64,000 nt of DNA, from IMG/VR virus record IMGVR_UViG_3300031992_003405. One strand, 5' to 3'. The translations under genes were made by a program, and so were the position numbers. This document shows positions 1-64,000 of this stretch, one piece after another. The notes below the pieces were generated by a model. That model was not told where the DNA came from, made no database searches, and saw nothing but the letters and a program-made list of their open reading frames with translations. This DNA is from an uncultured virus (IMG/VR IMGVR_UViG_3300031992_003405). Lineage: Duplodnaviria; Heunggongvirae; Uroviricota; Caudoviricetes. Position 1 is the stretch's first letter. Each line of letters starts with the position of its first letter.

Positions 1-1103
1 TATCTGTTACTACTAAACAACGCGTCCTCGCAGAGGCTCAATTAGAACAAAGAACTGATATACCAAAATTACTAGAAGCTAGAAAAAATGCACGTAGAAC
101 AAGAAGAAATAGATTAAGATATAGACCGCCTAGGTGGCAAAATAGAAGAAAAATATATAATAAACAAGTCGATGGATGGATACTACCCTCTATGCGAACT
201 AGTTTATTAGCTTATATTAATATTATTAAATTTTTTAATAAATATGTGAATATAAATAAAATGAGATATGAATATAATACTTTTGATATACAAAAATTAA
301 AAAATCTTAATATACAAGGTATACAGTATCAACAAGGTAAGTTATATCAAGAAGAAAATGCAAAATCTTATGCAAGAAAGAGAGACAATTATACTTGTCA
401 AATATGTAAAAAATCTTTAAAAGATTTAAAAAATAATAATATAAAATTACAAGTACATCATATAAAGCCTAAATCTCAAGGCGGTACTGATGTACCGGAA
501 AATTTAGTTACTTTATGTGAACATTGTCATAAACAAGTACATGAATATTTAAAGAAAAATAAGACAGTAACATTTAATATAAAAGAATATAAAGAAGATA
601 CAAAATTAAATATATTAAAAGATAGAATATATAATGAACTAATAAAATTAGGATATACAGTAGAAAAAACATATGGATATGAAACAAAGATAAAAAGAGT
701 ACAGTTAGGATTAGAAAAAGACCATCATATCGATGCGAGAATAATAGCAGATAACTGCTATAAACGAAGTAGACATGATAGTCAAGTATATTATATGAAG
801 AAAGTGAGAAATCATAATAGAAAGATATATAAAGATAAAATTTTAAAGGGCAATGTGAAGAAGAGAAATATACAGAGTTATGAGAAAAATGGATATAGGC
901 GGTATGATACAGTGAGATATCTGAATAGGTATTGGTATATAGATGGTAGAAAGGAAAATGGTCAGTTAGCATTAAAAATGCGACAGGAAAGATGGATAAG
1001 AATACCGAGGAAGAGTAGAGGAGATAAGATAGAATTACGAGACAAGATAAGTCCTATGTATAATAAAGTGGAGTTGATCCAGAAGAGTGGTAAATATATA
1101 TGA
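1..1103 (+). CDS. iscB: IscB (IS200/IS605 OMEGA RNA-guided nuclease), 5' end truncated by the window
   Basis: The frame is open from nt 3 (SVTTKQRVLAEAQLEQRTDIPKLLEARKNARRTRRNRLRYRPPRWQNR, an Arg-rich bridge helix). It continues with a RuvC-II-like ExxxFD, HNH (RDNYTCQIC..LQVHHIKPKSQGGTD..NLVTLCEHCH) and RuvC-III (KDHHIDARII). Confidence 0.9.
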   Translation, partial: SVTTKQRVLAEAQLEQRTDIPKLLEARKNARRTRRNRLRYRPPRWQNRRKIYNKQVDGWILPSMRTSLLAYINIIKFFNKYVNINKMRYEYNTFDIQKLKNLNIQGIQYQQGKLYQEENAKSYARKRDNYTCQICKKSLKDLKNNNIKLQVHHIKPKSQGGTDVPENLVTLCEHCHKQVHEYLKKNKTVTFNIKEYKEDTKLNILKDRIYNELIKLGYTVEKTYGYETKIKRVQLGLEKDHHIDARIIADNCYKRSRHDSQVYYMKKVRNHNRKIYKDKILKGNVKKRNIQSYEKNGYRRYDTVRYLNRYWYIDGRKENGQLALKMRQERWIRIPRKSRGDKIELRDKISPMYNKVELIQKSGKYI

Positions 1104-1236
1104 AATTGAGTAAAAAGCCTAGCATATTAAATATAAGAATGTTTTTGAAAAATTAGAAAGAAATCATTAAAGATAGATTTTATTAAATCTATTTTTAACG
1201 GTTTCTTTTTTTATTATAATAATTTTATAATAAGAG

Positions 1237-1986
1237 GTGATATTTGTGGATTGGAAAAAAATAATTAATATTAATCAATTTAAACGTTTTACAAAACAAA
1301 ATATTAATGAATCATATATATTAATTACTCATCGAGAAATTAATACTAGATTAAAACGATTATCTAAAATTCATTGTTTGTATACAAACAATAAAAGGTA
1401 TTTACTCCCTGAAAAAATTTATAAAAATGGACAATTTAATAGTAACATAATTTATAATTATTTACATTTTAACAATAAATTATACCGAATATGTTCTCGT
1501 GGATGTTTTTCTATTTATAATTTTAATAATTATATTGATATTAGTGAAATAAAAAATGAACAATTATATTCTATCTGTAAACATTATTATAATCATAATC
1601 AAATGATTTATGACATTTTATCATTTTTAGTATATGAACAATCATATAGTTTAACTAATATATATTTAATGTATAATAATATTGATATGAAATTAATATA
1701 TTCATATCAATCAAATAAGTTTGATATTATTGTTTCAACATTAATGCCATTTAAATCAGAAATGAATATATATGTTATTAATTTATATATTGATTATTTA
1801 ATTATTTACTATTCAAATAAGATATTTAAAATAATATTTAAAAATGATGAATTTGTTAATGACGATATAAATATTTTAACTGAGTTTATTTATAAAAAAA
1901 TTGATATAAAAATAGATATTACTTTAGAATATATAAAAAATATTTTTTATACAATTAAAGGTAATCAATTAATTATGAATTTATGA
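1237..1986 (+). CDS. hypothetical protein
   Basis: 249-aa ORF with an upstream AGAGG; the C-terminal KGNQLIMNL resembles the tails of the following paralogs. Confidence 0.6.
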   Translation: MIFVDWKKIININQFKRFTKQNINESYILITHREINTRLKRLSKIHCLYTNNKRYLLPEKIYKNGQFNSNIIYNYLHFNNKLYRICSRGCFSIYNFNNYIDISEIKNEQLYSICKHYYNHNQMIYDILSFLVYEQSYSLTNIYLMYNNIDMKLIYSYQSNKFDIIVSTLMPFKSEMNIYVINLYIDYLIIYYSNKIFKIIFKNDEFVNDDINILTEFIYKKIDIKIDITLEYIKNIFYTIKGNQLIMNL

Positions 1987-2010
1987 AATATTTGAAAGGA
2001 GAAATTAATA

Positions 2011-2454
2011 ATGAGTTTGCCACAAAAATTAAAAAATAACCAATATATAGATCCTAAAAATAGTCAATATATTAAATCTAATGATATAGAAGGTACTAAA
2101 CATTATTATATCTTTTCCTGGCAACTAATAATTAATAAAGAATATAAATTGAAATATGATATTATGAACAATATAACTTATCAATGCACAAAAATTAAAA
2201 ATGCCGAAAATATTTATATTTTACCATTTTATAAAGATTATTATTTTCAAATAAGTAATTTAACTAAATTAATTTCAGTTTATAATAAAAATAATGAAAT
2301 TTATTATACAAATTTAAAACGTAAAAAATTAATATTAGATATATATAAAATCATTCATAGTATGGTAGAAATAGATGAAAAGAAATTTAATAACTATTTT
2401 GTTGATTGGATAAATAAAGTAAATGCAATTGAGTTGATATTTAAATTAACTTAA
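2011..2454 (+). CDS. hypothetical protein, paralog family A (MxLPQKLKNNxYIDP)
   Basis: SD AAGGAG; N-terminus and YILPFY motif shared with 3324, 3826 and 4323. Confidence 0.8.
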   Translation: MSLPQKLKNNQYIDPKNSQYIKSNDIEGTKHYYIFSWQLIINKEYKLKYDIMNNITYQCTKIKNAENIYILPFYKDYYFQISNLTKLISVYNKNNEIYYTNLKRKKLILDIYKIIHSMVEIDEKKFNNYFVDWINKVNAIELIFKLT

Positions 2455-2537
2455 TATCTAATTGAATTAATTATTAAATTAAGTTAATATTTAATTAAAT
2501 TAATTATTAGATTTTAAATCAGCGCGGAGAAAAAATA

Positions 2538-2912
2538 ATGCAAAAAGTATTAGATACTAATCAAGTAAAAGCAATGATTAGTAAACATTTAAATAAAAAA
2601 ATAATTGATGATATGTTAGAATTTGGTTTATATTATAAATTTTATTATAATGATAATATATTATATGCAAAAATAAATGAAAAATATATATCTTTTTATA
2701 ATTTCCTAGATGATATAGATATTTATTGCTATCTTTATGAATATATGCTGGATAAATATTTTATTATCAATATTTATCCTGAATATGATTATATTTCTAT
2801 TTCTTTAAATGGTGAAAAATTAGGCATTAATACATTTGAAAATTTTTTTAATGATTTAAATCCTAGCATTATGGCTTATATTAATTCAATTAAATTGTTA
2901 TATAAACTATAA
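2538..2912 (+). CDS. hypothetical protein, paralog family B
   Basis: SD GGAG; close paralog of 2928..3311 (NQVKxMISKHLNKKII ... YINSIKLLYK). Confidence 0.8.
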   Translation: MQKVLDTNQVKAMISKHLNKKIIDDMLEFGLYYKFYYNDNILYAKINEKYISFYNFLDDIDIYCYLYEYMLDKYFIINIYPEYDYISISLNGEKLGINTFENFFNDLNPSIMAYINSIKLLYKL

Positions 2913-2927
2913 AAAAGGAGAAAATTA

Positions 2928-3311
2928 ATGCATAAGATATTAGAAATTAATCAAGTAAAAACAATGATTAGTAAGCATTTAAATAAAAAAATAATTAACA
3001 ATTTATCAGACCTCTGTTTAGGTCATAAATTTTATTATAATAATGGTGATATATTATATGCAAAAACAGATACTCGATATATTTCTTTCTGCGATTTTTT
3101 AAATGATATAAATATAGATGTACATCATTATCTTTATGAATATTTACCAAATAAATATTTTATTATCAACATTTATTTTATATATGATGATGTTACCATT
3201 TCTATAAACGGTAAAGAATCAGATACTGATGAATTTAAATTCTTTTTTAATGATTTAGATCCTAACATAATGAATTATATTAATTCAATTAAATTATTAT
3301 ATAAGATTTAA
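2928..3311 (+). CDS. hypothetical protein, paralog family B
   Basis: SD AAGGAG; tandem paralog of 2538..2912. Confidence 0.8.
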   Translation: MHKILEINQVKTMISKHLNKKIINNLSDLCLGHKFYYNNGDILYAKTDTRYISFCDFLNDINIDVHHYLYEYLPNKYFIINIYFIYDDVTISINGKESDTDEFKFFFNDLDPNIMNYINSIKLLYKI

Positions 3312-3323
3312 AGGAAAAAATAA

Positions 3324-3812
3324 ATGAATCTGCCGCAAAAATTAAAAAATAATAAATACATAGATCCATTAGCGAATATAATTCAATCGATGCCTGATTT
3401 AACTATTATACCATCCAAAGGAATATTAGAACATTATCACATATATAGTTGGAGTTTGAATAATTATAAATCATATTGTATACTACAAGAGCCTAATCAA
3501 TTCAATAAATATCGAATTAATACAGTTAGTTTAAAGCAATATATAAAAATTAATTTTCCTACAATAACTTATTTTATTTTACCGTTTTATTTGGACAAAA
3601 TCTTTTTTCGTATTGATTCTAATAAGCTTTTAGTTACAGGTAAAACTATGTATCCTGTTGGTTATTTAATTAATTCAATTAATGCTAATGATATTAAAAA
3701 TATTATTGAATTAATAAATCCAATAATATGTGTAGATTTTAAACAGTTTAATAAATATATAAATAAATTTATTGATATATTTAAAGCTTATCAACTACTT
3801 AAACAATTATAG
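3324..3812 (+). CDS. hypothetical protein, paralog family A
   Basis: MNLPQKLKNNKYIDP, FILPFY. Confidence 0.8.
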   Translation: MNLPQKLKNNKYIDPLANIIQSMPDLTIIPSKGILEHYHIYSWSLNNYKSYCILQEPNQFNKYRINTVSLKQYIKINFPTITYFILPFYLDKIFFRIDSNKLLVTGKTMYPVGYLINSINANDIKNIIELINPIICVDFKQFNKYINKFIDIFKAYQLLKQL

Positions 3813-3825
3813 AAAGAAAAAATAA

Positions 3826-4281
3826 ATGAATTTACCGCAAAAATTAAAAAATAATAAATATATAGAACCTATGGAATATAAGTATTTAGAATACATAGAA
3901 AAGCCAAATTTAATTTGTCCGATTTATAACGTTTATTATCTTTATGCTTGGGATTTAAGTGTTAAAGAAATCCAATATTTTTATTATGAATCATCTAAAT
4001 TTTATCGAATACGTAAATTGACAGATAATGGTATTATTACCAGATATTATATTTTACCATTTTATCGACAATATAGTTTTATAATAAATGATACTAGAAT
4101 ATATTTAAAAAATCTACAAACAAATGAATATATTTTTGATTTTTCTATTAAGCGCAAAAAATTATTAAAAGATATATATAAAAATTTTAATTTAATATAT
4201 GTCGATAAATTAGAATTCATGAATTATATTGCTAATTGGATTAATGTCGTTAAAGGACAACAATTATTACTACAAATATAA
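3826..4281 (+). CDS. hypothetical protein, paralog family A
   Basis: MNLPQKLKNNKYIEP, YILPFY, KRKKLLKDIYK. Confidence 0.8.
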   Translation: MNLPQKLKNNKYIEPMEYKYLEYIEKPNLICPIYNVYYLYAWDLSVKEIQYFYYESSKFYRIRKLTDNGIITRYYILPFYRQYSFIINDTRIYLKNLQTNEYIFDFSIKRKKLLKDIYKNFNLIYVDKLEFMNYIANWINVVKGQQLLLQI

Positions 4282-4322
4282 AATAGAGATCAATAAAAGA
4301 CAATGTAAAGGATTAATATAAA

Positions 4323-4799
4323 ATGACTTGGCCTCAAACTTTGGAAAATAATTCCTATATAAATCCATATAAGTATAAATTTCGCTATATTGAAATTTTT
4401 CCCCGCAAAATAAAAAATTTTAAAAATATAGATTTATATTATATATATCATTATAATTTCACTTATAATGTCTATTATACGTTATATTTTGAACATAAAT
4501 ATTGGCGTATAACAAATATTGATACAAATAATATTAATATAAATTTTACATATTATTTATTTCCAATATATAATAATTATTGGTTTAGTATTATTAATCA
4601 TGAATGGATTAATATTTATGATTTATACAATGATAATTATTTAGTCCATTTTTTAATTAAATGTAAAAATTTAATCGATGATATATATAAAGCGGTTTGC
4701 AATCTATTAAATCAAAAAGTTAATAAAAATGAATTTGATATATATATAAACAATTGCTTAAATATCATTTTAGCAAATAAATTATTAATAAAATTATAA
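4323..4799 (+). CDS. hypothetical protein, paralog family A (divergent)
   Basis: MTWPQTLENNSYINP, YLFPIY, DIYK. Confidence 0.75.
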   Translation: MTWPQTLENNSYINPYKYKFRYIEIFPRKIKNFKNIDLYYIYHYNFTYNVYYTLYFEHKYWRITNIDTNNININFTYYLFPIYNNYWFSIINHEWINIYDLYNDNYLVHFLIKCKNLIDDIYKAVCNLLNQKVNKNEFDIYINNCLNIILANKLLIKL

Positions 4800-4802
4800 A
4801 AT

Positions 4803-4835
4803 AAAAGAGATCTATTACTAAAATAGATCTTTTTT
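4803..4835. terminator. bidirectional intrinsic terminator between convergent genes
   Basis: AGATCTATT-loop-AATAGATCT stem flanked by A and T runs. Confidence 0.6.
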
Positions 4836-4882
4836 ATTTTAATGAATTAGTATTTCAATAAGTTTTTTATTTTAATAAATTT

Positions 4883-6082
4883 TTAATTCAATAGATGTTT
4901 AATCGATTTTATTACTTTATTAACCGGTATAGATTTAATACAATGTGATTCTTTAGAATAACAATGACCTTCTACAAACATTTTTTTACATTCGTCTTTA
5001 GCTTTTGCCGGGCGTAAACAAATACACTTAGTTAGTGGTTTATATCTATGATAATAAGACAAAAATCCCGGCATAAATTTATCTTTTTCTATTGCTTCTT
5101 TATATAATATTACACAAGGTATATTAGCAGCTGAAGCTATGTGTACTAACGAAGTATCATGTCCTACATATAAATTACAATTTTTTATTAATTCAATAAT
5201 TTCATTTAATGTTAATTTACCGGTTAAATTAATTCCTATATTAATATCTATATATTCTAAATCTAATAAATAAATTGTATAATCTTTATCAAAAACTGAT
5301 AACACTTCAACCCATTTATCTAATGGGTATTTTTTATTCAATGAGCTGCCGCCAAGTCCAACAGCAATTTTCTTTTTATTAGTTAAATATTTATTAATAT
5401 CTACTTTATCATTAAATAAAGTTAAAGATTTATCTTTAATTTTTGTTTTACAAAATGATTCTAATATATATAATTTTCTTTCTATTTCGGAATACATTGT
5501 CGGAGGATTAATTATTAAATTGGTTAATAAATAACTATCAAAATTAAAATCTTGACCCCACGTTTCTAAATAATAATCTAAATTTTTAAAATACATAGCT
5601 TTAACATTTTTTCCATAACCAACTCTAATCGGTGCGCCAGATAACCAATTTAAGAATAAGGCAGATATTTTAGGATCCCACATAGGCGAAAAAGCAACAT
5701 CAATATTAGGTAAATTATTAGTACAGAAAATAATTAAATCTTTTAAAATAGAAAACATATTATTATTATTAGATGGATTACAGGGTAAGAATTTTACATA
5801 GTCGCAATTTTTATATATATCTATATACTGTTTTGGCATAGCTAAATAAATATTAGCTGATGGATAAATATTATGTAATTCTCTAATAAAGCAAGTCGAT
5901 AAAATAGCATCACCTAATCCATCAAATTGACTAACTAATATATTCTTTATTTCATCATTATATTCTCTATTATTTTCGAATATAATATTAACATTATTAT
6001 AAAAAGTAATAAAATCATTAGTTAATTCATATTTACTTAATTCATTTAATAATGACTGCTGTAATGATTTAAGATAAATCAT
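4883..6082 (-). CDS. glycosyltransferase family 9 (ADP-heptose:LPS heptosyltransferase-like)
   Basis: ILVSQFDGLGDAILSTCFIREL, SGAPIRVGY, LYVGHDTSLVHIASA, HCIKSI motifs typical of the WaaF/RfaQ family. Confidence 0.88.
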   Translation of the reverse strand: MIYLKSLQQSLLNELSKYELTNDFITFYNNVNIIFENNREYNDEIKNILVSQFDGLGDAILSTCFIRELHNIYPSANIYLAMPKQYIDIYKNCDYVKFLPCNPSNNNNMFSILKDLIIFCTNNLPNIDVAFSPMWDPKISALFLNWLSGAPIRVGYGKNVKAMYFKNLDYYLETWGQDFNFDSYLLTNLIINPPTMYSEIERKLYILESFCKTKIKDKSLTLFNDKVDINKYLTNKKKIAVGLGGSSLNKKYPLDKWVEVLSVFDKDYTIYLLDLEYIDINIGINLTGKLTLNEIIELIKNCNLYVGHDTSLVHIASAANIPCVILYKEAIEKDKFMPGFLSYYHRYKPLTKCICLRPAKAKDECKKMFVEGHCYSKESHCIKSIPVNKVIKSIKHLLN

Positions 6083-6361
6083 TTGTTTATATTTCCTTTC
6101 TAATGTTTTTATATAAAATAAATATTTATTTATTCGAGAAGTATATTAATTATCAATAATATTTCAAATAAAAAAATAAATTAATATATATTAACAAATA
6201 ATAAAATTATTAATAAAATAAAAAAACAATATAAACAAAAGTTTATATTGATAATAATGGTAATAAAAGCATAAAAATATAAGTTTAACAAATAACAATA
6301 AAACCTTTATCAAAGTTCGAAATTCGCTATAATTAATAAATATAAACAACGATATTTATAA

Positions 6362-7240
6362 TCATTGTATGATATAAATATATTCATTTATATATTGTAA
6401 ATGCTTATTATTATTTTCTTTTAAAAAATAAATCCATTCTTCAGATTTATTTTTTAAAATTTTTTTATACTTATTCGGTAATAAATTCCAATTAGAAATC
6501 AATATATCTAATACCAGCATAAATGGTTTATCCTGTACCCAATTACTTATAGTAAGCATACTATTTTCAAATTCTAATATTAATAATTGTATAATTATAT
6601 TAAGAAAAAATTTTTTTTGTTTATTAATAAGCATATTTTGTAAATAAAATTTATATAAATCTGCTAATACAAAAGTAATTGCATTTAATTGTTTATATTT
6701 ATTACTTAAATATTTATATAATTTAAACGAAATATAATATAACAGCTTAAATTGTTTATAATTTAGTTGTAATAGAATATATTGATCTTGATTATCTATT
6801 AATGAATAATGCTTTTGTGTTAAATAAATATTTCCTATTAAAGATAGGATTTCATTAATAATTTCTATATTGGAAAAATATTCTGCTGAATTTTTGGGTA
6901 CATTAAAATTTAAATTATTATATATATTAATAAAATTTTGATAACTGATATTTCCATTATATAAATGCAATTGATTAATTCTTAATGATAATTTTGGTAA
7001 TACTTGCCCGGTTTTTAAAATAATTTTATTTACAATACGTGTTTTATTTTTTCCTTTAGATAATATGTCAATAATTTCTTTTACTTCATCTTCATATAAA
7101 TATATGTCATCTTTTAAAAGATGTAAAGTATTATTGTTGTAATGATAAATAAAATCAGTTATTTTTTGCATTCTTTGTCTCTTTAATTCTTTTCTTTTTG
7201 CTCGTTTTATAGAACTTTTAGATTTTTTATTTTTGTTCAT
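6362..7240 (-). CDS. hypothetical protein, paralog family C
   Basis: Shares IILKTGQVLP, LADLY and LDILISNWNLLPNKYK with 7285..8157. Confidence 0.75.
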   Translation of the reverse strand: MNKNKKSKSSIKRAKRKELKRQRMQKITDFIYHYNNNTLHLLKDDIYLYEDEVKEIIDILSKGKNKTRIVNKIILKTGQVLPKLSLRINQLHLYNGNISYQNFINIYNNLNFNVPKNSAEYFSNIEIINEILSLIGNIYLTQKHYSLIDNQDQYILLQLNYKQFKLLYYISFKLYKYLSNKYKQLNAITFVLADLYKFYLQNMLINKQKKFFLNIIIQLLILEFENSMLTISNWVQDKPFMLVLDILISNWNLLPNKYKKILKNKSEEWIYFLKENNNKHLQYINEYIYIIQ

Positions 7241-7284
7241 TTTTAAATTACTTCTTTATTAAATTTTTGTGAAAAATAAAATAT

Positions 7285-8157
7285 TTATAATTTTTGTATA
7301 AGGTGCAAGCAAATATTATTAATTTGTTGTAAATCTTCATTATTTTGATCATTATTTTTCTTTATAAGAGAAATCCAATCCTTAAATTTCTTTTTAAAAA
7401 AACTTTTATACTTATTTGGTAATAAATTCCAATTTGAAATTAATATATCTAATATTAATAATACTAATTTTTCGGTTGTATAATCATAAATATCATTTTT
7501 TTCCAATTTTAATATAAACATTTTTATAATTATATTAAAGAAAAATTTTTTTTGTTTATCTGTAAATATACTTTGTAAATACTGCTGATATAAATCAGCT
7601 AAAGCATATGTAATTACATTTATCAACTGATAAGGTACATTTAAACTTTTATACAATTTAAATGAAACATAATAAAATTGTTTTAACTGTTTATAATTTA
7701 GATTCATCGGATTATAAAAATCAATTATTTTTTGATCATACTGCTTATGCTTTATATACATTTTTATATATAAAAATAATAATTGATTTTTAATTTCCAT
7801 ATGATTATTATCAATTGAAAATTGACAAAATTTTCTATATATATTAATACAATTTTGATAACAAATATTTCCATCATATAAATAATATTCATTAAAACTT
7901 ATCGAAAATAATGGTAATACTTGTCCAGTTTTTAAAATTATTTCATTGATTTTTTGTAATTTAATTTTTCCTTTTCCCGAAGACAAAGCTTTTACTATTT
8001 TCCTTCCTTCAATTCTATAAGGTACTTGATAATCTTTAATATCGTATAAAGTATCATTTTTATAATGAAAAACAAAATTATTAATGCGTTTTTCCATTGC
8101 TTCTATATCATCTTTATCTATTGTATCTAAATCTTCTATAGGACCCAAATTATTCAT
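7285..8157 (-). CDS. hypothetical protein, paralog family C
   Basis: Tandem paralog of 6362..7240; SD AAGGAG. Confidence 0.75.
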   Translation of the reverse strand: MNNLGPIEDLDTIDKDDIEAMEKRINNFVFHYKNDTLYDIKDYQVPYRIEGRKIVKALSSGKGKIKLQKINEIILKTGQVLPLFSISFNEYYLYDGNICYQNCINIYRKFCQFSIDNNHMEIKNQLLFLYIKMYIKHKQYDQKIIDFYNPMNLNYKQLKQFYYVSFKLYKSLNVPYQLINVITYALADLYQQYLQSIFTDKQKKFFFNIIIKMFILKLEKNDIYDYTTEKLVLLILDILISNWNLLPNKYKSFFKKKFKDWISLIKKNNDQNNEDLQQINNICLHLIQKL

Positions 8158-8275
8158 TATCTAAATCAACTCCTTTTATTAAATTTTATCAAAAATAAAT
8201 AAAAAAATAAAAGACTAGATTAAATTAATCTAATCTTTATTATTAGTATTTATTATTAATATTTATTTTTTTCTA

Positions 8276-9502
8276 TTAAATTCCATTAGGAAATAATTCA
8301 TCAAATGCTTCTTTAATTTGTTCAACTGTGATTTCATTAATACAATGCGGATAAAGCATTGTACATCCACCAATATTATCATGAATAACGCAATTATCAA
8401 TAGCATATTCTGGCTGTAATATTTTTGCTGGCGGATTTTCTAACCAAACATAAGGACATAAGCGTTTATAAATAGATAATAATCCGTTTAATTCTTTATC
8501 TTCCGCCTCAGCAAAAAATACTATTACAGGTTTATTATAAGCCGAAGCAATATGCATATTTTCTGTATTATTTCCTACATATAATATAATATTTTGCATT
8601 AATTCAATATTATATGGTATTAATTTATTTTTATCAATTAATTTTTCATAATTTGAATAAATATTAGTAGTTAATAATAACTTAAAATATCGTTCATTAA
8701 CTAAATCATTACTTCTATACATAATATATGTATCATTATCAATAATTTGAGATAAGAATTGAGTTAATTTTTTAATCGAAAATACCCAATTAGGTGCTGG
8801 ATGAGAAAAATCTACACAAATAATTTTTCTATTATCTTGTTGCTCATCAGTAAAAAATTCTAAAGATTTATCTTTTATTGTAAAGCCTAAAGATTCCAAT
8901 ATATAATATTTTCTTAAAATATCACTAGTTAATTCTTTAGGATGTACAATTAAATTAGTTAGCAATTGATCAAATAAAGATTTATTAATAGAACTATTAT
9001 CTTCATTATATATATTAACAATTGATTCTCCAAAGCCAATTCTTTCTTTAGCATTTATTAGCCAATTGAAAAATAAAGCAGCAACACTACTAGGCCATGA
9101 TATAACAAATGCCTTACTTATATTTTTATTCCAAAAATGTTGTTTACCTATTTCAATACAATTACGAATTAGATTTAATAAATTATTAGTTTCTAACTGA
9201 ACATAAATAATATCATTAATATATGGATTACCAATTAATAATGGCGATTGAATACGCTTGTCTAATATTACTATAATATTAGATTTAGGATAAGCCTTTC
9301 TTAATTCTCGAATAAAACCGGTAGAACAAACAATATCATAATTATTTTCTAATATGGTTAAAATTATATTATCAGTTATATCATTATTTTTAATAGTAGC
9401 CAATTCATCATTAACTTTTTTAAAAAAAATATTAAAATCAATATTATTAGCTTTTATTTTATTAAATAAACTTATTATATTATTATATTGTTCTTCATAC
9501 AT
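8276..9502 (-). CDS. GT9-like glycosyltransferase with divergent motifs
   Basis: STGFIRELRKAYP, ERIGFG, LYVGNNTENMHIASA, GGC..HCINEI; the DGLGD motif is replaced by ENNYD. Confidence 0.8.
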   Translation of the reverse strand: MYEEQYNNIISLFNKIKANNIDFNIFFKKVNDELATIKNNDITDNIILTILENNYDIVCSTGFIRELRKAYPKSNIIVILDKRIQSPLLIGNPYINDIIYVQLETNNLLNLIRNCIEIGKQHFWNKNISKAFVISWPSSVAALFFNWLINAKERIGFGESIVNIYNEDNSSINKSLFDQLLTNLIVHPKELTSDILRKYYILESLGFTIKDKSLEFFTDEQQDNRKIICVDFSHPAPNWVFSIKKLTQFLSQIIDNDTYIMYRSNDLVNERYFKLLLTTNIYSNYEKLIDKNKLIPYNIELMQNIILYVGNNTENMHIASAYNKPVIVFFAEAEDKELNGLLSIYKRLCPYVWLENPPAKILQPEYAIDNCVIHDNIGGCTMLYPHCINEITVEQIKEAFDELFPNGI

Positions 9503-9536
9503 ATTATTTTTTAAAATCCTTTCTTATAAAGAAAAT

Positions 9537-10457
9537 TTAATAATTTAAATACATATTAGAATCAGGTAATCTTTCTGAATCAATATCAGCAAAATATTGC
9601 TTTTGAACTACAATACCAGTACCTTGATTAGTTAATAAATATATATCTTTACAATTTTTAATATAATCATAAATTGTTTGTTTTTCTCTTAATAAATTAT
9701 TTATATCTGTTTGATTAGTTTTTACTAAAATATATTTATAATAATGATTATTCAAATTGTATAAATTATCTATATCACTATTATTATCAGTTAATACACA
9801 TAAATATAATTGTTGTTTATCATCAATTAAACTAAATACTATAGGTTCTCCATAATCGATAAAGAAATTTTGAACATATAAATTACCTAAATACATTATA
9901 TCTTCAAAATATAAATCTCCAATATTAATATTTTTATAATTTTTATAAGTTCTTCGTTCTTCTACAGTTTTATTAATTACATTTTCTTTATTAATTTCTT
10001 GTTCAGGAACAAACATTCTTCTAATAATATTAAATTCTGGAAAATCATATAACAACCATTCACGATAAGAAGTTAATTCATTAACAATTTCATCATCATT
10101 ATAATTATCTGGATCAAAATTTTCAATCATAAAACGTTCTTTAGTAAATCGAGTAAAAACGTCTTGAACAGTAAAAACATTCTTTTTCAATTTATTTAAT
10201 ATACGCATTCTAAAACGGCATAATAAATACCTTTTTGTCCCTTTTAAATGAAAAACTAAATATCTTCTACCTTCCATATCATAGACAGTAAATAATTTAC
10301 ATATAATATCATCAAAAAATAATTCACCAAAATATAATTTTCCTAATATATCAATACCTGGAAATAATGGCTTCTGAGTAGATACTTCACCGAATTTTAC
10401 TGGATCTCTATTATCCCAATGTTTAACTCGATATACTTTTTTCCATTTCTTACCCAT
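9537..10457 (-). CDS. hypothetical protein with an apparent internal domain duplication
   Basis: 306-aa ORF; LGKLYFGELFFD...RRYLVF is echoed by LGNLYVQNFFID...QLYLCV. Confidence 0.65.
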   Translation of the reverse strand: MGKKWKKVYRVKHWDNRDPVKFGEVSTQKPLFPGIDILGKLYFGELFFDDIICKLFTVYDMEGRRYLVFHLKGTKRYLLCRFRMRILNKLKKNVFTVQDVFTRFTKERFMIENFDPDNYNDDEIVNELTSYREWLLYDFPEFNIIRRMFVPEQEINKENVINKTVEERRTYKNYKNINIGDLYFEDIMYLGNLYVQNFFIDYGEPIVFSLIDDKQQLYLCVLTDNNSDIDNLYNLNNHYYKYILVKTNQTDINNLLREKQTIYDYIKNCKDIYLLTNQGTGIVVQKQYFADIDSERLPDSNMYLNY

Positions 10458-10473
10458 TATAATATTCCTTTCT

Positions 10474-10989
10474 TTACTTAATATTAAAATTTTGTTTTAA
10501 ATTAATAATATTATTATAAAATTGTTGATAAAATTCATAAAATGCAGTTAAAGAAGTAGTAATTAATGGCTGTAAAAAATCAGGATCTCGTTCTAATTTT
10601 TTTAATACATATTTTATAGATGGTAAAATACTAAAATTATATCTACGTAAATAAAAACGTTTATATTCACCATCAATATTAATACATTTAAATACACTTA
10701 AATTAGAGCATTCACTTTGAAGATAACTAATATATAATATATCATTTAATTTACAAAAAAAATTATATCGTTGACACGAATAATTTAAATTTATATTATT
10801 TATATATGCACTATAAATAATATTTCGTTTTAAATTTAATCCGTGAAATATATGTATTATTTTTTTATTATCTAAATCTAAATATTTAGTAATAATATAA
10901 TATGGATATTTATTTAAAATTAAAGTATCAAATTCTATATTATTAGTATATTTATATTTTAGATATTCATATAGAGTAATATTCATCAC
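10474..10989 (-). CDS. hypothetical protein
   Basis: 171-aa ORF whose start abuts the IS remnant end. Confidence 0.55.
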   Translation of the reverse strand: MMNITLYEYLKYKYTNNIEFDTLILNKYPYYIITKYLDLDNKKIIHIFHGLNLKRNIIYSAYINNINLNYSCQRYNFFCKLNDILYISYLQSECSNLSVFKCINIDGEYKRFYLRRYNFSILPSIKYVLKKLERDPDFLQPLITTSLTAFYEFYQQFYNNIINLKQNFNIK

Positions 10990-11185
10990 AATTTATACAG
11001 CAAATACCTCTTACTTTAGCTGTGGGAAGGAACTGCTCGCCTCCTCTCTGTTAAATATGTCTTGCGCCTAAAAATCAATACCAACTTCTTATAACTAATA
11101 CCAACAGAAATCTTAGTACTATCAAGTTTACGAATATCAAAATTACCACTTGCATGTCTGCCGGTACATATGTATTTGCAAATAA
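10990..11185 (-). pseudogene. remnant of an IscB element (C-terminal fragment plus IS200/605-like right end)
   Basis: Minus strand reads KYICTGRHASGNFDIRKLDSTKISVGISYKKLVL, resembling an IscB C-terminus. It is followed by AGTTCCTTCCCACAGCTAAAGTAAGAGG, similar to IS200/605 subterminal hairpin ends. Confidence 0.65.
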
Positions 11186-11286
11186 TGTAATCAGTTAAAA
11201 CTGAAACTAATCAAAAAGAGCTTGTATAAACTTACGTTTAAAGATATAAAATTACTGACATTTTAATATTTATATAGAATAATAAT

Positions 11287-11562
11287 CTATATACATGGTT
11301 GAATAACAAAATTAATAGTCTGCTTAAATATATTATTAATATAAATTTTATCAATAGTAGAAATAAAATCACGAATATAATTTATATTAACTGCTGGTGT
11401 TTTTAATTTAAAAAATATATTATTATGTGATTTATAAATTTTTACTACACGATTAGTATAATAATATTTTTCTTGTAAATCACTTTTCAGTTTATCGATA
11501 CATTGTTTTTTTAATATTTCATTTATTGATTGTAACCTTGACATATTTTTATACACAACCAT
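11287..11562 (-). CDS. hypothetical protein
   Basis: 91-aa ORF only. Confidence 0.35.
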   Translation of the reverse strand: MVVYKNMSRLQSINEILKKQCIDKLKSDLQEKYYYTNRVVKIYKSHNNIFFKLKTPAVNINYIRDFISTIDKIYINNIFKQTINFVIQPCI

Positions 11563-11739
11563 TCTTTTTAATTATTATTTTAATAATAATCATTTTATAA
11601 TATTAAAAAAATAAAATAGATTTTTTTATCTATGCAATATTATAAGTTAAATTTTTATTAATAATATAAATTAAAAAGCATATTAAAAAATTAAAACTAA
11701 TTATTTTAAATATTGTTACTATTAATAAATATATTAAAA

Positions 11740-12975
11740 TTTACTGCAGCAAAAAAAATTATAATTAATAATATAATAGATAAAATTTTTGTGAAACATA
11801 TTCGACGTAAGTCAAAACATATTAACATTATAAATACTAATAATAACTTTATATCTTAATACTATAAAAAGATGTTTTTTAAATTAATGTCTTATTTCTT
11901 AATATTTGATAAAAAATTAATAAATATATTAAAAATATTTCTGCAATTTTAAAAATAGCTGTAACTTATAATAGTATAGATAATATTTTCGCGAAACATA
12001 TTTATATCTTAATACAATAAATAGTTACTTTTAATTCTATGTTTTATTTTTTAACACTTTATTTTTATATTTTTTTTATTTTTTAAAGATTCAATTTAAA
12101 CTATTACTATAATTTATATATTAAGTTAAAATAAATTAAAAAGGAAAACATATAAGAATAAAGGAAAGTATATTTATAATTTTATTAATTAATATATTAA
12201 ATTTTTCTTTGCAATTAAAAAAATATTTATATTAATAAGTAAAGCTTATAGTATAATAGATAATACTTTCGCGAAGCATATTTATATATTAATAAAGCTA
12301 ATACATATTAGTTTTAGCTATTATTATAAATTTATATATTAAATAAAAATAGATTAAAAAGAAAAACATATAGAAGTAAAGAAAAGCATGTTTATAATTT
12401 TATTAATTAAATATATTAAATTTTTTTTGCTTATATCTTGCTTTTTTATACTTTAATAAAAATTAATAATATATTAAAGCTAAAGGATTTAGTTTTAACT
12501 ATTACTATATTTTTATATATTAAGTTAAAATAAATTAAAAAGGAAAAAGAATAGAAGCAAAGGAAACTATGTTTCGAATAACTTAGCTTTAGCCGGAGAT
12601 GTAAATCGTAGGCAAAGCAAGTTTATTCGAAAAGAATATTTAATAATGTATAAAAAATTTCTTTGCATTTTAAAAAATAATAATAAGCTTTGCTTATAAC
12701 ATAATAAATAAAACTTTTGCGAAACATATTTATATCTTAATATAATAAATAGTTATTTTTTAACTTTATATCTTAATATCTTAATATTATAAATAAGTTA
12801 ATACGATAAAAAAGATATTTTTTAATTCGATATTTCAGTCTTAATATCTTGTTTATATATTAAAAAGTTAATATATTAGCGTTTAAAGAATTTAGTTTTA
12901 ATTGTTACTATATTTTTTATATACTAAGTTAAAATAAATTAAAAAGGAAAGAATATAAGAATAAAGAGAAGCATA
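11740..12975 (+). repeat. non-coding degenerate repeat cluster 1
   Basis: Motif G(C/T)GAA(A/G)CATATT, usually followed by TATATCTTAAT, at about 11791, 11991, 12271 and 12719. Purine motif AAATTAAAAAGGAAA...AAGGAAA at about 12133, 12353, 12532 and 12936. Confidence 0.8.
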
Positions 12976-13104
12976 TAAAAATAAAGTAAAATTATTTAAA
13001 TAATATTAAAAAAATTTTTTAAAATGTTACTATATTTTTTAATTATTAAAAATGTATTTATTATTTTTTATATATAAGTATAAAATATTGGAGGCGATTA
13101 TATA

Positions 13105-14226
13105 TTGCCAGATTTTAATTTTAAATTCATACGAATGATACAAAATAATAAATCAAGTAATAAAATCAATAATCTTAAATTATTAATTGATGATTTATAT
13201 ATATTGTATCAAGAACATGTAAAAAATCAAAATACTAATTTTATTAAATCTTTTGATAAATTAGAACAAATATATTCAGAATATAATAATTTAATAACTA
13301 ATTTACAAGATAAGCCTTTTTATACATCTGATAATAATGCACTTTCTAATGATACTATTAATGAGTATCGCACAAAAATATGTAATATATTAAAAAGTTT
13401 TCTAACTTTTTTTAATGAAAAATTAAATAAAGCAGAAGAACAATTAAAAAATATCAATATTAAATTATCAAGCATAGAAGAAACAGATATCAATTATAAT
13501 AAATATAAAGATAATTATAACCAATGGAAAGCTTTTAAAGAAAATATTGAAAATGCTATTGCAAGAATTAATAAATATTATGATTTTTTTACTAATAATC
13601 AAATTAAAATACAAGTTTATAAATATCCTAATTATAATGAAAAAATAATGACAAGTATTAACGATTTAATAACTAAATTACATAATACTAATGATTTTAA
13701 ATTATTCGAAGATATAGAACAACAATTATTTACAATTATTAGTGATACACCAATTGAAATAGCAAAAATACATATGGAAAAAATTATTAATGCAATAAGA
13801 TATAATAAAGAAATGTTTTTAAATAATATAAAAAATGATATTAAAAATAATATTGATGATATGACTTTATTAAAGAATAATTTATTAATAATATTTCAAG
13901 AACAAGCAATTAATGATATAGCTAAATATGATAAAAAACTTTTTAAAGAATGCTTATTTAAAAAATCAATTCCATCAGCGAATATATTACGCGATTTTGA
14001 ATTTGCTTTTACTAAATTATATTCTAGTATAAAAATTAATACTTGGTACAATGCTTATTATAATGATCCTACTATAACAGCAAATATTTCATATCAAGGT
14101 AAAAAAACATTATATGAAATATTAACAAAAATGATACAAGATTTCAATACGGATATACAACAATTAACTAATAAAATTAATAATGAAGAAAATGAAAAAT
14201 TACAAGAAGTAGATCCTTATAAAGGG
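13105..14226 (+). CDS. hypothetical coiled-coil-rich protein, 5' part (interrupted by the insertion at 14227)
   Basis: SD GGAGG with TTG start; the ORF runs into the AT-rich insertion. Confidence 0.65.
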
Positions 14227-14818
14227 ATTATCTATTTAATCATTTATTGGTATATTTATAATTATTATAATAGATCAATAATTAATATATATTAATTAAT
14301 ATATATTAATTTAACGATTAATTTTGTATTTATTCATAGAATCATTAATTATATATTAATGATATAATCTATGCTTTAATTAAAATTAAAGTTAATAAAT
14401 TTAAAATATCTAATTATTTTACTAATAAGTATTATAAATTTTAATAATATTAAAATTTATAATATTAAGGGAGTATTTAATTATTAGTGATAAAAATCTT
14501 AAAAAGAATATCTTATAAAAATTTAAAATATATATAATTTATATGAAGATATATATTTTATATTCTAAAGACACACTTCTTTGGACTTTTTAGCGCGTCG
14601 CCAAAGGCGAAAAATGATAGTGCCGATACAAATTAGAATTCGAAAATCAATTTTATATTGGTTATAATATATATAAAGAATAAGTATATATTGAATTAAT
14701 TTTAAAATATGTCGTAAGATATAAATTGATTTGATTTCAGATATATTAATATATTAAAAAGTAGAGAATTTAATTGGTATGAATTTTTAAGATAAGAAGA
14801 TATTTTAAAAAATATCAG
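14227..14818 (+). mobile_element. non-autonomous deletion derivative of the TnpB element at 34531-36502
   Basis: Left end (ATTATCTATTTAATCATTTATTGG), internal blocks (ATAGAATCATTAATTATAT, GATATAATCTATGCTTTAAT), the tnpB 3' remnant ATAATTTATATGAAGATAT and the right end (TTAATTGGTATGAATTTTT...TATCAG) all match that element. Confidence 0.85.
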
Positions 14819-15697
14819 ATGCATTTTTATACTGTTTATAATATCGGATCGACTATAAAATCAACAATGTCTGCTCGCGAATTTTCTAGTAATTCGCATA
14901 ACGATATATATGCTTTTGTTATTATTAATAACGAAGCATTTTATAAAAATATCAGAATAGATTCAGCAAAAACTGAATATAAAAATAAATATGATAAAGA
15001 TATAGAATCTTGCATTGCTGGTGTAGTTTATAAATCTCACCGTCCTAGTGTAGTTATCGAAAGTATATTTACTAATCAAAATTATGATCTACCAGAAAAA
15101 CCTGTTGTAAAATATACTGCTTTTAAAGACAGTATAGAATTAATTAGTCAATTAATAACAAATTTAAAAAATTTAAATAATATATCATTTGATGATACAT
15201 CTGAACAATATATTAATGTAAAAAAATCTATTCCCATATTAAAAGATAAATTTATTCTCGAATATAATACTATTTTAAACTTATTAAATAAATTTAAAAA
15301 TAATAATGATGCTAGAAATATTAAAGCAAAATATAAAATTATTATTACTAGTTTTGATCCATTATTAGAAAAAATTAAAACATATGTTAATAATAAAGAA
15401 AAAGATAGAAGAAACAGTGAATTAACTCGTATACATAAATTTATTAATAAAAATTTATCTATTACTATTAATAGCATTATTAGTAGCGTAAAAGTCTTAT
15501 ATGATTTATTTAAAACGCAAAATGCTAAAAATATGAAAAAAAATGAAAAGTCTATAGTTAATACTAATTATGATAATATTATACAAGTAATTAATCAACA
15601 ACCGGAACTTTCGGGAGCAAGAATACTCGTACAACTAGAAGCTCCTTTCATAGGTAAGACATTAATGGTTACAGCAAAAAAAAGAACTAAAATTTAA
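14819..15697 (+). CDS. hypothetical protein, probable 3' part of the 13105 gene
   Basis: Begins exactly after the element's terminal CAG; in frame with 13105 if 14227-14818 is removed. Confidence 0.6.
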   Translation: MHFYTVYNIGSTIKSTMSAREFSSNSHNDIYAFVIINNEAFYKNIRIDSAKTEYKNKYDKDIESCIAGVVYKSHRPSVVIESIFTNQNYDLPEKPVVKYTAFKDSIELISQLITNLKNLNNISFDDTSEQYINVKKSIPILKDKFILEYNTILNLLNKFKNNNDARNIKAKYKIIITSFDPLLEKIKTYVNNKEKDRRNSELTRIHKFINKNLSITINSIISSVKVLYDLFKTQNAKNMKKNEKSIVNTNYDNIIQVINQQPELSGARILVQLEAPFIGKTLMVTAKKRTKI

Positions 15698-15709
15698 ATT
15701 AGTTCTTTT

Positions 15710-16138
15710 TTATTTATCTTTAATAAAAGTAATAAAATTTTTACTTTTATTTAATTGTTTAAATCCGCTTTTTTTCGCTAATCCGATAGAAGCTTTATTA
15801 TTAGTACTAGTTCTATATAATAATCTAGTATATCCTTTATTAAATATATCATCTTCTATTTGTTCTAATAAAGATGTGCCAATATTTTGGCCGCGCCATT
15901 CAGGCAATATAGCTATTATTATAAATGCAACATTATTACTAGTACCATTAAATTTATAACCTTCAGCAAAACCGGTTATTTGATGATGTGAACTAAAATC
16001 AATAACTCTACTAATTAAATTAGGAGAATCAATAAATTTTCCACTAGGACTAATTTTTAATTGATCTTCTTTACTAAGTCTATAAAAAACATCTTGAACA
16101 AAAAGAAATAAATTCTTATGTTGAATAATTTGTTTCAT
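15710..16138 (-). CDS. GNAT family N-acetyltransferase
   Basis: AILPEWRGQNIGTSLL (motif A) and NKASIGLAKKSGF. Confidence 0.88.
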   Translation of the reverse strand: MKQIIQHKNLFLFVQDVFYRLSKEDQLKISPSGKFIDSPNLISRVIDFSSHHQITGFAEGYKFNGTSNNVAFIIIAILPEWRGQNIGTSLLEQIEDDIFNKGYTRLLYRTSTNNKASIGLAKKSGFKQLNKSKNFITFIKDK

Positions 16139-16158
16139 TATATTTATATGCCTCTTTT

Positions 16159-16650
16159 TTAATCTGTCAAATCAATAATTAATTGATTAATTTTAAAGAA
16201 ATTATATAATATAGTTATACGTTTTTTAATTTCTCTTTTTAATTTTAATTGTCTAATGTTATTAGGATCAATATATTTTAAAAATAATTGTAATGTTTTT
16301 TTATCATTAGTTTTATACGGAACTAATAAAGCTGGAAGTATACCATGTATATCAACTTTAGTATATCCAATAAATAATTTATTTTTTTTATATATTAATA
16401 ATAAATAATTATAATTATATAAATGAATAAAAAAATCATAAGATATTATAGAATTTTTACTTAATGTAGATGTAATTTGATGAGTAATCATAGACTCATA
16501 TAAAGTAGATCTAAAAATTACTTTTTTATGATAATTAATTTCTACTATATTATGTATAATAGTAGTATCATTCTTTAAATCAATAGAAGATATAGTATAT
16601 TGATATATATAATTAATTACTTGTAAAGGTGTAAGTTTTTTATTACGCAT
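16159..16650 (-). CDS. hypothetical protein
   Basis: 163-aa ORF with a tail (KINQLIIDL) like families A and B. Confidence 0.6.
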   Translation of the reverse strand: MRNKKLTPLQVINYIYQYTISSIDLKNDTTIIHNIVEINYHKKVIFRSTLYESMITHQITSTLSKNSIISYDFFIHLYNYNYLLLIYKKNKLFIGYTKVDIHGILPALLVPYKTNDKKTLQLFLKYIDPNNIRQLKLKREIKKRITILYNFFKINQLIIDLTD

Positions 16651-16693
16651 TAATACTCATTCTTTTATTTAAAAAATATATTAGTATTGTGGT

Positions 16694-16786
16694 AAAAATT
16701 ATATAGCGCGCATTTTATTATTGTTGCGCGCTATATAATTTTTATTTTCAAATACGCTAGCTTTATTAAAGCTAGCTATTTGAAAA
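16694..16786. other. two adjacent strong hairpins
   Basis: AAAATTATATAGCGCGCA / TGCGCGCTATATAATTTT, then TTTTCAAATA..GCTAGCTTT / AAAGCTAGC.TATTTGAAAA. Confidence 0.75.
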
Positions 16787-16814
16787 CCTTAAAGAAATTA
16801 TTAAAAGAAATTAA

Positions 16815-18500
16815 TATATACTTTCCTTTGCTTCTATATTCTTTCCTTTTTAATTTATTTTAACTTAATATATTTTTATATTATAGTAACAATTAAAATT
16901 AAATTCTTGTTACTTAGTATAAAAAATTATTTTTAATACACTAATTAATTTTTCATAAGATATAAAGTTAAAAAATTAAAAAATAATTATTTATATTATT
17001 AAGATATAAATATGTTTCGTGAAACTTTTATCTATACTATTATAAGCTTTGTTTATAATATATTATCTTTTTATTTTTTCACGAAGTAATTATTAACTAG
17101 ATTATAATATACTTTCCTTTGTTTTTATTTTCTTTCCTTTTTAAACTTTAAGTATTTTACTATATTTTTTTTTATTATAGATATAGTTAAAATTAAATCC
17201 TTAAGTTTTTATAAATATTTCTTTTTTATATTAAATTTTTTATAATGTATAAAGTATTATACTTTCATAGTATAAAGATATAAATTAATTTTTTTAAAGT
17301 ATAAAATAAAAAATTCATAATATGAAGAAATATAGTATAAAAACTAAAAAGTAATCATTTATAGTATTAAGATATAAATATGTTTCGTGAAAATATTATT
17401 TATTATGTTATAAACTTTGTTTATAATTATTTTTTTAAATTGCGGAAAAAAATTAATATAGTAATAACTAAAATTAAACCCTTAAGTTTTTTATTAATTC
17501 ACATATAAAATATTTTTTTAGACATAAAGTAAATTATTTTATGATATTAAGATATAAAATCATTTTATTATTTTAATCTACATCATATATATTTTATAAA
17601 AGTATTATTTATATATTATTATAAATAATGTGGATAATTATAATTATTTTTAAAATGTAGAAAATTCTTAATATGCTTTATAATTATTTTTCTGCGATTA
17701 AATTAATAGATAACATGTAAATACTCTTAAGCTATCTATTAATTTATTTTTTTTATTTTATTTTTATATAGTTTTTCATATATATAATTTATTAATTCTA
17801 TATGTAATAATTTTTTAAAGTATAAAATATAAATCTCATAGTATAAAGAAATATAGTATTATGTTTAAAAGTAACTATTTATAGTATTAAGATATAAATA
17901 TGTTTCGCGAAATATTATTTATACTATTATAAACTTTGTTTATTAATTATTTATTCTTTTAATATTGTAAAAATAATTAATATAGTAATTAATAAAGTCA
18001 TAAATATACTTTCCTTTACTTTCATATACTTTCCTTTTTAATTTATTTTAGTTTAGTTATAAAAATATAGTAACAATTAAAATTAAAACTAAATTCTTTA
18101 ATATTTAATATACAATATTATTTTATTTCTAAAGTATAAAGTTAAAAAGTAATTATATATAGTATTAAGATATAAATACGTTTCGTGAAACTTTATTTAT
18201 ACTATTATAAACTTAGCTTATAATTATAGTTTTTTAATATTACGAAAAAATTTTAACTTTTATTAATAATTAATTATTAATATACTTTTCTTTATTTTTA
18301 TATACTTTTCTTTTTAATTTATTTCAACTCAGTATATAAAATTAATAGTAATAGTTAAAATTAAATCCTTTAATATTTCATATAAAAAAATATAGTATTA
18401 AAGTTAAAATAAACTATTTTATAGTATTAAGATATAAATATGTTTCGCAAAAGTTTTATCTATACTATTATAAATTTTATTTATATTTTTTAAAAAATTT
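16815..18500 (-). repeat. non-coding degenerate repeat cluster 2 (reverse complement of the cluster 1 motifs)
   Basis: TTAAGATATAAATA(T/C)GTTTCG at about 17000, 17368, 17887, 18165 and 18427. Pyrimidine motif CTTTCCTTT...CCTTTTTAA at about 16821, 17112, 18009 and 18285. Confidence 0.8.
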
Positions 18501-18580
18501 ACAGCGAAGAAATTATTAATACATAAAAAAGAGTATAAAAAAATCCTATTAAAATAATTTTAATAGGATGTATATATATA

Positions 18581-19399
18581 TTAATAATTTGTTATTATCA
18601 ATTCTTCTACTTTATTTCTTTTAGTTCCATCAGAATTTATATGTCTACTCGCTTGTACTATTGTTTTATTATAATTTTTATACAATTCATTAATTGTTTC
18701 TGTATTATGATTTGACATTATTAATTTTACACCTTTTTTATCTAATCGACAAAATACATCATATAAGCGTTGATTATCTTCTGTATTAAAGCCATTACGT
18801 GTATATGATACAAATGTAGATTTTTGATTATCCATAGGCATATAAGGCGGATCTAGATACACTATATCATTTTCTCTAGCTAAATTACATATTTTTTCAA
18901 AATCTTCATTATAAATCTTAATCGTTTTTAAATATTGACTTATTAATTGTAAATTATTTCTATCTACGCCTACTTTTGCATCTGATTGATTCCAAGGAGA
19001 ATTAAATTGTCCATTTTTATTTAATCTAAATAATCCATTAAAACAAGTTTTATTAAGAAATATTGTTAATGCTGCATGTTCAGCATCATGCGCATTTATT
19101 AAAATTTTTCTATTATATTTTTTCCGCTGTAAAAGAAAATAATTTTTGTTAATATTATGCTGATTAAATTCATCTATATATTCTAATACTTTGTCTAAAT
19201 TATCTCTAATTTGTTGATAACAATTTATTAATTGAGTATTCATATCATTTATAATACAATACTCAGGCTGTAAATATAAAAATAATGCTCCTGCTCCTAC
19301 AAAAGGTTCTATATACATATTATATTCTGTAGGCAACATCTCTACTAACTTTTTTACTTGTTCTCTTTTTCCGCCAGGCCATTTTAAAAAAGGTTTCAT
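18581..19399 (-). CDS. dam: Dam-family DNA adenine methyltransferase
   Basis: KPFLKWPGGK, YIEPFVGAG, LNKTCFNGLFRLN, VYLDPPY, EELIITNY. Confidence 0.93.
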   Translation of the reverse strand: MKPFLKWPGGKREQVKKLVEMLPTEYNMYIEPFVGAGALFLYLQPEYCIINDMNTQLINCYQQIRDNLDKVLEYIDEFNQHNINKNYFLLQRKKYNRKILINAHDAEHAALTIFLNKTCFNGLFRLNKNGQFNSPWNQSDAKVGVDRNNLQLISQYLKTIKIYNEDFEKICNLARENDIVYLDPPYMPMDNQKSTFVSYTRNGFNTEDNQRLYDVFCRLDKKGVKLIMSNHNTETINELYKNYNKTIVQASRHINSDGTKRNKVEELIITNY

Positions 19400-19568
19400 T
19401 ATGCATTATCCTTTCTTCTTTATAAAAAATTTTTTTTATTTTTATTATCCATTAATAATTAATTTTATTTTTATTGATTAGATTATTTTATCTTTTATAA
19501 TAAAAAGAATAATAATTAATTATAATTTTTATTCTTTATTAAAGAATAAAAAGCAAGGAGATAAATAT

Positions 19569-20255
19569 ATGAACAGAATTTTAAGAAAAATTATTGCCGC
19601 ATTCAATTATGACTCCATTGAAGATCCAGTATTCTTTATGCAATTAGGCGCTAGTGAAGAAAAATTATTTGATACCTTTAAGCCTTTACTCAACGAAGAA
19701 AAATCACCTAAAGATAGTTCTTTATATTCTGATAAAAAAGATAATACTGAACGCATTCTTTGGATAGCTAATAAATACAATGACGTTGTTAAAAAACTTT
19801 ATTCTCTTTGTAAAACTTATGGTATGCGTAGAAATAATATTTTAACAGCTAAAAGCCTTATGAATAGATATGACAACTATATTAATGGACTTAAAAATGT
19901 TAATATTTCTGAATTAACTGATATAGCACAAAAAGCATATGAATTATTACCTTTATATCAAGCATTTAATGAAGCTGTAAGTGATCGTCCTAGCGAAATG
20001 GGTCTAGGTGGATTAGATGTTCTTGATGATGCTTTTTGTAAAGGAATTAATAAACATTATGGCCAAGCTACTTTAATTTTGAATCTCGAAAGCGCAAAAA
20101 AAGATTTTAATAAACAAAAACTAGAAGGTACTACACAAGCTAAAGATTTTAAAGATTTTATTCGTCAATTCGAAATAGTATCATCTAATAACGCAAATAC
20201 TAGCGACAAAAGAGATAAAGGTGGCAAAAATGTTAACCGAGGATACACGAGATAA
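19569..20255 (+). CDS. hypothetical protein
   Basis: SD AAGGAG; codon usage suggestive of high expression; N-terminus MNRILRKIIAA. Confidence 0.75.
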   Translation: MNRILRKIIAAFNYDSIEDPVFFMQLGASEEKLFDTFKPLLNEEKSPKDSSLYSDKKDNTERILWIANKYNDVVKKLYSLCKTYGMRRNNILTAKSLMNRYDNYINGLKNVNISELTDIAQKAYELLPLYQAFNEAVSDRPSEMGLGGLDVLDDAFCKGINKHYGQATLILNLESAKKDFNKQKLEGTTQAKDFKDFIRQFEIVSSNNANTSDKRDKGGKNVNRGYTR

Positions 20256-21279
20256 AGCTCAACAAGTAATTATTGATTGGTTTAATAATCATGATTTTTC
20301 ACAACATTTTATTAATTGGTTAGATAATAATAATGAATCTATATTAGAAATATTTTTTAAATATTGTAAATCTAATATATATCAATTTGAATTTACAAAT
20401 AAAGAATTAGATTGGATAAAACAAATTAAATATTTTATAAATCATAATAAACAATTAATATATGATAAATTTAAAAATTATGTTAATAAAAATTTTAATG
20501 ATTGGTATAATACCAATGATCAAACCGAATTTAATTCATTTATAGAACAAGAATTTATTAAATTTTATAAAAAAGAAGTTCCTAATATGTCTATACCAAA
20601 TAAAGATAAGTTTTTATCTGGTTATTGTCTAAATTTAGATCAACAAATTTATAATCAATTATTGAATAAATTTAATATATCTAAATTTGATAAATGGGAT
20701 GTTATTTTTAAAATTCGTGAATTATTACAATCATATATAAAACAATATAAAACTGATATTGAAAAAATACAATCTAAATCGGCTAAAAAATTAAATAAAT
20801 TCTGTAAAGATCTAATAAAAGCTATTAAAAAAGATTTAAATACTTTTGTTGCAAATATTAAATTTAATACAATGGAAAATGGTAGTTATGATTTTAGTCT
20901 AGAAGATACTAATTTTCATGGCAATTCTAGAAATGATGCAATAGATATTATTCAATATCTATGTAATCATAAAAAAATAATGCAACAACTAATTCCATCT
21001 GTTAATATAAAAAATTTAGAAAAAAAGTGTAATATTAATTTATCAGATTATTTTTTAGATTATTATCATACTCATTATGATGAATCATTACAACAAGTAG
21101 CACGCAAATATTTATTAGAATTACAAAAAGCAATAGTTAATAAACGCGCTCAAAAATTAGAAGATAAAAATGATGATAATAGAATTGGTAAATTATCTAC
21201 TTTTAAATTGAATTATAATGTTACTAATGATTTCGAAAGAAGTGCTCCAGCTTTAATGTGTACTAATGGTAATATTGCC
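20221..21279 (+). CDS. hypothetical protein family E, 5' part (interrupted)
   Basis: GTG start; ends ...FERSAPALMCTNGNIA at the insertion. Confidence 0.7.
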
Positions 21280-21651
21280 ATTAATATTTATTAATTTTAT
21301 TGGCATAAATATTTTAATATTATATCAATAATAAATGTTTATTTTATATAAAAATTTATTAAACGACTAATTATAAGTAAATATATAATATATATTGAAA
21401 TAACATTTAAAAATATAGTCATATGCAATTATTAATTATAATTGATTAATAATTTTATTAGATTTTATTTTAATAGACTAATATAAATATTTTATATTAA
21501 TATATAAAATGTAAAATTGTAAATAATAATTAAATTTTAATTATTATTTTATATAATAGAAGCATTACTGGTAATACTCATATAAATTATTTATATATAA
21601 ATGATTATGTATAAAGTTTATTAAATGTATAAAATTTAATAAATATACCAG
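21280..21651 (+). mobile_element. 372-bp insertion related to the 14227 and 34531 elements
   Basis: Left end ATTAATATTTATTAATTTTATTGG aligns without gaps to the other two elements; ends in CAG; removal restores a family-E reading frame. Confidence 0.7.
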
Positions 21652-21936
21652 AAACGAAGCTTTATTGTGTTCGGAAATTTTGGTGAAGCGCATTCAACAA
21701 TTAAAAATAGATATGAAAATAGAATCTTTAAATTAAAAGATCATAAAACTTTATTCTGTTATGTATTAGGTAGAATTTTATTTACAACAGAATTATTATT
21801 ACGTCAATGTCATTTTACTAAAGAAGAAGTTTTAGACATTATTAATAAAGATAATAGATTTAGTAAATTTTATTTAATTCCTAACTCAGCAGGAGGGAAA
21901 GTAATAAGATTGGCACAAAAAATAAGACTAGATTAA
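21652..21936 (+). CDS. family E protein, 3' part
   Basis: KRSFIVFGNFGEAHS...YVLGRI...FSKFYLIP...IRLAQKI matches the C-termini of 30949 and 36503. Confidence 0.7.
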   Translation, partial: KRSFIVFGNFGEAHSTIKNRYENRIFKLKDHKTLFCYVLGRILFTTELLLRQCHFTKEEVLDIINKDNRFSKFYLIPNSAGGKVIRLAQKIRLD

Positions 21937-22007
21937 TTTCTAGTCTTTTTTAATTAAAACTAAATTATTTTTTATATATAGAATTTATTAATCATGAGGT
22001 AAGAAAT

Positions 22008-22541
22008 ATGAATAGAATAATAAAAAGATTAGCTGCTTATATTGATGATAATGGTAATTATAATACCGATATTGATCAAAAAATTAGCAATCAAATTTAT
22101 GATACTGATTATTTAGCAATTAATAAACTTTATTTAATAATGGACGGATATATTGCACATTGTGCTTTAACTTATGAATATGAGCCAATATCAATCGGAG
22201 ATATAGGACTATGCGGTAAAAAAATTTCAAAAGATAATGATGAATATCATATTGAAATACAAGTAAAGCAATTAAAAGAATCATCAATTGATGAAGCTAG
22301 GCAAATATTAGATGATATCATTTATAATAAAAAATATCAATTAACAACTACGCAACAGCAGCAATTAATTGATATGTTAGAAAATCATATTGAAAATAAT
22401 TATTATTTTATTGATGTAATTATATTCAAAAATCGATTATATTATAAATCTCAACATTATATTAAAGATATTAATTATACAATTGATCAATTAAAAATAT
22501 TAGGTCAAAAATTAATTAATTATCATATTAATGATTTTTAA
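22008..22541 (+). CDS. hypothetical protein, paralog family D
   Basis: MNRIIKRLAAYIDDNGN, IGLCG, KDNDEY; paralog of 23735. Confidence 0.78.
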   Translation: MNRIIKRLAAYIDDNGNYNTDIDQKISNQIYDTDYLAINKLYLIMDGYIAHCALTYEYEPISIGDIGLCGKKISKDNDEYHIEIQVKQLKESSIDEARQILDDIIYNKKYQLTTTQQQQLIDMLENHIENNYYFIDVIIFKNRLYYKSQHYIKDINYTIDQLKILGQKLINYHINDF

Positions 22542-23367
22542 ATTTTTCCAAATAAATATAAAAATCATTAATATACTTATATTTATTTTTTTCTAAATAT
22601 TGATACCATTTATTAATATTTATTTTAATAATGCTTTTATATTTATTTTTTATTATATTCCAATTCATATTAATTATTTTTAGCATTGATGAATAATTAA
22701 TATGAATTTTTTTTATATTTTGTTCGTATATTCTTTGTATGTCAATAATAAAAAAATGTGTTAAAATATTAACAATCGATTGATTATTAGTATTTAAAGA
22801 TAAATAAAAATCAGCTAATATTTCTGGTAAAATATAATAATTACAATAGCAATTATTCTTTATCATTTTTTTATATTCATATAAACTGTATATATATAGT
22901 TGTCTAATTTCTTTAATAGGCAATAAATTTATATTATTGATACAATTTATTTTTTGCTTATATTCTTCTTTAATATGTTTAATATCTGGACGTACAGGAT
23001 AAATATTAGGATAATTTAATAATCGTAAAATAAAATAATAGGTTTTTTTATTAAAAAAATAATTTCGCTTACGATATATATGATTTTTATATATAATAAA
23101 AATAGATTTAAAAGAAAATATCTTATCAAATGTGTATAATTCATTAAATGTAAATGCTATATATGGTAAATAATAACTACAATCTAAAATAAGTTTCTTA
23201 ATTGTATCTTCTAGAATAAATTTATCTTGTTGAATATCTTTTATTTCGTCTAATATATTTTGAATATCATCCCAATAAATTAATTGATCTAAATCTTGTA
23301 TTTGTTCTAATTCATTATTTAAAAATTTTTGAACAAATAATTTATGATTAAAAAACATTTCTACCAC
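22528..23367 (-). CDS. hypothetical protein, family C-like
   Basis: KLILD..LPYIA, LADFY, NWNIIKNKY; convergent 14-nt overlap with 22008. Confidence 0.7.
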   Translation of the reverse strand: MVEMFFNHKLFVQKFLNNELEQIQDLDQLIYWDDIQNILDEIKDIQQDKFILEDTIKKLILDCSYYLPYIAFTFNELYTFDKIFSFKSIFIIYKNHIYRKRNYFFNKKTYYFILRLLNYPNIYPVRPDIKHIKEEYKQKINCINNINLLPIKEIRQLYIYSLYEYKKMIKNNCYCNYYILPEILADFYLSLNTNNQSIVNILTHFFIIDIQRIYEQNIKKIHINYSSMLKIINMNWNIIKNKYKSIIKININKWYQYLEKNKYKYINDFYIYLEKFKNH

Positions 23368-23491
23368 TCCTTTATTTAATTTTAATATATAAAAAGATAA
23401 AAAAAATAAATTAGATTTTTAAATCTAACTTATAAAAGATAAATTAACTATTTTTAAATTAATATTAATAAAAAATATTAAAATATTATAT

Positions 23492-23663
23492 ATTAGGTAG
23501 AATTTTATTTACAACAGAATTATTATTACGTCAATGTCATTTTACTAAAGAAGAAGTTTTAAATATTGTTAATAAGGATAATAGATTTAGTAAATTTTAT
23601 TTAATTTCTAACTTAGCGGGAGGAAGAATTATAAGATTGGCACAAAAAATAAAACTAGATTAA
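23492..23663 (+). pseudogene. orphan duplicate of the 3' end of the family E gene (21764-21936)
   Basis: Near-identical DNA ATTAGGTAGAATTTTATTTACAACAGAATTATTATTACGTCAATGTC... Confidence 0.85.
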
Positions 23664-23734
23664 TTTCTAGTCTTTTTAATAAAATTAAATTATTTTTTAT
23701 ATATATAAAATATAAAAAACGAGGTAATTGTATT

Positions 23735-24283
23735 ATGAATAGAATAATAAAAAGATTAGCAGCTTATATCGATGATAATGGTAATTTAAATGAAATTATT
23801 GATCAATCGACATCTAAAAAAGATGTGAATGATATTATAAATAGTAATATTGTTTTGTATTCAAGTTCTTCGACAGAATTATCTTTATTTCAATCAGCTT
23901 ATAGATACGAAAGTTTATCCAGTAATTATAAGCAAAAAGATGATAATTATATTGGTTTATGCGGAGCTACTTTTAAAAAAGATAATGATGAATATATAAT
24001 TGAGTGGCATGTTTATAAATTAAAAGAAACCTCAATAATTGAGGCTCTACAAAGATTATATGAATTTTGTGAAGATAATTCATATACATCATATCAAGAA
24101 GAGCAATTAAATATTGCTTTAGAAAATGATATAGAAAAAAAATATTATTATTCATTATTATTTATTTATAAAAATAATGATCAAATAAACTATATAAAAA
24201 AATATTATAGCAAAAATAATACTATTGAACAATTAAAGCAAATTGGTAAATTGAAAATTATTAATTACATTAAAAATCTTTAA
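23735..24283 (+). CDS. hypothetical protein, paralog family D
   Basis: Same first 17 aa as 22008. Confidence 0.78.
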   Translation: MNRIIKRLAAYIDDNGNLNEIIDQSTSKKDVNDIINSNIVLYSSSSTELSLFQSAYRYESLSSNYKQKDDNYIGLCGATFKKDNDEYIIEWHVYKLKETSIIEALQRLYEFCEDNSYTSYQEEQLNIALENDIEKKYYYSLLFIYKNNDQINYIKKYYSKNNTIEQLKQIGKLKIINYIKNL

Positions 24284-25100
24284 TCGCATTTATAATCGGA
24301 AGCATTTTATTATAATAATTATAATTTATTTGTATAAATTGTTGCCAATTATTTATATTCATTTTAATAATATTTTGATATTTAATTTTTATATTATTCC
24401 AATTTTCTTCTATAAATTGGAATAATATAAAAAAATATCTTTCTGTATCTACATGCTTATAACGCTTAACATGTAGTATTTCATTTTGTATATCAGTAAT
24501 TATTATTTTTATAATATTATTAATTATTGATATTTTTTTATTATATTGTTTTATATATTTATTATTTTTATATAAATATACTAATGATTCCGGATACATA
24601 TAATGTCTATATATACCTTTATTAATTTGAATTTGGTATTCTTTTGCTATATATAATACTAATATATGTAAATTTTTTGCGGAAAGTAAATTTTGTATAT
24701 CATAATCATCAAAAAAATAATTTTCTTTTAATCCACTTCGCATTCGTTTTATAATTAAGCTCAATAAGCCAAGATTAATAATTCCTAATGAATTTCGTTT
24801 ATTCTGCTCATTTTGCTTATAATAAAAAGTCTTATATATAATCGTTATTGATTTAAATAATCTTTGTTGATTATAAGTAAAAATTTGATTTAAACTAATA
24901 GCTATTAATGGTAATTTATCACTTATATCTAGTATTAATTTATCAATTATTTCCTTTACAGATTTATTAGGATAAATTAATATTAGTTGATCTAACATAT
25001 TATTAATTTGACGATCATTATACTCATTAATCCATTGATCTTTAATTAAATTTAATTGGTTATCTAAATAAGCATATACAAATATTTTACCATTAAACAT
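24270..25100 (-). CDS. hypothetical protein, family C-like
   Basis: Paralog of 22528 in the same convergent arrangement. Confidence 0.7.
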   Translation of the reverse strand: MFNGKIFVYAYLDNQLNLIKDQWINEYNDRQINNMLDQLILIYPNKSVKEIIDKLILDISDKLPLIAISLNQIFTYNQQRLFKSITIIYKTFYYKQNEQNKRNSLGIINLGLLSLIIKRMRSGLKENYFFDDYDIQNLLSAKNLHILVLYIAKEYQIQINKGIYRHYMYPESLVYLYKNNKYIKQYNKKISIINNIIKIIITDIQNEILHVKRYKHVDTERYFFILFQFIEENWNNIKIKYQNIIKMNINNWQQFIQINYNYYNKMLPIINAIKDF

Positions 25101-25316
25101 TTTTTATCACTTCTTTATTAAATTATATTTAAAAATAAATATTTATATTAATTTTAATATAATAAAAGATAAAAAAAATAAGTTAGATTTATAAATCTAA
25201 CTTATTTTTAATACTAAATTTTTCTAGCGGAAAAGTTATACGATTAGCATAAAAAGATTAGAAATTAATTAGTCTTATTATATAAAAAAATAAGCTGAAT
25301 TTACAAATCTAACTTA

Positions 25317-26528
25317 TTATATATCAAATCCTAATTGTTTATATGCTTCAATGATTTCTTGTATTGATATTTGTCTTATACAATGACTTTGATTCATTGC
25401 GCAACATCCGCCATAAATATATTTTTGTCTATTACATGGACTTAAACTTTTTTGCGGCCGTAAACAAATATTTTTAGTTTTATATGGTTTAAATTGTAAC
25501 CAACTAGATAATTTTTCAGGAAAAGTTTTAAAACTTTCTATACTTTCTTTATAAAATACTATACACGGTTTTTTACAAGCCGCCGCAACATGTGTCATTC
25601 CTGTATCATTACCTATATATAAATTACAATTATTTATTAAATCTATCGATTCCATTAAAGATGTTTTATTTACTAAATTTATATGTTTACATGTTATATA
25701 TTTACTATCTTCAATAGAATCATTTCCGCCTATTACTATTATATTTTCATTATCTATTAATTTTAAAAATTTATTTAATTGTTTTGGAGGATATTTTTTA
25801 AATTTTAATGACCCACCTAAATTAACAATTATATTTTTTTTATCTTTATTAATATATTTTATGATATTTGTATTTTGCGGATAAATATATAAATCATGAT
25901 TAAATGTTGTATTTAAATATTGTTCAATAATATAATAATGTCTATCAATCATATGTGTAATATTTCTAGGAAATTGATATTTATGAGTAATTAATAATTC
26001 ATCATAATGCTCTTTATATTTTTCTTTTGCTTCTTTATTTATAAAATTCTGTTCTGCTTCAGTTAATTCATTTTTATTAATAGAATATTGTAAATATGAA
26101 ATTCTTTTTCTAGCTCCGGAAAAATAATTAAATAATAATGCTGTAGTATTTACTTCAAATGCTTGTAAATGAAAAGCTTTAGAAATAAATATATTCTCTT
26201 TCCATAACTCATTATATATTTTATCAATAATATAATTATAATTCATAAAATCCGGCGTTAAAGAAATTACTTTATCTATATTAAAATTTAATTTAAAAAT
26301 TGTCGCAGCAGAATTATAACATGCTATTATTAAAGGCATATTATAATATTTTTTTAATTCTTTTATAACACCAGAAATTAATATAGCATCACCAATTCCA
26401 TCAAATTGACTAATTAATATCGCATTAGTTTTTTGTTTAATATTCTTAAACAATTTTTCCGCGAGTGGAAACCAATTCTCTATATTTGTATAATCAATTA
26501 ACGATAATTCATTATAAATATTATCCAT
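25317..26528 (-). CDS. glycosyltransferase family 9 (heptosyltransferase-like)
   Basis: ILISQFDGIGDAILIS, LYIGNDTGMTHVAAA, GGCC..SHCIRQI. Confidence 0.88.
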   Translation of the reverse strand: MDNIYNELSLIDYTNIENWFPLAEKLFKNIKQKTNAILISQFDGIGDAILISGVIKELKKYYNMPLIIACYNSAATIFKLNFNIDKVISLTPDFMNYNYIIDKIYNELWKENIFISKAFHLQAFEVNTTALLFNYFSGARKRISYLQYSINKNELTEAEQNFINKEAKEKYKEHYDELLITHKYQFPRNITHMIDRHYYIIEQYLNTTFNHDLYIYPQNTNIIKYINKDKKNIIVNLGGSLKFKKYPPKQLNKFLKLIDNENIIVIGGNDSIEDSKYITCKHINLVNKTSLMESIDLINNCNLYIGNDTGMTHVAAACKKPCIVFYKESIESFKTFPEKLSSWLQFKPYKTKNICLRPQKSLSPCNRQKYIYGGCCAMNQSHCIRQISIQEIIEAYKQLGFDI

Positions 26529-26541
26529 TAATTAACTCCTT

Positions 26542-26871
26542 TTAAGATGTAATGAATAAAACAAAAGAACCAAATAATCCTAATATAACAGGAAATATTA
26601 TAGTAATTTCTTCTACTATTGGATCGCGTACAGTATCTAATAAAATCATTATTAAATCTAACGATATGCACCATATTAAACTTTCAATAATTATTTGTCG
26701 AAATATAAAAGTACTAAGTGTAAAATAATTTAATAATACATAACCGCAAATAAAACTTATTAAAAACAAAAAATTATATGTGATTGACATTATATGAATT
26801 TCATAATGAATTAATTTATTAAGATATTCTTTCATTTGACTATAAAATTTTTTATTCATACCAAACCTCAA
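26542..26871 (-). CDS. small membrane protein
   Basis: Three hydrophobic segments. Confidence 0.55.
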   Translation of the reverse strand: MRFGMNKKFYSQMKEYLNKLIHYEIHIMSITYNFLFLISFICGYVLLNYFTLSTFIFRQIIIESLIWCISLDLIMILLDTVRDPIVEEITIIFPVILGLFGSFVLFITS

Positions 26872-26873
26872 TT

Positions 26874-27584
26874 CTACAATTTATTTAACAATAAAATAGA
26901 ATTTAATTCCATTTTATGCTCATCAGATAATTGGTTATACAATATATATTGACAAAAATATTTATACAAATTTCCTGATTTATACCATTTTTTAATTTTG
27001 TGAAAAACCTTATATATTATTTTATCAGAAATAAACGGATGGAAATAGATATAATAATAAATCATATCCATTTTTGTTCTACAACATCGGTCTAATAAAT
27101 AATCGCCGTGTAATGAAAAAATATCTTTTATATAAATATATAATAAATCTAACATTTGTTTTTGTTGAAGAAAATAAATATCTTTTTCATTTAATTGCGA
27201 ACAATTTTGACAAATTGTATATAATTTATTTACAATTGCATTATTAAAAATATTAAATAATAAATAATAAATTATATTACTATCATTAATTATTTTATTA
27301 AATACTTTATTAAAACCTTTTGCATAAACATTATATATTAATAAATACTGTTGTTCATTATTAATTGATTTATTTATTTTATTTAAAAGATATTGTTGAT
27401 ATTGTATATTATTAGTATTATTTAATAAAGATAAATAAATGACAATATTATGCGATAATAACCTATCAATATAATTATCTATATTTGATATTGATAAAGA
27501 ATATTTATTCATTATTTCCATGAAGCATTTAGGTAAAGTATAGAAGGATATATCATCAAAATATATATATGCTTTTTTACTCAA
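26874..27584 (-). CDS. hypothetical protein, probably the 3' part of a gene starting at 29160 and interrupted by the TnpB element
   Basis: Weak TTG start. An SD (AAGGAG) plus ATG MNLDEYTKQQNI lies at 29160, on the far side of tnpB. Tail NSILLLNKL resembles other families. Confidence 0.55.
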   Translation of the reverse strand: MSKKAYIYFDDISFYTLPKCFMEIMNKYSLSISNIDNYIDRLLSHNIVIYLSLLNNTNNIQYQQYLLNKINKSINNEQQYLLIYNVYAKGFNKVFNKIINDSNIIYYLLFNIFNNAIVNKLYTICQNCSQLNEKDIYFLQQKQMLDLLYIYIKDIFSLHGDYLLDRCCRTKMDMIYYYIYFHPFISDKIIYKVFHKIKKWYKSGNLYKYFCQYILYNQLSDEHKMELNSILLLNKL

Positions 27585-27728
27585 TTCCTTAAAAGAATCA
27601 AATAACTTCTAATCATATATCTCAATCAATCAATAACTCAATTACTCAACAGTAACTGATATAAAGCTAACTAATGTAGTTAGTCATTCATCTATCAATC
27701 AATTAAGACTATAATTAGCTACTCCAAC

Positions 27729-29018
27729 TCATAGAGTCAAAGGCCTAAAGCTAAGGCATCTACTACTTTCTCCAAAAAATAAAAAGCTAACTAAGTTAGC
27801 TTTTTTATTTTTTAAAGGCCGTAGATACGTTATATATTTCACTTCTTCTATTTCTAATTCTTTTATATATATTCTTTTATATATATACTTATTTAATATA
27901 TTCCTTGCGCCATGTATATCTCTGTGACATGTATACCCACAAGTACATCTGTAATTTCTGGTTTTACATTTATTTCTTTTACCGCAACATGGACATGTTT
28001 GACTTGTATAAGACTCATTTATTAATTCTACATCTACTCCTATGGAGTCTAATTTATATTTAATTTGTCTTATATGTTCTCCATAGTTCCATTTACTTAA
28101 TCTACCATTATGCTTCTTACCAGAATTCTTTTTCTTATTTTTACGGGTATTTTTCTCTATACCTCTTATATCTCCTATAACTACTTTACTTATATTATTT
28201 TGTTTAACAAATTTAACTAATTCATTGGTAATCTTATGATTACAATCTTTTATTTGATTATTAGTTTTAATTAGCATTTTTCTTTTTGCACGTTTTAATC
28301 TTTTATAGCGTTTACTGTTCTTTACACATCTACTAAGCATATGATTTAGTTTACCTAAACTTTTATCTTGAAGTCTTCTTAAAGAACGAAGATATCTACC
28401 AGTGATGATACAGTTTTTATTAGTATTAGTATAAGCAGTGATAGAATGGATTTCTCCTAGATCTATACCAGTTATATTATCATTATTAATTTTTATATTA
28501 TTATCTTCTATTTTATACATAAAAGATAATAATAATTGATGTTTATAAATTAATTCTATTTGTTGTATCTGCTTATTTTTTAATTCTTTTACTATATGTT
28601 TAGGTAAAAGAATTTTAATTGTAGATTGATTTTTACGATTAAATCTAGCTAAACTTAATTCTAAGATATTATCCTTAATTTTAAAACCATGAGCTTTCCA
28701 CGTAGTAGGAAAATTATATTTATATTTCCAAGGATATTTATTTTTAAATCCTTTTTTATTAGCCAATAAAGTATCTTCTCTATTTTGAATATATTTTTCT
28801 ACAACAGTTTGTACACTCTCAGAGTATATAGGATAGACATTTTTTAATAAGGCTTTAAGATCAGATTCAGTAATCCATTTACCATTAGTGATAATACGAT
28901 AAAATTTAGATAAATCTAAGATTTTATTCCATATAAGAGCACTGATACGGTTACAAGCGAAAAGACGATTTAAATCGTCTTTTGAGGTATGGAAAGATGA
29001 GTGCAAGCAACGAATCAT
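27729..29018 (-). CDS. tnpB: TnpB RNA-guided endonuclease (IS200/IS605 or IS607 family), no tnpA
   Basis: RuvC-I GIDLGE, VVIGD, ESYTSQTCPCCG...CTCG zinc finger, HRDIHGARNI. Confidence 0.92.
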   Translation of the reverse strand: MIRCLHSSFHTSKDDLNRLFACNRISALIWNKILDLSKFYRIITNGKWITESDLKALLKNVYPIYSESVQTVVEKYIQNREDTLLANKKGFKNKYPWKYKYNFPTTWKAHGFKIKDNILELSLARFNRKNQSTIKILLPKHIVKELKNKQIQQIELIYKHQLLLSFMYKIEDNNIKINNDNITGIDLGEIHSITAYTNTNKNCIITGRYLRSLRRLQDKSLGKLNHMLSRCVKNSKRYKRLKRAKRKMLIKTNNQIKDCNHKITNELVKFVKQNNISKVVIGDIRGIEKNTRKNKKKNSGKKHNGRLSKWNYGEHIRQIKYKLDSIGVDVELINESYTSQTCPCCGKRNKCKTRNYRCTCGYTCHRDIHGARNILNKYIYKRIYIKELEIEEVKYITYLRPLKNKKANLVSFLFFGESSRCLSFRPLTL

Positions 29019-29228
29019 AAGAGATTAATCACCTCTATATAAATATTAATAAAATAATAATAAAAGAGGAAGAATAAAAAAATAGAGGCTAGGTTTTTAA
29101 ATCTTATTTTTTTGAGTAAAAAAATATATTTTGTTGTTTTGTATATTCATCTAAATTCATTTTATATCACTCCTTTTAATTAATTATATTAAAAAAAATA
29201 ATAAAATAAAAAAGACTAGATATTAAAT

Positions 29229-29726
29229 CTAATCTTTAATTTTATTTATATTAGCAAATTCTCCAAAATATTGTATAGCTAATTCATTGTAATATAACGC
29301 AGCTTGTATTTTTCCTTCTTCGGTATAAGGAAATTTTTTAGTTTTTTGCTTACCTTCTATAGTTAATATTACTTTCCAATATTCTTTAATGTATTTATTT
29401 TTTCCTCTAATTTCGCGGTGATAAAAAACTCCTTTGTACCCCGAAGTATTGTTTTTGTATTTTTTCTTATTATATGAATTTTCTTTCATAGTACATATGC
29501 GTAAATTATTTAAACAATTATTTAAAGAATTATTATCAATATGATCTACTATTTGATTTTTATCCGCTTGTATAATTTGCCGGTGCAAAAGAATACGTTT
29601 ATTATTTTCCCAGCGGAAAACATAACCATCGACATTTAATAGCCATTGATATTGATTTAATTCATCAAATAAATGGTCATCAATTATACTAACATATTTA
29701 CTATTAATTAATTTTAAATATTTCAT
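29229..29726 (-). CDS. HNH endonuclease with AP2-like DNA-binding domain
   Basis: LHRQI, VDHIDNNSLNNCLNNLR, NNTSGYKGV, AALYYNELAIQYFGEFA. Confidence 0.88.
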   Translation of the reverse strand: MKYLKLINSKYVSIIDDHLFDELNQYQWLLNVDGYVFRWENNKRILLHRQIIQADKNQIVDHIDNNSLNNCLNNLRICTMKENSYNKKKYKNNTSGYKGVFYHREIRGKNKYIKEYWKVILTIEGKQKTKKFPYTEEGKIQAALYYNELAIQYFGEFANINKIKD

Positions 29727-29932
29727 CCATCAAAAATATATTTAAAAATAAAATATTATTTTTATAAATTTGCAGTTTATATAGATATTAATAATCAAAA
29801 AAATGTAGATTTTTGACTTATAACCAGACGTTAAAAATGTATTATTTTAAATTTTATTAAAAATAAATAAAAAAAATAAAAAGTCAAATTTATAAATTTA
29901 ACTTTTTATTTTTTATATAATTTATATATTTT

Positions 29933-30229
29933 TTATAGAATTGATAAAAATTTATTCATTACTTTATCTTGAATACTATTAATTTCCTCCGCGGAAAATA
30001 CATTCTTGTATTTATCAGGAATATAATTTTGTTTTGCTTTATTTCCATTTAGAGTCTTTGTCACTATATTATAAAACATTCCACATTTATATAATCCTTC
30101 TTCTGTATACGGCGCATCTTTTTTAAATTTTATCATTTTTCCATCAACTGATTTTCTAACTGTTGTTTGCCATATTACTCTTTTACCATCATTCTCTATA
30201 CGCTTATTTACTCCTATTAATTTAACCAT
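29933..30229 (-). CDS. small AP2-like DNA-binding protein
   Basis: LIGV...W...PYTEEG...YN parallels the AP2 part of the neighbouring HNH gene. Confidence 0.5.
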   Translation of the reverse strand: MVKLIGVNKRIENDGKRVIWQTTVRKSVDGKMIKFKKDAPYTEEGLYKCGMFYNIVTKTLNGNKAKQNYIPDKYKNVFSAEEINSIQDKVMNKFLSIL

Positions 30230-30373
30230 TTATAATCAAATCCTTTATTATTCGTTTTATATTTTCAGGAATATATGAATATAATAACATTAATTGATAG
30301 CACTCATTTATTTTACCTTTAGTATATAAATCTATACAATAACTATAATAATCATTTATTGGTCTATTCTTTA

Positions 30374-30655
30374 TTAATAAGTGCTTAACATCAATAGATA
30401 AATAATTATATATATTTTTTTATATACAATAAAATTAAATACTATACCAAATTTTTTAGGTAAATAGATTTCTTTATTTAAATTAATATAAAATTTATCT
30501 ATGTCATAATCATAATTGACTTGGCCTGTAATAATATTTTCATCATGAAAAACATCAATTTGAATTTCTACGATATCTTTATTTAAAATTAATGTTTTAA
30601 ATTTATCTTTTATTATAGGATATCCAGCTAATATTTTAAATATTTTTTGATTCAT
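30374..30655 (-). CDS. hypothetical protein
   Basis: SD AAGGAG, 93 aa. Confidence 0.5.
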   Translation of the reverse strand: MNQKIFKILAGYPIIKDKFKTLILNKDIVEIQIDVFHDENIITGQVNYDYDIDKFYINLNKEIYLPKKFGIVFNFIVYKKIYIIIYLLMLSTY

Positions 30656-30948
30656 ATTTATTACTCCTTTTTTAAAAAATTATTATTTTAGATTATAAAA
30701 AATTAATTGTTTAGATTTTTATAATCTATTTTTTTATAAAACAAGGAGTTGATATAATTGCCTTTATTACCTATAGAAAATACAGAAGAAACGATTATTC
30801 AGTCATTTAATGATATAAATAAATTAAAATTATAGCAACAAAATATTATATTAATAATAAACAATTTATAAAGTCAATAACTGATATTAATAAATTAATT
30901 GACGGATTTATTCAATATATTACTGATAATCCACAAAAAATTGTCGAT

Positions 30949-32622
30949 GTGCTAGCTTTAGATATTAATATAGATAGAGTTAAAGTAATTAATGCTTTTA
31001 TTAATATAGTAAAAACTAATATTAATAATGATAATGATTTATTAATGTCATTTTTGAATAAGTATGTAAATGTTTCACAAAAATTAAATAGCGAAATTCA
31101 AAATAAAATAAATAAAGTTTTACAAATAATTAATACTCCTATTAAATATATTGATTCAATATATGCTGATATATTTTTTGAAAATAAAAAGCAAATATTA
31201 GACAAAACAATTAATGCAAAACAACTTGTAAATAATTTTTTTAAATCTATAAACAATTTTACAGTAGTTCAATGGACTAATTTTATAAAAACATATATGC
31301 ATATTACAATGGAATTTATTGATAACAATGAATTAAATATTATTATTAATGAATTAAAAAATAAATTAAAACAAGAAATTACAGTTCCTATTACCCAAAT
31401 ATATATAGATAATTTCATATTATCTAATACTAAATTTTTTGATTTGGTATATAAACCGGGTACATATGGACACAATAAATCTGATTATACTAAATTTGGT
31501 AAACAGCTATTTAATAAAGTAAAAGAAGAATGTAATAATTATATACAAAGTAATTCAGAAATACAAAATGCTTTATCATTAATATGTAATATAAAGTCTG
31601 GTTTAGGTAAAAATTTCTATATACTTCAATTATTATTAAATCAAGTTACGATGGTAGTTTTATCATATATACAAAATATTAATTCATACTGGGATAAATA
31701 TGATGTTAAGCATTTTATACGTATAGCACTTGAATTATTATCGCCTCAAATAGCAAAGCAATTTAAAACTAATGATTTTAGTGTAATGATTAATCAAATT
31801 ATGCAAGTAATAAAAGATAATTTAGATACTCTTTTACCCAACGTACAGTTTAAAAAACTTCCAAATGGATATTATCGATACAGCTGGATTGATACGCATA
31901 AAGATAAAAGATTTGACGCTAATGAATTATTAAAGTATATTAAAAATAATAAAGATGTAGCAGAATTTTTAGTAAAGCAAGCTTTAAATATTGATTTAAA
32001 TGAATTTCAACAAAAATATGGGATACGCTGGCGCCAATTTATTAATCTTTTATTAAGTCACCCTGAAGCGCTGGATAAATTTCATTTATTAGTTAGAAAA
32101 TATATAGTAGATCTGAATAGAGACATTGTTTTACAAAAATCAAATGAAGTTAATAATATTGATGATGATAATAAAATAATATCAATTGATGAACAAGGAA
32201 ATTTAATTGATACTAAAGGTAATATAGTTAATGATAATTCAAAAGATAAATTAATATTAGATTTCGATCCGCGAAATGATGAACAGCGAGAAAGGCCATT
32301 AGTAGTATTTAGAGAATATTTATCTGATGATATAAATGATTATAAAGACCATATAAAAATTGGTCGCCGCGGAGAAAATCACGGTTCGGTAATAAATCGA
32401 AATAAAAAATTAGTAGAAAAAAGTGTATTTCCCGGCGATGATAACCCTACGTTTGCCTATGCTTATGTTATTGGTAAAATATGTGTTATTGATAATAACC
32501 GTGGAATGTTTCCTTCCGTGGCGGCGGTTAAAGATGCAATAAAACAATCAGGTAAGTTTTCAAAAATTTATATTATGCCGAGCAATGATCCTATATTATT
32601 TAGGTTAGCTCGAAAAATTTAA
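30949..32622 (+). CDS. hypothetical protein family E (true start may be TTG 30759, with a frameshift near 30825)
   Basis: C-terminal RERPLVV...IGRRGENHG...AYVIGKI...FSKIY...FRLARKI. The frame is open from about 30826; SD AAGGAG plus TTG at 30759 is in another frame. Confidence 0.72.
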   Translation: MLALDINIDRVKVINAFINIVKTNINNDNDLLMSFLNKYVNVSQKLNSEIQNKINKVLQIINTPIKYIDSIYADIFFENKKQILDKTINAKQLVNNFFKSINNFTVVQWTNFIKTYMHITMEFIDNNELNIIINELKNKLKQEITVPITQIYIDNFILSNTKFFDLVYKPGTYGHNKSDYTKFGKQLFNKVKEECNNYIQSNSEIQNALSLICNIKSGLGKNFYILQLLLNQVTMVVLSYIQNINSYWDKYDVKHFIRIALELLSPQIAKQFKTNDFSVMINQIMQVIKDNLDTLLPNVQFKKLPNGYYRYSWIDTHKDKRFDANELLKYIKNNKDVAEFLVKQALNIDLNEFQQKYGIRWRQFINLLLSHPEALDKFHLLVRKYIVDLNRDIVLQKSNEVNNIDDDNKIISIDEQGNLIDTKGNIVNDNSKDKLILDFDPRNDEQRERPLVVFREYLSDDINDYKDHIKIGRRGENHGSVINRNKKLVEKSVFPGDDNPTFAYAYVIGKICVIDNNRGMFPSVAAVKDAIKQSGKFSKIYIMPSNDPILFRLARKI

Positions 32623-32707
32623 TATAAAAAGAATAGATTTTTAAAATCTATTTTTTTTATTTATATAATTTAATTTTTAATAATATATAAAAAAGGAGGA
32701 GTTAATA

Positions 32708-33520
32708 ATGATCAAAAATAATACAATTAATAAATTAGAATTATTGCGTGCGCATATATTAGTTAATTCAGCATTAGTAGGATTATTATTCTATACCCTG
32801 CCTATAAAAGAAAATAAGAATATTAAAAATATTGAAATTAAAAATTATTGTTTATACTTTAATCCAAAATATATTGAAAACAATAATATTGAAGATATTG
32901 TTATTAAAATTAGCATAAAGGTTATTCAATTTTATTTTGAATGCGAATATGATGAAGCTTATTGTTTTACTATTTCAGCGTTTATGCAAAGCTATATGTG
33001 GTTTCATCGTGAAAAATATAAATTTTCATACAACAAAAATTTTAATATATTAGCCAATAAGTTAAAAGAAATAAATATAAAAAAAAGCACAATTATTTAT
33101 TGCGCCGAAAAAATTCATCATATAAAATATAGTAATCAATATTTTAATACTACTATTCATAATCTATCATATGATAATAAATTAATTAATCAATTTAACA
33201 AAAATATTATTAATAATATAGATACTTTTCATAATCGTTGTCAAATTTTATTTAAAAATTATCAATTTAATAATATTAAAGAAATTAATAATTTTTTTAA
33301 TATCTATATTAATAATTTTTATCAAATAATTCTATTTTTAAGTATACTGAGATGTAATATGCCTAAAAATTTAGCTTGGATATTTATAAGAGATAATCAA
33401 CATATATTTTCAAATTTTTTTTCAATTATTAATGACATTTATTTTCGAATTAAATCATTTAATACTAAAGAATTTAATGAACGATTTAATAAACTTTGTC
33501 AAGAATTTATTTTAAAATAA
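32708..33520 (+). CDS. hypothetical protein (paralog of 39122..39964)
   Basis: SD AGGAGG; shares YFNP, FECE/D, YMWFHREK and KKSTIIYCA. Confidence 0.72.
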   Translation: MIKNNTINKLELLRAHILVNSALVGLLFYTLPIKENKNIKNIEIKNYCLYFNPKYIENNNIEDIVIKISIKVIQFYFECEYDEAYCFTISAFMQSYMWFHREKYKFSYNKNFNILANKLKEINIKKSTIIYCAEKIHHIKYSNQYFNTTIHNLSYDNKLINQFNKNIINNIDTFHNRCQILFKNYQFNNIKEINNFFNIYINNFYQIILFLSILRCNMPKNLAWIFIRDNQHIFSNFFSIINDIYFRIKSFNTKEFNERFNKLCQEFILK

Positions 33521-33533
33521 TTATTAATAATAA

Positions 33534-34136
33534 TTAAATTTCAATAAAATATTCTTCTTGCATTATTTTTCTTATATAAGTACAAATTAAATTATTAGTA
33601 AATTGTGTATTTTTTGAAAAAAAATAAGTATATCTAGTTGTATTAAGCAATTTATATGGTTCGAATGTATTATGAATTAATATGGTAGCTCGATACATAT
33701 GAGAATTTATATAATTATATAAATAGGCTAATTGTAATTTTATTTGTATTTCATTAAAATTACGTTTTTCACAGAAATTTTTAATTTCATTTATTGCATT
33801 ATTAATAGATTCTTGTGTTAATTTTTGTACATAGAATTCAAATTTACCGATTATATCATCTTTTTTACCTGTAAGACAATATAGTCCTATATTTCCTAAA
33901 TTATTAGTAAATGTATAAGTAAAATGTAAATTAAATTGTTGTATATCATCAATAATAGTATTAATATTAATATCAGATATATTATTATCAGTTATTTTCC
34001 ATAATAATGTATCTGCTTGATTTTGAGAATTGATTTTTTTCAAACAGATATCATTAGGTATCGTGTGGTCATTTTTACTAAAGGCTAATTTTTGCATTAG
34101 TCTTTTTTCATTATTCATTATAAATACTTTTAACAT
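33534..34136 (-). CDS. hypothetical protein, family D-like
   Basis: IGLYCLTGKKD, FEFYVQ; paralog of 39995..40588. Confidence 0.72.
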   Translation of the reverse strand: MLKVFIMNNEKRLMQKLAFSKNDHTIPNDICLKKINSQNQADTLLWKITDNNISDININTIIDDIQQFNLHFTYTFTNNLGNIGLYCLTGKKDDIIGKFEFYVQKLTQESINNAINEIKNFCEKRNFNEIQIKLQLAYLYNYINSHMYRATILIHNTFEPYKLLNTTRYTYFFSKNTQFTNNLICTYIRKIMQEEYFIEI

Positions 34137-34222
34137 TAATTTTCACTCCTCTATATATGATTAAAAAATTAATATTTTTTATATATAAAAAATAAAAAAA
34201 CATTAGGGAGATATAAGTTATA

Positions 34223-34530
34223 ATGAATAAAGAATATACTTGGAAAGCTTTTAAAAAAGACTTACCAGTGTTTGTAAAGAATAATAAAAGAAAAATATTA
34301 GATAGTTATTGGGACATTTCACACGTTATATATATAATATGTGGAAGCATATATATTTTTTCTCATTATTTTACTGATGAAGATAAGAAATCTAAAAGCC
34401 AGCGTGAATTATATTTTATGCTACGCAGATTTTTAGAAGCAAATTCTAATGAATTAAAAAAAATTATTTATCAAATGATTCCGCAATTATCTAAATTTGT
34501 CACTTTTCAGCCACAAGATCCAGATTATGG
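34223..34530 (+). CDS. family E protein, 5' part (interrupted by the TnpB element)
   Basis: SD GGGAG; the ORF runs into the element's left end. Confidence 0.6.
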
Positions 34531-36502
34531 ATTAATAATTTAATTTTTTATTGGAATATTTATAATTTTATAATATATCAATAATAAATATATATTAATA
34601 TAATATATATTTATCTAACGATTAATATCGTATATTTCTATAGAATCATTAATTATATATCTTATATATCTTATATATTAATGATATAATCTATGCTTTA
34701 ATCTATTATTAAAGCTTAATAGGTTTTAAAATATCTAATCCTATTACTAATAGTTATTTAAGCTTTTAATATTATTAAAATTTATAATATTAAAAGGATG
34801 TGAATTATTATTAGTGGTAGAAATCTTAGAAAAAATATCAATAAAAAAGAAAAATTTTATTTAACTGTTAAACAACAAGTCAGTAAATATAAACAATTAT
34901 ATATGTTATTTAAAGAATTATGTAAATATAGTAAAAATTTATATAATTCTGCTTTATATAATATTAGACAATATTTCTTTAATACTGGTAAATATTTAAA
35001 TTATAATGATAATTATCATAATATTAAAAATAATATTAATTATAAATTGTGCGAAGCACAAACTGCTTGTAATATTCTTCATATAGTAGATGAAAGTTTT
35101 CAATCTTTCTTCGCTTTAAAACAAAAAGGATTTAAATGTAATATTCCTAAATATTTAGATAAAAATGATTATTTCATATTACCTACTAATAAAATTCATA
35201 TAAATAAAAATAATGAATGGATTATTCCTTTAAGTTATCAAATATTAAAAGAATATAATTTAACTTTAAAAAGTAAAGATAGATTCAGAATAAAGATATC
35301 TACAATTTTAAAAAATAAAAAGATAAAATATATTCAAGTAATTCCTAAATATAAAGGTAAAATTTTTGAAATTCATTATACCTATGAAATAGAAATTAAT
35401 GATAATATACAAGAAAATAATAATTATTTATCAATAGATTTAGGTATTAAAAATTTAATGACTTGTATTAATTATAATCATAATTATAAAAAGAAAATTA
35501 ATAGTTTTATATTAGATGGTAAAGAATTAAAATCCATAAATCGAGAATATAATAGAATTATTAGTAAATTACAAAAATTAAATACTAATAAAAATTTAAA
35601 ATATACTAAAAGAATGTATAATATCTTAAAAAAGAGAAATAATAGAATTAATTATTATATTCATAAAACATGTAAAAAACTTATAGATTATTCTTTACAA
35701 AATAATATAAAAACTATTATATTAGGATGGAATAGCGATTTTCAAAGAAAATCTAATTTAGGTAGAAAAAATAATCAGTTTTTTACTAGTATACCATTTA
35801 GTAAGATAAAAAATAATTTATCTAAGTTCGCTTGCGAACAAGAGCTTAAGCTCTAAAAAGAATATAGATGCAAAATGAATAATATAAAATTTGTTCTTCA
35901 AGAAGAATCATTTACATCTAAAGCTTCTTTCTTAGATAATGATTATATGTTAAGTTATAAGAAAGATGAAAAGTTAGGTTATGTATTAAGAACAATAGAT
36001 GATAAAGTAGAATCGACGTATGTCGATATAGAGAATTCGACATTAAGAAAGCAACAATTTGCAGGTAAGAGAGTAAAGAGAGGACTTTATAAATCTAAAA
36101 ATGGTATATTAATAAATTCAGATATGAATGGTGCTTTGAATATATTGAAGAAATATTTGTTAAATGAAGAATATGAACGGTTAAATAAAAGTAAATGTAA
36201 GGTTGTAAGTAAAAAGATATCTTATGAAGACTTAATTAATAGTCAAGATATACATAATTTATATGAAGATATATTTACTTTATACTTTAGAGGTGCGCTG
36301 GTAGCACCAATACGAATTAAAGTTCGAGAATCAATATGAAATTAATTATGATATATATAAGAGATAAGTATATATTGAGTTGATTTTAGAATACGCTGTG
36401 AAGTGTAGATTGATTTGATTATATATTAGTATATATATAATAACAAGAGAGCTTAATTGGTATGAATTTTTTAAGATATTGAGATATTTTAAAAATTATC
36501 AG
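34531..36502 (+). mobile_element. TnpB-encoding insertion element (no transposase), parent of the 14227 and 21280 derivatives
   Basis: Ends shared with the 14227 element; terminal TATCAG; carries tnpB. Confidence 0.82.
34807..36339 (+). pseudogene. tnpB: TnpB split by an in-frame TAA at 35854-35856
   Basis: FYLTVKQQV N-terminus (probable ATT start after AAGGATG), SIDLGIKNL, QEESFTSKAS, GKRVKRGLY, INSDMNGALNI; both halves are in the same frame. Confidence 0.85.
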
Positions 36503-37543
36503 GATTATCCTGTAGCTAGTGCATATGCTATTAAATTTGCTAGATCATTGTATTTTGATTTTAAAAAATTATTGCAGGATAAAGAACTTATTAAAAAATT
36601 ATATGCTTGTAATTCTGATTATTGGGAAATTCAAAAAATTCTAACGCCATATATACAAAGAATTATTAATACTAAATTACCTAATTTAACAAAAATAGAA
36701 TATAAAGTATTAATAGAATATATGTTACAATTATATCAACCGCTTATAAAAGCAAATATTCGAAAAAATATTAATAATGTTCTAGAATCCGATGAAAAAG
36801 AAATATTTAGTATAATTGATAAATATATCGCTAAAAATATTTATCAATTATTTTCATCAGCTAATTTATTAAAAGATGAAAGTAATTCTTATTTACAAAG
36901 TTGGATTACTCCTACTGGAGAATTAGAAGAAGGATTCGAATTAAATATATTAAAATCAATATTAAAAGATAATAAAAAACAAATTCAAAAATTAATTGGT
37001 AATGATATAGATTATAAAGATATTACTAGTACTTATTTACTATTATATAGTGATAAATGGACTAGAAAAATTTACAATTTAATATCAGCTAAAAATTTAA
37101 AATTAAAAACTCAACGTGGTAAAAATCTTTTAGAATTGCATGATCAAATAGGTGAAGAAACCAGTATTGATTATGATATTACAGCAGATCATATTCGTAA
37201 TAGACCGCTTATTATAGTTCATGATGATAATACTAATAAAGATTGTGTAATGTTTGGTCCGCGCGGAGTATCTCACGGATTTTATATTAGTAGTGATAAA
37301 TTATTTGCGGATGCAGCAAAACAAAATATTAAAATTGATGAATATAAAATGGGTTATGGATATTTATTAGGAAAAATAGCTTTTGTAGATGAAAAGGCTG
37401 ACGAAAATCAATATGGCTATAGTAATGAAGAAATAGTAAATATATTGAAAAATGATCCACGGATAGAAAAAGTATATCAAACTGGTGGACATCCACATAA
37501 GCCGGGAGATAAAATTAAACGATTAGCCAAATTAATATTTTAA
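36503..37543 (+). CDS. family E protein, 3' part
   Basis: RNRPLIIV...MFGPRGVSHG...YLLGKI...IEKVY...IKRLAKLI. Confidence 0.7.
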   Translation, partial: DYPVASAYAIKFARSLYFDFKKLLQDKELIKKLYACNSDYWEIQKILTPYIQRIINTKLPNLTKIEYKVLIEYMLQLYQPLIKANIRKNINNVLESDEKEIFSIIDKYIAKNIYQLFSSANLLKDESNSYLQSWITPTGELEEGFELNILKSILKDNKKQIQKLIGNDIDYKDITSTYLLLYSDKWTRKIYNLISAKNLKLKTQRGKNLLELHDQIGEETSIDYDITADHIRNRPLIIVHDDNTNKDCVMFGPRGVSHGFYISSDKLFADAAKQNIKIDEYKMGYGYLLGKIAFVDEKADENQYGYSNEEIVNILKNDPRIEKVYQTGGHPHKPGDKIKRLAKLIF

Positions 37544-37663
37544 ATATTCATTAAAAAATTATTAAAAATTACATTTAATTAGATTTATCTAATCTAATTA
37601 AATATTTTTTTATTTTTATAGTATTATTATAAAACAATTATTGTAAAAAGGGAGAGATTATTT

Positions 37664-37957
37664 GTGAAAGTATTAAAAAAATATCTTTCAAAAATGTCTA
37701 ATGAGCGTTATGTAAAATGTCAAATTATTCTTAAATTAATGAAAGACGGTTATAATTATAAGCAAGCAAAACAAATGTTTCATAATACTAATATACTAGA
37801 GATAATGCAAGATAATGGACTATATTTCTTTCATCAATCATTATATGATTGGACCAAATGGATAGAAAAACAGCATAAAGATCAATATAAGAAAAATACT
37901 TGTTTTCAAATATTTTTAAATAAAGTAAATGGTATATTAAAAACAAAATTAATCTAA
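37664..37957 (+). CDS. hypothetical protein upstream of the RT
   Basis: SD GGGAG with GTG start; 97 aa; not recognisably Avd. Confidence 0.6.
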   Translation: MKVLKKYLSKMSNERYVKCQIILKLMKDGYNYKQAKQMFHNTNILEIMQDNGLYFFHQSLYDWTKWIEKQHKDQYKKNTCFQIFLNKVNGILKTKLI

Positions 37958-37981
37958 AATAAATATAAAAGGTGAATAATA

Positions 37982-39037
37982 ATTACTTTTCAAGAATTAT
38001 TTTCATATGATAATTTATATAAATCAGCCAAATTATGTTTTAATCATAAACGTGAGAAGCTTTCAATATTATTTATAGAAGCTAATTTACCGTTATATAT
38101 TAAACAATTGCAAAATGAATTGTTTAATAATCAATATTCATGTGATAAATTTATTCATTTTAGAAAATTTAATGGTAATAAATACAGAAATATTGATGCT
38201 TTATATATTAAGGATGCAATCATACATAAATGCTTATGTCGATTTTTAATTATACCTAGATTAATGAATTCATTAATTTACGATAATTGTGCCAGTCAAA
38301 AATATAAAGGTTTACATTTTGCATTTAATAGGTTAAAGAAATTTTTACATGATCATTATTGTAAATACAAAATGCAAGGTGCATATTTACTATTTGATAT
38401 TAAATATTTTTTTGAAACTATTGATCATAAAAAATTAAAAAAATTTTTAATGCCAAAAATAAAAGATAAACAGATATATAATTTATTATGCCATTGTATA
38501 GATGCTAATCAACAAATATATAAACGAACCGCGGTGGGAAATAATAAATATCAAGGTTTAGGATTAGGTACAGAATTATCACAATTATTAGCTTTAATAT
38601 ATACTTCTCCGCTAGATCATTATATTAAGGAAAAATTAAAAATAAAACATTATATACGTTATGTAGATGATAGTATTATTATACATCATGATATAGATTA
38701 TTTATATGAAATATATGAAAAAATAAATATATATTTACAAACACAATTAAATCTAAATTTAAATCAATATAAAACCAGAATTATAAAATTTGTAGATAAT
38801 AATACAATATTATTTTTAAAAACAAAATTTATATTAAGTAATCAACAAATGCATTTTAATTTTAAAAATATAAAGAAAAAAATAAAAATATGGGAAAAAT
38901 TATGGAAGCGTGGAAAAATGAATAAAGAAGATATATTAATATCATATCAATCTTGGAAATCGTATGTAATGCATGGTAATGATAATGAAAAAATACAATA
39001 TATAGATAATTTATTTAATTCAATTTTTATAGAATGA
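37982..39037 (+). CDS. reverse transcriptase, DGR-type
   Basis: The frame extends upstream of the called TTG to an ATA/ATT start after AAGGTG (ITFQELFSYDNLYKSAK). Motifs: GNKYRNI, IYDNCASQKYKG, FDIKYFFETIDH, GLGLGTELSQ (DGR-type GxxxSQ), YIRYVDD, LNQYKT, FLK. No maturase or endonuclease domain. Confidence 0.88.
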   Translation: MTFQELFSYDNLYKSAKLCFNHKREKLSILFIEANLPLYIKQLQNELFNNQYSCDKFIHFRKFNGNKYRNIDALYIKDAIIHKCLCRFLIIPRLMNSLIYDNCASQKYKGLHFAFNRLKKFLHDHYCKYKMQGAYLLFDIKYFFETIDHKKLKKFLMPKIKDKQIYNLLCHCIDANQQIYKRTAVGNNKYQGLGLGTELSQLLALIYTSPLDHYIKEKLKIKHYIRYVDDSIIIHHDIDYLYEIYEKINIYLQTQLNLNLNQYKTRIIKFVDNNTILFLKTKFILSNQQMHFNFKNIKKKIKIWEKLWKRGKMNKEDILISYQSWKSYVMHGNDNEKIQYIDNLFNSIFIE

Positions 39038-39121
39038 TTTAATAAGTTAGATTTTAAATATCTAACTTTATTTTTTATTATTTTATATTAAATAATATAT
39101 AATAATAAGGAGGAATAAAAA

Positions 39122-39964
39122 ATGATTGAAAATAATATATATAACAAATTTGAAATTTTAAGATCACATATATTAATAAGTTCTTGAATTGTAGGAATTT
39201 TATTTTGTACTTTACCTATACAAGAAAACAAGAATATTAAAGATATCGAAATAAAAAATTTTATTTGTTATTTTAATCCACAATATATAGAAAATGAAAA
39301 TTTTGAAGAATTAATAATTAATATTGGAGTTAAAACTATTCAATTCTTTTTTGAATGCGATGATTATGAAGCTATTAATTGTTTTATTATATATTCGTTT
39401 ATGAAAAATTATATGTGGTTTCATAGAGAAAAATTTCAAAGAACACGTAATGAAAATTTTAATATATTAATGAAAAATTTACCATATATAGATATGAAAA
39501 AAAGTACAATAATTTATTGTGCTAATATAGTTCAGCCGTATTATAAATATGATCATAATTTTAATAATACAATTTCCAATATATCATATGATATTAATTT
39601 AATTAATCAATTTAATAGTATTAATATTAATACTAATATTAATTCATTAATTGAACGTTGTAAATTTTTATTTCATATTCAATATTTTTCTTCATTAATT
39701 GATATAAGTACATTTTTTAAAAAATATATTTATAATTTTCAACATTTTTTATTATTTTTATTTATATTGCGTTATAGTTTTCAGCAATCAGCTTTAATTA
39801 ATTTCATGAGATATCATAAACCTGCATTTGATATTTTAAATATCATACTAAATATTAATATAAAAATTGATTCATTTAAGAATGAAGAATTAAATAAAAA
39901 AATTACCAAATTTTTCTCTAATTTTTCATTAGAAGAGAAAGATTGGTATTTATACAATAAATAA
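39122..39964 (+). pseudogene. paralog of 32708 with one in-frame TGA (39185-39187)
   Basis: SD AGGAGG plus ATG 39122; aligns to 32708 across the stop. Confidence 0.75.
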
Positions 39965-39994
39965 ATTGGTATTTATAAAATAAACAAATAAGTA

Positions 39995-40588
39995 TTATTT
40001 ATTAATTTGAATAAAATTTTCTTTTTGTATTATTTCTTTTATATATGTATATATTAAATTATTTAAAAATTTTGTATTTTTTGATACTATATATGTATAA
40101 GGTTTATTTAATAAACTATTGTATGGATATTGTGAATCATGAAGTATAATATTAATTTTATACATGTGAGCATTAAGATATCGTTGTAATTTTTGTAAAT
40201 ATTTTTTAGTTTGATGACCCATAAAATGTTGATTTTTACAATAATTTACTACAGCATTATGGGCATCATCTTCAGATTTTTTTGACAATTCTTGTACATA
40301 GAATTCAAATTTGTCAATTATGTTATCTTTTTTACCTGTAAGACAATATAATCCAATAGCATTAGTATCGAATTCATATTTTAAAACGAAATTAAATGCT
40401 TGAATATTTGGTGTTGTAGAATATGGTATAATAGATAAATTATTATCTAATAGATTTAATAATCAATCAGCGTCTTCTGTATTATTAATTTCATTAATGC
40501 AAATGTTATTTGGTATCGTGTGATCGTTTGTACTGTAGGCTAATTTTAATAGTCTTTTTTTATTGTCTAATATAAAAATTTTAATCAT
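39995..40588 (-). pseudogene. paralog of 33534 with one in-frame TGA (40463-40465)
   Basis: MIKIFILDNKKRLLKLAYSTNDHTIPNNIC...AD*LL...IGLYCLTGKKD. Confidence 0.75.
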
Positions 40589-40701
40589 TATTTTTTTTAC
40601 CTTAATCTATTTAAAATATATTCTCATATAACAAATAAAAAAACTTATATTAATTTAATGAATATAAGCTTTTTGTCAGGAAAATCGATAAAAAAAAATA
40701 G

Positions 40702-41064
40702 TTATCTCATTTTTCGATCAGGTGTAGAATATTGTAAATTGCGTAAATCGTCTTTAAAATAATTGTATATATAATAGGCTTTGTTCATAGCCTCTACAAA
40801 ATCTGGTCTACGAGCAGCATTTAAAGCTAAATTACGCATAGTTACTAAAGCATGTTGATAATGATTATTATTTATATCCCTTTCAATAATTCACATATAA
40901 TTATTAACTATGTCTTGAATTTGTTTATAAGTGTTAAAATGTTCATCAACAAATTGTTTACATAAATTAGTTAATTTATTATTATTATTTAATAAATTAT
41001 AATTATTAACGGTATTATAATTCATCATTTCATTTTCAGCAATTTTTTTAAATAATTAATTCAT
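40702..41064 (-). pseudogene. decayed small gene (TAA at codon 3, TGA at 40891-40893)
   Basis: MN*LFKKIAENEMM...NNYM*IIERD...ALNAARRPDFVEAMNKAY. Confidence 0.45.
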
Positions 41065-41155
41065 ATTTTATGTCTACTCCCTTATATAAAAAAAATTGTA
41101 TTTCAGAATTTTATTTAAAATTTTATTTTTGGTAAAATTAAATAAAAAATATAAA

Positions 41156-41662
41156 TTACATTTTTAAAAGTAATAATTTAGAATTAGCTAAATTTACTAA
41201 TTGATTAAATTGTTGAATATATTTATTATTAATTTTTTTTAAACATTGTTTAAATAATTTATAATTTGGCTGATGTAATAAACATAAATATTTATTATCA
41301 GAATATAAAGCTAATTGTAAACTTTTATCAATACTATAATTATTAGTAGAATCGCATTGTTCCATATTATAAGTATTAAAATTATGAGTAATCATACAAA
41401 TATTTCTACTACCACATTTAATTGGTAAAATTAAAATATAATAATTAAAATTCATATAATAATTTTCATTAATTGTATTTAACATTTTTGTATCACAATT
41501 AAATGTTTTTTCTCGAATATCTAATTGTACTATTTTTTTTACTAAATTTAATTTTATATCAAAAAATAAATAATTATGTACATAACATAAATGTTCTCGA
41601 ATAAAATTAAAATCATGACATATAGGTAATTGTAAATTTTGAATAATTCCATTACAACTCAT
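41156..41662 (-). CDS. hypothetical protein, paralog family F
   Basis: Close paralog of 44019..44525 (EHLCYVHNYLFFDIKLNLVKKI). Confidence 0.78.
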   Translation of the reverse strand: MSCNGIIQNLQLPICHDFNFIREHLCYVHNYLFFDIKLNLVKKIVQLDIREKTFNCDTKMLNTINENYYMNFNYYILILPIKCGSRNICMITHNFNTYNMEQCDSTNNYSIDKSLQLALYSDNKYLCLLHQPNYKLFKQCLKKINNKYIQQFNQLVNLANSKLLLLKM

Positions 41663-41809
41663 TTTAATCTATCCTTTCTAATATTTATTATTTATAATAA
41701 TATTATAATAAAAAATAATTAAAATTAAAATTAGGTTTAAAATTAATCATTATACTTTAATTAATAATTAAAGTATTTTTTATTATTTTATTACTTAAAA
41801 TATAAAAAA

Positions 41810-41975
41810 ACATTAATATAATGCTATTATTATTTAAATCGAATTATTTAAGTAATAATAGTTATATTAATGTAAAGTGAGAAAGATCTGTAAATAATGA
41901 TTTTTGCTTTCATAAATATATATTTATAGGCTATTGAATATATAATTATTACTCGTACTTAAATCATTAAAAAAA
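41810..41975 (+). ncRNA. candidate structured RNA/DNA element, copy 1
   Basis: Hairpin of about 60 nt (CATTAATATAA..CTATTATTATTTAAAT / ATTTAAGTAATAATAG.TTATATTAATG) followed by GTGAGAAAGATCT; conserved at 44660. Strand uncertain. Confidence 0.35.
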
Positions 41976-42238
41976 TATAATAATTTATAATTTTTAAAAA
42001 ATTTAATATTTATTAGGTACATTTTAATATTCATACATTAATTATTAATAATATTTTTCTAGCTTTAACTTATTTTTGCTATATTTATATATAAGTGAAA
42101 GAATAAATTTCAAGTGAGAAGTTTCTGAACTATAAACTAAGAATTTAAAAAGTTGTATATATAATTATTAGCAGAAGCAAAAATAGCTAAATTTTATTAT
42201 TTTAATAGATTAAAATAATAAATTGGTGATTATAAATA

Positions 42239-43774
42239 ATGAAACGATTAAGACCTAAACTTGCTAAAATTCCTATTAGGCAAATATATCAATTATGTTT
42301 AAAATATTTATATAATAATATAGATATTAATTATTTAAAAACATTTTTAAAGAAACATGATTTAAGTGAATATAAAAATGGCGATATTGATGAAATATCT
42401 ACAATAATTAGCGATTTGTGCTGGAATATTTTTAAAAATGTTATTAAAAAATATAATATTAATGAGTCTGATGGAAATAATATATATGATCAATTAATTA
42501 TTAATACTGATATATTAAATGTAATTTATAAATATAGTTATTCGAAAATTAAAGCAATCGTTTATAATAGACATATTCCTAATAATTCAATTGTGGACTT
42601 TAATAAATTATCTTTTGCTGAAAAGAAAAAAATAATACATAATATTGCAAAAGAATTAATTACAACAAATACTTCAGAATATAAGGCTAAAATTAATAAT
42701 ATTATTGAAAATATAGATGTCGATTTAATTAATCCAAATAAATTTTTGCACGATTTTATTAATCAAAGTAAAATTTTATTAAGTCGTAATTCTCAAAAAT
42801 TAATTAATAAATTAGCTAAAAATATATTAGAATATTTGTATAAAAATTTCAATTTTAAATTAAATACTAGTATAGAAGACGATATTGAATCCATAGTTAC
42901 ATCGAATATTGAAATATATATATCGATGATTTGTAATCAGACTTTTACTGATGAAAAAGAAATTAAATATTTATTAAATAAACATTTACAATATATACAG
43001 GATATTAAAAAACAAGTTATACAAGCATATAATAACGTAAGAATATGGTTAAAAAAAGATTATCCGCAATTAGAATTAAATGATTTAGATCCTGATGATA
43101 TAGATATTTATGCAGATAGTAAAAAGCCTGGTGCGGCAGCATATTGTTCTCTTAATTGGGATGGTTCTGTATCTATTAATTTAAGTAGATCGACAATTAA
43201 ACGAAGTAAAACATATATTACTACGACTATTTATCATGAATTAATTCATGCAATTAAGGGACAAGCAGATACTGCTAGAAAAATAGAAAGATTAAGAAAA
43301 GGAACTGATAATGAATTAACAGATAATGAATTTCAAGAAATAGCTCATAATGATGATATTTGGGATCAAGGCGTAGATTCAATTAGAAAACATACACATT
43401 TAGATGTCCGTGGATATAATACCAATAAAGATATCAGTAGTGCTGAACAGCAAATGATTAAATTGCAATATCCGCATGAAGCTACTCTAATTTGTTATAA
43501 TTGCGGATGGTATAAAGTATACGAAAAATGGAATAATGATTGTGAACAAGCTAGAGATAATAATTTCACTTGCCCGAGATGTCATCAAAAATATGTAAAA
43601 TTAATATCAGCTCAGCCCGGAGAAAAAGAATTAATAAATGATGCTTTGTCGCATATACACTATCAAGTATCTGAACAATTACCATATGAATCAGTGAATG
43701 AAAGTAGATTAAAGAAGAGAAAAGAATATCAAAATATAGTAAATTCACATAATAAATTAATGAATTTAATTTAA
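42239..43774 (+). CDS. SprT-like zinc metallopeptidase domain protein with C-terminal zinc ribbon
   Basis: TIYHELIHA (HExxH), a later H (AHNDDIW), CYNC...CPRC. Confidence 0.75.
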   Translation: MKRLRPKLAKIPIRQIYQLCLKYLYNNIDINYLKTFLKKHDLSEYKNGDIDEISTIISDLCWNIFKNVIKKYNINESDGNNIYDQLIINTDILNVIYKYSYSKIKAIVYNRHIPNNSIVDFNKLSFAEKKKIIHNIAKELITTNTSEYKAKINNIIENIDVDLINPNKFLHDFINQSKILLSRNSQKLINKLAKNILEYLYKNFNFKLNTSIEDDIESIVTSNIEIYISMICNQTFTDEKEIKYLLNKHLQYIQDIKKQVIQAYNNVRIWLKKDYPQLELNDLDPDDIDIYADSKKPGAAAYCSLNWDGSVSINLSRSTIKRSKTYITTTIYHELIHAIKGQADTARKIERLRKGTDNELTDNEFQEIAHNDDIWDQGVDSIRKHTHLDVRGYNTNKDISSAEQQMIKLQYPHEATLICYNCGWYKVYEKWNNDCEQARDNNFTCPRCHQKYVKLISAQPGEKELINDALSHIHYQVSEQLPYESVNESRLKKRKEYQNIVNSHNKLMNLI

Positions 43775-44018
43775 TAATAGATCTAAATATTCAACAATTA
43801 TGATGTAAATACAACCAATATCTTAATAAGTTTAATTAATAATAATTAAAAAAAGGAATAATTACTTTGCTAAAAGTATAATTATTCCTTTTTTAATTTA
43901 AAAAATTTTATATATTAATTTTTACTAAAAATTAATATTCTTAATAGTTCCATAAGCTAAAATATTTTCTAGATACTATTTTAACATAAAACTTAATTAA
44001 AATAATCTATATTTATAA

Positions 44019-44525
44019 TTAAATTTGTGAAAGCAATAATTTAGAATTTATTATATATTTTAATTGATTAAATTGTTTAATATATTTATTATTAATTCTT
44101 TTTTGACAATATTTATATAATTTATAATTTGATGTATGCAATATATATAAATATTTGTTATTAGAATACAAAGCTAATTGTAAATCTTCACAAATAATAT
44201 AATCATTAAGCATATTAAACTGTTCCATATTGCAAGTATTAAAATTCTTTATAAGCATACAAATATTTCTACTACCATATTTAATTGGTAAAATTAATAT
44301 ATAATTATTAAAATTCATATAATTATTTTCATTAATTATATTTAACATTTTTGTATTACAATTAAATTGTTTTTCACAAATATATAATTGTGTTATTTTT
44401 TTCACCAAATTTAATTTTATATCAAAAAATAAATAATTATGTACATAACATAAATGTTCATGAATTAATTTGAAATTATCACATATTGGTAATTTTAAAT
44501 TGATTATAATTCCATTATTATTCAT
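44019..44525 (-). CDS. hypothetical protein, paralog family F
   Basis: Duplicate of 41156..41662; SD AAGGAG. Confidence 0.78.
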   Translation of the reverse strand: MNNNGIIINLKLPICDNFKLIHEHLCYVHNYLFFDIKLNLVKKITQLYICEKQFNCNTKMLNIINENNYMNFNNYILILPIKYGSRNICMLIKNFNTCNMEQFNMLNDYIICEDLQLALYSNNKYLYILHTSNYKLYKYCQKRINNKYIKQFNQLKYIINSKLLLSQI

Positions 44526-44659
44526 TTTAATTTCTCCTTTATAATAATTATTATTAATAATATTATTATAAAAAAATTTTTAAATTTAAATTAGATTTAA
44601 AATCTATCATTATATTTTAAATAATTAAAAATACTTTAATTATTTAAAATATAAAAAAA

Positions 44660-44845
44660 ACATTAATATAATGCTATTATTACTTAAATCAAATTATTTA
44701 AGTAACAATAATTATATTAATGTAAAGTGAGAAAGATCTTTAAAAATGATTTTTGCTTTCATAAATATATATTTTATTTATATAATATATAAATTGGCTA
44801 TTATAATATATAATTATTACTCATACTTAAATCATTAAAAAATAA
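44660..44845 (+). ncRNA. candidate structured element, copy 2, directly bordering the cassette array
   Basis: Same hairpin plus GTGAGAAAGATCT (44727-44739) as the 41810 copy. Confidence 0.35.
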
Positions 44846-44889
44846 ATTATATTTCTTTTTTTATTAATTTATGCACATATAATATTTTT

Positions 44890-47800
44890 TAGAATAAAAC
44901 CGACAGACACACTCGCTGCGGTCGAAGAAGAATATTGTCCGCGATAAAAATCTTCCTTAGGTTGCCAATAATACCATGTTCCCCAACCTAACTCATATTC
45001 GGCCGAACCAATACGAGTAATACTCGGAATCCTTTTTATAAAAACTATATATTAATAAATTATGTTTATTAAACCGGAAGGATATAATCCATTAGCACAA
45101 TCAGGATCTTTAAAACCAACGCCAAAGTTAGCAAGCCATTTCTTAAGTATACACCATTTATATTCAGTCGAGTACATACCCGGAAATTTTTTACATAATA
45201 CAACAATTAAATAAAATTATTTATTTTTTTAAAAGTTTTTATTGTAAATTAATAAATATAAATCGAGAGTTATTTGTCAGGCTTTACGATAGCCATCACA
45301 TCCATCAAAATCACCATAGTTGCTACAAGCGTAAAATATATATAAATTACTTCCGCCATAATTTTCATACTTAGCATGCGGAGAAATTTATATATGATTT
45401 TGAATAAAGTCGAAGGGATTACTTGCACCAGGATATTCAGGAGCTGCTCCATAACGATACACGCAATAATCAGGAATCCGTGCATCAATGATTGACATAA
45501 CGAAGTGTTCATCATAACCCGCATACGATGATCTTTTAATTAAATATATTTTTAAAATTTAGAAAATATAATTAAATTTTTTAATAAAATTATGGGCATA
45601 CTTAGCAATATTAGAGCTTTCAAAAGAATAAAATTTAGACTGACTTTGTTGCCCAGGTGGATAGGAAAGTTTAAAACAATTTGTCAGTGTATAAATCGGC
45701 TGTGGAGATTTTTATATTAATTATATATAAAATTTAATAAAAAATTAAAGCAAACTACTATATAAAATTGATATATATATTTAGAATAAAATCGCGATTA
45801 TCAAAACTATTAATTGCTTGTCGGCCATATTTATCAACTGTCCACTCCATATCAGAGCTCGTAGCAGATAAAGTTGTCAGAAATAAATTCGGACGTGTTG
45901 TACCAGTCGTCTTAACATACAGAGATCTTTTCTATTAATAAATATTTATATTTATAACGATATAACTAAATTTAATAAATAAAAAACTTATTTAAAAGTA
46001 TCATTATAAAATTTATTTAAAAACTTGAAATAAAACCGCTGAATTTATCTGTGATGTATAATAATCAGATGATTCTATGTGATACTCACGATCGTGATAA
46101 CCATCTCCTAATGTACAATACGTTCTTTGTGATAGGTCTTCGAACTTTACTAGAGATTTTTTCTATTAATATATACTTATATTTATATAATTAGATTTAA
46201 TAAATAAATTGTATTTAATTACATTTAAAAAATAAAAAACTTATTTATTAAAGTATTATTATAAAATTTATTTAAAAATTTAGAATGAAACCGTAAGAAT
46301 AGCGATTCCAGGCATATTCAGGACTCGGAGCACCGCATCTATTCCAATTTCCATCTTGATTATTCCAAATATGCCTGCCGAAGCCCAATATCGATATTAG
46401 TCGACCAAATTGATCAGGATTAGCGGCTTGCGGAGATCTTCTCCACTAATAAATTAAATTAAATGTAATAAGATTAAATATATAAAATTGAAGTAAACTT
46501 CTATACAAGATTAAATATACAAGATTGGAACAAAACCGTAAGATGTCGAACAATAATACCAGGCGATAGCGCCCATTTCACCGTCTGATAGACCAGGACC
46601 AAGTACCAACAGCATTAATTGACTATCTTTCGGATCTCCATGCACCAAACATCTTTCCAGTTAATAAACTAAATATATTTAAATATAATAAAATTATATT
46701 CTAATAAAATTTAAAATAAAATCGTCAGAAGCTGATGCATATTGCCAAAACCATGAGCTATGCCCTCCATAGTAAACGTTGCTTGTATACGGCCATTGAT
46801 CAGCTTCTATAAAACTTATATCATAATTACACCTTTTGTGCAGAGATCTTTCCTGCCAATAAATTAAATATAACTAAAAGTAATAAAATCAAATTCTGAA
46901 AAAATTTAAATATATAAGATTAAAATAAAAACCGTTACTCTGTATAATATCGGCATGTACAGGGATCCCAATCGCGGGTGCCCAATCTGCCGTAGAACTA
47001 GATACTCTTAAACCTGATTCGGCAGGCTGTGTTACGTCATGGTTGGACCACACATTCGGAGATCTTTTCCATTATAAAATTTGAAGCATAACCGTAACTA
47101 AATATAATATAGTCTTTATATGCATATGTAGAACCTGGAATTACTGAATTACCTTGTATAGTTATTAAATTCCAAAATGGAGTCCAATCAACACTACCGA
47201 ATCTCGGAGATCTTTCCTATCAATGAACTAAATATAATAAAATTGAATTCTAATGAAATTAAGTATATAAGATTAAAGTAAACTTCTATATAAAATTAAA
47301 ATATGCAAAATTGAAGTATATAAAATAGAAGTATACAAGATTGGAACAAAACTGTAATTCCGCTTGCCATAATTAACTGGCTGCATATCATTTGTCCAAT
47401 CAGATGTGCCGTGCAAAAAACTGGCTAGCCAGTTTCCATGAGCGTTGTGATCTTGAGATCTTTCCCGCCAATAAATTAAATATATTTAAATGTAATAATA
47501 AAATTCAATTATATAAGATTGAAGTATATAAAATTGAAATAAACTGTTATATAAAATTTAAATATATAAGATTAAAGTAAAACCGAAATTAGCATAAGTT
47601 CATTGATTTTCAGCTAACCAGTTTTTATAAGCATTATCTAAACATACCGTACAATTATATATATTATGATTACTAGATGATTTAGACGGAAAGTTTTTTA
47701 CTAATGAACTAGATATATTAAAATGTAATAATAAAAATGAATTTTACAAAATTTAAGTATGCAAGATTGAAGTAAACTTCTATATAAAATTGAAATAAAA

Positions 47801-50800
47801 TCGTTATCACGATAGGAATACAAACTTCCATATTTCCAAGGCTCTATTATACTAGTTATATATATAAACCAATGTCTATAATTATTGTAAATACCATTAA
47901 TTGGATCATGCATGACCGGAGATCTTTTTCATTAATAGATTGAGTGGATTTAAATATAATGATATAATTTAATTGTACAAAATTTAAATATACAAGACTA
48001 AAATATATAAAATTAAATATACAAAATTGGAATAAACTTCTATATAAGATTGGAATAAAACCGAATACGTGATAAGGCTGTCCGGCAGTATGAACAGTTA
48101 AATCTCCACTGTTATATGGATATTGACGACCTAAATTAGATATACTTTGAAAATGTATTCCCCAAACAGTACCCGGAAATCTTTCTTATCAATGAATTAA
48201 ATATAATTAAATGCAATAGAATTTGGAACAAAACCAAAAAATACCATTATTCTCACGGGCATTATGGTTGCCAGTCCAAGGATGTAAGCTGTAGACTTCC
48301 AGCCTACAAGGTATTCGTACATTCGCATCTGTGTACACATTTGAAGATTTTTCTTACTAATGCTAATATATATTAATATAAAATTAAAAATTTTAATACA
48401 ATATAAATATATAAGATTTAAATATATAAGATTAAAATATACAAGATTATAACAAAACCGAGACTAGTGAAAATAGGATAATATTCAGGATATGTTGTCT
48501 GAGTCCAAACATAATTCGTCTTACTAGTACCATCATATATATTCTGAAAAGTAAATATTGTACCATACCAGTCTTCATATTTCGTACGTAGAGATTTTTC
48601 TTACAAAATGTTAATATATATTAAGATAAAATTAAAAAATTTTAATATAATTTAAATATACAAAATTTAAGTATACAAGATTGAAGTAGACTTCTATATA
48701 AAATTGGAACAAAACTGGTAGAAGTAAAGCAAGACGTAGCACCAGGATCTTCATAACCGTATCCCATAGCAGAACCCCATCGCTTTAAAAAGCACCAGTC
48801 AGTATATATGTCTAATCCCTGATCCCATAGTTTAGGTACTAACGGAAATTGTTTCATTAATAAATTAAATATAACTAAATGCAATAAAATTAAATTCTAC
48901 AAAATTTTAATATATAAGATTAAAGTATACAAGATTAGAATAAACTCCTATATAAAATTTAAATATACAAGATTAGAACAAAACCGTGTACAGTTGCCGC
49001 GTATTCAAAATCAGTCCATCCTTCAACAGTGCCTTCATCGCGATTCGCGGGTATAAAATGATAATACCATTTCGAGGTCGACACCCAATACGGCTTTAAC
49101 GGAGATCTTTCTCATTAATAAATTAAATATATTTGAATGTAATAAAATTGAAATATACAAGATTAAAGTATACAAAATTGGAACAAAACCGAAAGATAAC
49201 GATACTAGGTAATGCGCGTACGCATATCCTGCCGACACTTCACTATTATACGCATCGGTACCATATACTTTGCAAAACTGTATGGTATAGCCAACGTTCT
49301 TAACTGTCATCAGAGATTTTTCTTACCAATAAACTAAATATATTTAAATATAATAAAATTAAGTTTTAATAAAATTTAAATATACAAGATTAAAGTATAT
49401 AAAATTGAAACAAAGCCGCAATACAATGCATCTGTTGCATAACATGTGGCGCCATGAAAGTTGTAAGAATAATCCATATTGAATGATGCAACAATACACC
49501 AGGTACAATGATTGTTCGTTGCATGTGGATTATAATTTTGAACCGGAGATCTTTCCCACCAATGAACTAGATATATTTAAATATAATAATAAAATTTAAT
49601 TCTAAAAAATTTAAGTATATAAGAACGAAATATATAAGATTGAAATAAATTGCTATATAAAATTTGGAACAAAACCGAATGAATAATAAGAATAATCAGA
49701 ACACGAACGAGTGAATAATTTAAGATGAAACATCATATATTCAGATGTGTGACCGCCTTCTTTGCTCGGAGATCTTTCCTACCAATAAATTAAATATAAC
49801 TAAAGGTAATAAAATTAAATTTTAATAAAATTTAAATATATAAAATTTAAATATACAAGATGAAAGTAAATTTTTATATAAATTTGGAACAAAACCGAGA
49901 TTATAACGACCTAATTGCACAGGATAAGTATACGAAAACTCAGCATAATATACCATATAGTGGCCGTCATTCCATTCCGGATCCCAGACTTGATTCAATA
50001 TCCACCCGTCTCGTCCTTCTACCACCCCTTCGCCATGCTGGCTCACGCTCGGAGATCTTTCTCACCAATAAACTAGATATAACTGAATACAATAAAATTT
50101 AAATATATAAAATTGAAGCAAGCTTCTAATAAAATTTGGAACAAAACTGTTATCCCAATATACATAATTAGAGCAAGTCTCATTGCCAACGCGAAAATCG
50201 TACGGTACTAAATAGCATACCGTACTATGATCGCCTTGGTGGCTTGGAGATTTTTCTTGCCAATGAATTAAATACAATTAAATGTAATAAAATTGAATTC
50301 TATAAAATTTAAATATACAAGATTGAAACAAACTTTTATATAAAATTGGAACAAAACCGCTATTACAATCAGTTTGTGTTGCTTGCGTCAAACGATCAGC
50401 ATAATCAGTTGTGTTAAACAAATGCCCATCATCTGGCACACTCATAAAATTATATACATCGCCTTGATACCAATGCTCATACTGTGTATACGGAAATTTT
50501 TCTTACCAATGAATTAAATATAATAAAATTGAATTCTAATAAAATTTAGAACAAAACCGTTAGATTGTTTCACATCCCACGAGTTTTCTGGAAACCAAAT
50601 ATGATTAATACTGTTTGTGCCTAACGACTCGATGCACAGAAATTGCGTTGCCTTTGCTGTATGCGGAGATTTTTCTCATCAATAAATTAAATATAACTAA
50701 ATGTAATAAATTGAATTCTAATAAAATTTAAATGTATAAGATTAAAGTATATAAAATTGAAGTAAACTTCTATATAAAATCGAAACAAAACTGATTGTAA

Positions 50801-53800
50801 TACTTACTGGATATCTATCAGATTCTACCAATATGTTTTTGTTTAAAATTGGGTATGGACCAAATTGCCCAATCATACATGCATCTTGCCCTTCGCCAAC
50901 AGCCGGAAATCTTTTCCATTAATAAATTGAGTAAATTTAAATATAATAATAATACAATTTAATTATATAAAATTTAAATATATAAAATTAAAGTAAACCT
51001 CTATATAAAATTAAATATACAAGATTGGAACAAAACCGATATTATCAATGGGATAGCTAGTATGACCGACAACGTCGCTAACATTACCATTCGATATATC
51101 CCTCCAATGAAAATATCCAACCGAGAGAAACCATACTTCAGCAGTAGATTTATTCGGAGATCTTTTCCATTAATAAACTAAATATATTTAAATATAATAA
51201 AATTCAATTTTAAAAAATTTAAATATATAAAATGGAAATATATAAAATTGAAGTAAACTTCTAATAAAATTTGGAACAAAACCGAGTTTCGTAAGGACAC
51301 ACCCGCCACCCGAAAGTATCGCTTCCTCAAATGTACTTAGGTCAACCATACAAGTGACATTATACACGTGCACACCATTTCCAACATACACCTTAACTTG
51401 AGCTGGAGATTTTTCCCATCAATGAAATATAACTAAATACAATAAAATTGAATTTAGAAAATTTAAATATACAAGATAAAAGTATATAAAATGGAAGTAT
51501 ACAAGATTGAAGTAAACTTCTATATAAAATTAAATATACTAGATCGGAACAAAACCGTAAGAATGAGTGCATCCTTTAACTTGCCCTGGATGAAAAGCTT
51601 GGTGCCAGGCATTGCCAGTGTCTCCTATCTCAATATAATAATGTTCAATATAGTTTTGGTACCAATTATATACCGGAGATTTTTTCCATTAATGAACTAG
51701 ATATATTTAAATGTAATAATAAAATTAAATTCTAATGAAATTTAAATATACAAAATTAAAGTATGCAAGATTAAAGTGAACTTCTATACAAGATTGAAAC
51801 AAAACCATCTGTGTCATAACACAGTATAGAAGAGGCATAATCAAAACGAGGAGATGCATTATTATGTTGATGTCCTACATTAGTAACTACGTTTTCCGTA
51901 AACCGACGAGACGCATCTGCACCCGGAGATCTTTTCTACTAATAAATTGAATATATTTAAATATAATGATAAAATTTTAATAAAATATAAATATACAAAA
52001 TTTAAGTATATAAAATTGACATATACAAGATTGAAGTAAACTTCTATGCAAGATTAAATATACGAGATTAGAACAAAGCCGATAGATTTACGAGGTACTG
52101 TATAAGTCCAGCCATTCGTACCATATTCAGATAGTTTATGTTCTAAATCATATGTCATAGGCCAACAGTCACTAATATATCCTCCCCAAACAGGTTCATA
52201 ATAATTAAGTTGATGATTCTTATACGGAGATCTTTATATAAAGAATTCTTTGTAAAAGTATTGATATAAAAAATTATTGATATAAAAAATTATTGATATA
52301 AAAAATTATTCAGATTAATATAAAATCGAGTGAAAAGACAGCAGGATCAAGCATCCTGTTGAACCAGTTATCATCTAAGCCATAGCTGGCGTATAAATAA
52401 CATTTATCTTTTTCCGCATATGCACTTGCTCGATTCGGAGATTTTTATAAAAAAAACTAAACCCGAAAGAATATTGACATTCTTTCGCACTCGATACTGA
52501 CCAAACGCCGTCTTTTCCTAGCATTAAATTACATTGTGGATCCCAAGATGCATTTGCATGGGACGGATATCTTTCCCATCAATAAATTAGATATATTTAA
52601 AATTGAGCATTAAATTTCTTTGGAACAAAACCGGCATTACCAAAAGCTCCATGATTCCATGAATGTCTGTTATCACAGGCATAAGTTGCAGACGATGTTA
52701 TTCCCTCAAATGCCGTCCGATTAACATCTGTATAATACCAGCCGAGAACTGGAGATTTTTTCTGTTAATAAATTAAGTATAACTAAATACAATAAAATTA
52801 AATTCTAATAGAATTTAAATATACAAGATTAAAGTACACTTCTATATAAAATTAAATATATAAGATTAGAGTAAACTTCTATATAAGATTGAAATAAAAC
52901 TGTGAGATTCACTTGCAATAGTGAAATCGGGATCAAGAAAATAACTACCTTTAACATACTGATATTTTTTCAAGAATCCAAATACATATAATTTATCATA
53001 TGCTGATGTTTCTATTATTGCTGGATATCTTTCCTATCAATAAATTAAATATAACCAAATGTAATAAAATTTAAATATACAAAATTAAAGTATATAAAAT
53101 TGAAATAAAGCAACATCCTTTATTTTTCCATAATTGAGTTCGCATGTTGTCCACTGAATCTCCTCTGTCATCTACGCTGCAAAACTCAGTTAACACAATC
53201 TGCTGTCCTAGATTATTGCGTTTGCTGTGTGAAAATCTTTCTCATTAATAAATTAAATATATTTAAATATAATAATAAAATTTAATTATACAAAATTAAA
53301 GTATACAAGATTGGAATAAAATCGACGGAAAGATTAACATAATGGCTCACAGCATCGTATATGTCACGTGCAGAATCTAAACAATTCAAAAAACTGACGT
53401 CTGAATGTCCAACATGCTGTAATTTACTCGAAGATCTTTTTCACCAATAAACTAGGTATAACTAAATAACAATAAAATTCAATTATATAAGATTGAAGTA
53501 TATAAGATTAAAATAAACTGTTATACAAAATTTAAATATACAATATTGGAGTAAAACCGAGAGTCATCGCCTCCTTGTGCACACCAAAAGCAAAATCAAT
53601 ACAATTGCGTCCATCTGTAACTATCCAGTCAAATATTACCAGTGCGGCTTCCCCATTCTTATACGGAGATCTTTCCCGCTAATAAATTGAATATAACTAA
53701 ATATAATAGAATTTTATTAAAATTTAAATATACAAAATTTAAGTATATAAGATTGGAGTAAGCTCCTATACAAGATTAAATATACGAGATTGGAACAAAA

Positions 53801-56800
53801 CCGTAAACTTTGTCAGTACACAACAGGGATCTAAACTGACTACCGCGCTCAGAGATCACACAGTATGTATTCTTACCATCGTAAGTTTCGTCAACCGTGG
53901 CAAGGAGGCCCGGAAATCTTTCACACCAATAAATTAAATATAACTAAATGTAATAAAATTGAATTCTAATAAAGTTAAAGTATGCAATATTGGAACAAAA
54001 CCATAATGAACATACGCCCAGTTATAACTAGTAAATCTTCAGTCAAACGCAAAAACAAATGGAACAAAACCGTCATTATATGTTACATCTTCCCAAATAG
54101 ATTCCGTATCGTAATCATAACTACTCTCATATTGCCAGTCAACACCGGCATCTCCAACCACTGTCCATGTATACCTTCTGTGTGTTAACCAATACTCAGT
54201 ACCTGAAGATATTTCTCGCTAATAAATTAAATATAATTAAATGCAATAATAAAATTAAGTATTAAGTTTCTTTAGAATAAAACTAACTTCCATAGCAAAC
54301 TCAACACCAATGTATGCATTACTGTGTGCTTCCGTATCACTAAACAAAACACCAGTCTAAGGCGCAGTTGTGTCATTTTTAGTCGAAATATGTACTAGAG
54401 ATCTTTCTTATCAATAAATTAGATATATTTAAATGTAATAATAAAATTTAATTCTAAAAAATTTAAATATACAAAATTAAAGTATACAAGATTGAAATAA
54501 ATTTCTATATAAGATTAGAATAAAATTGTTGAAATCACTTGTAAAGGCATATCCAGGTATGCCAGGAATAGAAACATTAGCCGAAGGATCTTGTACGATA
54601 CAAAAAATATTATTTCTATATCGTGAAAATTTATCTATCTTTAACAGAAATCGTTATCGCTAATAAATATTTATATTTATAAAGATACAATTAAATTTAA
54701 TAAATAAATTATATTTAATGATTTTTAATATATTTAAAAAACAAAAAATTTATTTAAGAATTTGGAACAAAACCGACAGTCTCTGCACTAGCTTTGTAGA
54801 ACCAGCCATCGTGTCCATAATCTCCAATATTAGTATATACACAGGTAAATTGTTCGCTAAGTCTCAATCCATTTAAAGGCTCTAAGTAACCTATATTCCA
54901 GTTCCTATATAGAGATTTTTTCTCATAATGAACAAAATGCAATAAAATTGAATTATAATAAAATTTAAGTATACAATATTGGAACAAAACCGACAGAACC
55001 GGCTGCAACATAATTCTCAGATTGTATAGGAAATAAAGAAGGAAATGTGTTTCTCGTTCCTAGAAAAGTAAAACAAATTGTTGCATACTCATAGTTAATT
55101 GTCAGAAATCTTTTCTACCAATAAATATTTATAAAGATATAATTAGATTTAATAAATAAATTATATTTAATCATTTTTAATAATATTTATTATTTTACAA
55201 AATTTGGAACAAAACCGAGAGAATGATGACACCACGAACATGCACGATTACCGAAACGATCACTAGCGAATGATATTAATTCAAATCTATTTGCTGTCTC
55301 TAGACTCGGAGATCTTTCCCATTAATAAATGAAATATATTTAAATACAATAAAATTGAATTCTAATAAAATTTAAATATACAAAATTAAATATACAAGAT
55401 TGACGTATACAAGATTGGAACAAAACTGTGATTATGATAAGTCCAAGCATTACCACAACTACCGAGCGGGTTACCATCACCCCCACCGCATACGTAAATA
55501 TACCTCTCTTTGGCCCAGCCGCTGGTTGCAGATTTTCCCGGAAATCTTTCTTATTAATAGATTGAGTAGATTTAAATATAATGATACAAAATTAAAATAT
55601 ACAAGATTAAAATATACAAGATCGGAACAAAACCGAAACTAGCAGACATTGCCATTATTGATGACACTCGATCTGCATTGAACATGATTCCCTCAAAGTC
55701 GACATTATAGCTCATCTTATATCCTAAATTCGCATTGTACATCGACTGGCTCTTGCTCGGAGATTTTTCCTACCAATGAATTAAAATATATTTAAATGTA
55801 ATGATAAAATTGAGTGCTAAGTTTTTTTAGAATAAAATCGTGAGAATAAGACGCCTCATAAGAATCCCAGGGAGAATCTTCTGCATCAGCAGCAGCCTTG
55901 CCTCTACGTCCTAGGCAAATACCTTGAGTACGTTTCTCTACTTCCAGAGATCTTTCCCACCAATGAATTAGATATATTTTAATATAATAATAAAATTTAA
56001 TTATATAAGATTAAAGTATACACGATTGAAGTAAACTTCTAATAGAATTTAAATATACAAAATTGAAATAGAACCGTCACTAAAATAAAAATGCTCAGTA
56101 CTCGCAGTAGTATCATAATCATATGACGGATCGTATGTCCATCTCGGACCAGCATCGCCCACACTAGTACATTGGTCTATAGTCCGTGCATTTAGAGATC
56201 TTTCTTGTCAATAAATTAGATATATTTAAATACAATAAAATTAAATTTTAATAAAATTTAAATATACAAGATTGGAACAACAAAACCACTACTGCAATGG
56301 GGATGAAAACTTCCATATTCCCAAGATTCTGTCATACTAGTTATATAGATAAAAAAATGCTTAAAATTATTATAAATACCATTAATTGGATCACGTATAA
56401 CCAGAAATCTTTTCTATTAAAAGATTAAGTGACTTTAAATATAATGATACAAAATTTAAATATACAAGATTGAAGTAAACTTCTAATAAAATTTGGAAAA
56501 AAATGGTATTATCATCATTATCACAATGGCCTGAGTTGCCTGACCAAGGAGGTAAACCAATAACTTGCAGCCTTTTAGGTAGTCGTACATTCACATTAAC
56601 GTATGGGCTTGGAGATCTTTTTGACTAATATTAATATAAAATTAAAAAGTTTTAATAAAATATAAATATATAAAATTTAAGTATACAAGATTGAAATAAA
56701 TTACTATATAAAATTAAATATACAAAATTTGGAACAAAACCGCAACAATAATGTGCCCTCACACACCCAGGTAAACAAAATGGATATTCAAAGGAAGGTG

Positions 56801-59800
56801 CTTGTCGCGTCATTACACACCAGTCTTCATAACTGCTGTAGCCCTGATCATATCTTATTGGAACACGCGGAGATCTTTCCCACCAATGAACTAGATATAT
56901 TTAAATATAATATAATGAAATTAAATTCTAAAAAAATTTAAATATACAAAATTGAAGTAAACTCCTATATAAAATATAAATATATAAAATTGGAACAAAA
57001 CCGACATCTCTCCATACATCACACAAATGTCCCCATGTATCTTTTGGCCATTTCGTGCTACCATAATCCAAGATACCATCTTCTAACACAAACATAATTG
57101 TAGTGTCGTACTTAGGAGTCGGAGATCTTTCCCACTAATGAACTAAATATAATTAAATAACAATAAAATTGAATTATATAAGATTAAATATATAAAATTT
57201 AAGTATACAAAATTGTGAACAAAATTGAGACTAATATATGCATAATTCATGTGCGAAGCGACGGGAAATTTAGAAGGCCATACGCCAACTTCTCCTAGCA
57301 TTAAAAACGTAATATCTCCCGAGCTAAATGTAGGGCATGGAGATCTTTTTCATTAATAAACTAAATATATTTAAACATAATAATAGAATTCAATTCTAAA
57401 AAAAATTGAAACAAAATCGAAAGAAAAAATTGCGAAATCACCACAACTTGACTCAGCGAAAACCTCATACCTGTGCGCCTCACACAAATAATTTTTATAC
57501 TGATCACCGCTATTAACTCCCCGATTTCCATCATATCTTGTCGGAAATCTTTTTTTACCAATAAATTAGATATATTAAAATGTAATAATAAAATTCAATT
57601 CTAATATAATCGAAATATACAAAATTAGAATATATAGAATTGAAGTAAATTTCTATATAAGATTAAGTATACGAGATTGAAGTAAACTTCTAATAAAATT
57701 TGGAACAAAACCGAGACTATGCAATTTATGATCTATGTGATAGATCCACTTGACTTCGCCAGAAAATTCTTGATTACCAGTCAAGCCAAATTGTCCAATG
57801 TTAGAATCAGAGTGCGTGTGATTCGGAGATCTTTCCTAATAATGAACTAAATATAACTAAAGATAATAAAATTAAATTTTATTAAAATTTAAATATACAA
57901 GATTTAAGTATATAAGATAGGAACAAAACCATGGACCATCGAACACCAGTTCCCTCCTTCCATAAAATTTACCTGAAAATCGACATAGCTCGCATTCGGA
58001 GGTATTGAATACCCGGAAAGCTTATACGAAAATCTTTCCTACTAATAAATTAAATATAACTAAATGTAATAAAATTTGGAATAAAACTGTGAATTTTATG
58101 ACAACGCCAGTTACTATGTTCGTCTCCAGGAAAGCGGTTCTCAATATACGTACCAACGACGTATAAATACTGCATCGGAAACGACGCATCTAATTCTCCA
58201 GCTATTAGAAATCTTTTTTATTAATAAATCTAGCATATTTAAATACAATTTTATTATTATATTTAAAATCTTTTTTAGAACAAAAACGATAGCAACAAAA
58301 GTATGTATACAGTCGCGCAGCCCAGGCTTATTGCTTTTACCTTGTGTAATGGCATATTAACCTTCGTAAAGCGAGGAGATTTGCAAAAATTTTTCCTACT
58401 AATATTAATATATATTAAGATAAAATTAACAAATATTTAATAAAATATAAATATACAAAATTTGGAATAAAACCGCTTGGCCTATCAGCATACAATGAGC
58501 TTGCGTTAGTCCAACCGCCGTACTCCCACGGGTGCAAAAAACATGGTTTATTATGTGACTGACTCTCTTTACTCGGAGATCTTTCTCATCAATGAACTAA
58601 ATATAACTAAAGATAATAAAATTTAAATATATAAAATTTGGAACAAAACCATAAACATCGATGGTATCAATTGCAGTCGCAAAATAACGCCCTGTAGTAC
58701 CACGATTACTTGAGTAAGTAAAACGCTTATAAGGTTGCATATCTAAAGAGTCATTTGCGACATCTGGATATACGCCCAGAGATCTTTCCTTCATCAATAA
58801 ATTAAATATAACTAAATATAACGAAATACAATGAAATTGAATTTTAAAAATTTAAATATACAATATTGAAATAAACTTCTATACAAGATTAAATATACTA
58901 GATTGCAATATGCAAGATTGGAACAAAACCGCTTTTCCAACCCGCAGGGCCATACGGATAACTACAATACAGGTTCACGGCAACGTCAATCTTTCCATCG
59001 TTCCTCGTCGCACCTACAACGAAATCAAAACCTATGTCACTCGCCCCGAATTCAGCGACCCAAGCCTTCGTCGGCGATTTTTTTCATCAATGAATTAAAT
59101 ATATTTAAATGAATTTTAATAAAATTTAGACTATAACCCTCAACACAAGATGCATAAATGTTAATAGCCCTAGCGAAATCGTTGTAAGAACTGTATCCTA
59201 CTTCGCAAAATCTTAGACTTGTATCAGCTTTAGATACGTCGACTAATGTTTTCGGAGATCTTTTTTTACCAATAAAATATAATTAAATACAATAAAATTC
59301 AATTTTAAAAATTTAAATATACAAGATTGAAATAAAACCGTGACATTGATAGCATGCGCCCCCAACGCTAATTCCACGCTCATAATTCGAACTTAAGCCT
59401 CCACCACCGTAATAATACACAAGCAACCACCACATATCTTGCCCGGAACTACCAAGTTCCGGAGAGCTTTTTCACCAATAAACTAGATATAACTAAAGAT
59501 AATAAAATTTAGAATAAAACTGAGAATATGACTACATACCTTATACTGTCCGGGACGATAATCTCCTTCCCACGCATTGCCACTATTTGCGATTGGGATA
59601 TACATGGTGCCTCGAATATTGTCACCATAATTACAGTCCGGAAATTTTTTACATCAATAAAATATAATTAAATACAATAAAATTAAATTTTAAAAAATTT
59701 TAATATACAAAATTAGAACAAAATCGACGCCATTATCGGTCCAATTACTCACGGCGTCGAAGATGTCACATGCTGAATCTTAACATATAAGACCACTGAC

Positions 59801-62800
59801 TTCATAATGGGTAACGTGTTGTAATTTACTCGGAAATCTTTTCCTATTAATATGAATATATATTAATATAAAATTAAAAAATTTTAATAAAATATAAATA
59901 TACAAAATTAAAGTAAACTTCTATATAAAATTAGAATAAAACCGATATTATTCCACGCATTATCAGCATTATCAACCCAGTTTAATAACGATACATTAGG
60001 AAAATTTGGCGCTGCATTAAACACCCGACTTCTCACTACAGTACTATTACCAGACCATTGATTCGAAGATCTTTCTCATCAATAAATTAAATATAATTAA
60101 ATTGAATTCTACAAAATTTAAGTATACAAGATTAAAGTAAACTTTTATATAAATTGTAAGTATACAAGATTATAACAAAACTGTGAATATTATTTACATA
60201 ATAACAATCAGGCAAATAATAGTAGTTCTTTAAAGGCGTTTTTATTCCATACTTTTCTAACATACAAAAAGCATATTCCCAACTACCTACATTTAGAGAT
60301 ATTTCCCGTCAATAAATTAGATATATTATGTAATAATTAAATTAAATTCTAATAGAATTTAAATATATAAGATTACAGTATGCAAGATTAAAGTAAATTT
60401 CTAATAAAATTTGGAACAAAACCGTTAACACGCTGAATTCCCTCGTAATTAGTGTTTGTCCACCCATACCCATAGGCATGGCCGTACCATGTCAGTAAGC
60501 AAAATCCCCAACTGGGGGAAGGGTGATTCGGAGATCTTTCCTGCTAATATATATTAAGATAAAATTAAAAAATTTTAATAAAATATAAATATACAAAATT
60601 TAAAGTATACAAGATTAAAATATATAAGATTGAAGTAAACGTAAACTTCTAATAAAATTTGGAACAAAACCGATGTATACATTCGCGTAATAAGAGCCAC
60701 GCAGACCTGGCTCATTGGTCTTCCCTTGTGGCCCGCAATATTGCCCGACATAGAGTCCGTTTTCCCTCGGAGATCTTTACCACCAATAAATTAAATATAT
60801 TAAAATGTAATAATAAAATTCAATTCTAAAAATTTAAATATACAAGATTAAAATAAAACCGTGAATATAAATTGCCCTGTGATGTTGACTGGTTACCGGG
60901 AAGGTAGAAGGAAAATGGTTTGCTTCACCTAGAACACAATAGCGATTGTATTCTGCGAGCTCGTATCTTGCCGGAGATCTTTCCCACTAATAAATTAGAT
61001 GTATTTAAATACAATAAAATTTAATTTTACAAAATTTAAATATACAAAATTGAAGTATACAAGATTAAAGTAAGCTCCTATATAAAATTAAATATATAAG
61101 ATTGGAACGAACTCGGCGTTATGTGATGGGATGGTAGTCCATCAATCACTATATATGCCGAATCCTTGATTAAATTCTACCGGCACGCACGAAAATCTTT
61201 CCTACCAATAAATCTAGTATATTTAAATACAATGATAAAATTTTATTTTACAAAGTTTGGAATAAAACAGACATCTTCATCTGCATATATACGATAGGAC
61301 ATACACCTGCCATCTACACATAAAGTACCATAATCCCAAGCATCGATCTCTGGCGCATAACTAGATTCATAATATTTTTGTGTTGGAGATCTTTCCCACC
61401 AATGAACTAAATATAATAAAAATAAATTATGATAAAATTAAAGTATACAAGATTAAAGTATATAAAATTAAAACAAAATCAAGACTATCAATACCGTTTT
61501 CTCCATATCCACTTCTTGGGCCATCGCTTGCATACCAAATAGATGTGAAATTACTTAGACCATAATTACCATAACTATCTTTATACTTTACCAGAGATCT
61601 TTTCTGCTAATAAATTAAATATATTTAAATACAATAATAAAATTGAATTTAAATATATTTAAATATATAAGATTAAAGTATATAAAATGAAAGTATACAA
61701 GATTGAAATAAACTTCTATATAAAATTAGAACAAAACCAAGATCACAAAAGCTGTCTTCACTATGATCGCCTGCCACACCAGATTTATGTGTCATGATAG
61801 TAGACATTTGTGCATAATATCCCTTGCCTGGATATGACCCACTCACTTTAGTCGGAGATCTTTTCTATTAATAAATTAAATATAATTAAATACAATAAAA
61901 ATTGAATTTTAGCAAAATTTAAGTATACAAGATTGAAGTAAAACTTTTATATAAAATTAAATATACAAGATTGGAATAAAACCGCGAGTTGTAGTGTGTT
62001 GATCGTGAAGATGATCATCAATCGATAGGTTCGATGTACCTACACTATGTAGCTCTGCGCCCCACACTTGCAGATGGCAATAATGACTCATTGACGAATT
62101 GTTAGCCGGAGATCTTTCCCACTAATATTAATATATATTAAGATAAAATTAAAAAATTTTAATAAAATATAAATATACAAGATTGGAATAAACTTCTATA
62201 TAAAATTAGAACAAAACCGTAAGATAGAAATACTCGGTAATTCGCGTACGCGTATCCTGCCGACACTTCACTATTATACGCATCAGTACCATATACTTTA
62301 CAAAACTGTATGGTATAGTTAGCGTTCCGAACTGTCATCGGAGATTTTTCCCACTAATGGACGGAGTATAACTAAATGTAATAAAATTCAATTCTAATAG
62401 AATTTAAATATACAAGATTAAAACGAGCTTCTAATAAAATTTGGAACAAAACCGTTACTAGCCCACACAAAACTAGTCTTGGCAATAACATCGCTAACAC
62501 TGCCGTACGATACCAGCTGGTAATTAAAGTATCCCACAGATGTAAAACATGGGTTGTTATCCTGAACCCACGGATTGAGTGACGGAGATCTTTCTCACCA
62601 ATAAGCTAAATATAACTAAAGATAATAAAATTAAATTATACAAAATTTGGAACAAAACCGGCACAAAGGACGTCCATCGTATATGACGGTTTCTCAAAGC
62701 CAAGTCCAAGGACGTCACCCCTACGATGTAACCAGCACCAGTTACCGTACTTCTGCAACCCCTCGTCCCAAGTCACTGGCACATGCGGAGATCTTTCCTA

Positions 62801-64000
62801 CCAATAAACTGAGTATAACTAAATACAATAAAATTGAATTTTAACAAAATTTAAATATACAAGATAAAAGTATATAAAATGAAAATATACAAGATTGAAG
62901 TAAATTTCTATATAAAATTAAATATACAAAATCAAAGTATACAAGATTGGAACAAAACCGTAACTACTATTTACTACAGCATTACCACTACTGCCGAGCG
63001 GATTATTGTCACTACCATCGCTTACGTATTCATCTCTCTCTAAGGGCCATCCTACGTATGCATTATATTTACCCGGAAATCTTTCTTATTAATAGATTGA
63101 ATAGATTTAAATATAATAATACAAAATTAAAATATACAAAATTGAACCAAAGCCGTATGAATCTGTAGTTCTCCAGATGCCGTTGTCCGTGAGATCAATA
63201 TCATAATTTTGTATGCCAATAAATTCAATCTAAGTCTTGTATCCCAATGCCGGGCGAATTAGTGCCATTCGGGCCCTTATGCAGAGATCTTTCCCACTTA
63301 TAAACTAAATATATTTAAATGTAATAATAAAATTTAATTCTATAAAATTTATAACAAAACTGAAGCTATTGTATGAAAACTGTATCTCATTTTCATATCG
63401 ACTAAAACCTTGCCTGCCAGTATCAGAAGTAACGGATGCATATCCGTTAATTTCGCATCGCTCACACCCAGCGAAAAGTAACCTGAATCTGTCTTCGACG
63501 GAGATATTTCCTACTAATAAAATATAACTAGCTAAATACAATAAAATTAAATTTTACAAAATTTAAATATATAAAATTAGAGTATATAAAATTGAAGCAA
63601 ACTTTTATACAAGATTAGAGTAAACTTCTATATAAAATATAAATATACAAAATTTGGATATATAAAATTGGAACAAAACCGTTAGATGTAAAATTGTATT
63701 TCCAGTTACCTAAATTGTCTATACCATGACTAATAAGAGCACCACCGTTTCCCGCAATCATTATCACCACCCACTGCTCATCATGGTTGTTTTGTACTAC
63801 AGTCAAAGATCTTTTCCACTAATGTTAATATAGAATTAAAAAATTCTAATAAAATTTAAATATATAAAATTAAATATACAAGATCGGAACAAAACTGCCA
63901 GACTTATGTACGTTCCATTCATTACTCGTATAGACACCATGTAAGTCGGAAATGCGCAACCCGCCATCATCAAGGAGTCTATCCAGAGATTTTTTTCACC
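44890..64000 (-). repeat. array of about 87 DGR-variable-region-like cassettes (WWERSP-variable-GFVP) with AT-rich spacers; continues past the window end
   Basis: Plus strand unit: TTGGAACAAAACCG, then about 90-160 nt of unique, GC-richer sequence, then CGGAGATCTTTCCCACCAATAAA, then an AT-rich spacer. Minus-strand translation runs in frame from RSP to GFVP in the units translated by hand (e.g. 49190, 51550, 56995, 58465, 62650). Confidence 0.92.

Follow-up and report, generated by a model that had tools for sequence, protein, structure and literature searches.

A stretch of DNA of 64,000 nucleotides, referred to here in its full length as the window, carries a reverse transcriptase (RT) gene with a small gene directly before it and, on the opposite strand, a long array of short silent cassettes (Table 1). 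The array begins at about 44890, 5.85 kb beyond the end of the RT gene at 39037, in agreement with the distance of about 6 kb given in a preliminary description of this DNA. Genes in the window are tightly packed and have Shine-Dalgarno sites, GC content ranges from 15 to 31% per kb, and the window contains no tRNAs and no Rfam matches. The RT is the sole match to PHROGs among the 36 ORFs scanned, and the neighbours that can be named through Pfam include two GT9 glycosyltransferases, a Dam methylase, GNAT and HNH proteins, and two TnpB genes. The replicon may be a phage, a plasmid or a similar element of an AT-rich gut bacterium. Genetic code 4 (TGA read as tryptophan) is attractive since it lengthens ORFs, but it was rejected: the internal tryptophans of TnpB, Dam, GT9 and the RT are all encoded by TGG, and the in-frame TGA in the paralog pair 39122-39964 and 32708-33520 is not aligned to tryptophan. 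With TGG as the only tryptophan codon and TGA present just at protein ends, the code is standard. The early promoter of giant viruses was also discarded as a candidate; the motif AAAATTGA, which we take to be this promoter, stands upstream of just one of 45 ORFs.

Table 1. Features of the RT locus and of the cassette array (positions in the window).
Feature	Position	Strand	Remarks
Gene in the target-gene position of canonical relatives	36380..37543	+	Not a DUF6273 protein; no Pfam or PDB match
ORF97, small basic protein, predicted all-helical, immediately before the RT	37664..37957	+	In the avd position; not recognisably Avd
RT start region: Shine-Dalgarno AGGTGA, then ATA ATA ATT	37968..37984	+	Relatives have Met at the ATT
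RT, assigned to the DGR lineage	37982..39037	+	351 aa; ATT start, TGA stop; YVDD and LGTELSQ intact
Array of about 82 silent in-frame cassettes, units of variable-region type	44890..64000	-	Runs off the window end
Proximal, more degenerate units with short spacers	44890..45800	-	Flanks decayed to K-R-I-P, K-K-F-P and similar
Example cassette, 116 nt	57004..57119	-	5' flank 57120-57137 encodes (W)WERSP; 3' flank 56990-57003, CGGTTTTGTTCCAA, encodes GFVP

The reading frame of the RT is open between a stop codon at 37973-37975 and the TGA at 39035-39037, and no ATG, GTG or TTG occurs in this frame before 38108. The methionine of two close relatives, P0008 (90% identity) and P0009 (87%), aligns to the ATT at 37982, and the AGGTGA lies 6 nt upstream of that codon; together these observations argue that the non-canonical start, previously placed at ATA/ATT, is real and lies at the ATT. 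The same account had described a compact RT of about 350 aa with LGTELSQ and YVDD, and both the length and the two motifs are confirmed. The G, S, Q, Y, D and D residues of these motifs are invariant in 9/9 aligned sequences, which include relatives down to 37% identity. Judged by its sequence, the RT is intact and conserved, and its ATT start could reflect low expression or early decay. The spacer between ORF97 and the RT is 19 nt long, and an AT-rich stretch of 84 nt comes after the RT.

RTs of the DGR clade carry the motif [I/L/V]GxxxSQ, and the preliminary description accordingly called the enzyme DGR-type, with a phylogeny as the proposed check. The six close relatives are the two named above, P0010 (90% identity), P0011 (71%), P0012 (54%), and P0013 (51%). 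In a rooted tree of 32 rows, with a group II RT and no retron or UG sequences among them, the window RT and these six proteins form a clade of seven rows (support 100/100) on a long stem of 1.09. This clade is nested in a group (98/99) with six RTs from loci that have validated template repeat/variable repeat (TR/VR) pairs. Outside the group falls the RT of a Legionella plasmid DGR, whose locus consists of a DUF1566 gene, a four-helix-bundle gene and the RT, and the group II RT is outgroup to all. Among solved structures the best match is 8ub7 (E 4.9e-11, residues 8-268, about 25% identity), with LGTELSQ aligned to its SQ; the match itself is labelled 'Reverse transcriptase', and we take it to be the DGR enzyme of a Bordetella phage (bRT). 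Structures of retron-type and group II RTs match at about 2e-5 (1.8e-5). The family phrog_1423 matches the RT over its whole length (E 3e-74). Models of group II intron, retron, and UG-DRT families do not provide the best match: NCBIfam scores are 75 bits for group II (cut-off 300) and 54.6 bits for Drt3a (cut-off 200), the PADLOC defence-RT models score weakly (UG17 2e-18, Drt3a 1.3e-14), and just one of the 47 plasmid records that match the RT at E<=5 is annotated as a group II RT. Pfam returns no match at E<=0.01 for the window RT and finds PF00078 in relatives, a miss that is probably due to composition. The tree, 8ub7 and phrog_1423 thus bear out the DGR-type designation and place the RT, by sequence comparison, in the DGR lineage.

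The loci of related RTs have the gene order target, small gene, template, RT, with the TR 150-500 nt upstream of the RT. Template repeats were sought with a detector that selects paired repeats, 50-400 nt long, which differ at 5 or more positions, 80% of these being A (or T) of one copy. This detector recovers an adenine-biased pair in 45/54 related loci of at least 4 kb, and it finds no TR/VR pair in window positions 1-45800. Over the whole window it flags five of 4332 repeat pairs, all of them located in AT-rich spacers and with 5-10 mismatches; these are spacer noise. The intervals flanking the RT hold no repeat, and within the window there is no template for the RT in the 38 kb upstream or the 25 kb downstream. 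Two features by which a DGR is recognised, a template repeat next to the RT gene and a TR/VR pair differing almost only at template adenines, are therefore absent from the window, and the earlier statement that no template repeat lies beside the RT stands.

Avd, the accessory protein of DGRs, is a basic four-helix bundle. ORF97 is small and basic (18 K+R versus 7 D+E) and is modelled as entirely helical, though with low reliability (pLDDT 54). A comparison of this ORF with Avd had been suggested and yields no similarity: there is no match to the Pfam family bAvd (PF22296), and hhalign gives a probability of 0.1% against the profile of the small gene of relatives. That profile also finds no match among the 1546 ORFs of the window (best E 0.29), so that the absence of a recognisable avd holds for the window at large. 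The small gene of the relatives is itself weakly bAvd-like, with PF22296 found in 3/12 at E 1.8e-6 to 1e-3, all below the Pfam cut-off. ORF97 has six homologs of 82-100% identity. For one of these the longest contig has the same length, 5321 nt, as for P0010; the two probably lie on one contig, which would mean that the gene pair is conserved. The gene that occupies the target position (ORF 36722-37543) and ORF 30949-32622 are paralogous at their C-termini (E 7e-8), and the modules that follow the RT and ORF 30949-32622 are likewise paralogs. With a paralogous gene on one side and a paralogous module on the other, ORF97 and the RT have the appearance of a gene pair inserted into a set of duplicated genes.

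The array is built of units that read, on the plus strand, as an AT-rich module, GGAACAAAACCG, a variable segment, and CGGAGATCTTTCC. With one mismatch allowed, the two conserved elements are found 40 and 39 times, in the array only and in one orientation (about 0.05 by chance), and profiles of the flanks give 82 and 103 minus-strand matches in the array. Both boundaries could be paired in 66 units. Their cassettes are 72-152 nt long (median 113 nt), or 24-51 codons (median 38 aa), and 61/66 have lengths in the same phase. A single minus-strand frame is open in 63/66 cassettes under table 11; the remaining five frames are open in 1-15 each, and shuffled cassettes give 4.8 on average and 12 at most. 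Stops are present in 3/66. The boundaries are sharp: at either edge a single base separates nearly maximal information content from none. The strongly conserved flanks span about 18-23 nt (5') and 14 nt (3'). Majority codons of the 5' flank are Y/H, TGG TGG GAA AGA TCT CCG, with the variable part beginning right after the proline. The 3' flank encodes G-F-V-P and leads to a stop at codon 9 in 15/65 units. Behind the cassettes lie modules of 63-183 nt with 15-nt tandem repeats.

Cassettes differ in composition from the replicon around them, with a GC content of about 40% versus 18%, and at four-fold sites of 34% versus 14% in ordinary genes. Their synonymous sites display general GC enrichment, not adenine loss. 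A drop in adenine frequency from 0.42 to 0.23 in third codon positions, with no change in T, at first resembled a DGR footprint, but the effect is gone at four-fold sites, where A falls from 0.40 to 0.30 and T from 0.46 to 0.37. The codons AAY, which make up 37% in the TRs of 11 relatives, account for 7% in the cassettes, and the stop-prone codons AAA, AAG and AGA number 96 versus 133 +/- 9 expected. BLASTP detects just 11 related pairs among the 66 cassettes. The 461 mismatches in these pairs are without adenine bias (mismatch sides A 251, T 251) and are spread evenly over codon positions (135/155/171), and related cassettes differ in length by in-frame indels.

The two flank tryptophans have fared differently from the cassettes that they precede. 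TGG is kept at these positions in 19 and 17 of 65 units and replaced by TAA, TAG or TGA in 39 and 32. TGG outnumbers stops by 81 to 5 in the cassettes, whereas the count is 36 to 71 at the two flank codons (Fisher p = 2e-19). Cassettes that remain stop-free while flank tryptophan codons decay point to protected silent donors. Selection thus protects the interval between about ERSP and GF against stop codons and AT decay but not the sequence that precedes ERSP, as expected of donors whose transferred segment begins at this boundary. In-frame cassettes between conserved flanks are what defines a silent-cassette array, and both are present here. No polarity is seen along the array, flank decay showing no significant relation to position; cassette GC is weakly correlated with array position (rho 0.25, p 0.04). 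Variant boundaries judged by eye give no consistent compensatory changes indicative of flank pairing, promoter-like sites between 49 and 53 kb number 19 versus 28.8 expected, and Pfam finds nothing below E 0.028 for 65 cassette peptides.

Two other kinds of structure were considered for the array and rejected. CRISPR arrays consist of identical repeats of 23-47 nt and uniform non-coding spacers and are accompanied by cas genes; here the modules measure 63-183 nt and have internal 15-nt repeats, the variable parts are coding and in frame, and no Cas family is found. Spliced exons bounded by GT..AG would entail a rotating frame, in contrast to the single open frame of 63/66 cassettes.

What the cassettes correspond to emerges from the loci of related RTs. 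Target proteins of the relatives end in DUF6273 in 7/7 cases scanned. The available text of two studies describes DUF6273 from the DGR targets of gut phages as C-type-lectin-like, with the variable region at its C-terminus (PMC11792537, PMC10743442). Around the variable region the relatives have WW(T/L)RSP, then 34-40 residues, then GF.I-stop, CFCI-stop or similar; a unit of the array has WWERSP, a cassette with a median of 38 aa, GFVP, and a stop a few codons on. The pattern [WYF]W.[RA][ST]P lies at -38..+11 nt from the 5' edge of the VR in 24/44 validated loci (a 45th, L098, was left out because its T-biased pair lies at the locus edge), against a background of 39 matches per 3.63 million six-frame residues. 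TR/VR length in the relatives has a median of 113 nt (53-129), the same median as the cassettes. When a profile of the relatives' DUF6273 ends is run against the 1546 ORFs, 15/16 matches are array ORFs, mostly in register; individually these matches are weak (E 0.14-9), and composition may contribute to them. Shared motif, position, length and profile matches identify the variable-region end of a DUF6273 target gene, one of this RT's own family, as the ancestor of the array units. On this comparison the units are silent copies of the last ~45 codons of a DUF6273-type target gene. Hydrophobicity profiles of cassettes and of the relatives' VRs are merely suggestive (r = 0.22), and cassette proteins have no match in the relatives' 156 loci. 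Among 139 such loci of at least 3 kb, all from distant homologs, none contains an array (at most 3 repeat places, versus 64 here).

An expressed gene into which such ends could be placed was sought within the window. An expression site with the same flanks, as in vls-like systems, is not in the 64-kb window: flank motifs do not occur outside the array, the first 130 positions of the DUF6273 profile have no counterpart in the window, and a protein word search, which is weak evidence, finds no longer protein carrying the flanks. Cassette DNA has only short AT-rich matches in window positions 1-45800 (at most 47 nt long, the best one covering 26 nt at E 7e-6), and cassette protein has nothing below E 0.019 in the rest of the window. 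Of a DGR target gene the window therefore holds the variable-region ends alone, about 82 times, and the DUF6273 body is absent. Since ORF97 occurs on a contig of up to 92 kb, the expression site may lie beyond 64000.

Public collections were searched for counterparts of the array. Viral, genome, and annotated collections contain none. No exact 22-mer of the array occurs in viral contigs, the two-part pattern of the array gives 13 and 3 single matches in unrelated genome records and viral contigs, which are taken as chance, and megablast of 30-45 kb against phages and plasmids gives no match. One cassette plus its flanks, compared with 1.84 billion representatives, retrieved itself and three tandem-repeat ORFs through summed weak matches judged spurious. 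DNA of the window occurs in sheep gut metagenome runs. In run X3, from another sample and study, contig sequence is identical to the array unit 46009-46498 and to RT pieces at 37821-38385. The order of units derives from short-read assembly and could be wrong, with stretches of up to 1.2 kb confirmed by other contigs. Contigs from RNA libraries, for which DNA carry-over is possible, cover 43065-43779 and the proximal units 44937-45177, 45311-45461, and 45593-45763; none lies on the RT, which carries no weight as evidence. No cDNA and no joint or stranded transcript is seen among sample contigs on the window, where AT-rich noise is abundant.

The reading favoured here, to which a probability somewhat below one half (about 0.45) is assigned, is that the locus is a DGR derivative in which the single template has become a library of finished variable regions that the RT copies into a target gene outside the window. 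A more specific form, held still more tentatively, is a templated 'retro-conversion', in which the DGR-lineage RT copies one of at least 82 stored cassettes, by way of RNA, into the tip of a receptor-binding gene of the C-type-lectin type. The array would be transcribed on the minus strand, i.e., in the sense of the cassettes, and the RT, perhaps with ORF97 acting as Avd, would reverse-transcribe one unit, for which the conserved AT-rich module behind each cassette would be the RNA handle. The cDNA would then replace the variable region of an expressed DUF6273 gene outside the window, guided by the ERSP-coding 5' flank and by the 3' flank of 14 nt, which would act as the IMH, the homing signal of DGRs. 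Diversity would arise mainly by choice among stored, pre-selected variable regions, possibly with adenine mutagenesis added. The preliminary suggestion that the array replaces the single template accordingly gains from the agreement of the WWERSP and GFVP flanks with the edges of DUF6273 variable regions and from the equal medians of 113 nt, support that is indirect.

Several observations count against a library copied by the RT. No expression site, cDNA or adenine footprint is seen; the RT is 5.85 kb away on the other strand, while the TRs of its relatives lie 150-500 nt upstream; the cassettes, with their few AAY codons (7% versus 37%), are unlike classic templates; and ORF97 has no similarity to Avd. 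The footprint deserves a qualification, because templates are not themselves mutated and its lack among the cassettes is thus not an argument against a library. The relatives also weigh on this side. According to the preliminary description, homologs that sit with an ordinary single template and never with arrays would speak against the link between RT and array, and this is what distant homologs show (a template pair in 45/54, an array in 0/139). The close clade (51-90% identity) stands on a long branch of 1.09, so that the outcome for distant homologs is not decisive.

The main rival to the library reading, doubtful on balance but a serious contender, sees in the array a store of silent donors used by DNA recombination, either RecA-type or site-specific, with an RT that serves a TR/VR pair elsewhere or is a relic. 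Silent, in-frame, stop-free cassettes with conserved flanks are a hallmark of antigenic-variation systems, and recombination would agree with cassettes that are not adenine-rich templates, with a distant RT on the other strand that starts at ATT, and with distant RT relatives that never occur with arrays. No recombinase is recognised among the neighbours, however, flanks conserved over about 18-23 and 14 nt are short for homologous recombination, and the RT clade keeps its catalytic residues over 51-90% identity, while the copy described here has no template of its own within the window. The decayed flank tryptophans, the degenerate proximal units, the stops in 3/66 cassettes and the ATT start could also be taken to mean that the array is dead debris, in which the 3' end of what was once a DGR target gene has been duplicated in tandem and is decaying beside a decaying RT. 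This is quite improbable given 63/66 stop-free cassettes versus 4.8 expected, the contrast between TGG and stops (p = 2e-19), a cassette GC of about 40% in a replicon of 18% (34% versus 14% at four-fold sites), and the intact RT motifs.

It is likewise improbable that the RT has another role, such as anti-phage defence, and is near the array by coincidence in a rearranged region. The weak PADLOC scores for UG17 and Drt3a, the long stem of the RT clade and the resemblance of ORF97-RT to a two-gene insertion between duplicated gene sets would be compatible with such a role, but the DGR-type matches are far stronger, and coincidence is unlikely where the array units derive from the very end of the target gene that belongs to this family of RTs. 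The cassettes resemble finished variable regions, not templates, and might for that reason be an archive of cDNA products, past variable regions from one template laid down in tandem. This idea, put forward in the preliminary description as cDNAs made by the RT and deposited in the array, does not hold up well and is the most improbable of all. Products of one template should share their non-adenine positions, yet just 11 related pairs exist among 66 cassettes, with in-frame indels and no adenine bias (A 251, T 251); lengths vary from 72 to 152 nt; every unit bears a module of 63-183 nt that is foreign to a template; and the lack of an adenine footprint, harmless to a library of templates, tells against archived products of one template.

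To our knowledge, DGRs are the only retroelements that benefit their host by rewriting a gene, and all DGRs described have one template and owe their diversity to adenine errors. The RT and the cassettes stored near it suggest a novel route by which a gut phage or plasmid could go on varying a binding protein. If the library reading is true, DGR machinery can evolve from hypermutation to library choice, for which vertebrate immune systems, with pseudogene conversion alongside somatic hypermutation, offer a parallel. Diversification from a donor library would then, for the first time, be driven by reverse transcription, in a system that joins the logic of DGRs (RNA-mediated, site-directed rewriting) with the cassette libraries of antigenic variation and that offers natural means for the programmable, RNA-templated replacement of a defined protein segment. 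Whatever the role of the RT, the literature searched reports no gut phage or plasmid with a comparable array of about 82 silent receptor-tip cassettes. Nor does that literature, outside subscription papers and supplements, describe any DGR whose templates or silent cassettes form an array. The available part of one survey does not use the expressions 'multiple TR', 'two TRs' or 'more than one TR' (PMC5758913), and the available text of another study reports at most about eight target genes for each DGR, not arrays of gene ends (PMC10743442).

Among known systems, the one that shares its variable gene end and RT lineage with this locus is formed by the DUF6273 phage DGRs of Faecalibacterium phages and of the gut phages nd4 and nd12, as presented in the accessible text (PMC11792537, PMC10743442). 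Common to both are the WWxRSP motif, some 35-40 variable C-terminal residues, an F..I followed by a stop, and the repeat length. The DUF6273 phage DGRs differ in having one TR, an adenine-biased TR/VR pair and a bAvd-like gene, in place of which the window has about 82 unrelated cassettes. In the DGR of Bordetella phage BPP-1 (bRT, Avd, TR, Mtd), the variable region is the C-terminus of a C-type-lectin fold. The likeness to this system lies in the RT, through the match to 8ub7 and the aligned SQ motif; RT identity is about 25%, and the window has no Avd, no adjacent TR and no adenine-rich template. With the vlsE/vls system of Borrelia, insofar as the available text describes it, the array shares contiguous silent in-frame cassettes that lie between conserved flanks and lack both a promoter and a start of their own (PMC11499132). 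In vls, by the same text, identity is about 90% both among the cassettes and between them and the expression site (PMC11499132), whereas the cassettes of the window are mostly unalignable. The array further differs from vls in its cassettes of about 113 nt, in the modules of 63-183 nt between them, in its origin from the variable region of a retroelement, and in the presence nearby of an RT of the same family.

The diversity-generating retroelement (DGR)-lineage reverse transcriptase (RT) is adjoined by an open reading frame (39122-39964, +) that is a paralog of a 270-aa gene at 32708-33520 (+). The adjoining copy carries an in-frame TGA at a point where the 270-aa paralog stays open and, under the standard code, is either a source of a 187-aa truncated product or a pseudogene. 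Also in this part of the window, a second contig of run X3, which comes from another sample and study, differs from window positions 37001-37527 at 51 of 527 nt. Of the 37 differences that are listed, a count by hand places most at the third base of codons in ORF 36380-37543. We read this contig as a diverged strain or paralog and not as DGR-type variation.

Three genes, a Cys-rich paralog pair and the gene for a 511-aa protein (see table), have the RT on one side and the array of silent cassettes on the other. All three are orphans. They could be members of the RT/array system.

Features around the RT and elsewhere in the window
Feature	Coordinates	Strand	Remarks
RRXRR plus HNH endonuclease gene	3-1127	+	incomplete, continues past window's start
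TnpB (IS605 OrfB)	27729-29018	-	whole; Cas12f1-like TNB domain
TnpB (IS605 OrfB), second copy	34903-36339	+	split: ORFs 34903-35856 and 35875-36339
Cys-rich 168-aa paralog	41156-41662	-	DNA 82% alike over 870 nt to its pair
511-aa protein	42239-43774		between the Cys-rich paralogs; weak SprT-like zinc-protease match; zinc-ribbon-like CxxC pairs
Cys-rich 168-aa paralog	44019-44525	-	pair of the above

The split TnpB gene lies directly upstream of the RT locus. The whole copy is flanked by GC-richer stretches (27902-27998 and 28919-29039), in which its guide RNA may reside. The RRXRR plus HNH endonuclease gene is among the window's few GC-normal genes, and the GC-richest island outside the array (0.42 over 90 nt) is found at 10959-11120, at or just past the start of ORF 10474-10986 (-). 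This island is possibly a structured RNA; a search of it against Rfam gave no match. Two AT-rich regions without long ORFs, at 11.9-13.0 kb and 16.8-18.5 kb, are repeated in direct and inverted orientation and are 66-76% alike.

Within the array, the AT-rich module behind each cassette (e.g., the module at 46447-46538) contains two to six 15-nt tandem repeats resembling AAATATACAAGATTG. In about 25 modules, a short hairpin (GAAGT..ACTTC when read in the sense of the cassettes) also occurs some 30-45 nt past the cassette; it is reminiscent of the hairpin located 3' of the variable repeats in several relatives.

Follow-up and report, generated by a model that had tools for sequence, protein, structure and literature searches.

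A tandem array of about 80 silent, frame-preserved cassettes with DGR-like brackets in an uncultured virus

The 64,000 nucleotides of an uncultured virus analysed here (IMG/VR IMGVR_UViG_3300031992_003405; hereafter the window) end in a tandem array of about 80 cassettes, the coding cores of which are kept in frame between two short anchors although the units are silent where they lie. The anchors match the motifs bracketing the variable regions (VR) of related diversity-generating retroelements (DGRs), and a reverse transcriptase (RT) of DGR type is encoded in the same window. We tentatively read the array as a greatly expanded tandem family of cassettes of the DGR template repeat (TR) lineage, kept as a donor library for a target outside the window.

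Anatomy of the array

The array and its parts are as follows.

44891..64000, minus strand: tandem cassette array of about 80 units, running past the end of the window
44891..46500, minus strand: degenerate distal end of the array, approximately 1.6 kb, with irregular units and weak anchors (three low-score 5′ matches, one 3′ match)
62647..62807, minus strand: example unit, with 5′ anchor 62807-62786, core 62785-62660 (126 nt, HVPVTWDEG...VLCA) and 3′ anchor 62659-62647
Unit layout, 5′ part and core: AT-rich noncoding 5′ flank of about 45-65 nt ending in TTATTGGTGGGAAAGATCTCCG, then a coding core of 51-153 nt
Unit layout, 3′ part: anchor GGTTTTGTTCCAA, with a stop within 3-5 codons in most units
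Unit layout, spacer: AT-rich, of variable length, composed of 15-mers (TTGTATATTTAAATT)

A profile of the 5′ anchor gave 80 matches in the array, and 87 matches were 3′-anchor-like, some of these being degenerate relic copies within spacers. The first-pass annotation of this DNA had counted about 87 units; the tandem array stands, and the number is corrected to about 80 in the window. With at most one mismatch, there were 42 occurrences of GGTTTTGTTCC (0.4 predicted by shuffles), every one of them on the minus strand from 46527 to 63896, and the 5′ anchor GGAAAGATCTCCG, with at most three mismatches, was found 69 times on the minus strand, all in the array, and once on the plus strand. The array period calculated from the first and last 5′ anchors was approximately 226 bp, and all units had one orientation. 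Clean units running from 5′ to 3′ anchor (n = 64) measured 51-153 nt. Spacer lengths were not multiples of 3, and some spacers were as short as 62 nt, too short for every unit to be followed by a long structured RNA element.

The GC content of the cores was 0.27-0.53 compared to approximately 0.18-0.22 in the remainder of the window, and it dropped weakly toward the distal array end (rho 0.27, p 0.03). Most cores could not be aligned with one another (mean column identity 13%). The three peptides given as examples in the first-pass annotation were recovered (units 62785, 57119 and 51673), and its statement that every core is unique had to be abandoned, as about a dozen paralogous pairs or triplets were present.

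Coding constraint and silence of the units

The cores had been said to keep frame despite differing lengths, and this held: core length was a multiple of 3 in 61 of the 64 clean units and stops were approximately 40-fold depleted, so that neither random lengths modulo 3 nor stops at chance level were found. The anchor frame of the 61 in-frame cores contained 3 stops per 2307 codons, whereas frames 2 and 3 contained 105 and 270, and TAA or TAG stops numbered 2 in the cores against approximately 86 expected from codon-position composition. The reading from ERSP to GFVP was open in 57/64 units, and 7/64 had a stop or frameshift. Length gaps between compared paralogues were multiples of 3 (117/114, 114/111, 117/132 and 135/144 nt), the frameshifted pair 56609/48341 (104 versus 106 nt) being the exception. 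Among the 30 best pairs, dN/dS was computable in 24; it was 0.29-0.88 in 22 of them and above 1 in the other 2, and dS was often above 1. With dN/dS mostly below 1 between paralogous cores, the coding content of the cores is under selection.

Codon −12 was TAA or TAG in 40 of the 64 units. The WW codons were TGG, TGA, TAG and TAA in roughly equal numbers, the two W codons being TAG or TAA in approximately 40% of units, and no unit had an in-frame start codon downstream of the W codons. With conserved in-frame stops in the 5′ flank and no start codon the units are therefore untranslatable in place, in agreement with the earlier claim of silence, and the same two observations exclude many independent small genes. 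Exons of one giant gene were rejected on the grounds that spacer lengths are not multiples of 3 and that the adjacent genes are equipped with ribosome-binding sites of bacterial type. Rfam detected no family at gathering score and ARAGORN no tRNA in the window, which rules out an array of known RNA genes. Promoter-like sites numbered 44 (50 expected) and terminator-like sites 8 (3.7 expected).

Conservation of anchors and flanks

The A/T positions of the anchors were invariant in 58-64 of the 64 units, and the G/C positions decayed by G-to-A and C-to-T changes in 20-40% of units. Radical replacements (S to F, P to L, G to S) had arisen in the in-frame anchor codons of 20-35% of units, as expected if only the core between the arms gets transferred. 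Many units may be poor donors, since the commonest 16-nt 5′ anchor was intact in 5/64 units and the commonest 13-nt 3′ anchor in 24/64. The noncoding flanks were much better conserved than the synonymous sites of the cores, which argues for a cis-acting role of the flanks beyond simple homology. At fourfold-degenerate core sites A and T were lowered about equally, not A alone, and GC at core synonymous sites was 0.35 versus 0.14. The G/A states of the 5′ anchor and the C/T states of the 3′ anchor showed no covariation, whether compared inside a unit or across a spacer (12 tests, p > 0.17 in each), and anchor-anchor pairing, as a terminal stem or an attC-like hairpin, was rejected accordingly. 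The 5′ anchor contains an AGATCT palindrome.

The reverse transcriptase and neighbouring genes

The motifs LGTELSQ and YVDD are signatures of DGR RTs. The RT carrying them and the features around it were located as follows.

37664..37957, plus strand: 97-aa ORF directly 5′ of the RT, in the usual Avd position, without similarity to Avd or bAvd
37976..39091, plus strand: DGR-type RT, probably with an ATA start, LGTELSQ and YVDD in its translation
41156-41662: paralogue of the 168-aa ORF below, 71% identity
44019..44525, minus strand: 168-aa ORF, adjoining the array on its downstream side and sharing its strand
44727..44739, plus strand: GTGAGAAAGATCT, an exact, inverted copy of a 5′-anchor variant, with a second copy at 41877-41889

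The RT frame has a TGA at 39035-39037, the point where its relatives end. The PADLOC RT score was 1.8e-24, and for this AT-biased sequence Pfam RVT_1 gave no match at E 0.1. Among the best phage matches were Roseburia phage Shimadzu, Faecalibacterium phages and ANMV-1, the latter two of which we take to be DGR-bearing. Judged from its sequence, the RT at 37976-39091 belongs to the DGR clade; the nearby DGR-type RT noted in the first-pass annotation is supported by these matches and by the TR/VR loci of relatives described below. It is encoded on the opposite strand from the array, 5.8 kb away.

The 97-aa ORF had no similarity to the Avd of Shimadzu or the bAvd of a related locus (L144); it weakly matched a MutS_I-like small protein of L144 (E 0.006), and no Avd was recognised in the window. 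Upstream of the RT, the place usually taken by the TR is empty: the avd-like ORF ends at 37957 and the RT begins at 37976. The structure model of the 168-aa ORF was unusable (pLDDT 43), and the Atlas held no match at 0.9 or above. The two copies of GTGAGAAAGATCT each lie upstream of a 168-aa paralogue, at a distance of approximately 200 nt, and neither is joined to a coding frame. A 511-aa neighbour gave only weak leads, to phage proteins and SprT-like proteins, and TnpB and IscB-like genes are present in the window.

DGR loci of the RT relatives

An adenine-biased TR/VR pair adjoined the RT in 105 of 131 loci with relatives of this RT, with at most four copies each, and 97 of the 105 paired loci contained exactly a TR and one VR. 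The VR of the Shimadzu tail fibre (DUF6273) reads C-YWW-SAS...L-YVPV-CFRI, and those of relatives read IYWLRSP...GVRPCFRI (L129), YWWLRTP...GVSP (L134) and YWTMSP...GVRP (L164). The earlier proposal that the anchors (YWWERSP...GFVP) are the brackets of a DGR VR is thereby upheld, the motif matching Shimadzu and the loci L126, L129, L134, L151 and L164. Cassette 57119 resembled the L129 VR over RSP...FVLxDGxL (pairwise E 0.002), and 11 of 18 residues were identical between cassette 60063 and the L134 TR (pairwise E 0.001). The profile-profile likeness to the relatives' VRs was weak and confined to the 5′ bracket. By these motifs, the cassettes end at positions equivalent to the limits of TR/VR homology in related DGRs.

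Additional units were present in some of these loci. In L164 (Mycoplasmatota MAG) the target VR is followed by one TR-flanked cassette and then by two tandem TRs; L144 (Acholeplasmataceae MAG) has two TR-type units directly 3′ of the target gene, which differ in length by one codon; L192 (IMG/VR contig) has two TR-flanked cassettes between VR and TR, and L166 and L175 have one extra TR-flanked cassette each. The mismatches of the extra units in L164 and L192 to the TR were mostly at TR adenines (18/33, 22/36 and 20/30), with other drift in addition. From their sequences, the extra TR-flanked cassettes of relatives look like a small-scale precursor of the array. The earlier remark that no system with dozens of template repeats has been described agrees with our literature searches, which included part of PMC6642488, and with the limit of four copies in the relatives' loci.

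Search for a TR/VR pair and a target gene

Treating adenines as wildcards, we compared 29000-46000 with the whole window, and the array with itself, and detected no adenine-specific pair. From 3800 candidate pairs in the window, the BLAST TR/VR method retained just 10 short AT-rich spacer matches (5-10 mismatches each); the same method recovers pairs in 37/51 genome loci and 68/80 viral loci of RT relatives. No two cassettes were related in an adenine-specific manner. A TR/VR pair with mismatches at TR adenines is absent within the window, and the VR could lie beyond it. One core was markedly template-like:

59944..60063, minus strand: most template-like core, with AAT or AAC at 10 of its 40 codons (mean over the array 2.7, sd 1.8)

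The stretch YWWERSSNQWSGNSTVVR of this cassette (60063) aligns with the translated TR of L134, YWWLRTPN--SGNSYNVR, and with low confidence we regard the cassette as a candidate true template repeat. The other cores were not rich in AAY codons, unlike usual working TRs.

A target gene with the anchors or a C-type-lectin-like domain was not detected among the window ORFs in 1-44800, nor did longer database proteins that have words in common with the cassettes include one. A profile searched exhaustively against 1.84 billion representatives returned only two array-called ORFs and one unrelated repeat protein. These target protein searches are low in power, as the member cassettes themselves score just 37-44 bits, and with them the gene ending in the anchors that the first-pass annotation had anticipated was found neither in the window nor in protein databases. 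Pfam gave nothing consistent for 57 cassette peptides. An exact 34-mer had no match in viral contigs, and the exact two-anchor pattern was found in 0 genome contigs and 0 viral contigs; its degenerate form gave single chance matches in a metagenome collection and 6 chance matches in viral contigs. No close relative was revealed by an RT protein scan of viral contigs. Sampled words of the window were present at 0.94-0.95 in two sheep gut metagenome runs of one sample, at 0.42 in a third run from another study and at 0.05 in an RNA run; the two sheep gut runs may be where this DNA comes from.

Proposed explanation and alternatives

The working of the array may be depicted as follows: Each unit would stand for one entire variable region of a binding protein of C-type-lectin-like (DUF6273) type, a region described in part of PMC10743442 as a beta-hairpin tip, and would be flanked by two short homology arms such as define TR and VR in related DGRs. 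Unexpressed where they are located, the cassettes would be stored as a library of alternative tips, from which one at a time would supply a copy to the VR of an expressed target gene. The target would most probably be situated just upstream of the array, beyond 64000, as in relatives in which the extra cassettes come after the target gene. The likeliest route would be reverse transcription of cassette RNA by the RT at 37976-39091, the cDNA replacing the VR via the shared arms, possibly with adenine mutagenesis in addition. Two tiers of variation would result, a swap of the whole scaffold and then point hypermutation. We infer the existence and position of the target, the transfer and its mediation by the RT. 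The earlier reading of the units as templates, conversion donors or an archive is partly supported, by the bracket match, the silence and the DGR-type RT; an adenine signature between cassettes and a target were not found. Points counted against an RT-templated library are the opposite strand and the 5.8 kb distance to the RT, the lack of Avd, target and adenine signature, the AAY-poor cores, the few intact anchors and the weak profile-profile similarity. A DGR drawing on about 80 or more stored templates, with an RT that copies any one cassette into the VR of a receptor-binding protein, swaps the whole tip in length and scaffold, then hypermutates adenines and may write successful variants back into TR-type copies as a memory, is a doubtful proposition.

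Silent-cassette conversion is known from pilS in Neisseria, vls in Borrelia, the vlhA pseudogenes of Mycoplasma synoviae and the chicken pseudo-V genes. RT-independent homologous gene conversion into the target VR, with the RT only fine-tuning the expressed copy from a TR outside the window, is somewhat unlikely in our judgement. By analogy the anatomy is that of silent-cassette systems (partial copies arranged head to tail, lacking promoter and start, with short common flanks and open frames), the cassettes lack an adenine signature among themselves, the array is opposite in strand to the RT, and the raised synonymous-site GC could reflect frequent conversion. Arms of approximately 13-23 nt, often mismatched, would however be a poor RecA-type substrate; a strongly conserved noncoding 5′ flank of about 65 nt is not required for conversion, the empty TR place beside the RT stays unexplained, and the extra cassettes of relatives bear TR-type rather than gene-type flanks. 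It is improbable that the array is a functionless by-product, left to decay after tandemly duplicated TRs had been overwritten, either through self-homing of the element's mutagenic cDNA or through conversion from VR to TR. Such an origin would suit the TR-flanked, adenine-mutated extra units in the ordinary DGRs L164 and L192, the G-to-A and C-to-T decay of the anchors, the degenerate distal 1.6 kb with the distal fall in core GC, and the 7/64 disrupted units; yet the frame is kept and stops are depleted even though synonymous sites are saturated, dN/dS is below 1 in most pairs, and the cores share no non-adenine scaffold and are therefore not simple derivatives of one TR.

Very improbable is the remaining group of a recombinase-moved, CRISPR- or integron-like array, exons of a giant gene, or many small genes. 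The layout of repeats and unique cores, the palindrome in the 5′ anchor, the two inverted 13-nt copies of an anchor variant outside the array and the TnpB and IscB-like genes could be seen in its favour, but the cores are coding sequence that shares its frame with the repeats, and the ORFs that were scanned included no cas, integrase or invertase gene. Cores matching foreign DNA in the manner of CRISPR spacers, an outcome considered in the first-pass annotation, were not seen: the stretch 60000-64000 had no match in phage and plasmid DNA. The single orientation of all units and the lack of anchor covariation in either pairing model also speak against movement by a recombinase, and spacer lengths, the ribosome-binding sites of neighbours and the missing start or usable upstream frame against exons and small genes. 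Shufflons or invertible tail-fibre segments were rejected, as the 42 near-exact 3′ anchors, like the 5′ anchors of the array, are without exception on one strand and no recombinase was found.

Significance

DGRs are understood to work with one template, which alters one variable region, or a few, solely at adenines, and so leaves the scaffold and length of the tip fixed. About 80 frame-preserved, selected and untranslated tip cassettes arrayed near a DGR RT would imply that the reachable sequence space also includes wholesale scaffold changes, and that a heritable repertoire is maintained by a retroelement or by recombination on its repeats. With a stored tip library, a known hypermutation system would gain a second tier; if RT-templated, the system would amount to a natural diversifier working from many templates, which could be of use for directed-evolution tools. 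The small adenine-mutated cassettes in ordinary DGRs suggest an origin of the store in which templates duplicate and then get overwritten; to our knowledge, and from literature searches, such an origin is undescribed.

Comparison with known systems

With the canonical DGR (BPP-1 type; compared directly with Shimadzu, LR596903.1) the window shares an RT of the DGR clade and the brackets, YWW...YVPV in Shimadzu and YWW...GFVP here, and both the TR and the window cassettes are untranslated copies of a variable region. The canonical DGR has 1-2 VRs and a single TR, located 200-600 nt 5′ of the RT, whereas the window has approximately 80 diverged cassettes of differing lengths, on the strand opposite to the RT and 5.8 kb off, and an adenine-specific TR/VR pair and a recognisable Avd were not found in it. 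The tandem-TR DGRs (L164, L144, L192, L166 and L175) are similar in that their units, with flanks of TR type, follow the target gene head to tail, and some of their cores are VR-like, adenine-mutated with drift and still open in frame. They differ in having 2-3 units that can be aligned to their own TR at 70-93% identity, while the approximately 80 units of the window are mostly unalignable.

CRISPR and integron arrays are likewise long, in one orientation and made of unique segments between conserved repeats of variable length. In contrast to a CRISPR array, the cores of the window are coding in frame and homologous to one protein segment, and no cas genes were found; in contrast to an integron array, an attC-like pairing signal was not found, nor an integrase in the ORFs scanned. 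Silent-cassette systems hold promoterless, 5′-truncated, frame-preserved copies in one direction beside a single expression site, and the window resembles them in its promoterless tandem partial copies with the frame kept. It differs in its units of approximately 40 codons, its 13-23 nt arms, the presence of a DGR RT and an expression site not found within the window. The chicken pseudo-V system combines segment replacement with point hypermutation, and a DGR working from stored templates would parallel, in a prokaryote or phage, pseudo-V gene conversion together with somatic hypermutation.

Organization of the cassette array

The window had a GC content of 18-22% as far as approximately 44.8 kb; beyond that point, up to the window end, the content was 28-32%. 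The rise is explained by GC-richer blocks, 51-153 nt long, set between stretches of very AT-rich DNA. Among public sequencing runs, the window was best represented in sheep gut metagenomes, a possible source of the DNA. Each block forms the core of a unit made up of a 5′ anchor (YWWERSP), the core, a 3′ anchor (GFVP) and a spacer. The features are:

44891-64000, minus strand: tandem cassette array, still going at the window end
44891-46500, minus strand: degenerate final 1.6 kb of the array
directly before each GC-richer block, minus strand: 5′ anchor, ...TTATTGGTGGGAAAGATCTCCG
directly after each GC-richer block, minus strand: 3′ anchor, GGTTTTGTTCCAA

By allowing at most one mismatch, 42 matches to the 3′ anchor were found, all of them minus-strand and within 46527-63896, against 0.4 in shuffled sequences. 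Profile searches of the array identified 80 5′ anchors and 87 3′-anchor-like sites, part of the latter being decayed copies within spacers (AAGTTTACTTCAA). Spacers were 38-160 nt long and their lengths were not multiples of 3. Between 46500 and 64000, core GC climbed weakly toward the upstream end of the array, from 0.38 to 0.43 (rho 0.27, p 0.03), a trend that would fit with a younger age of the units closest to the presumed target gene.

A 13-mer variant of the 5′ anchor, GTGAGAAAGATCT, was present outside the array in two exact copies in inverted orientation (41877-41889 and 44727-44739, plus strand), with none expected by chance. Each copy is located about 200 nt upstream of a 168-aa paralogue (41156-41662 and 44019-44525, minus strand), and the two could be a shared, putative protein-binding site.

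Coding content and silence of the cassettes

The first-pass annotation had proposed that the cores keep frame between the anchors despite their differing lengths, and this was borne out by the counts. Core length was a multiple of 3 in 61 of the 64 clean anchor-to-anchor units, and the anchor frame of these 61 cores contained 3 stops in 2307 codons, compared with 105 and 270 in the other two frames. Two in-frame TAA/TAG codons were observed where approximately 86 were expected from codon-position composition. The frame from ERSP to GFVP was open in 57/64 units. Some cores were recognisably paralogous, forming roughly twelve pairs or triplets with 45-88% nucleotide identity. Those compared differed in length by whole codons (117/114, 114/111, 117/132 and 135/144 nt), the sole exception being the frameshifted pair 56609/48341 (104 vs 106 nt). 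Mismatches between paralogues were spread evenly across the three codon positions. Of the 30 best pairs, 24 allowed dN/dS to be computed: 22 gave 0.29-0.88 and 2 gave values above 1, and dS frequently exceeded 1. Together, these counts mark the cores as coding sequence under selection. Several paralogous pairs follow the same order in the 63-56 kb and the 55-47 kb stretches of the array, a sign of a possible ancient segmental duplication.

The composition of the cores was unlike that of host genes, being high in Y, S, G, N, D, T and W and low in K, I and L. GC at fourfold-degenerate sites was 0.35 in the cores versus 0.14, and A and T were reduced similarly, so the effect is not confined to adenine. 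TGG and TGA were used 89 and 30 times in host ORFs and 73 times and once in the array cores.

That the units are silent cassettes and not genes, as had been claimed from the sequence, was confirmed by stops in the 5′ flank, by W codons that are often stops and by the lack of an in-frame start codon after them. The conserved 5′ flank extends approximately 45-65 nt upstream and is noncoding in appearance; in-frame codon −12 was TAA or TAG in 40/64 units, and the two W codons were TGG, TGA, TAG and TAA at roughly equal counts. In most units a stop followed GFVP within 3-5 codons (...GFVPILYI*, ...GFVPNFV*), and in a few the frame stayed open far into the spacer. The A/T positions of the anchors were invariant in 58-64 of the 64 units, whereas the G/C positions showed G-to-A or C-to-T changes in 20-40%, radical codon changes included. 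No covariation was found between the 5′ and 3′ anchors. Thus it is the protein sequence of the cores that is protected, and the anchors behave like signals in DNA or RNA that are decaying with a bias to A+T.

Relation to variable regions of DGR targets

The anchors had been read as the brackets of the variable region (VR) in targets of diversity-generating retroelements (DGRs), and YWWERSP-core-GFVP indeed matched relatives in both brackets and spacing. Roseburia phage Shimadzu (LR596903.1), whose RT is 32% identical to the window RT, has as DGR target a tail fibre with a C-terminal DUF6273 domain. This domain ends ...GRC-YWW-SASVRSGGSTNCVFVNVSGHSSNWGASGGL-YVPV-CFRIDEA*, and the template repeat (TR) runs exactly from YWW to YVPV. 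Four other loci with relatives of the window RT had these brackets:

L129: IYWLRSP-YVSGSNLVRFVLTDGSLYSYYAYHGYD-GVRP
L134: YWWLRTP-...-GVSP
L164: YWTMSP-...-GVRP
L151: YWTFSP-...-VAP

Within the brackets, many cores agree further in having a hydrophobic strand with G after it (IMFVLEDG vs VRFVLTDG, for instance). Pairwise scores of cassettes against relatives were modest and correctly placed (E 0.002 and 0.001), and in profile-profile comparison the 5′ bracket alone aligned. In a published account DUF6273 is C-type-lectin-like, and its VR forms a surface beta-hairpin and loops (PMC10743442). Judged by sequence, the cassettes are very probably homologues of the VR/TR segment of this DUF6273-type target class. 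Cassette core 60063-59944 contained AAT/AAC at 10 of 40 codons (array mean 2.7, sd 1.8) and its YWWERSSNQWSGNSTVVR aligned with the TR of L134; this cassette is still TR-like.

The reverse transcriptase and its surroundings

37976-39091, plus strand: RT

The closest relatives of the window RT among public proteins were 70-90% identical and located on short contigs, while farther relatives (24-36% identity) were ordinary DGR RTs. One BLAST-based test detected an adenine-biased TR/VR pair in 37/51 genome loci and 68/80 viral loci of RT relatives, with the TR usually 200-600 nt upstream of the RT. This position is empty in the window, a 97-aa ORF ending 19 nt before the RT. Neither the same test nor two custom adenine-wildcard scans found a TR/VR pair in the window, and no accessory protein (Avd) was recognised there. 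As to the expected full-length target gene, no ORF in 1-44800 carried the anchors or a DUF6273 match; protein searches for it were negative and of low power, member cassettes scoring only 37-44 bits against their own profile.

With table 4 ORFs merged, and TGA was read through within conserved paralogues, which indicates that TGA is a sense codon in this element (table 4 or 25). In contrast to this readthrough, close RT relatives end exactly at the TGA of the window RT (39035-39037).

A gene module is duplicated at 30949-34136 and 36380-40588, with 270/280-aa proteins 49% identical, opposite-strand 200/197-aa proteins 51% identical, and upstream 557- and 387-aa proteins with a common C-terminal domain (E 5e-8). 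Only the second copy has the RT and the 97-aa ORF inserted in it. Most window ORFs had no match in Pfam or PHROG. The other features observed were:

3-1130: IscB-like protein (RRXRR plus HNH), extending off the window start
27642-29018 and 34798-36345: two genes for TnpB (OrfB_IS605/Cas12f-like); the second appears to be split
4883-6082, 8276-9502 and 25317-26528: three paralogous family-9 glycosyltransferase-like genes
6356-7240, 7285-8157, 22528-23367 and 24270-25100: four-member family of approximately 280-290-aa proteins
11750-13015 and 16780-18490: 50-160 nt repeat families (TTTCGCGAAACATATTTATATCTTAATA...), inverted, several copies per side, flanking 13105-16650, which may be an invertible or mobile segment

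Extra template-type units in relatives

Of the relatives' loci, 105 had a TR/VR pair: two copies were present in 97 of these, three in 6 and four in 2. Several of the extra copies were tandem units with TR-type flanks:

L164 (Mycoplasmatota MAG), 470-1000: target VR, followed by a TR-flanked cassette (70% identity to the TR) and a pair of identical TRs; period 169 nt
L192 (IMG/VR contig), 9117-9740: two TR-flanked cassettes between VR and TR
L144 (Acholeplasmataceae MAG), 100-470: two TR-type units directly after the target stop codon, lengths one codon apart
L166 (9150-9450) and L175: one extra TR-flanked unit each

In L164 and L192 the mismatches of the extra units fell mainly at TR adenines (18/33, 22/36 and 20/30; TR adenine content 25%), with some non-adenine drift, and the frames were open. 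TR duplicates with VR-like sequence thus occur in ordinary DGRs, and these look like templates that were themselves overwritten. A TR that is given a VR-type end becomes a recipient. The extra copy in L166 and L175 had only 8 mismatches to the TR, spread over all four bases and therefore plain drift. Literature searches returned no description of overwritten tandem TR units in ordinary DGRs.

Possible mechanism

The cores are selected and kept in frame in units that are untranslatable in place, which implies that cassette information is passed to an expressed gene. If L164, L144 and L192 are a guide, this target gene would be located past 64000, immediately upstream of the array, and transfer into it would proceed through the two arms. 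We tentatively favour RT-templated transfer because no TR belongs to the RT itself, no DNA in the window other than the array is TR-like, flanks of TR type occur in the precedents from relatives, and the noncoding flanks are conserved far past what homology arms need. The main rival, homologous gene conversion from cassettes into the target, agrees with the lack of an adenine signature and with the opposite strands of array and RT; we regard it as rather unlikely.

An array that is a functionless by-product would account for the decay of the anchors and the distal end, and is at odds with frames preserved at saturated divergence, which makes it quite improbable. Five further readings of the array (CRISPR, integron, shufflon, exons and small genes) were each tested and did not fit; even taken jointly they are very improbable.

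Comparison with known DGRs

Nothing like the array was among the papers listed by full-text literature searches for silent cassettes, tandem arrays or multiple TRs in DGRs. The main text of one survey gives multiple VRs in 28.6% of DGRs, one case with two TRs and one atypical case with six, and reports no silent-cassette array (PMC6642488). It is doubtful that the window system is a true multi-template DGR. Set against the extra units of L164 and L192, the array looks like the overwriting of TR duplicates taken some 25-fold further, to sequence saturation.
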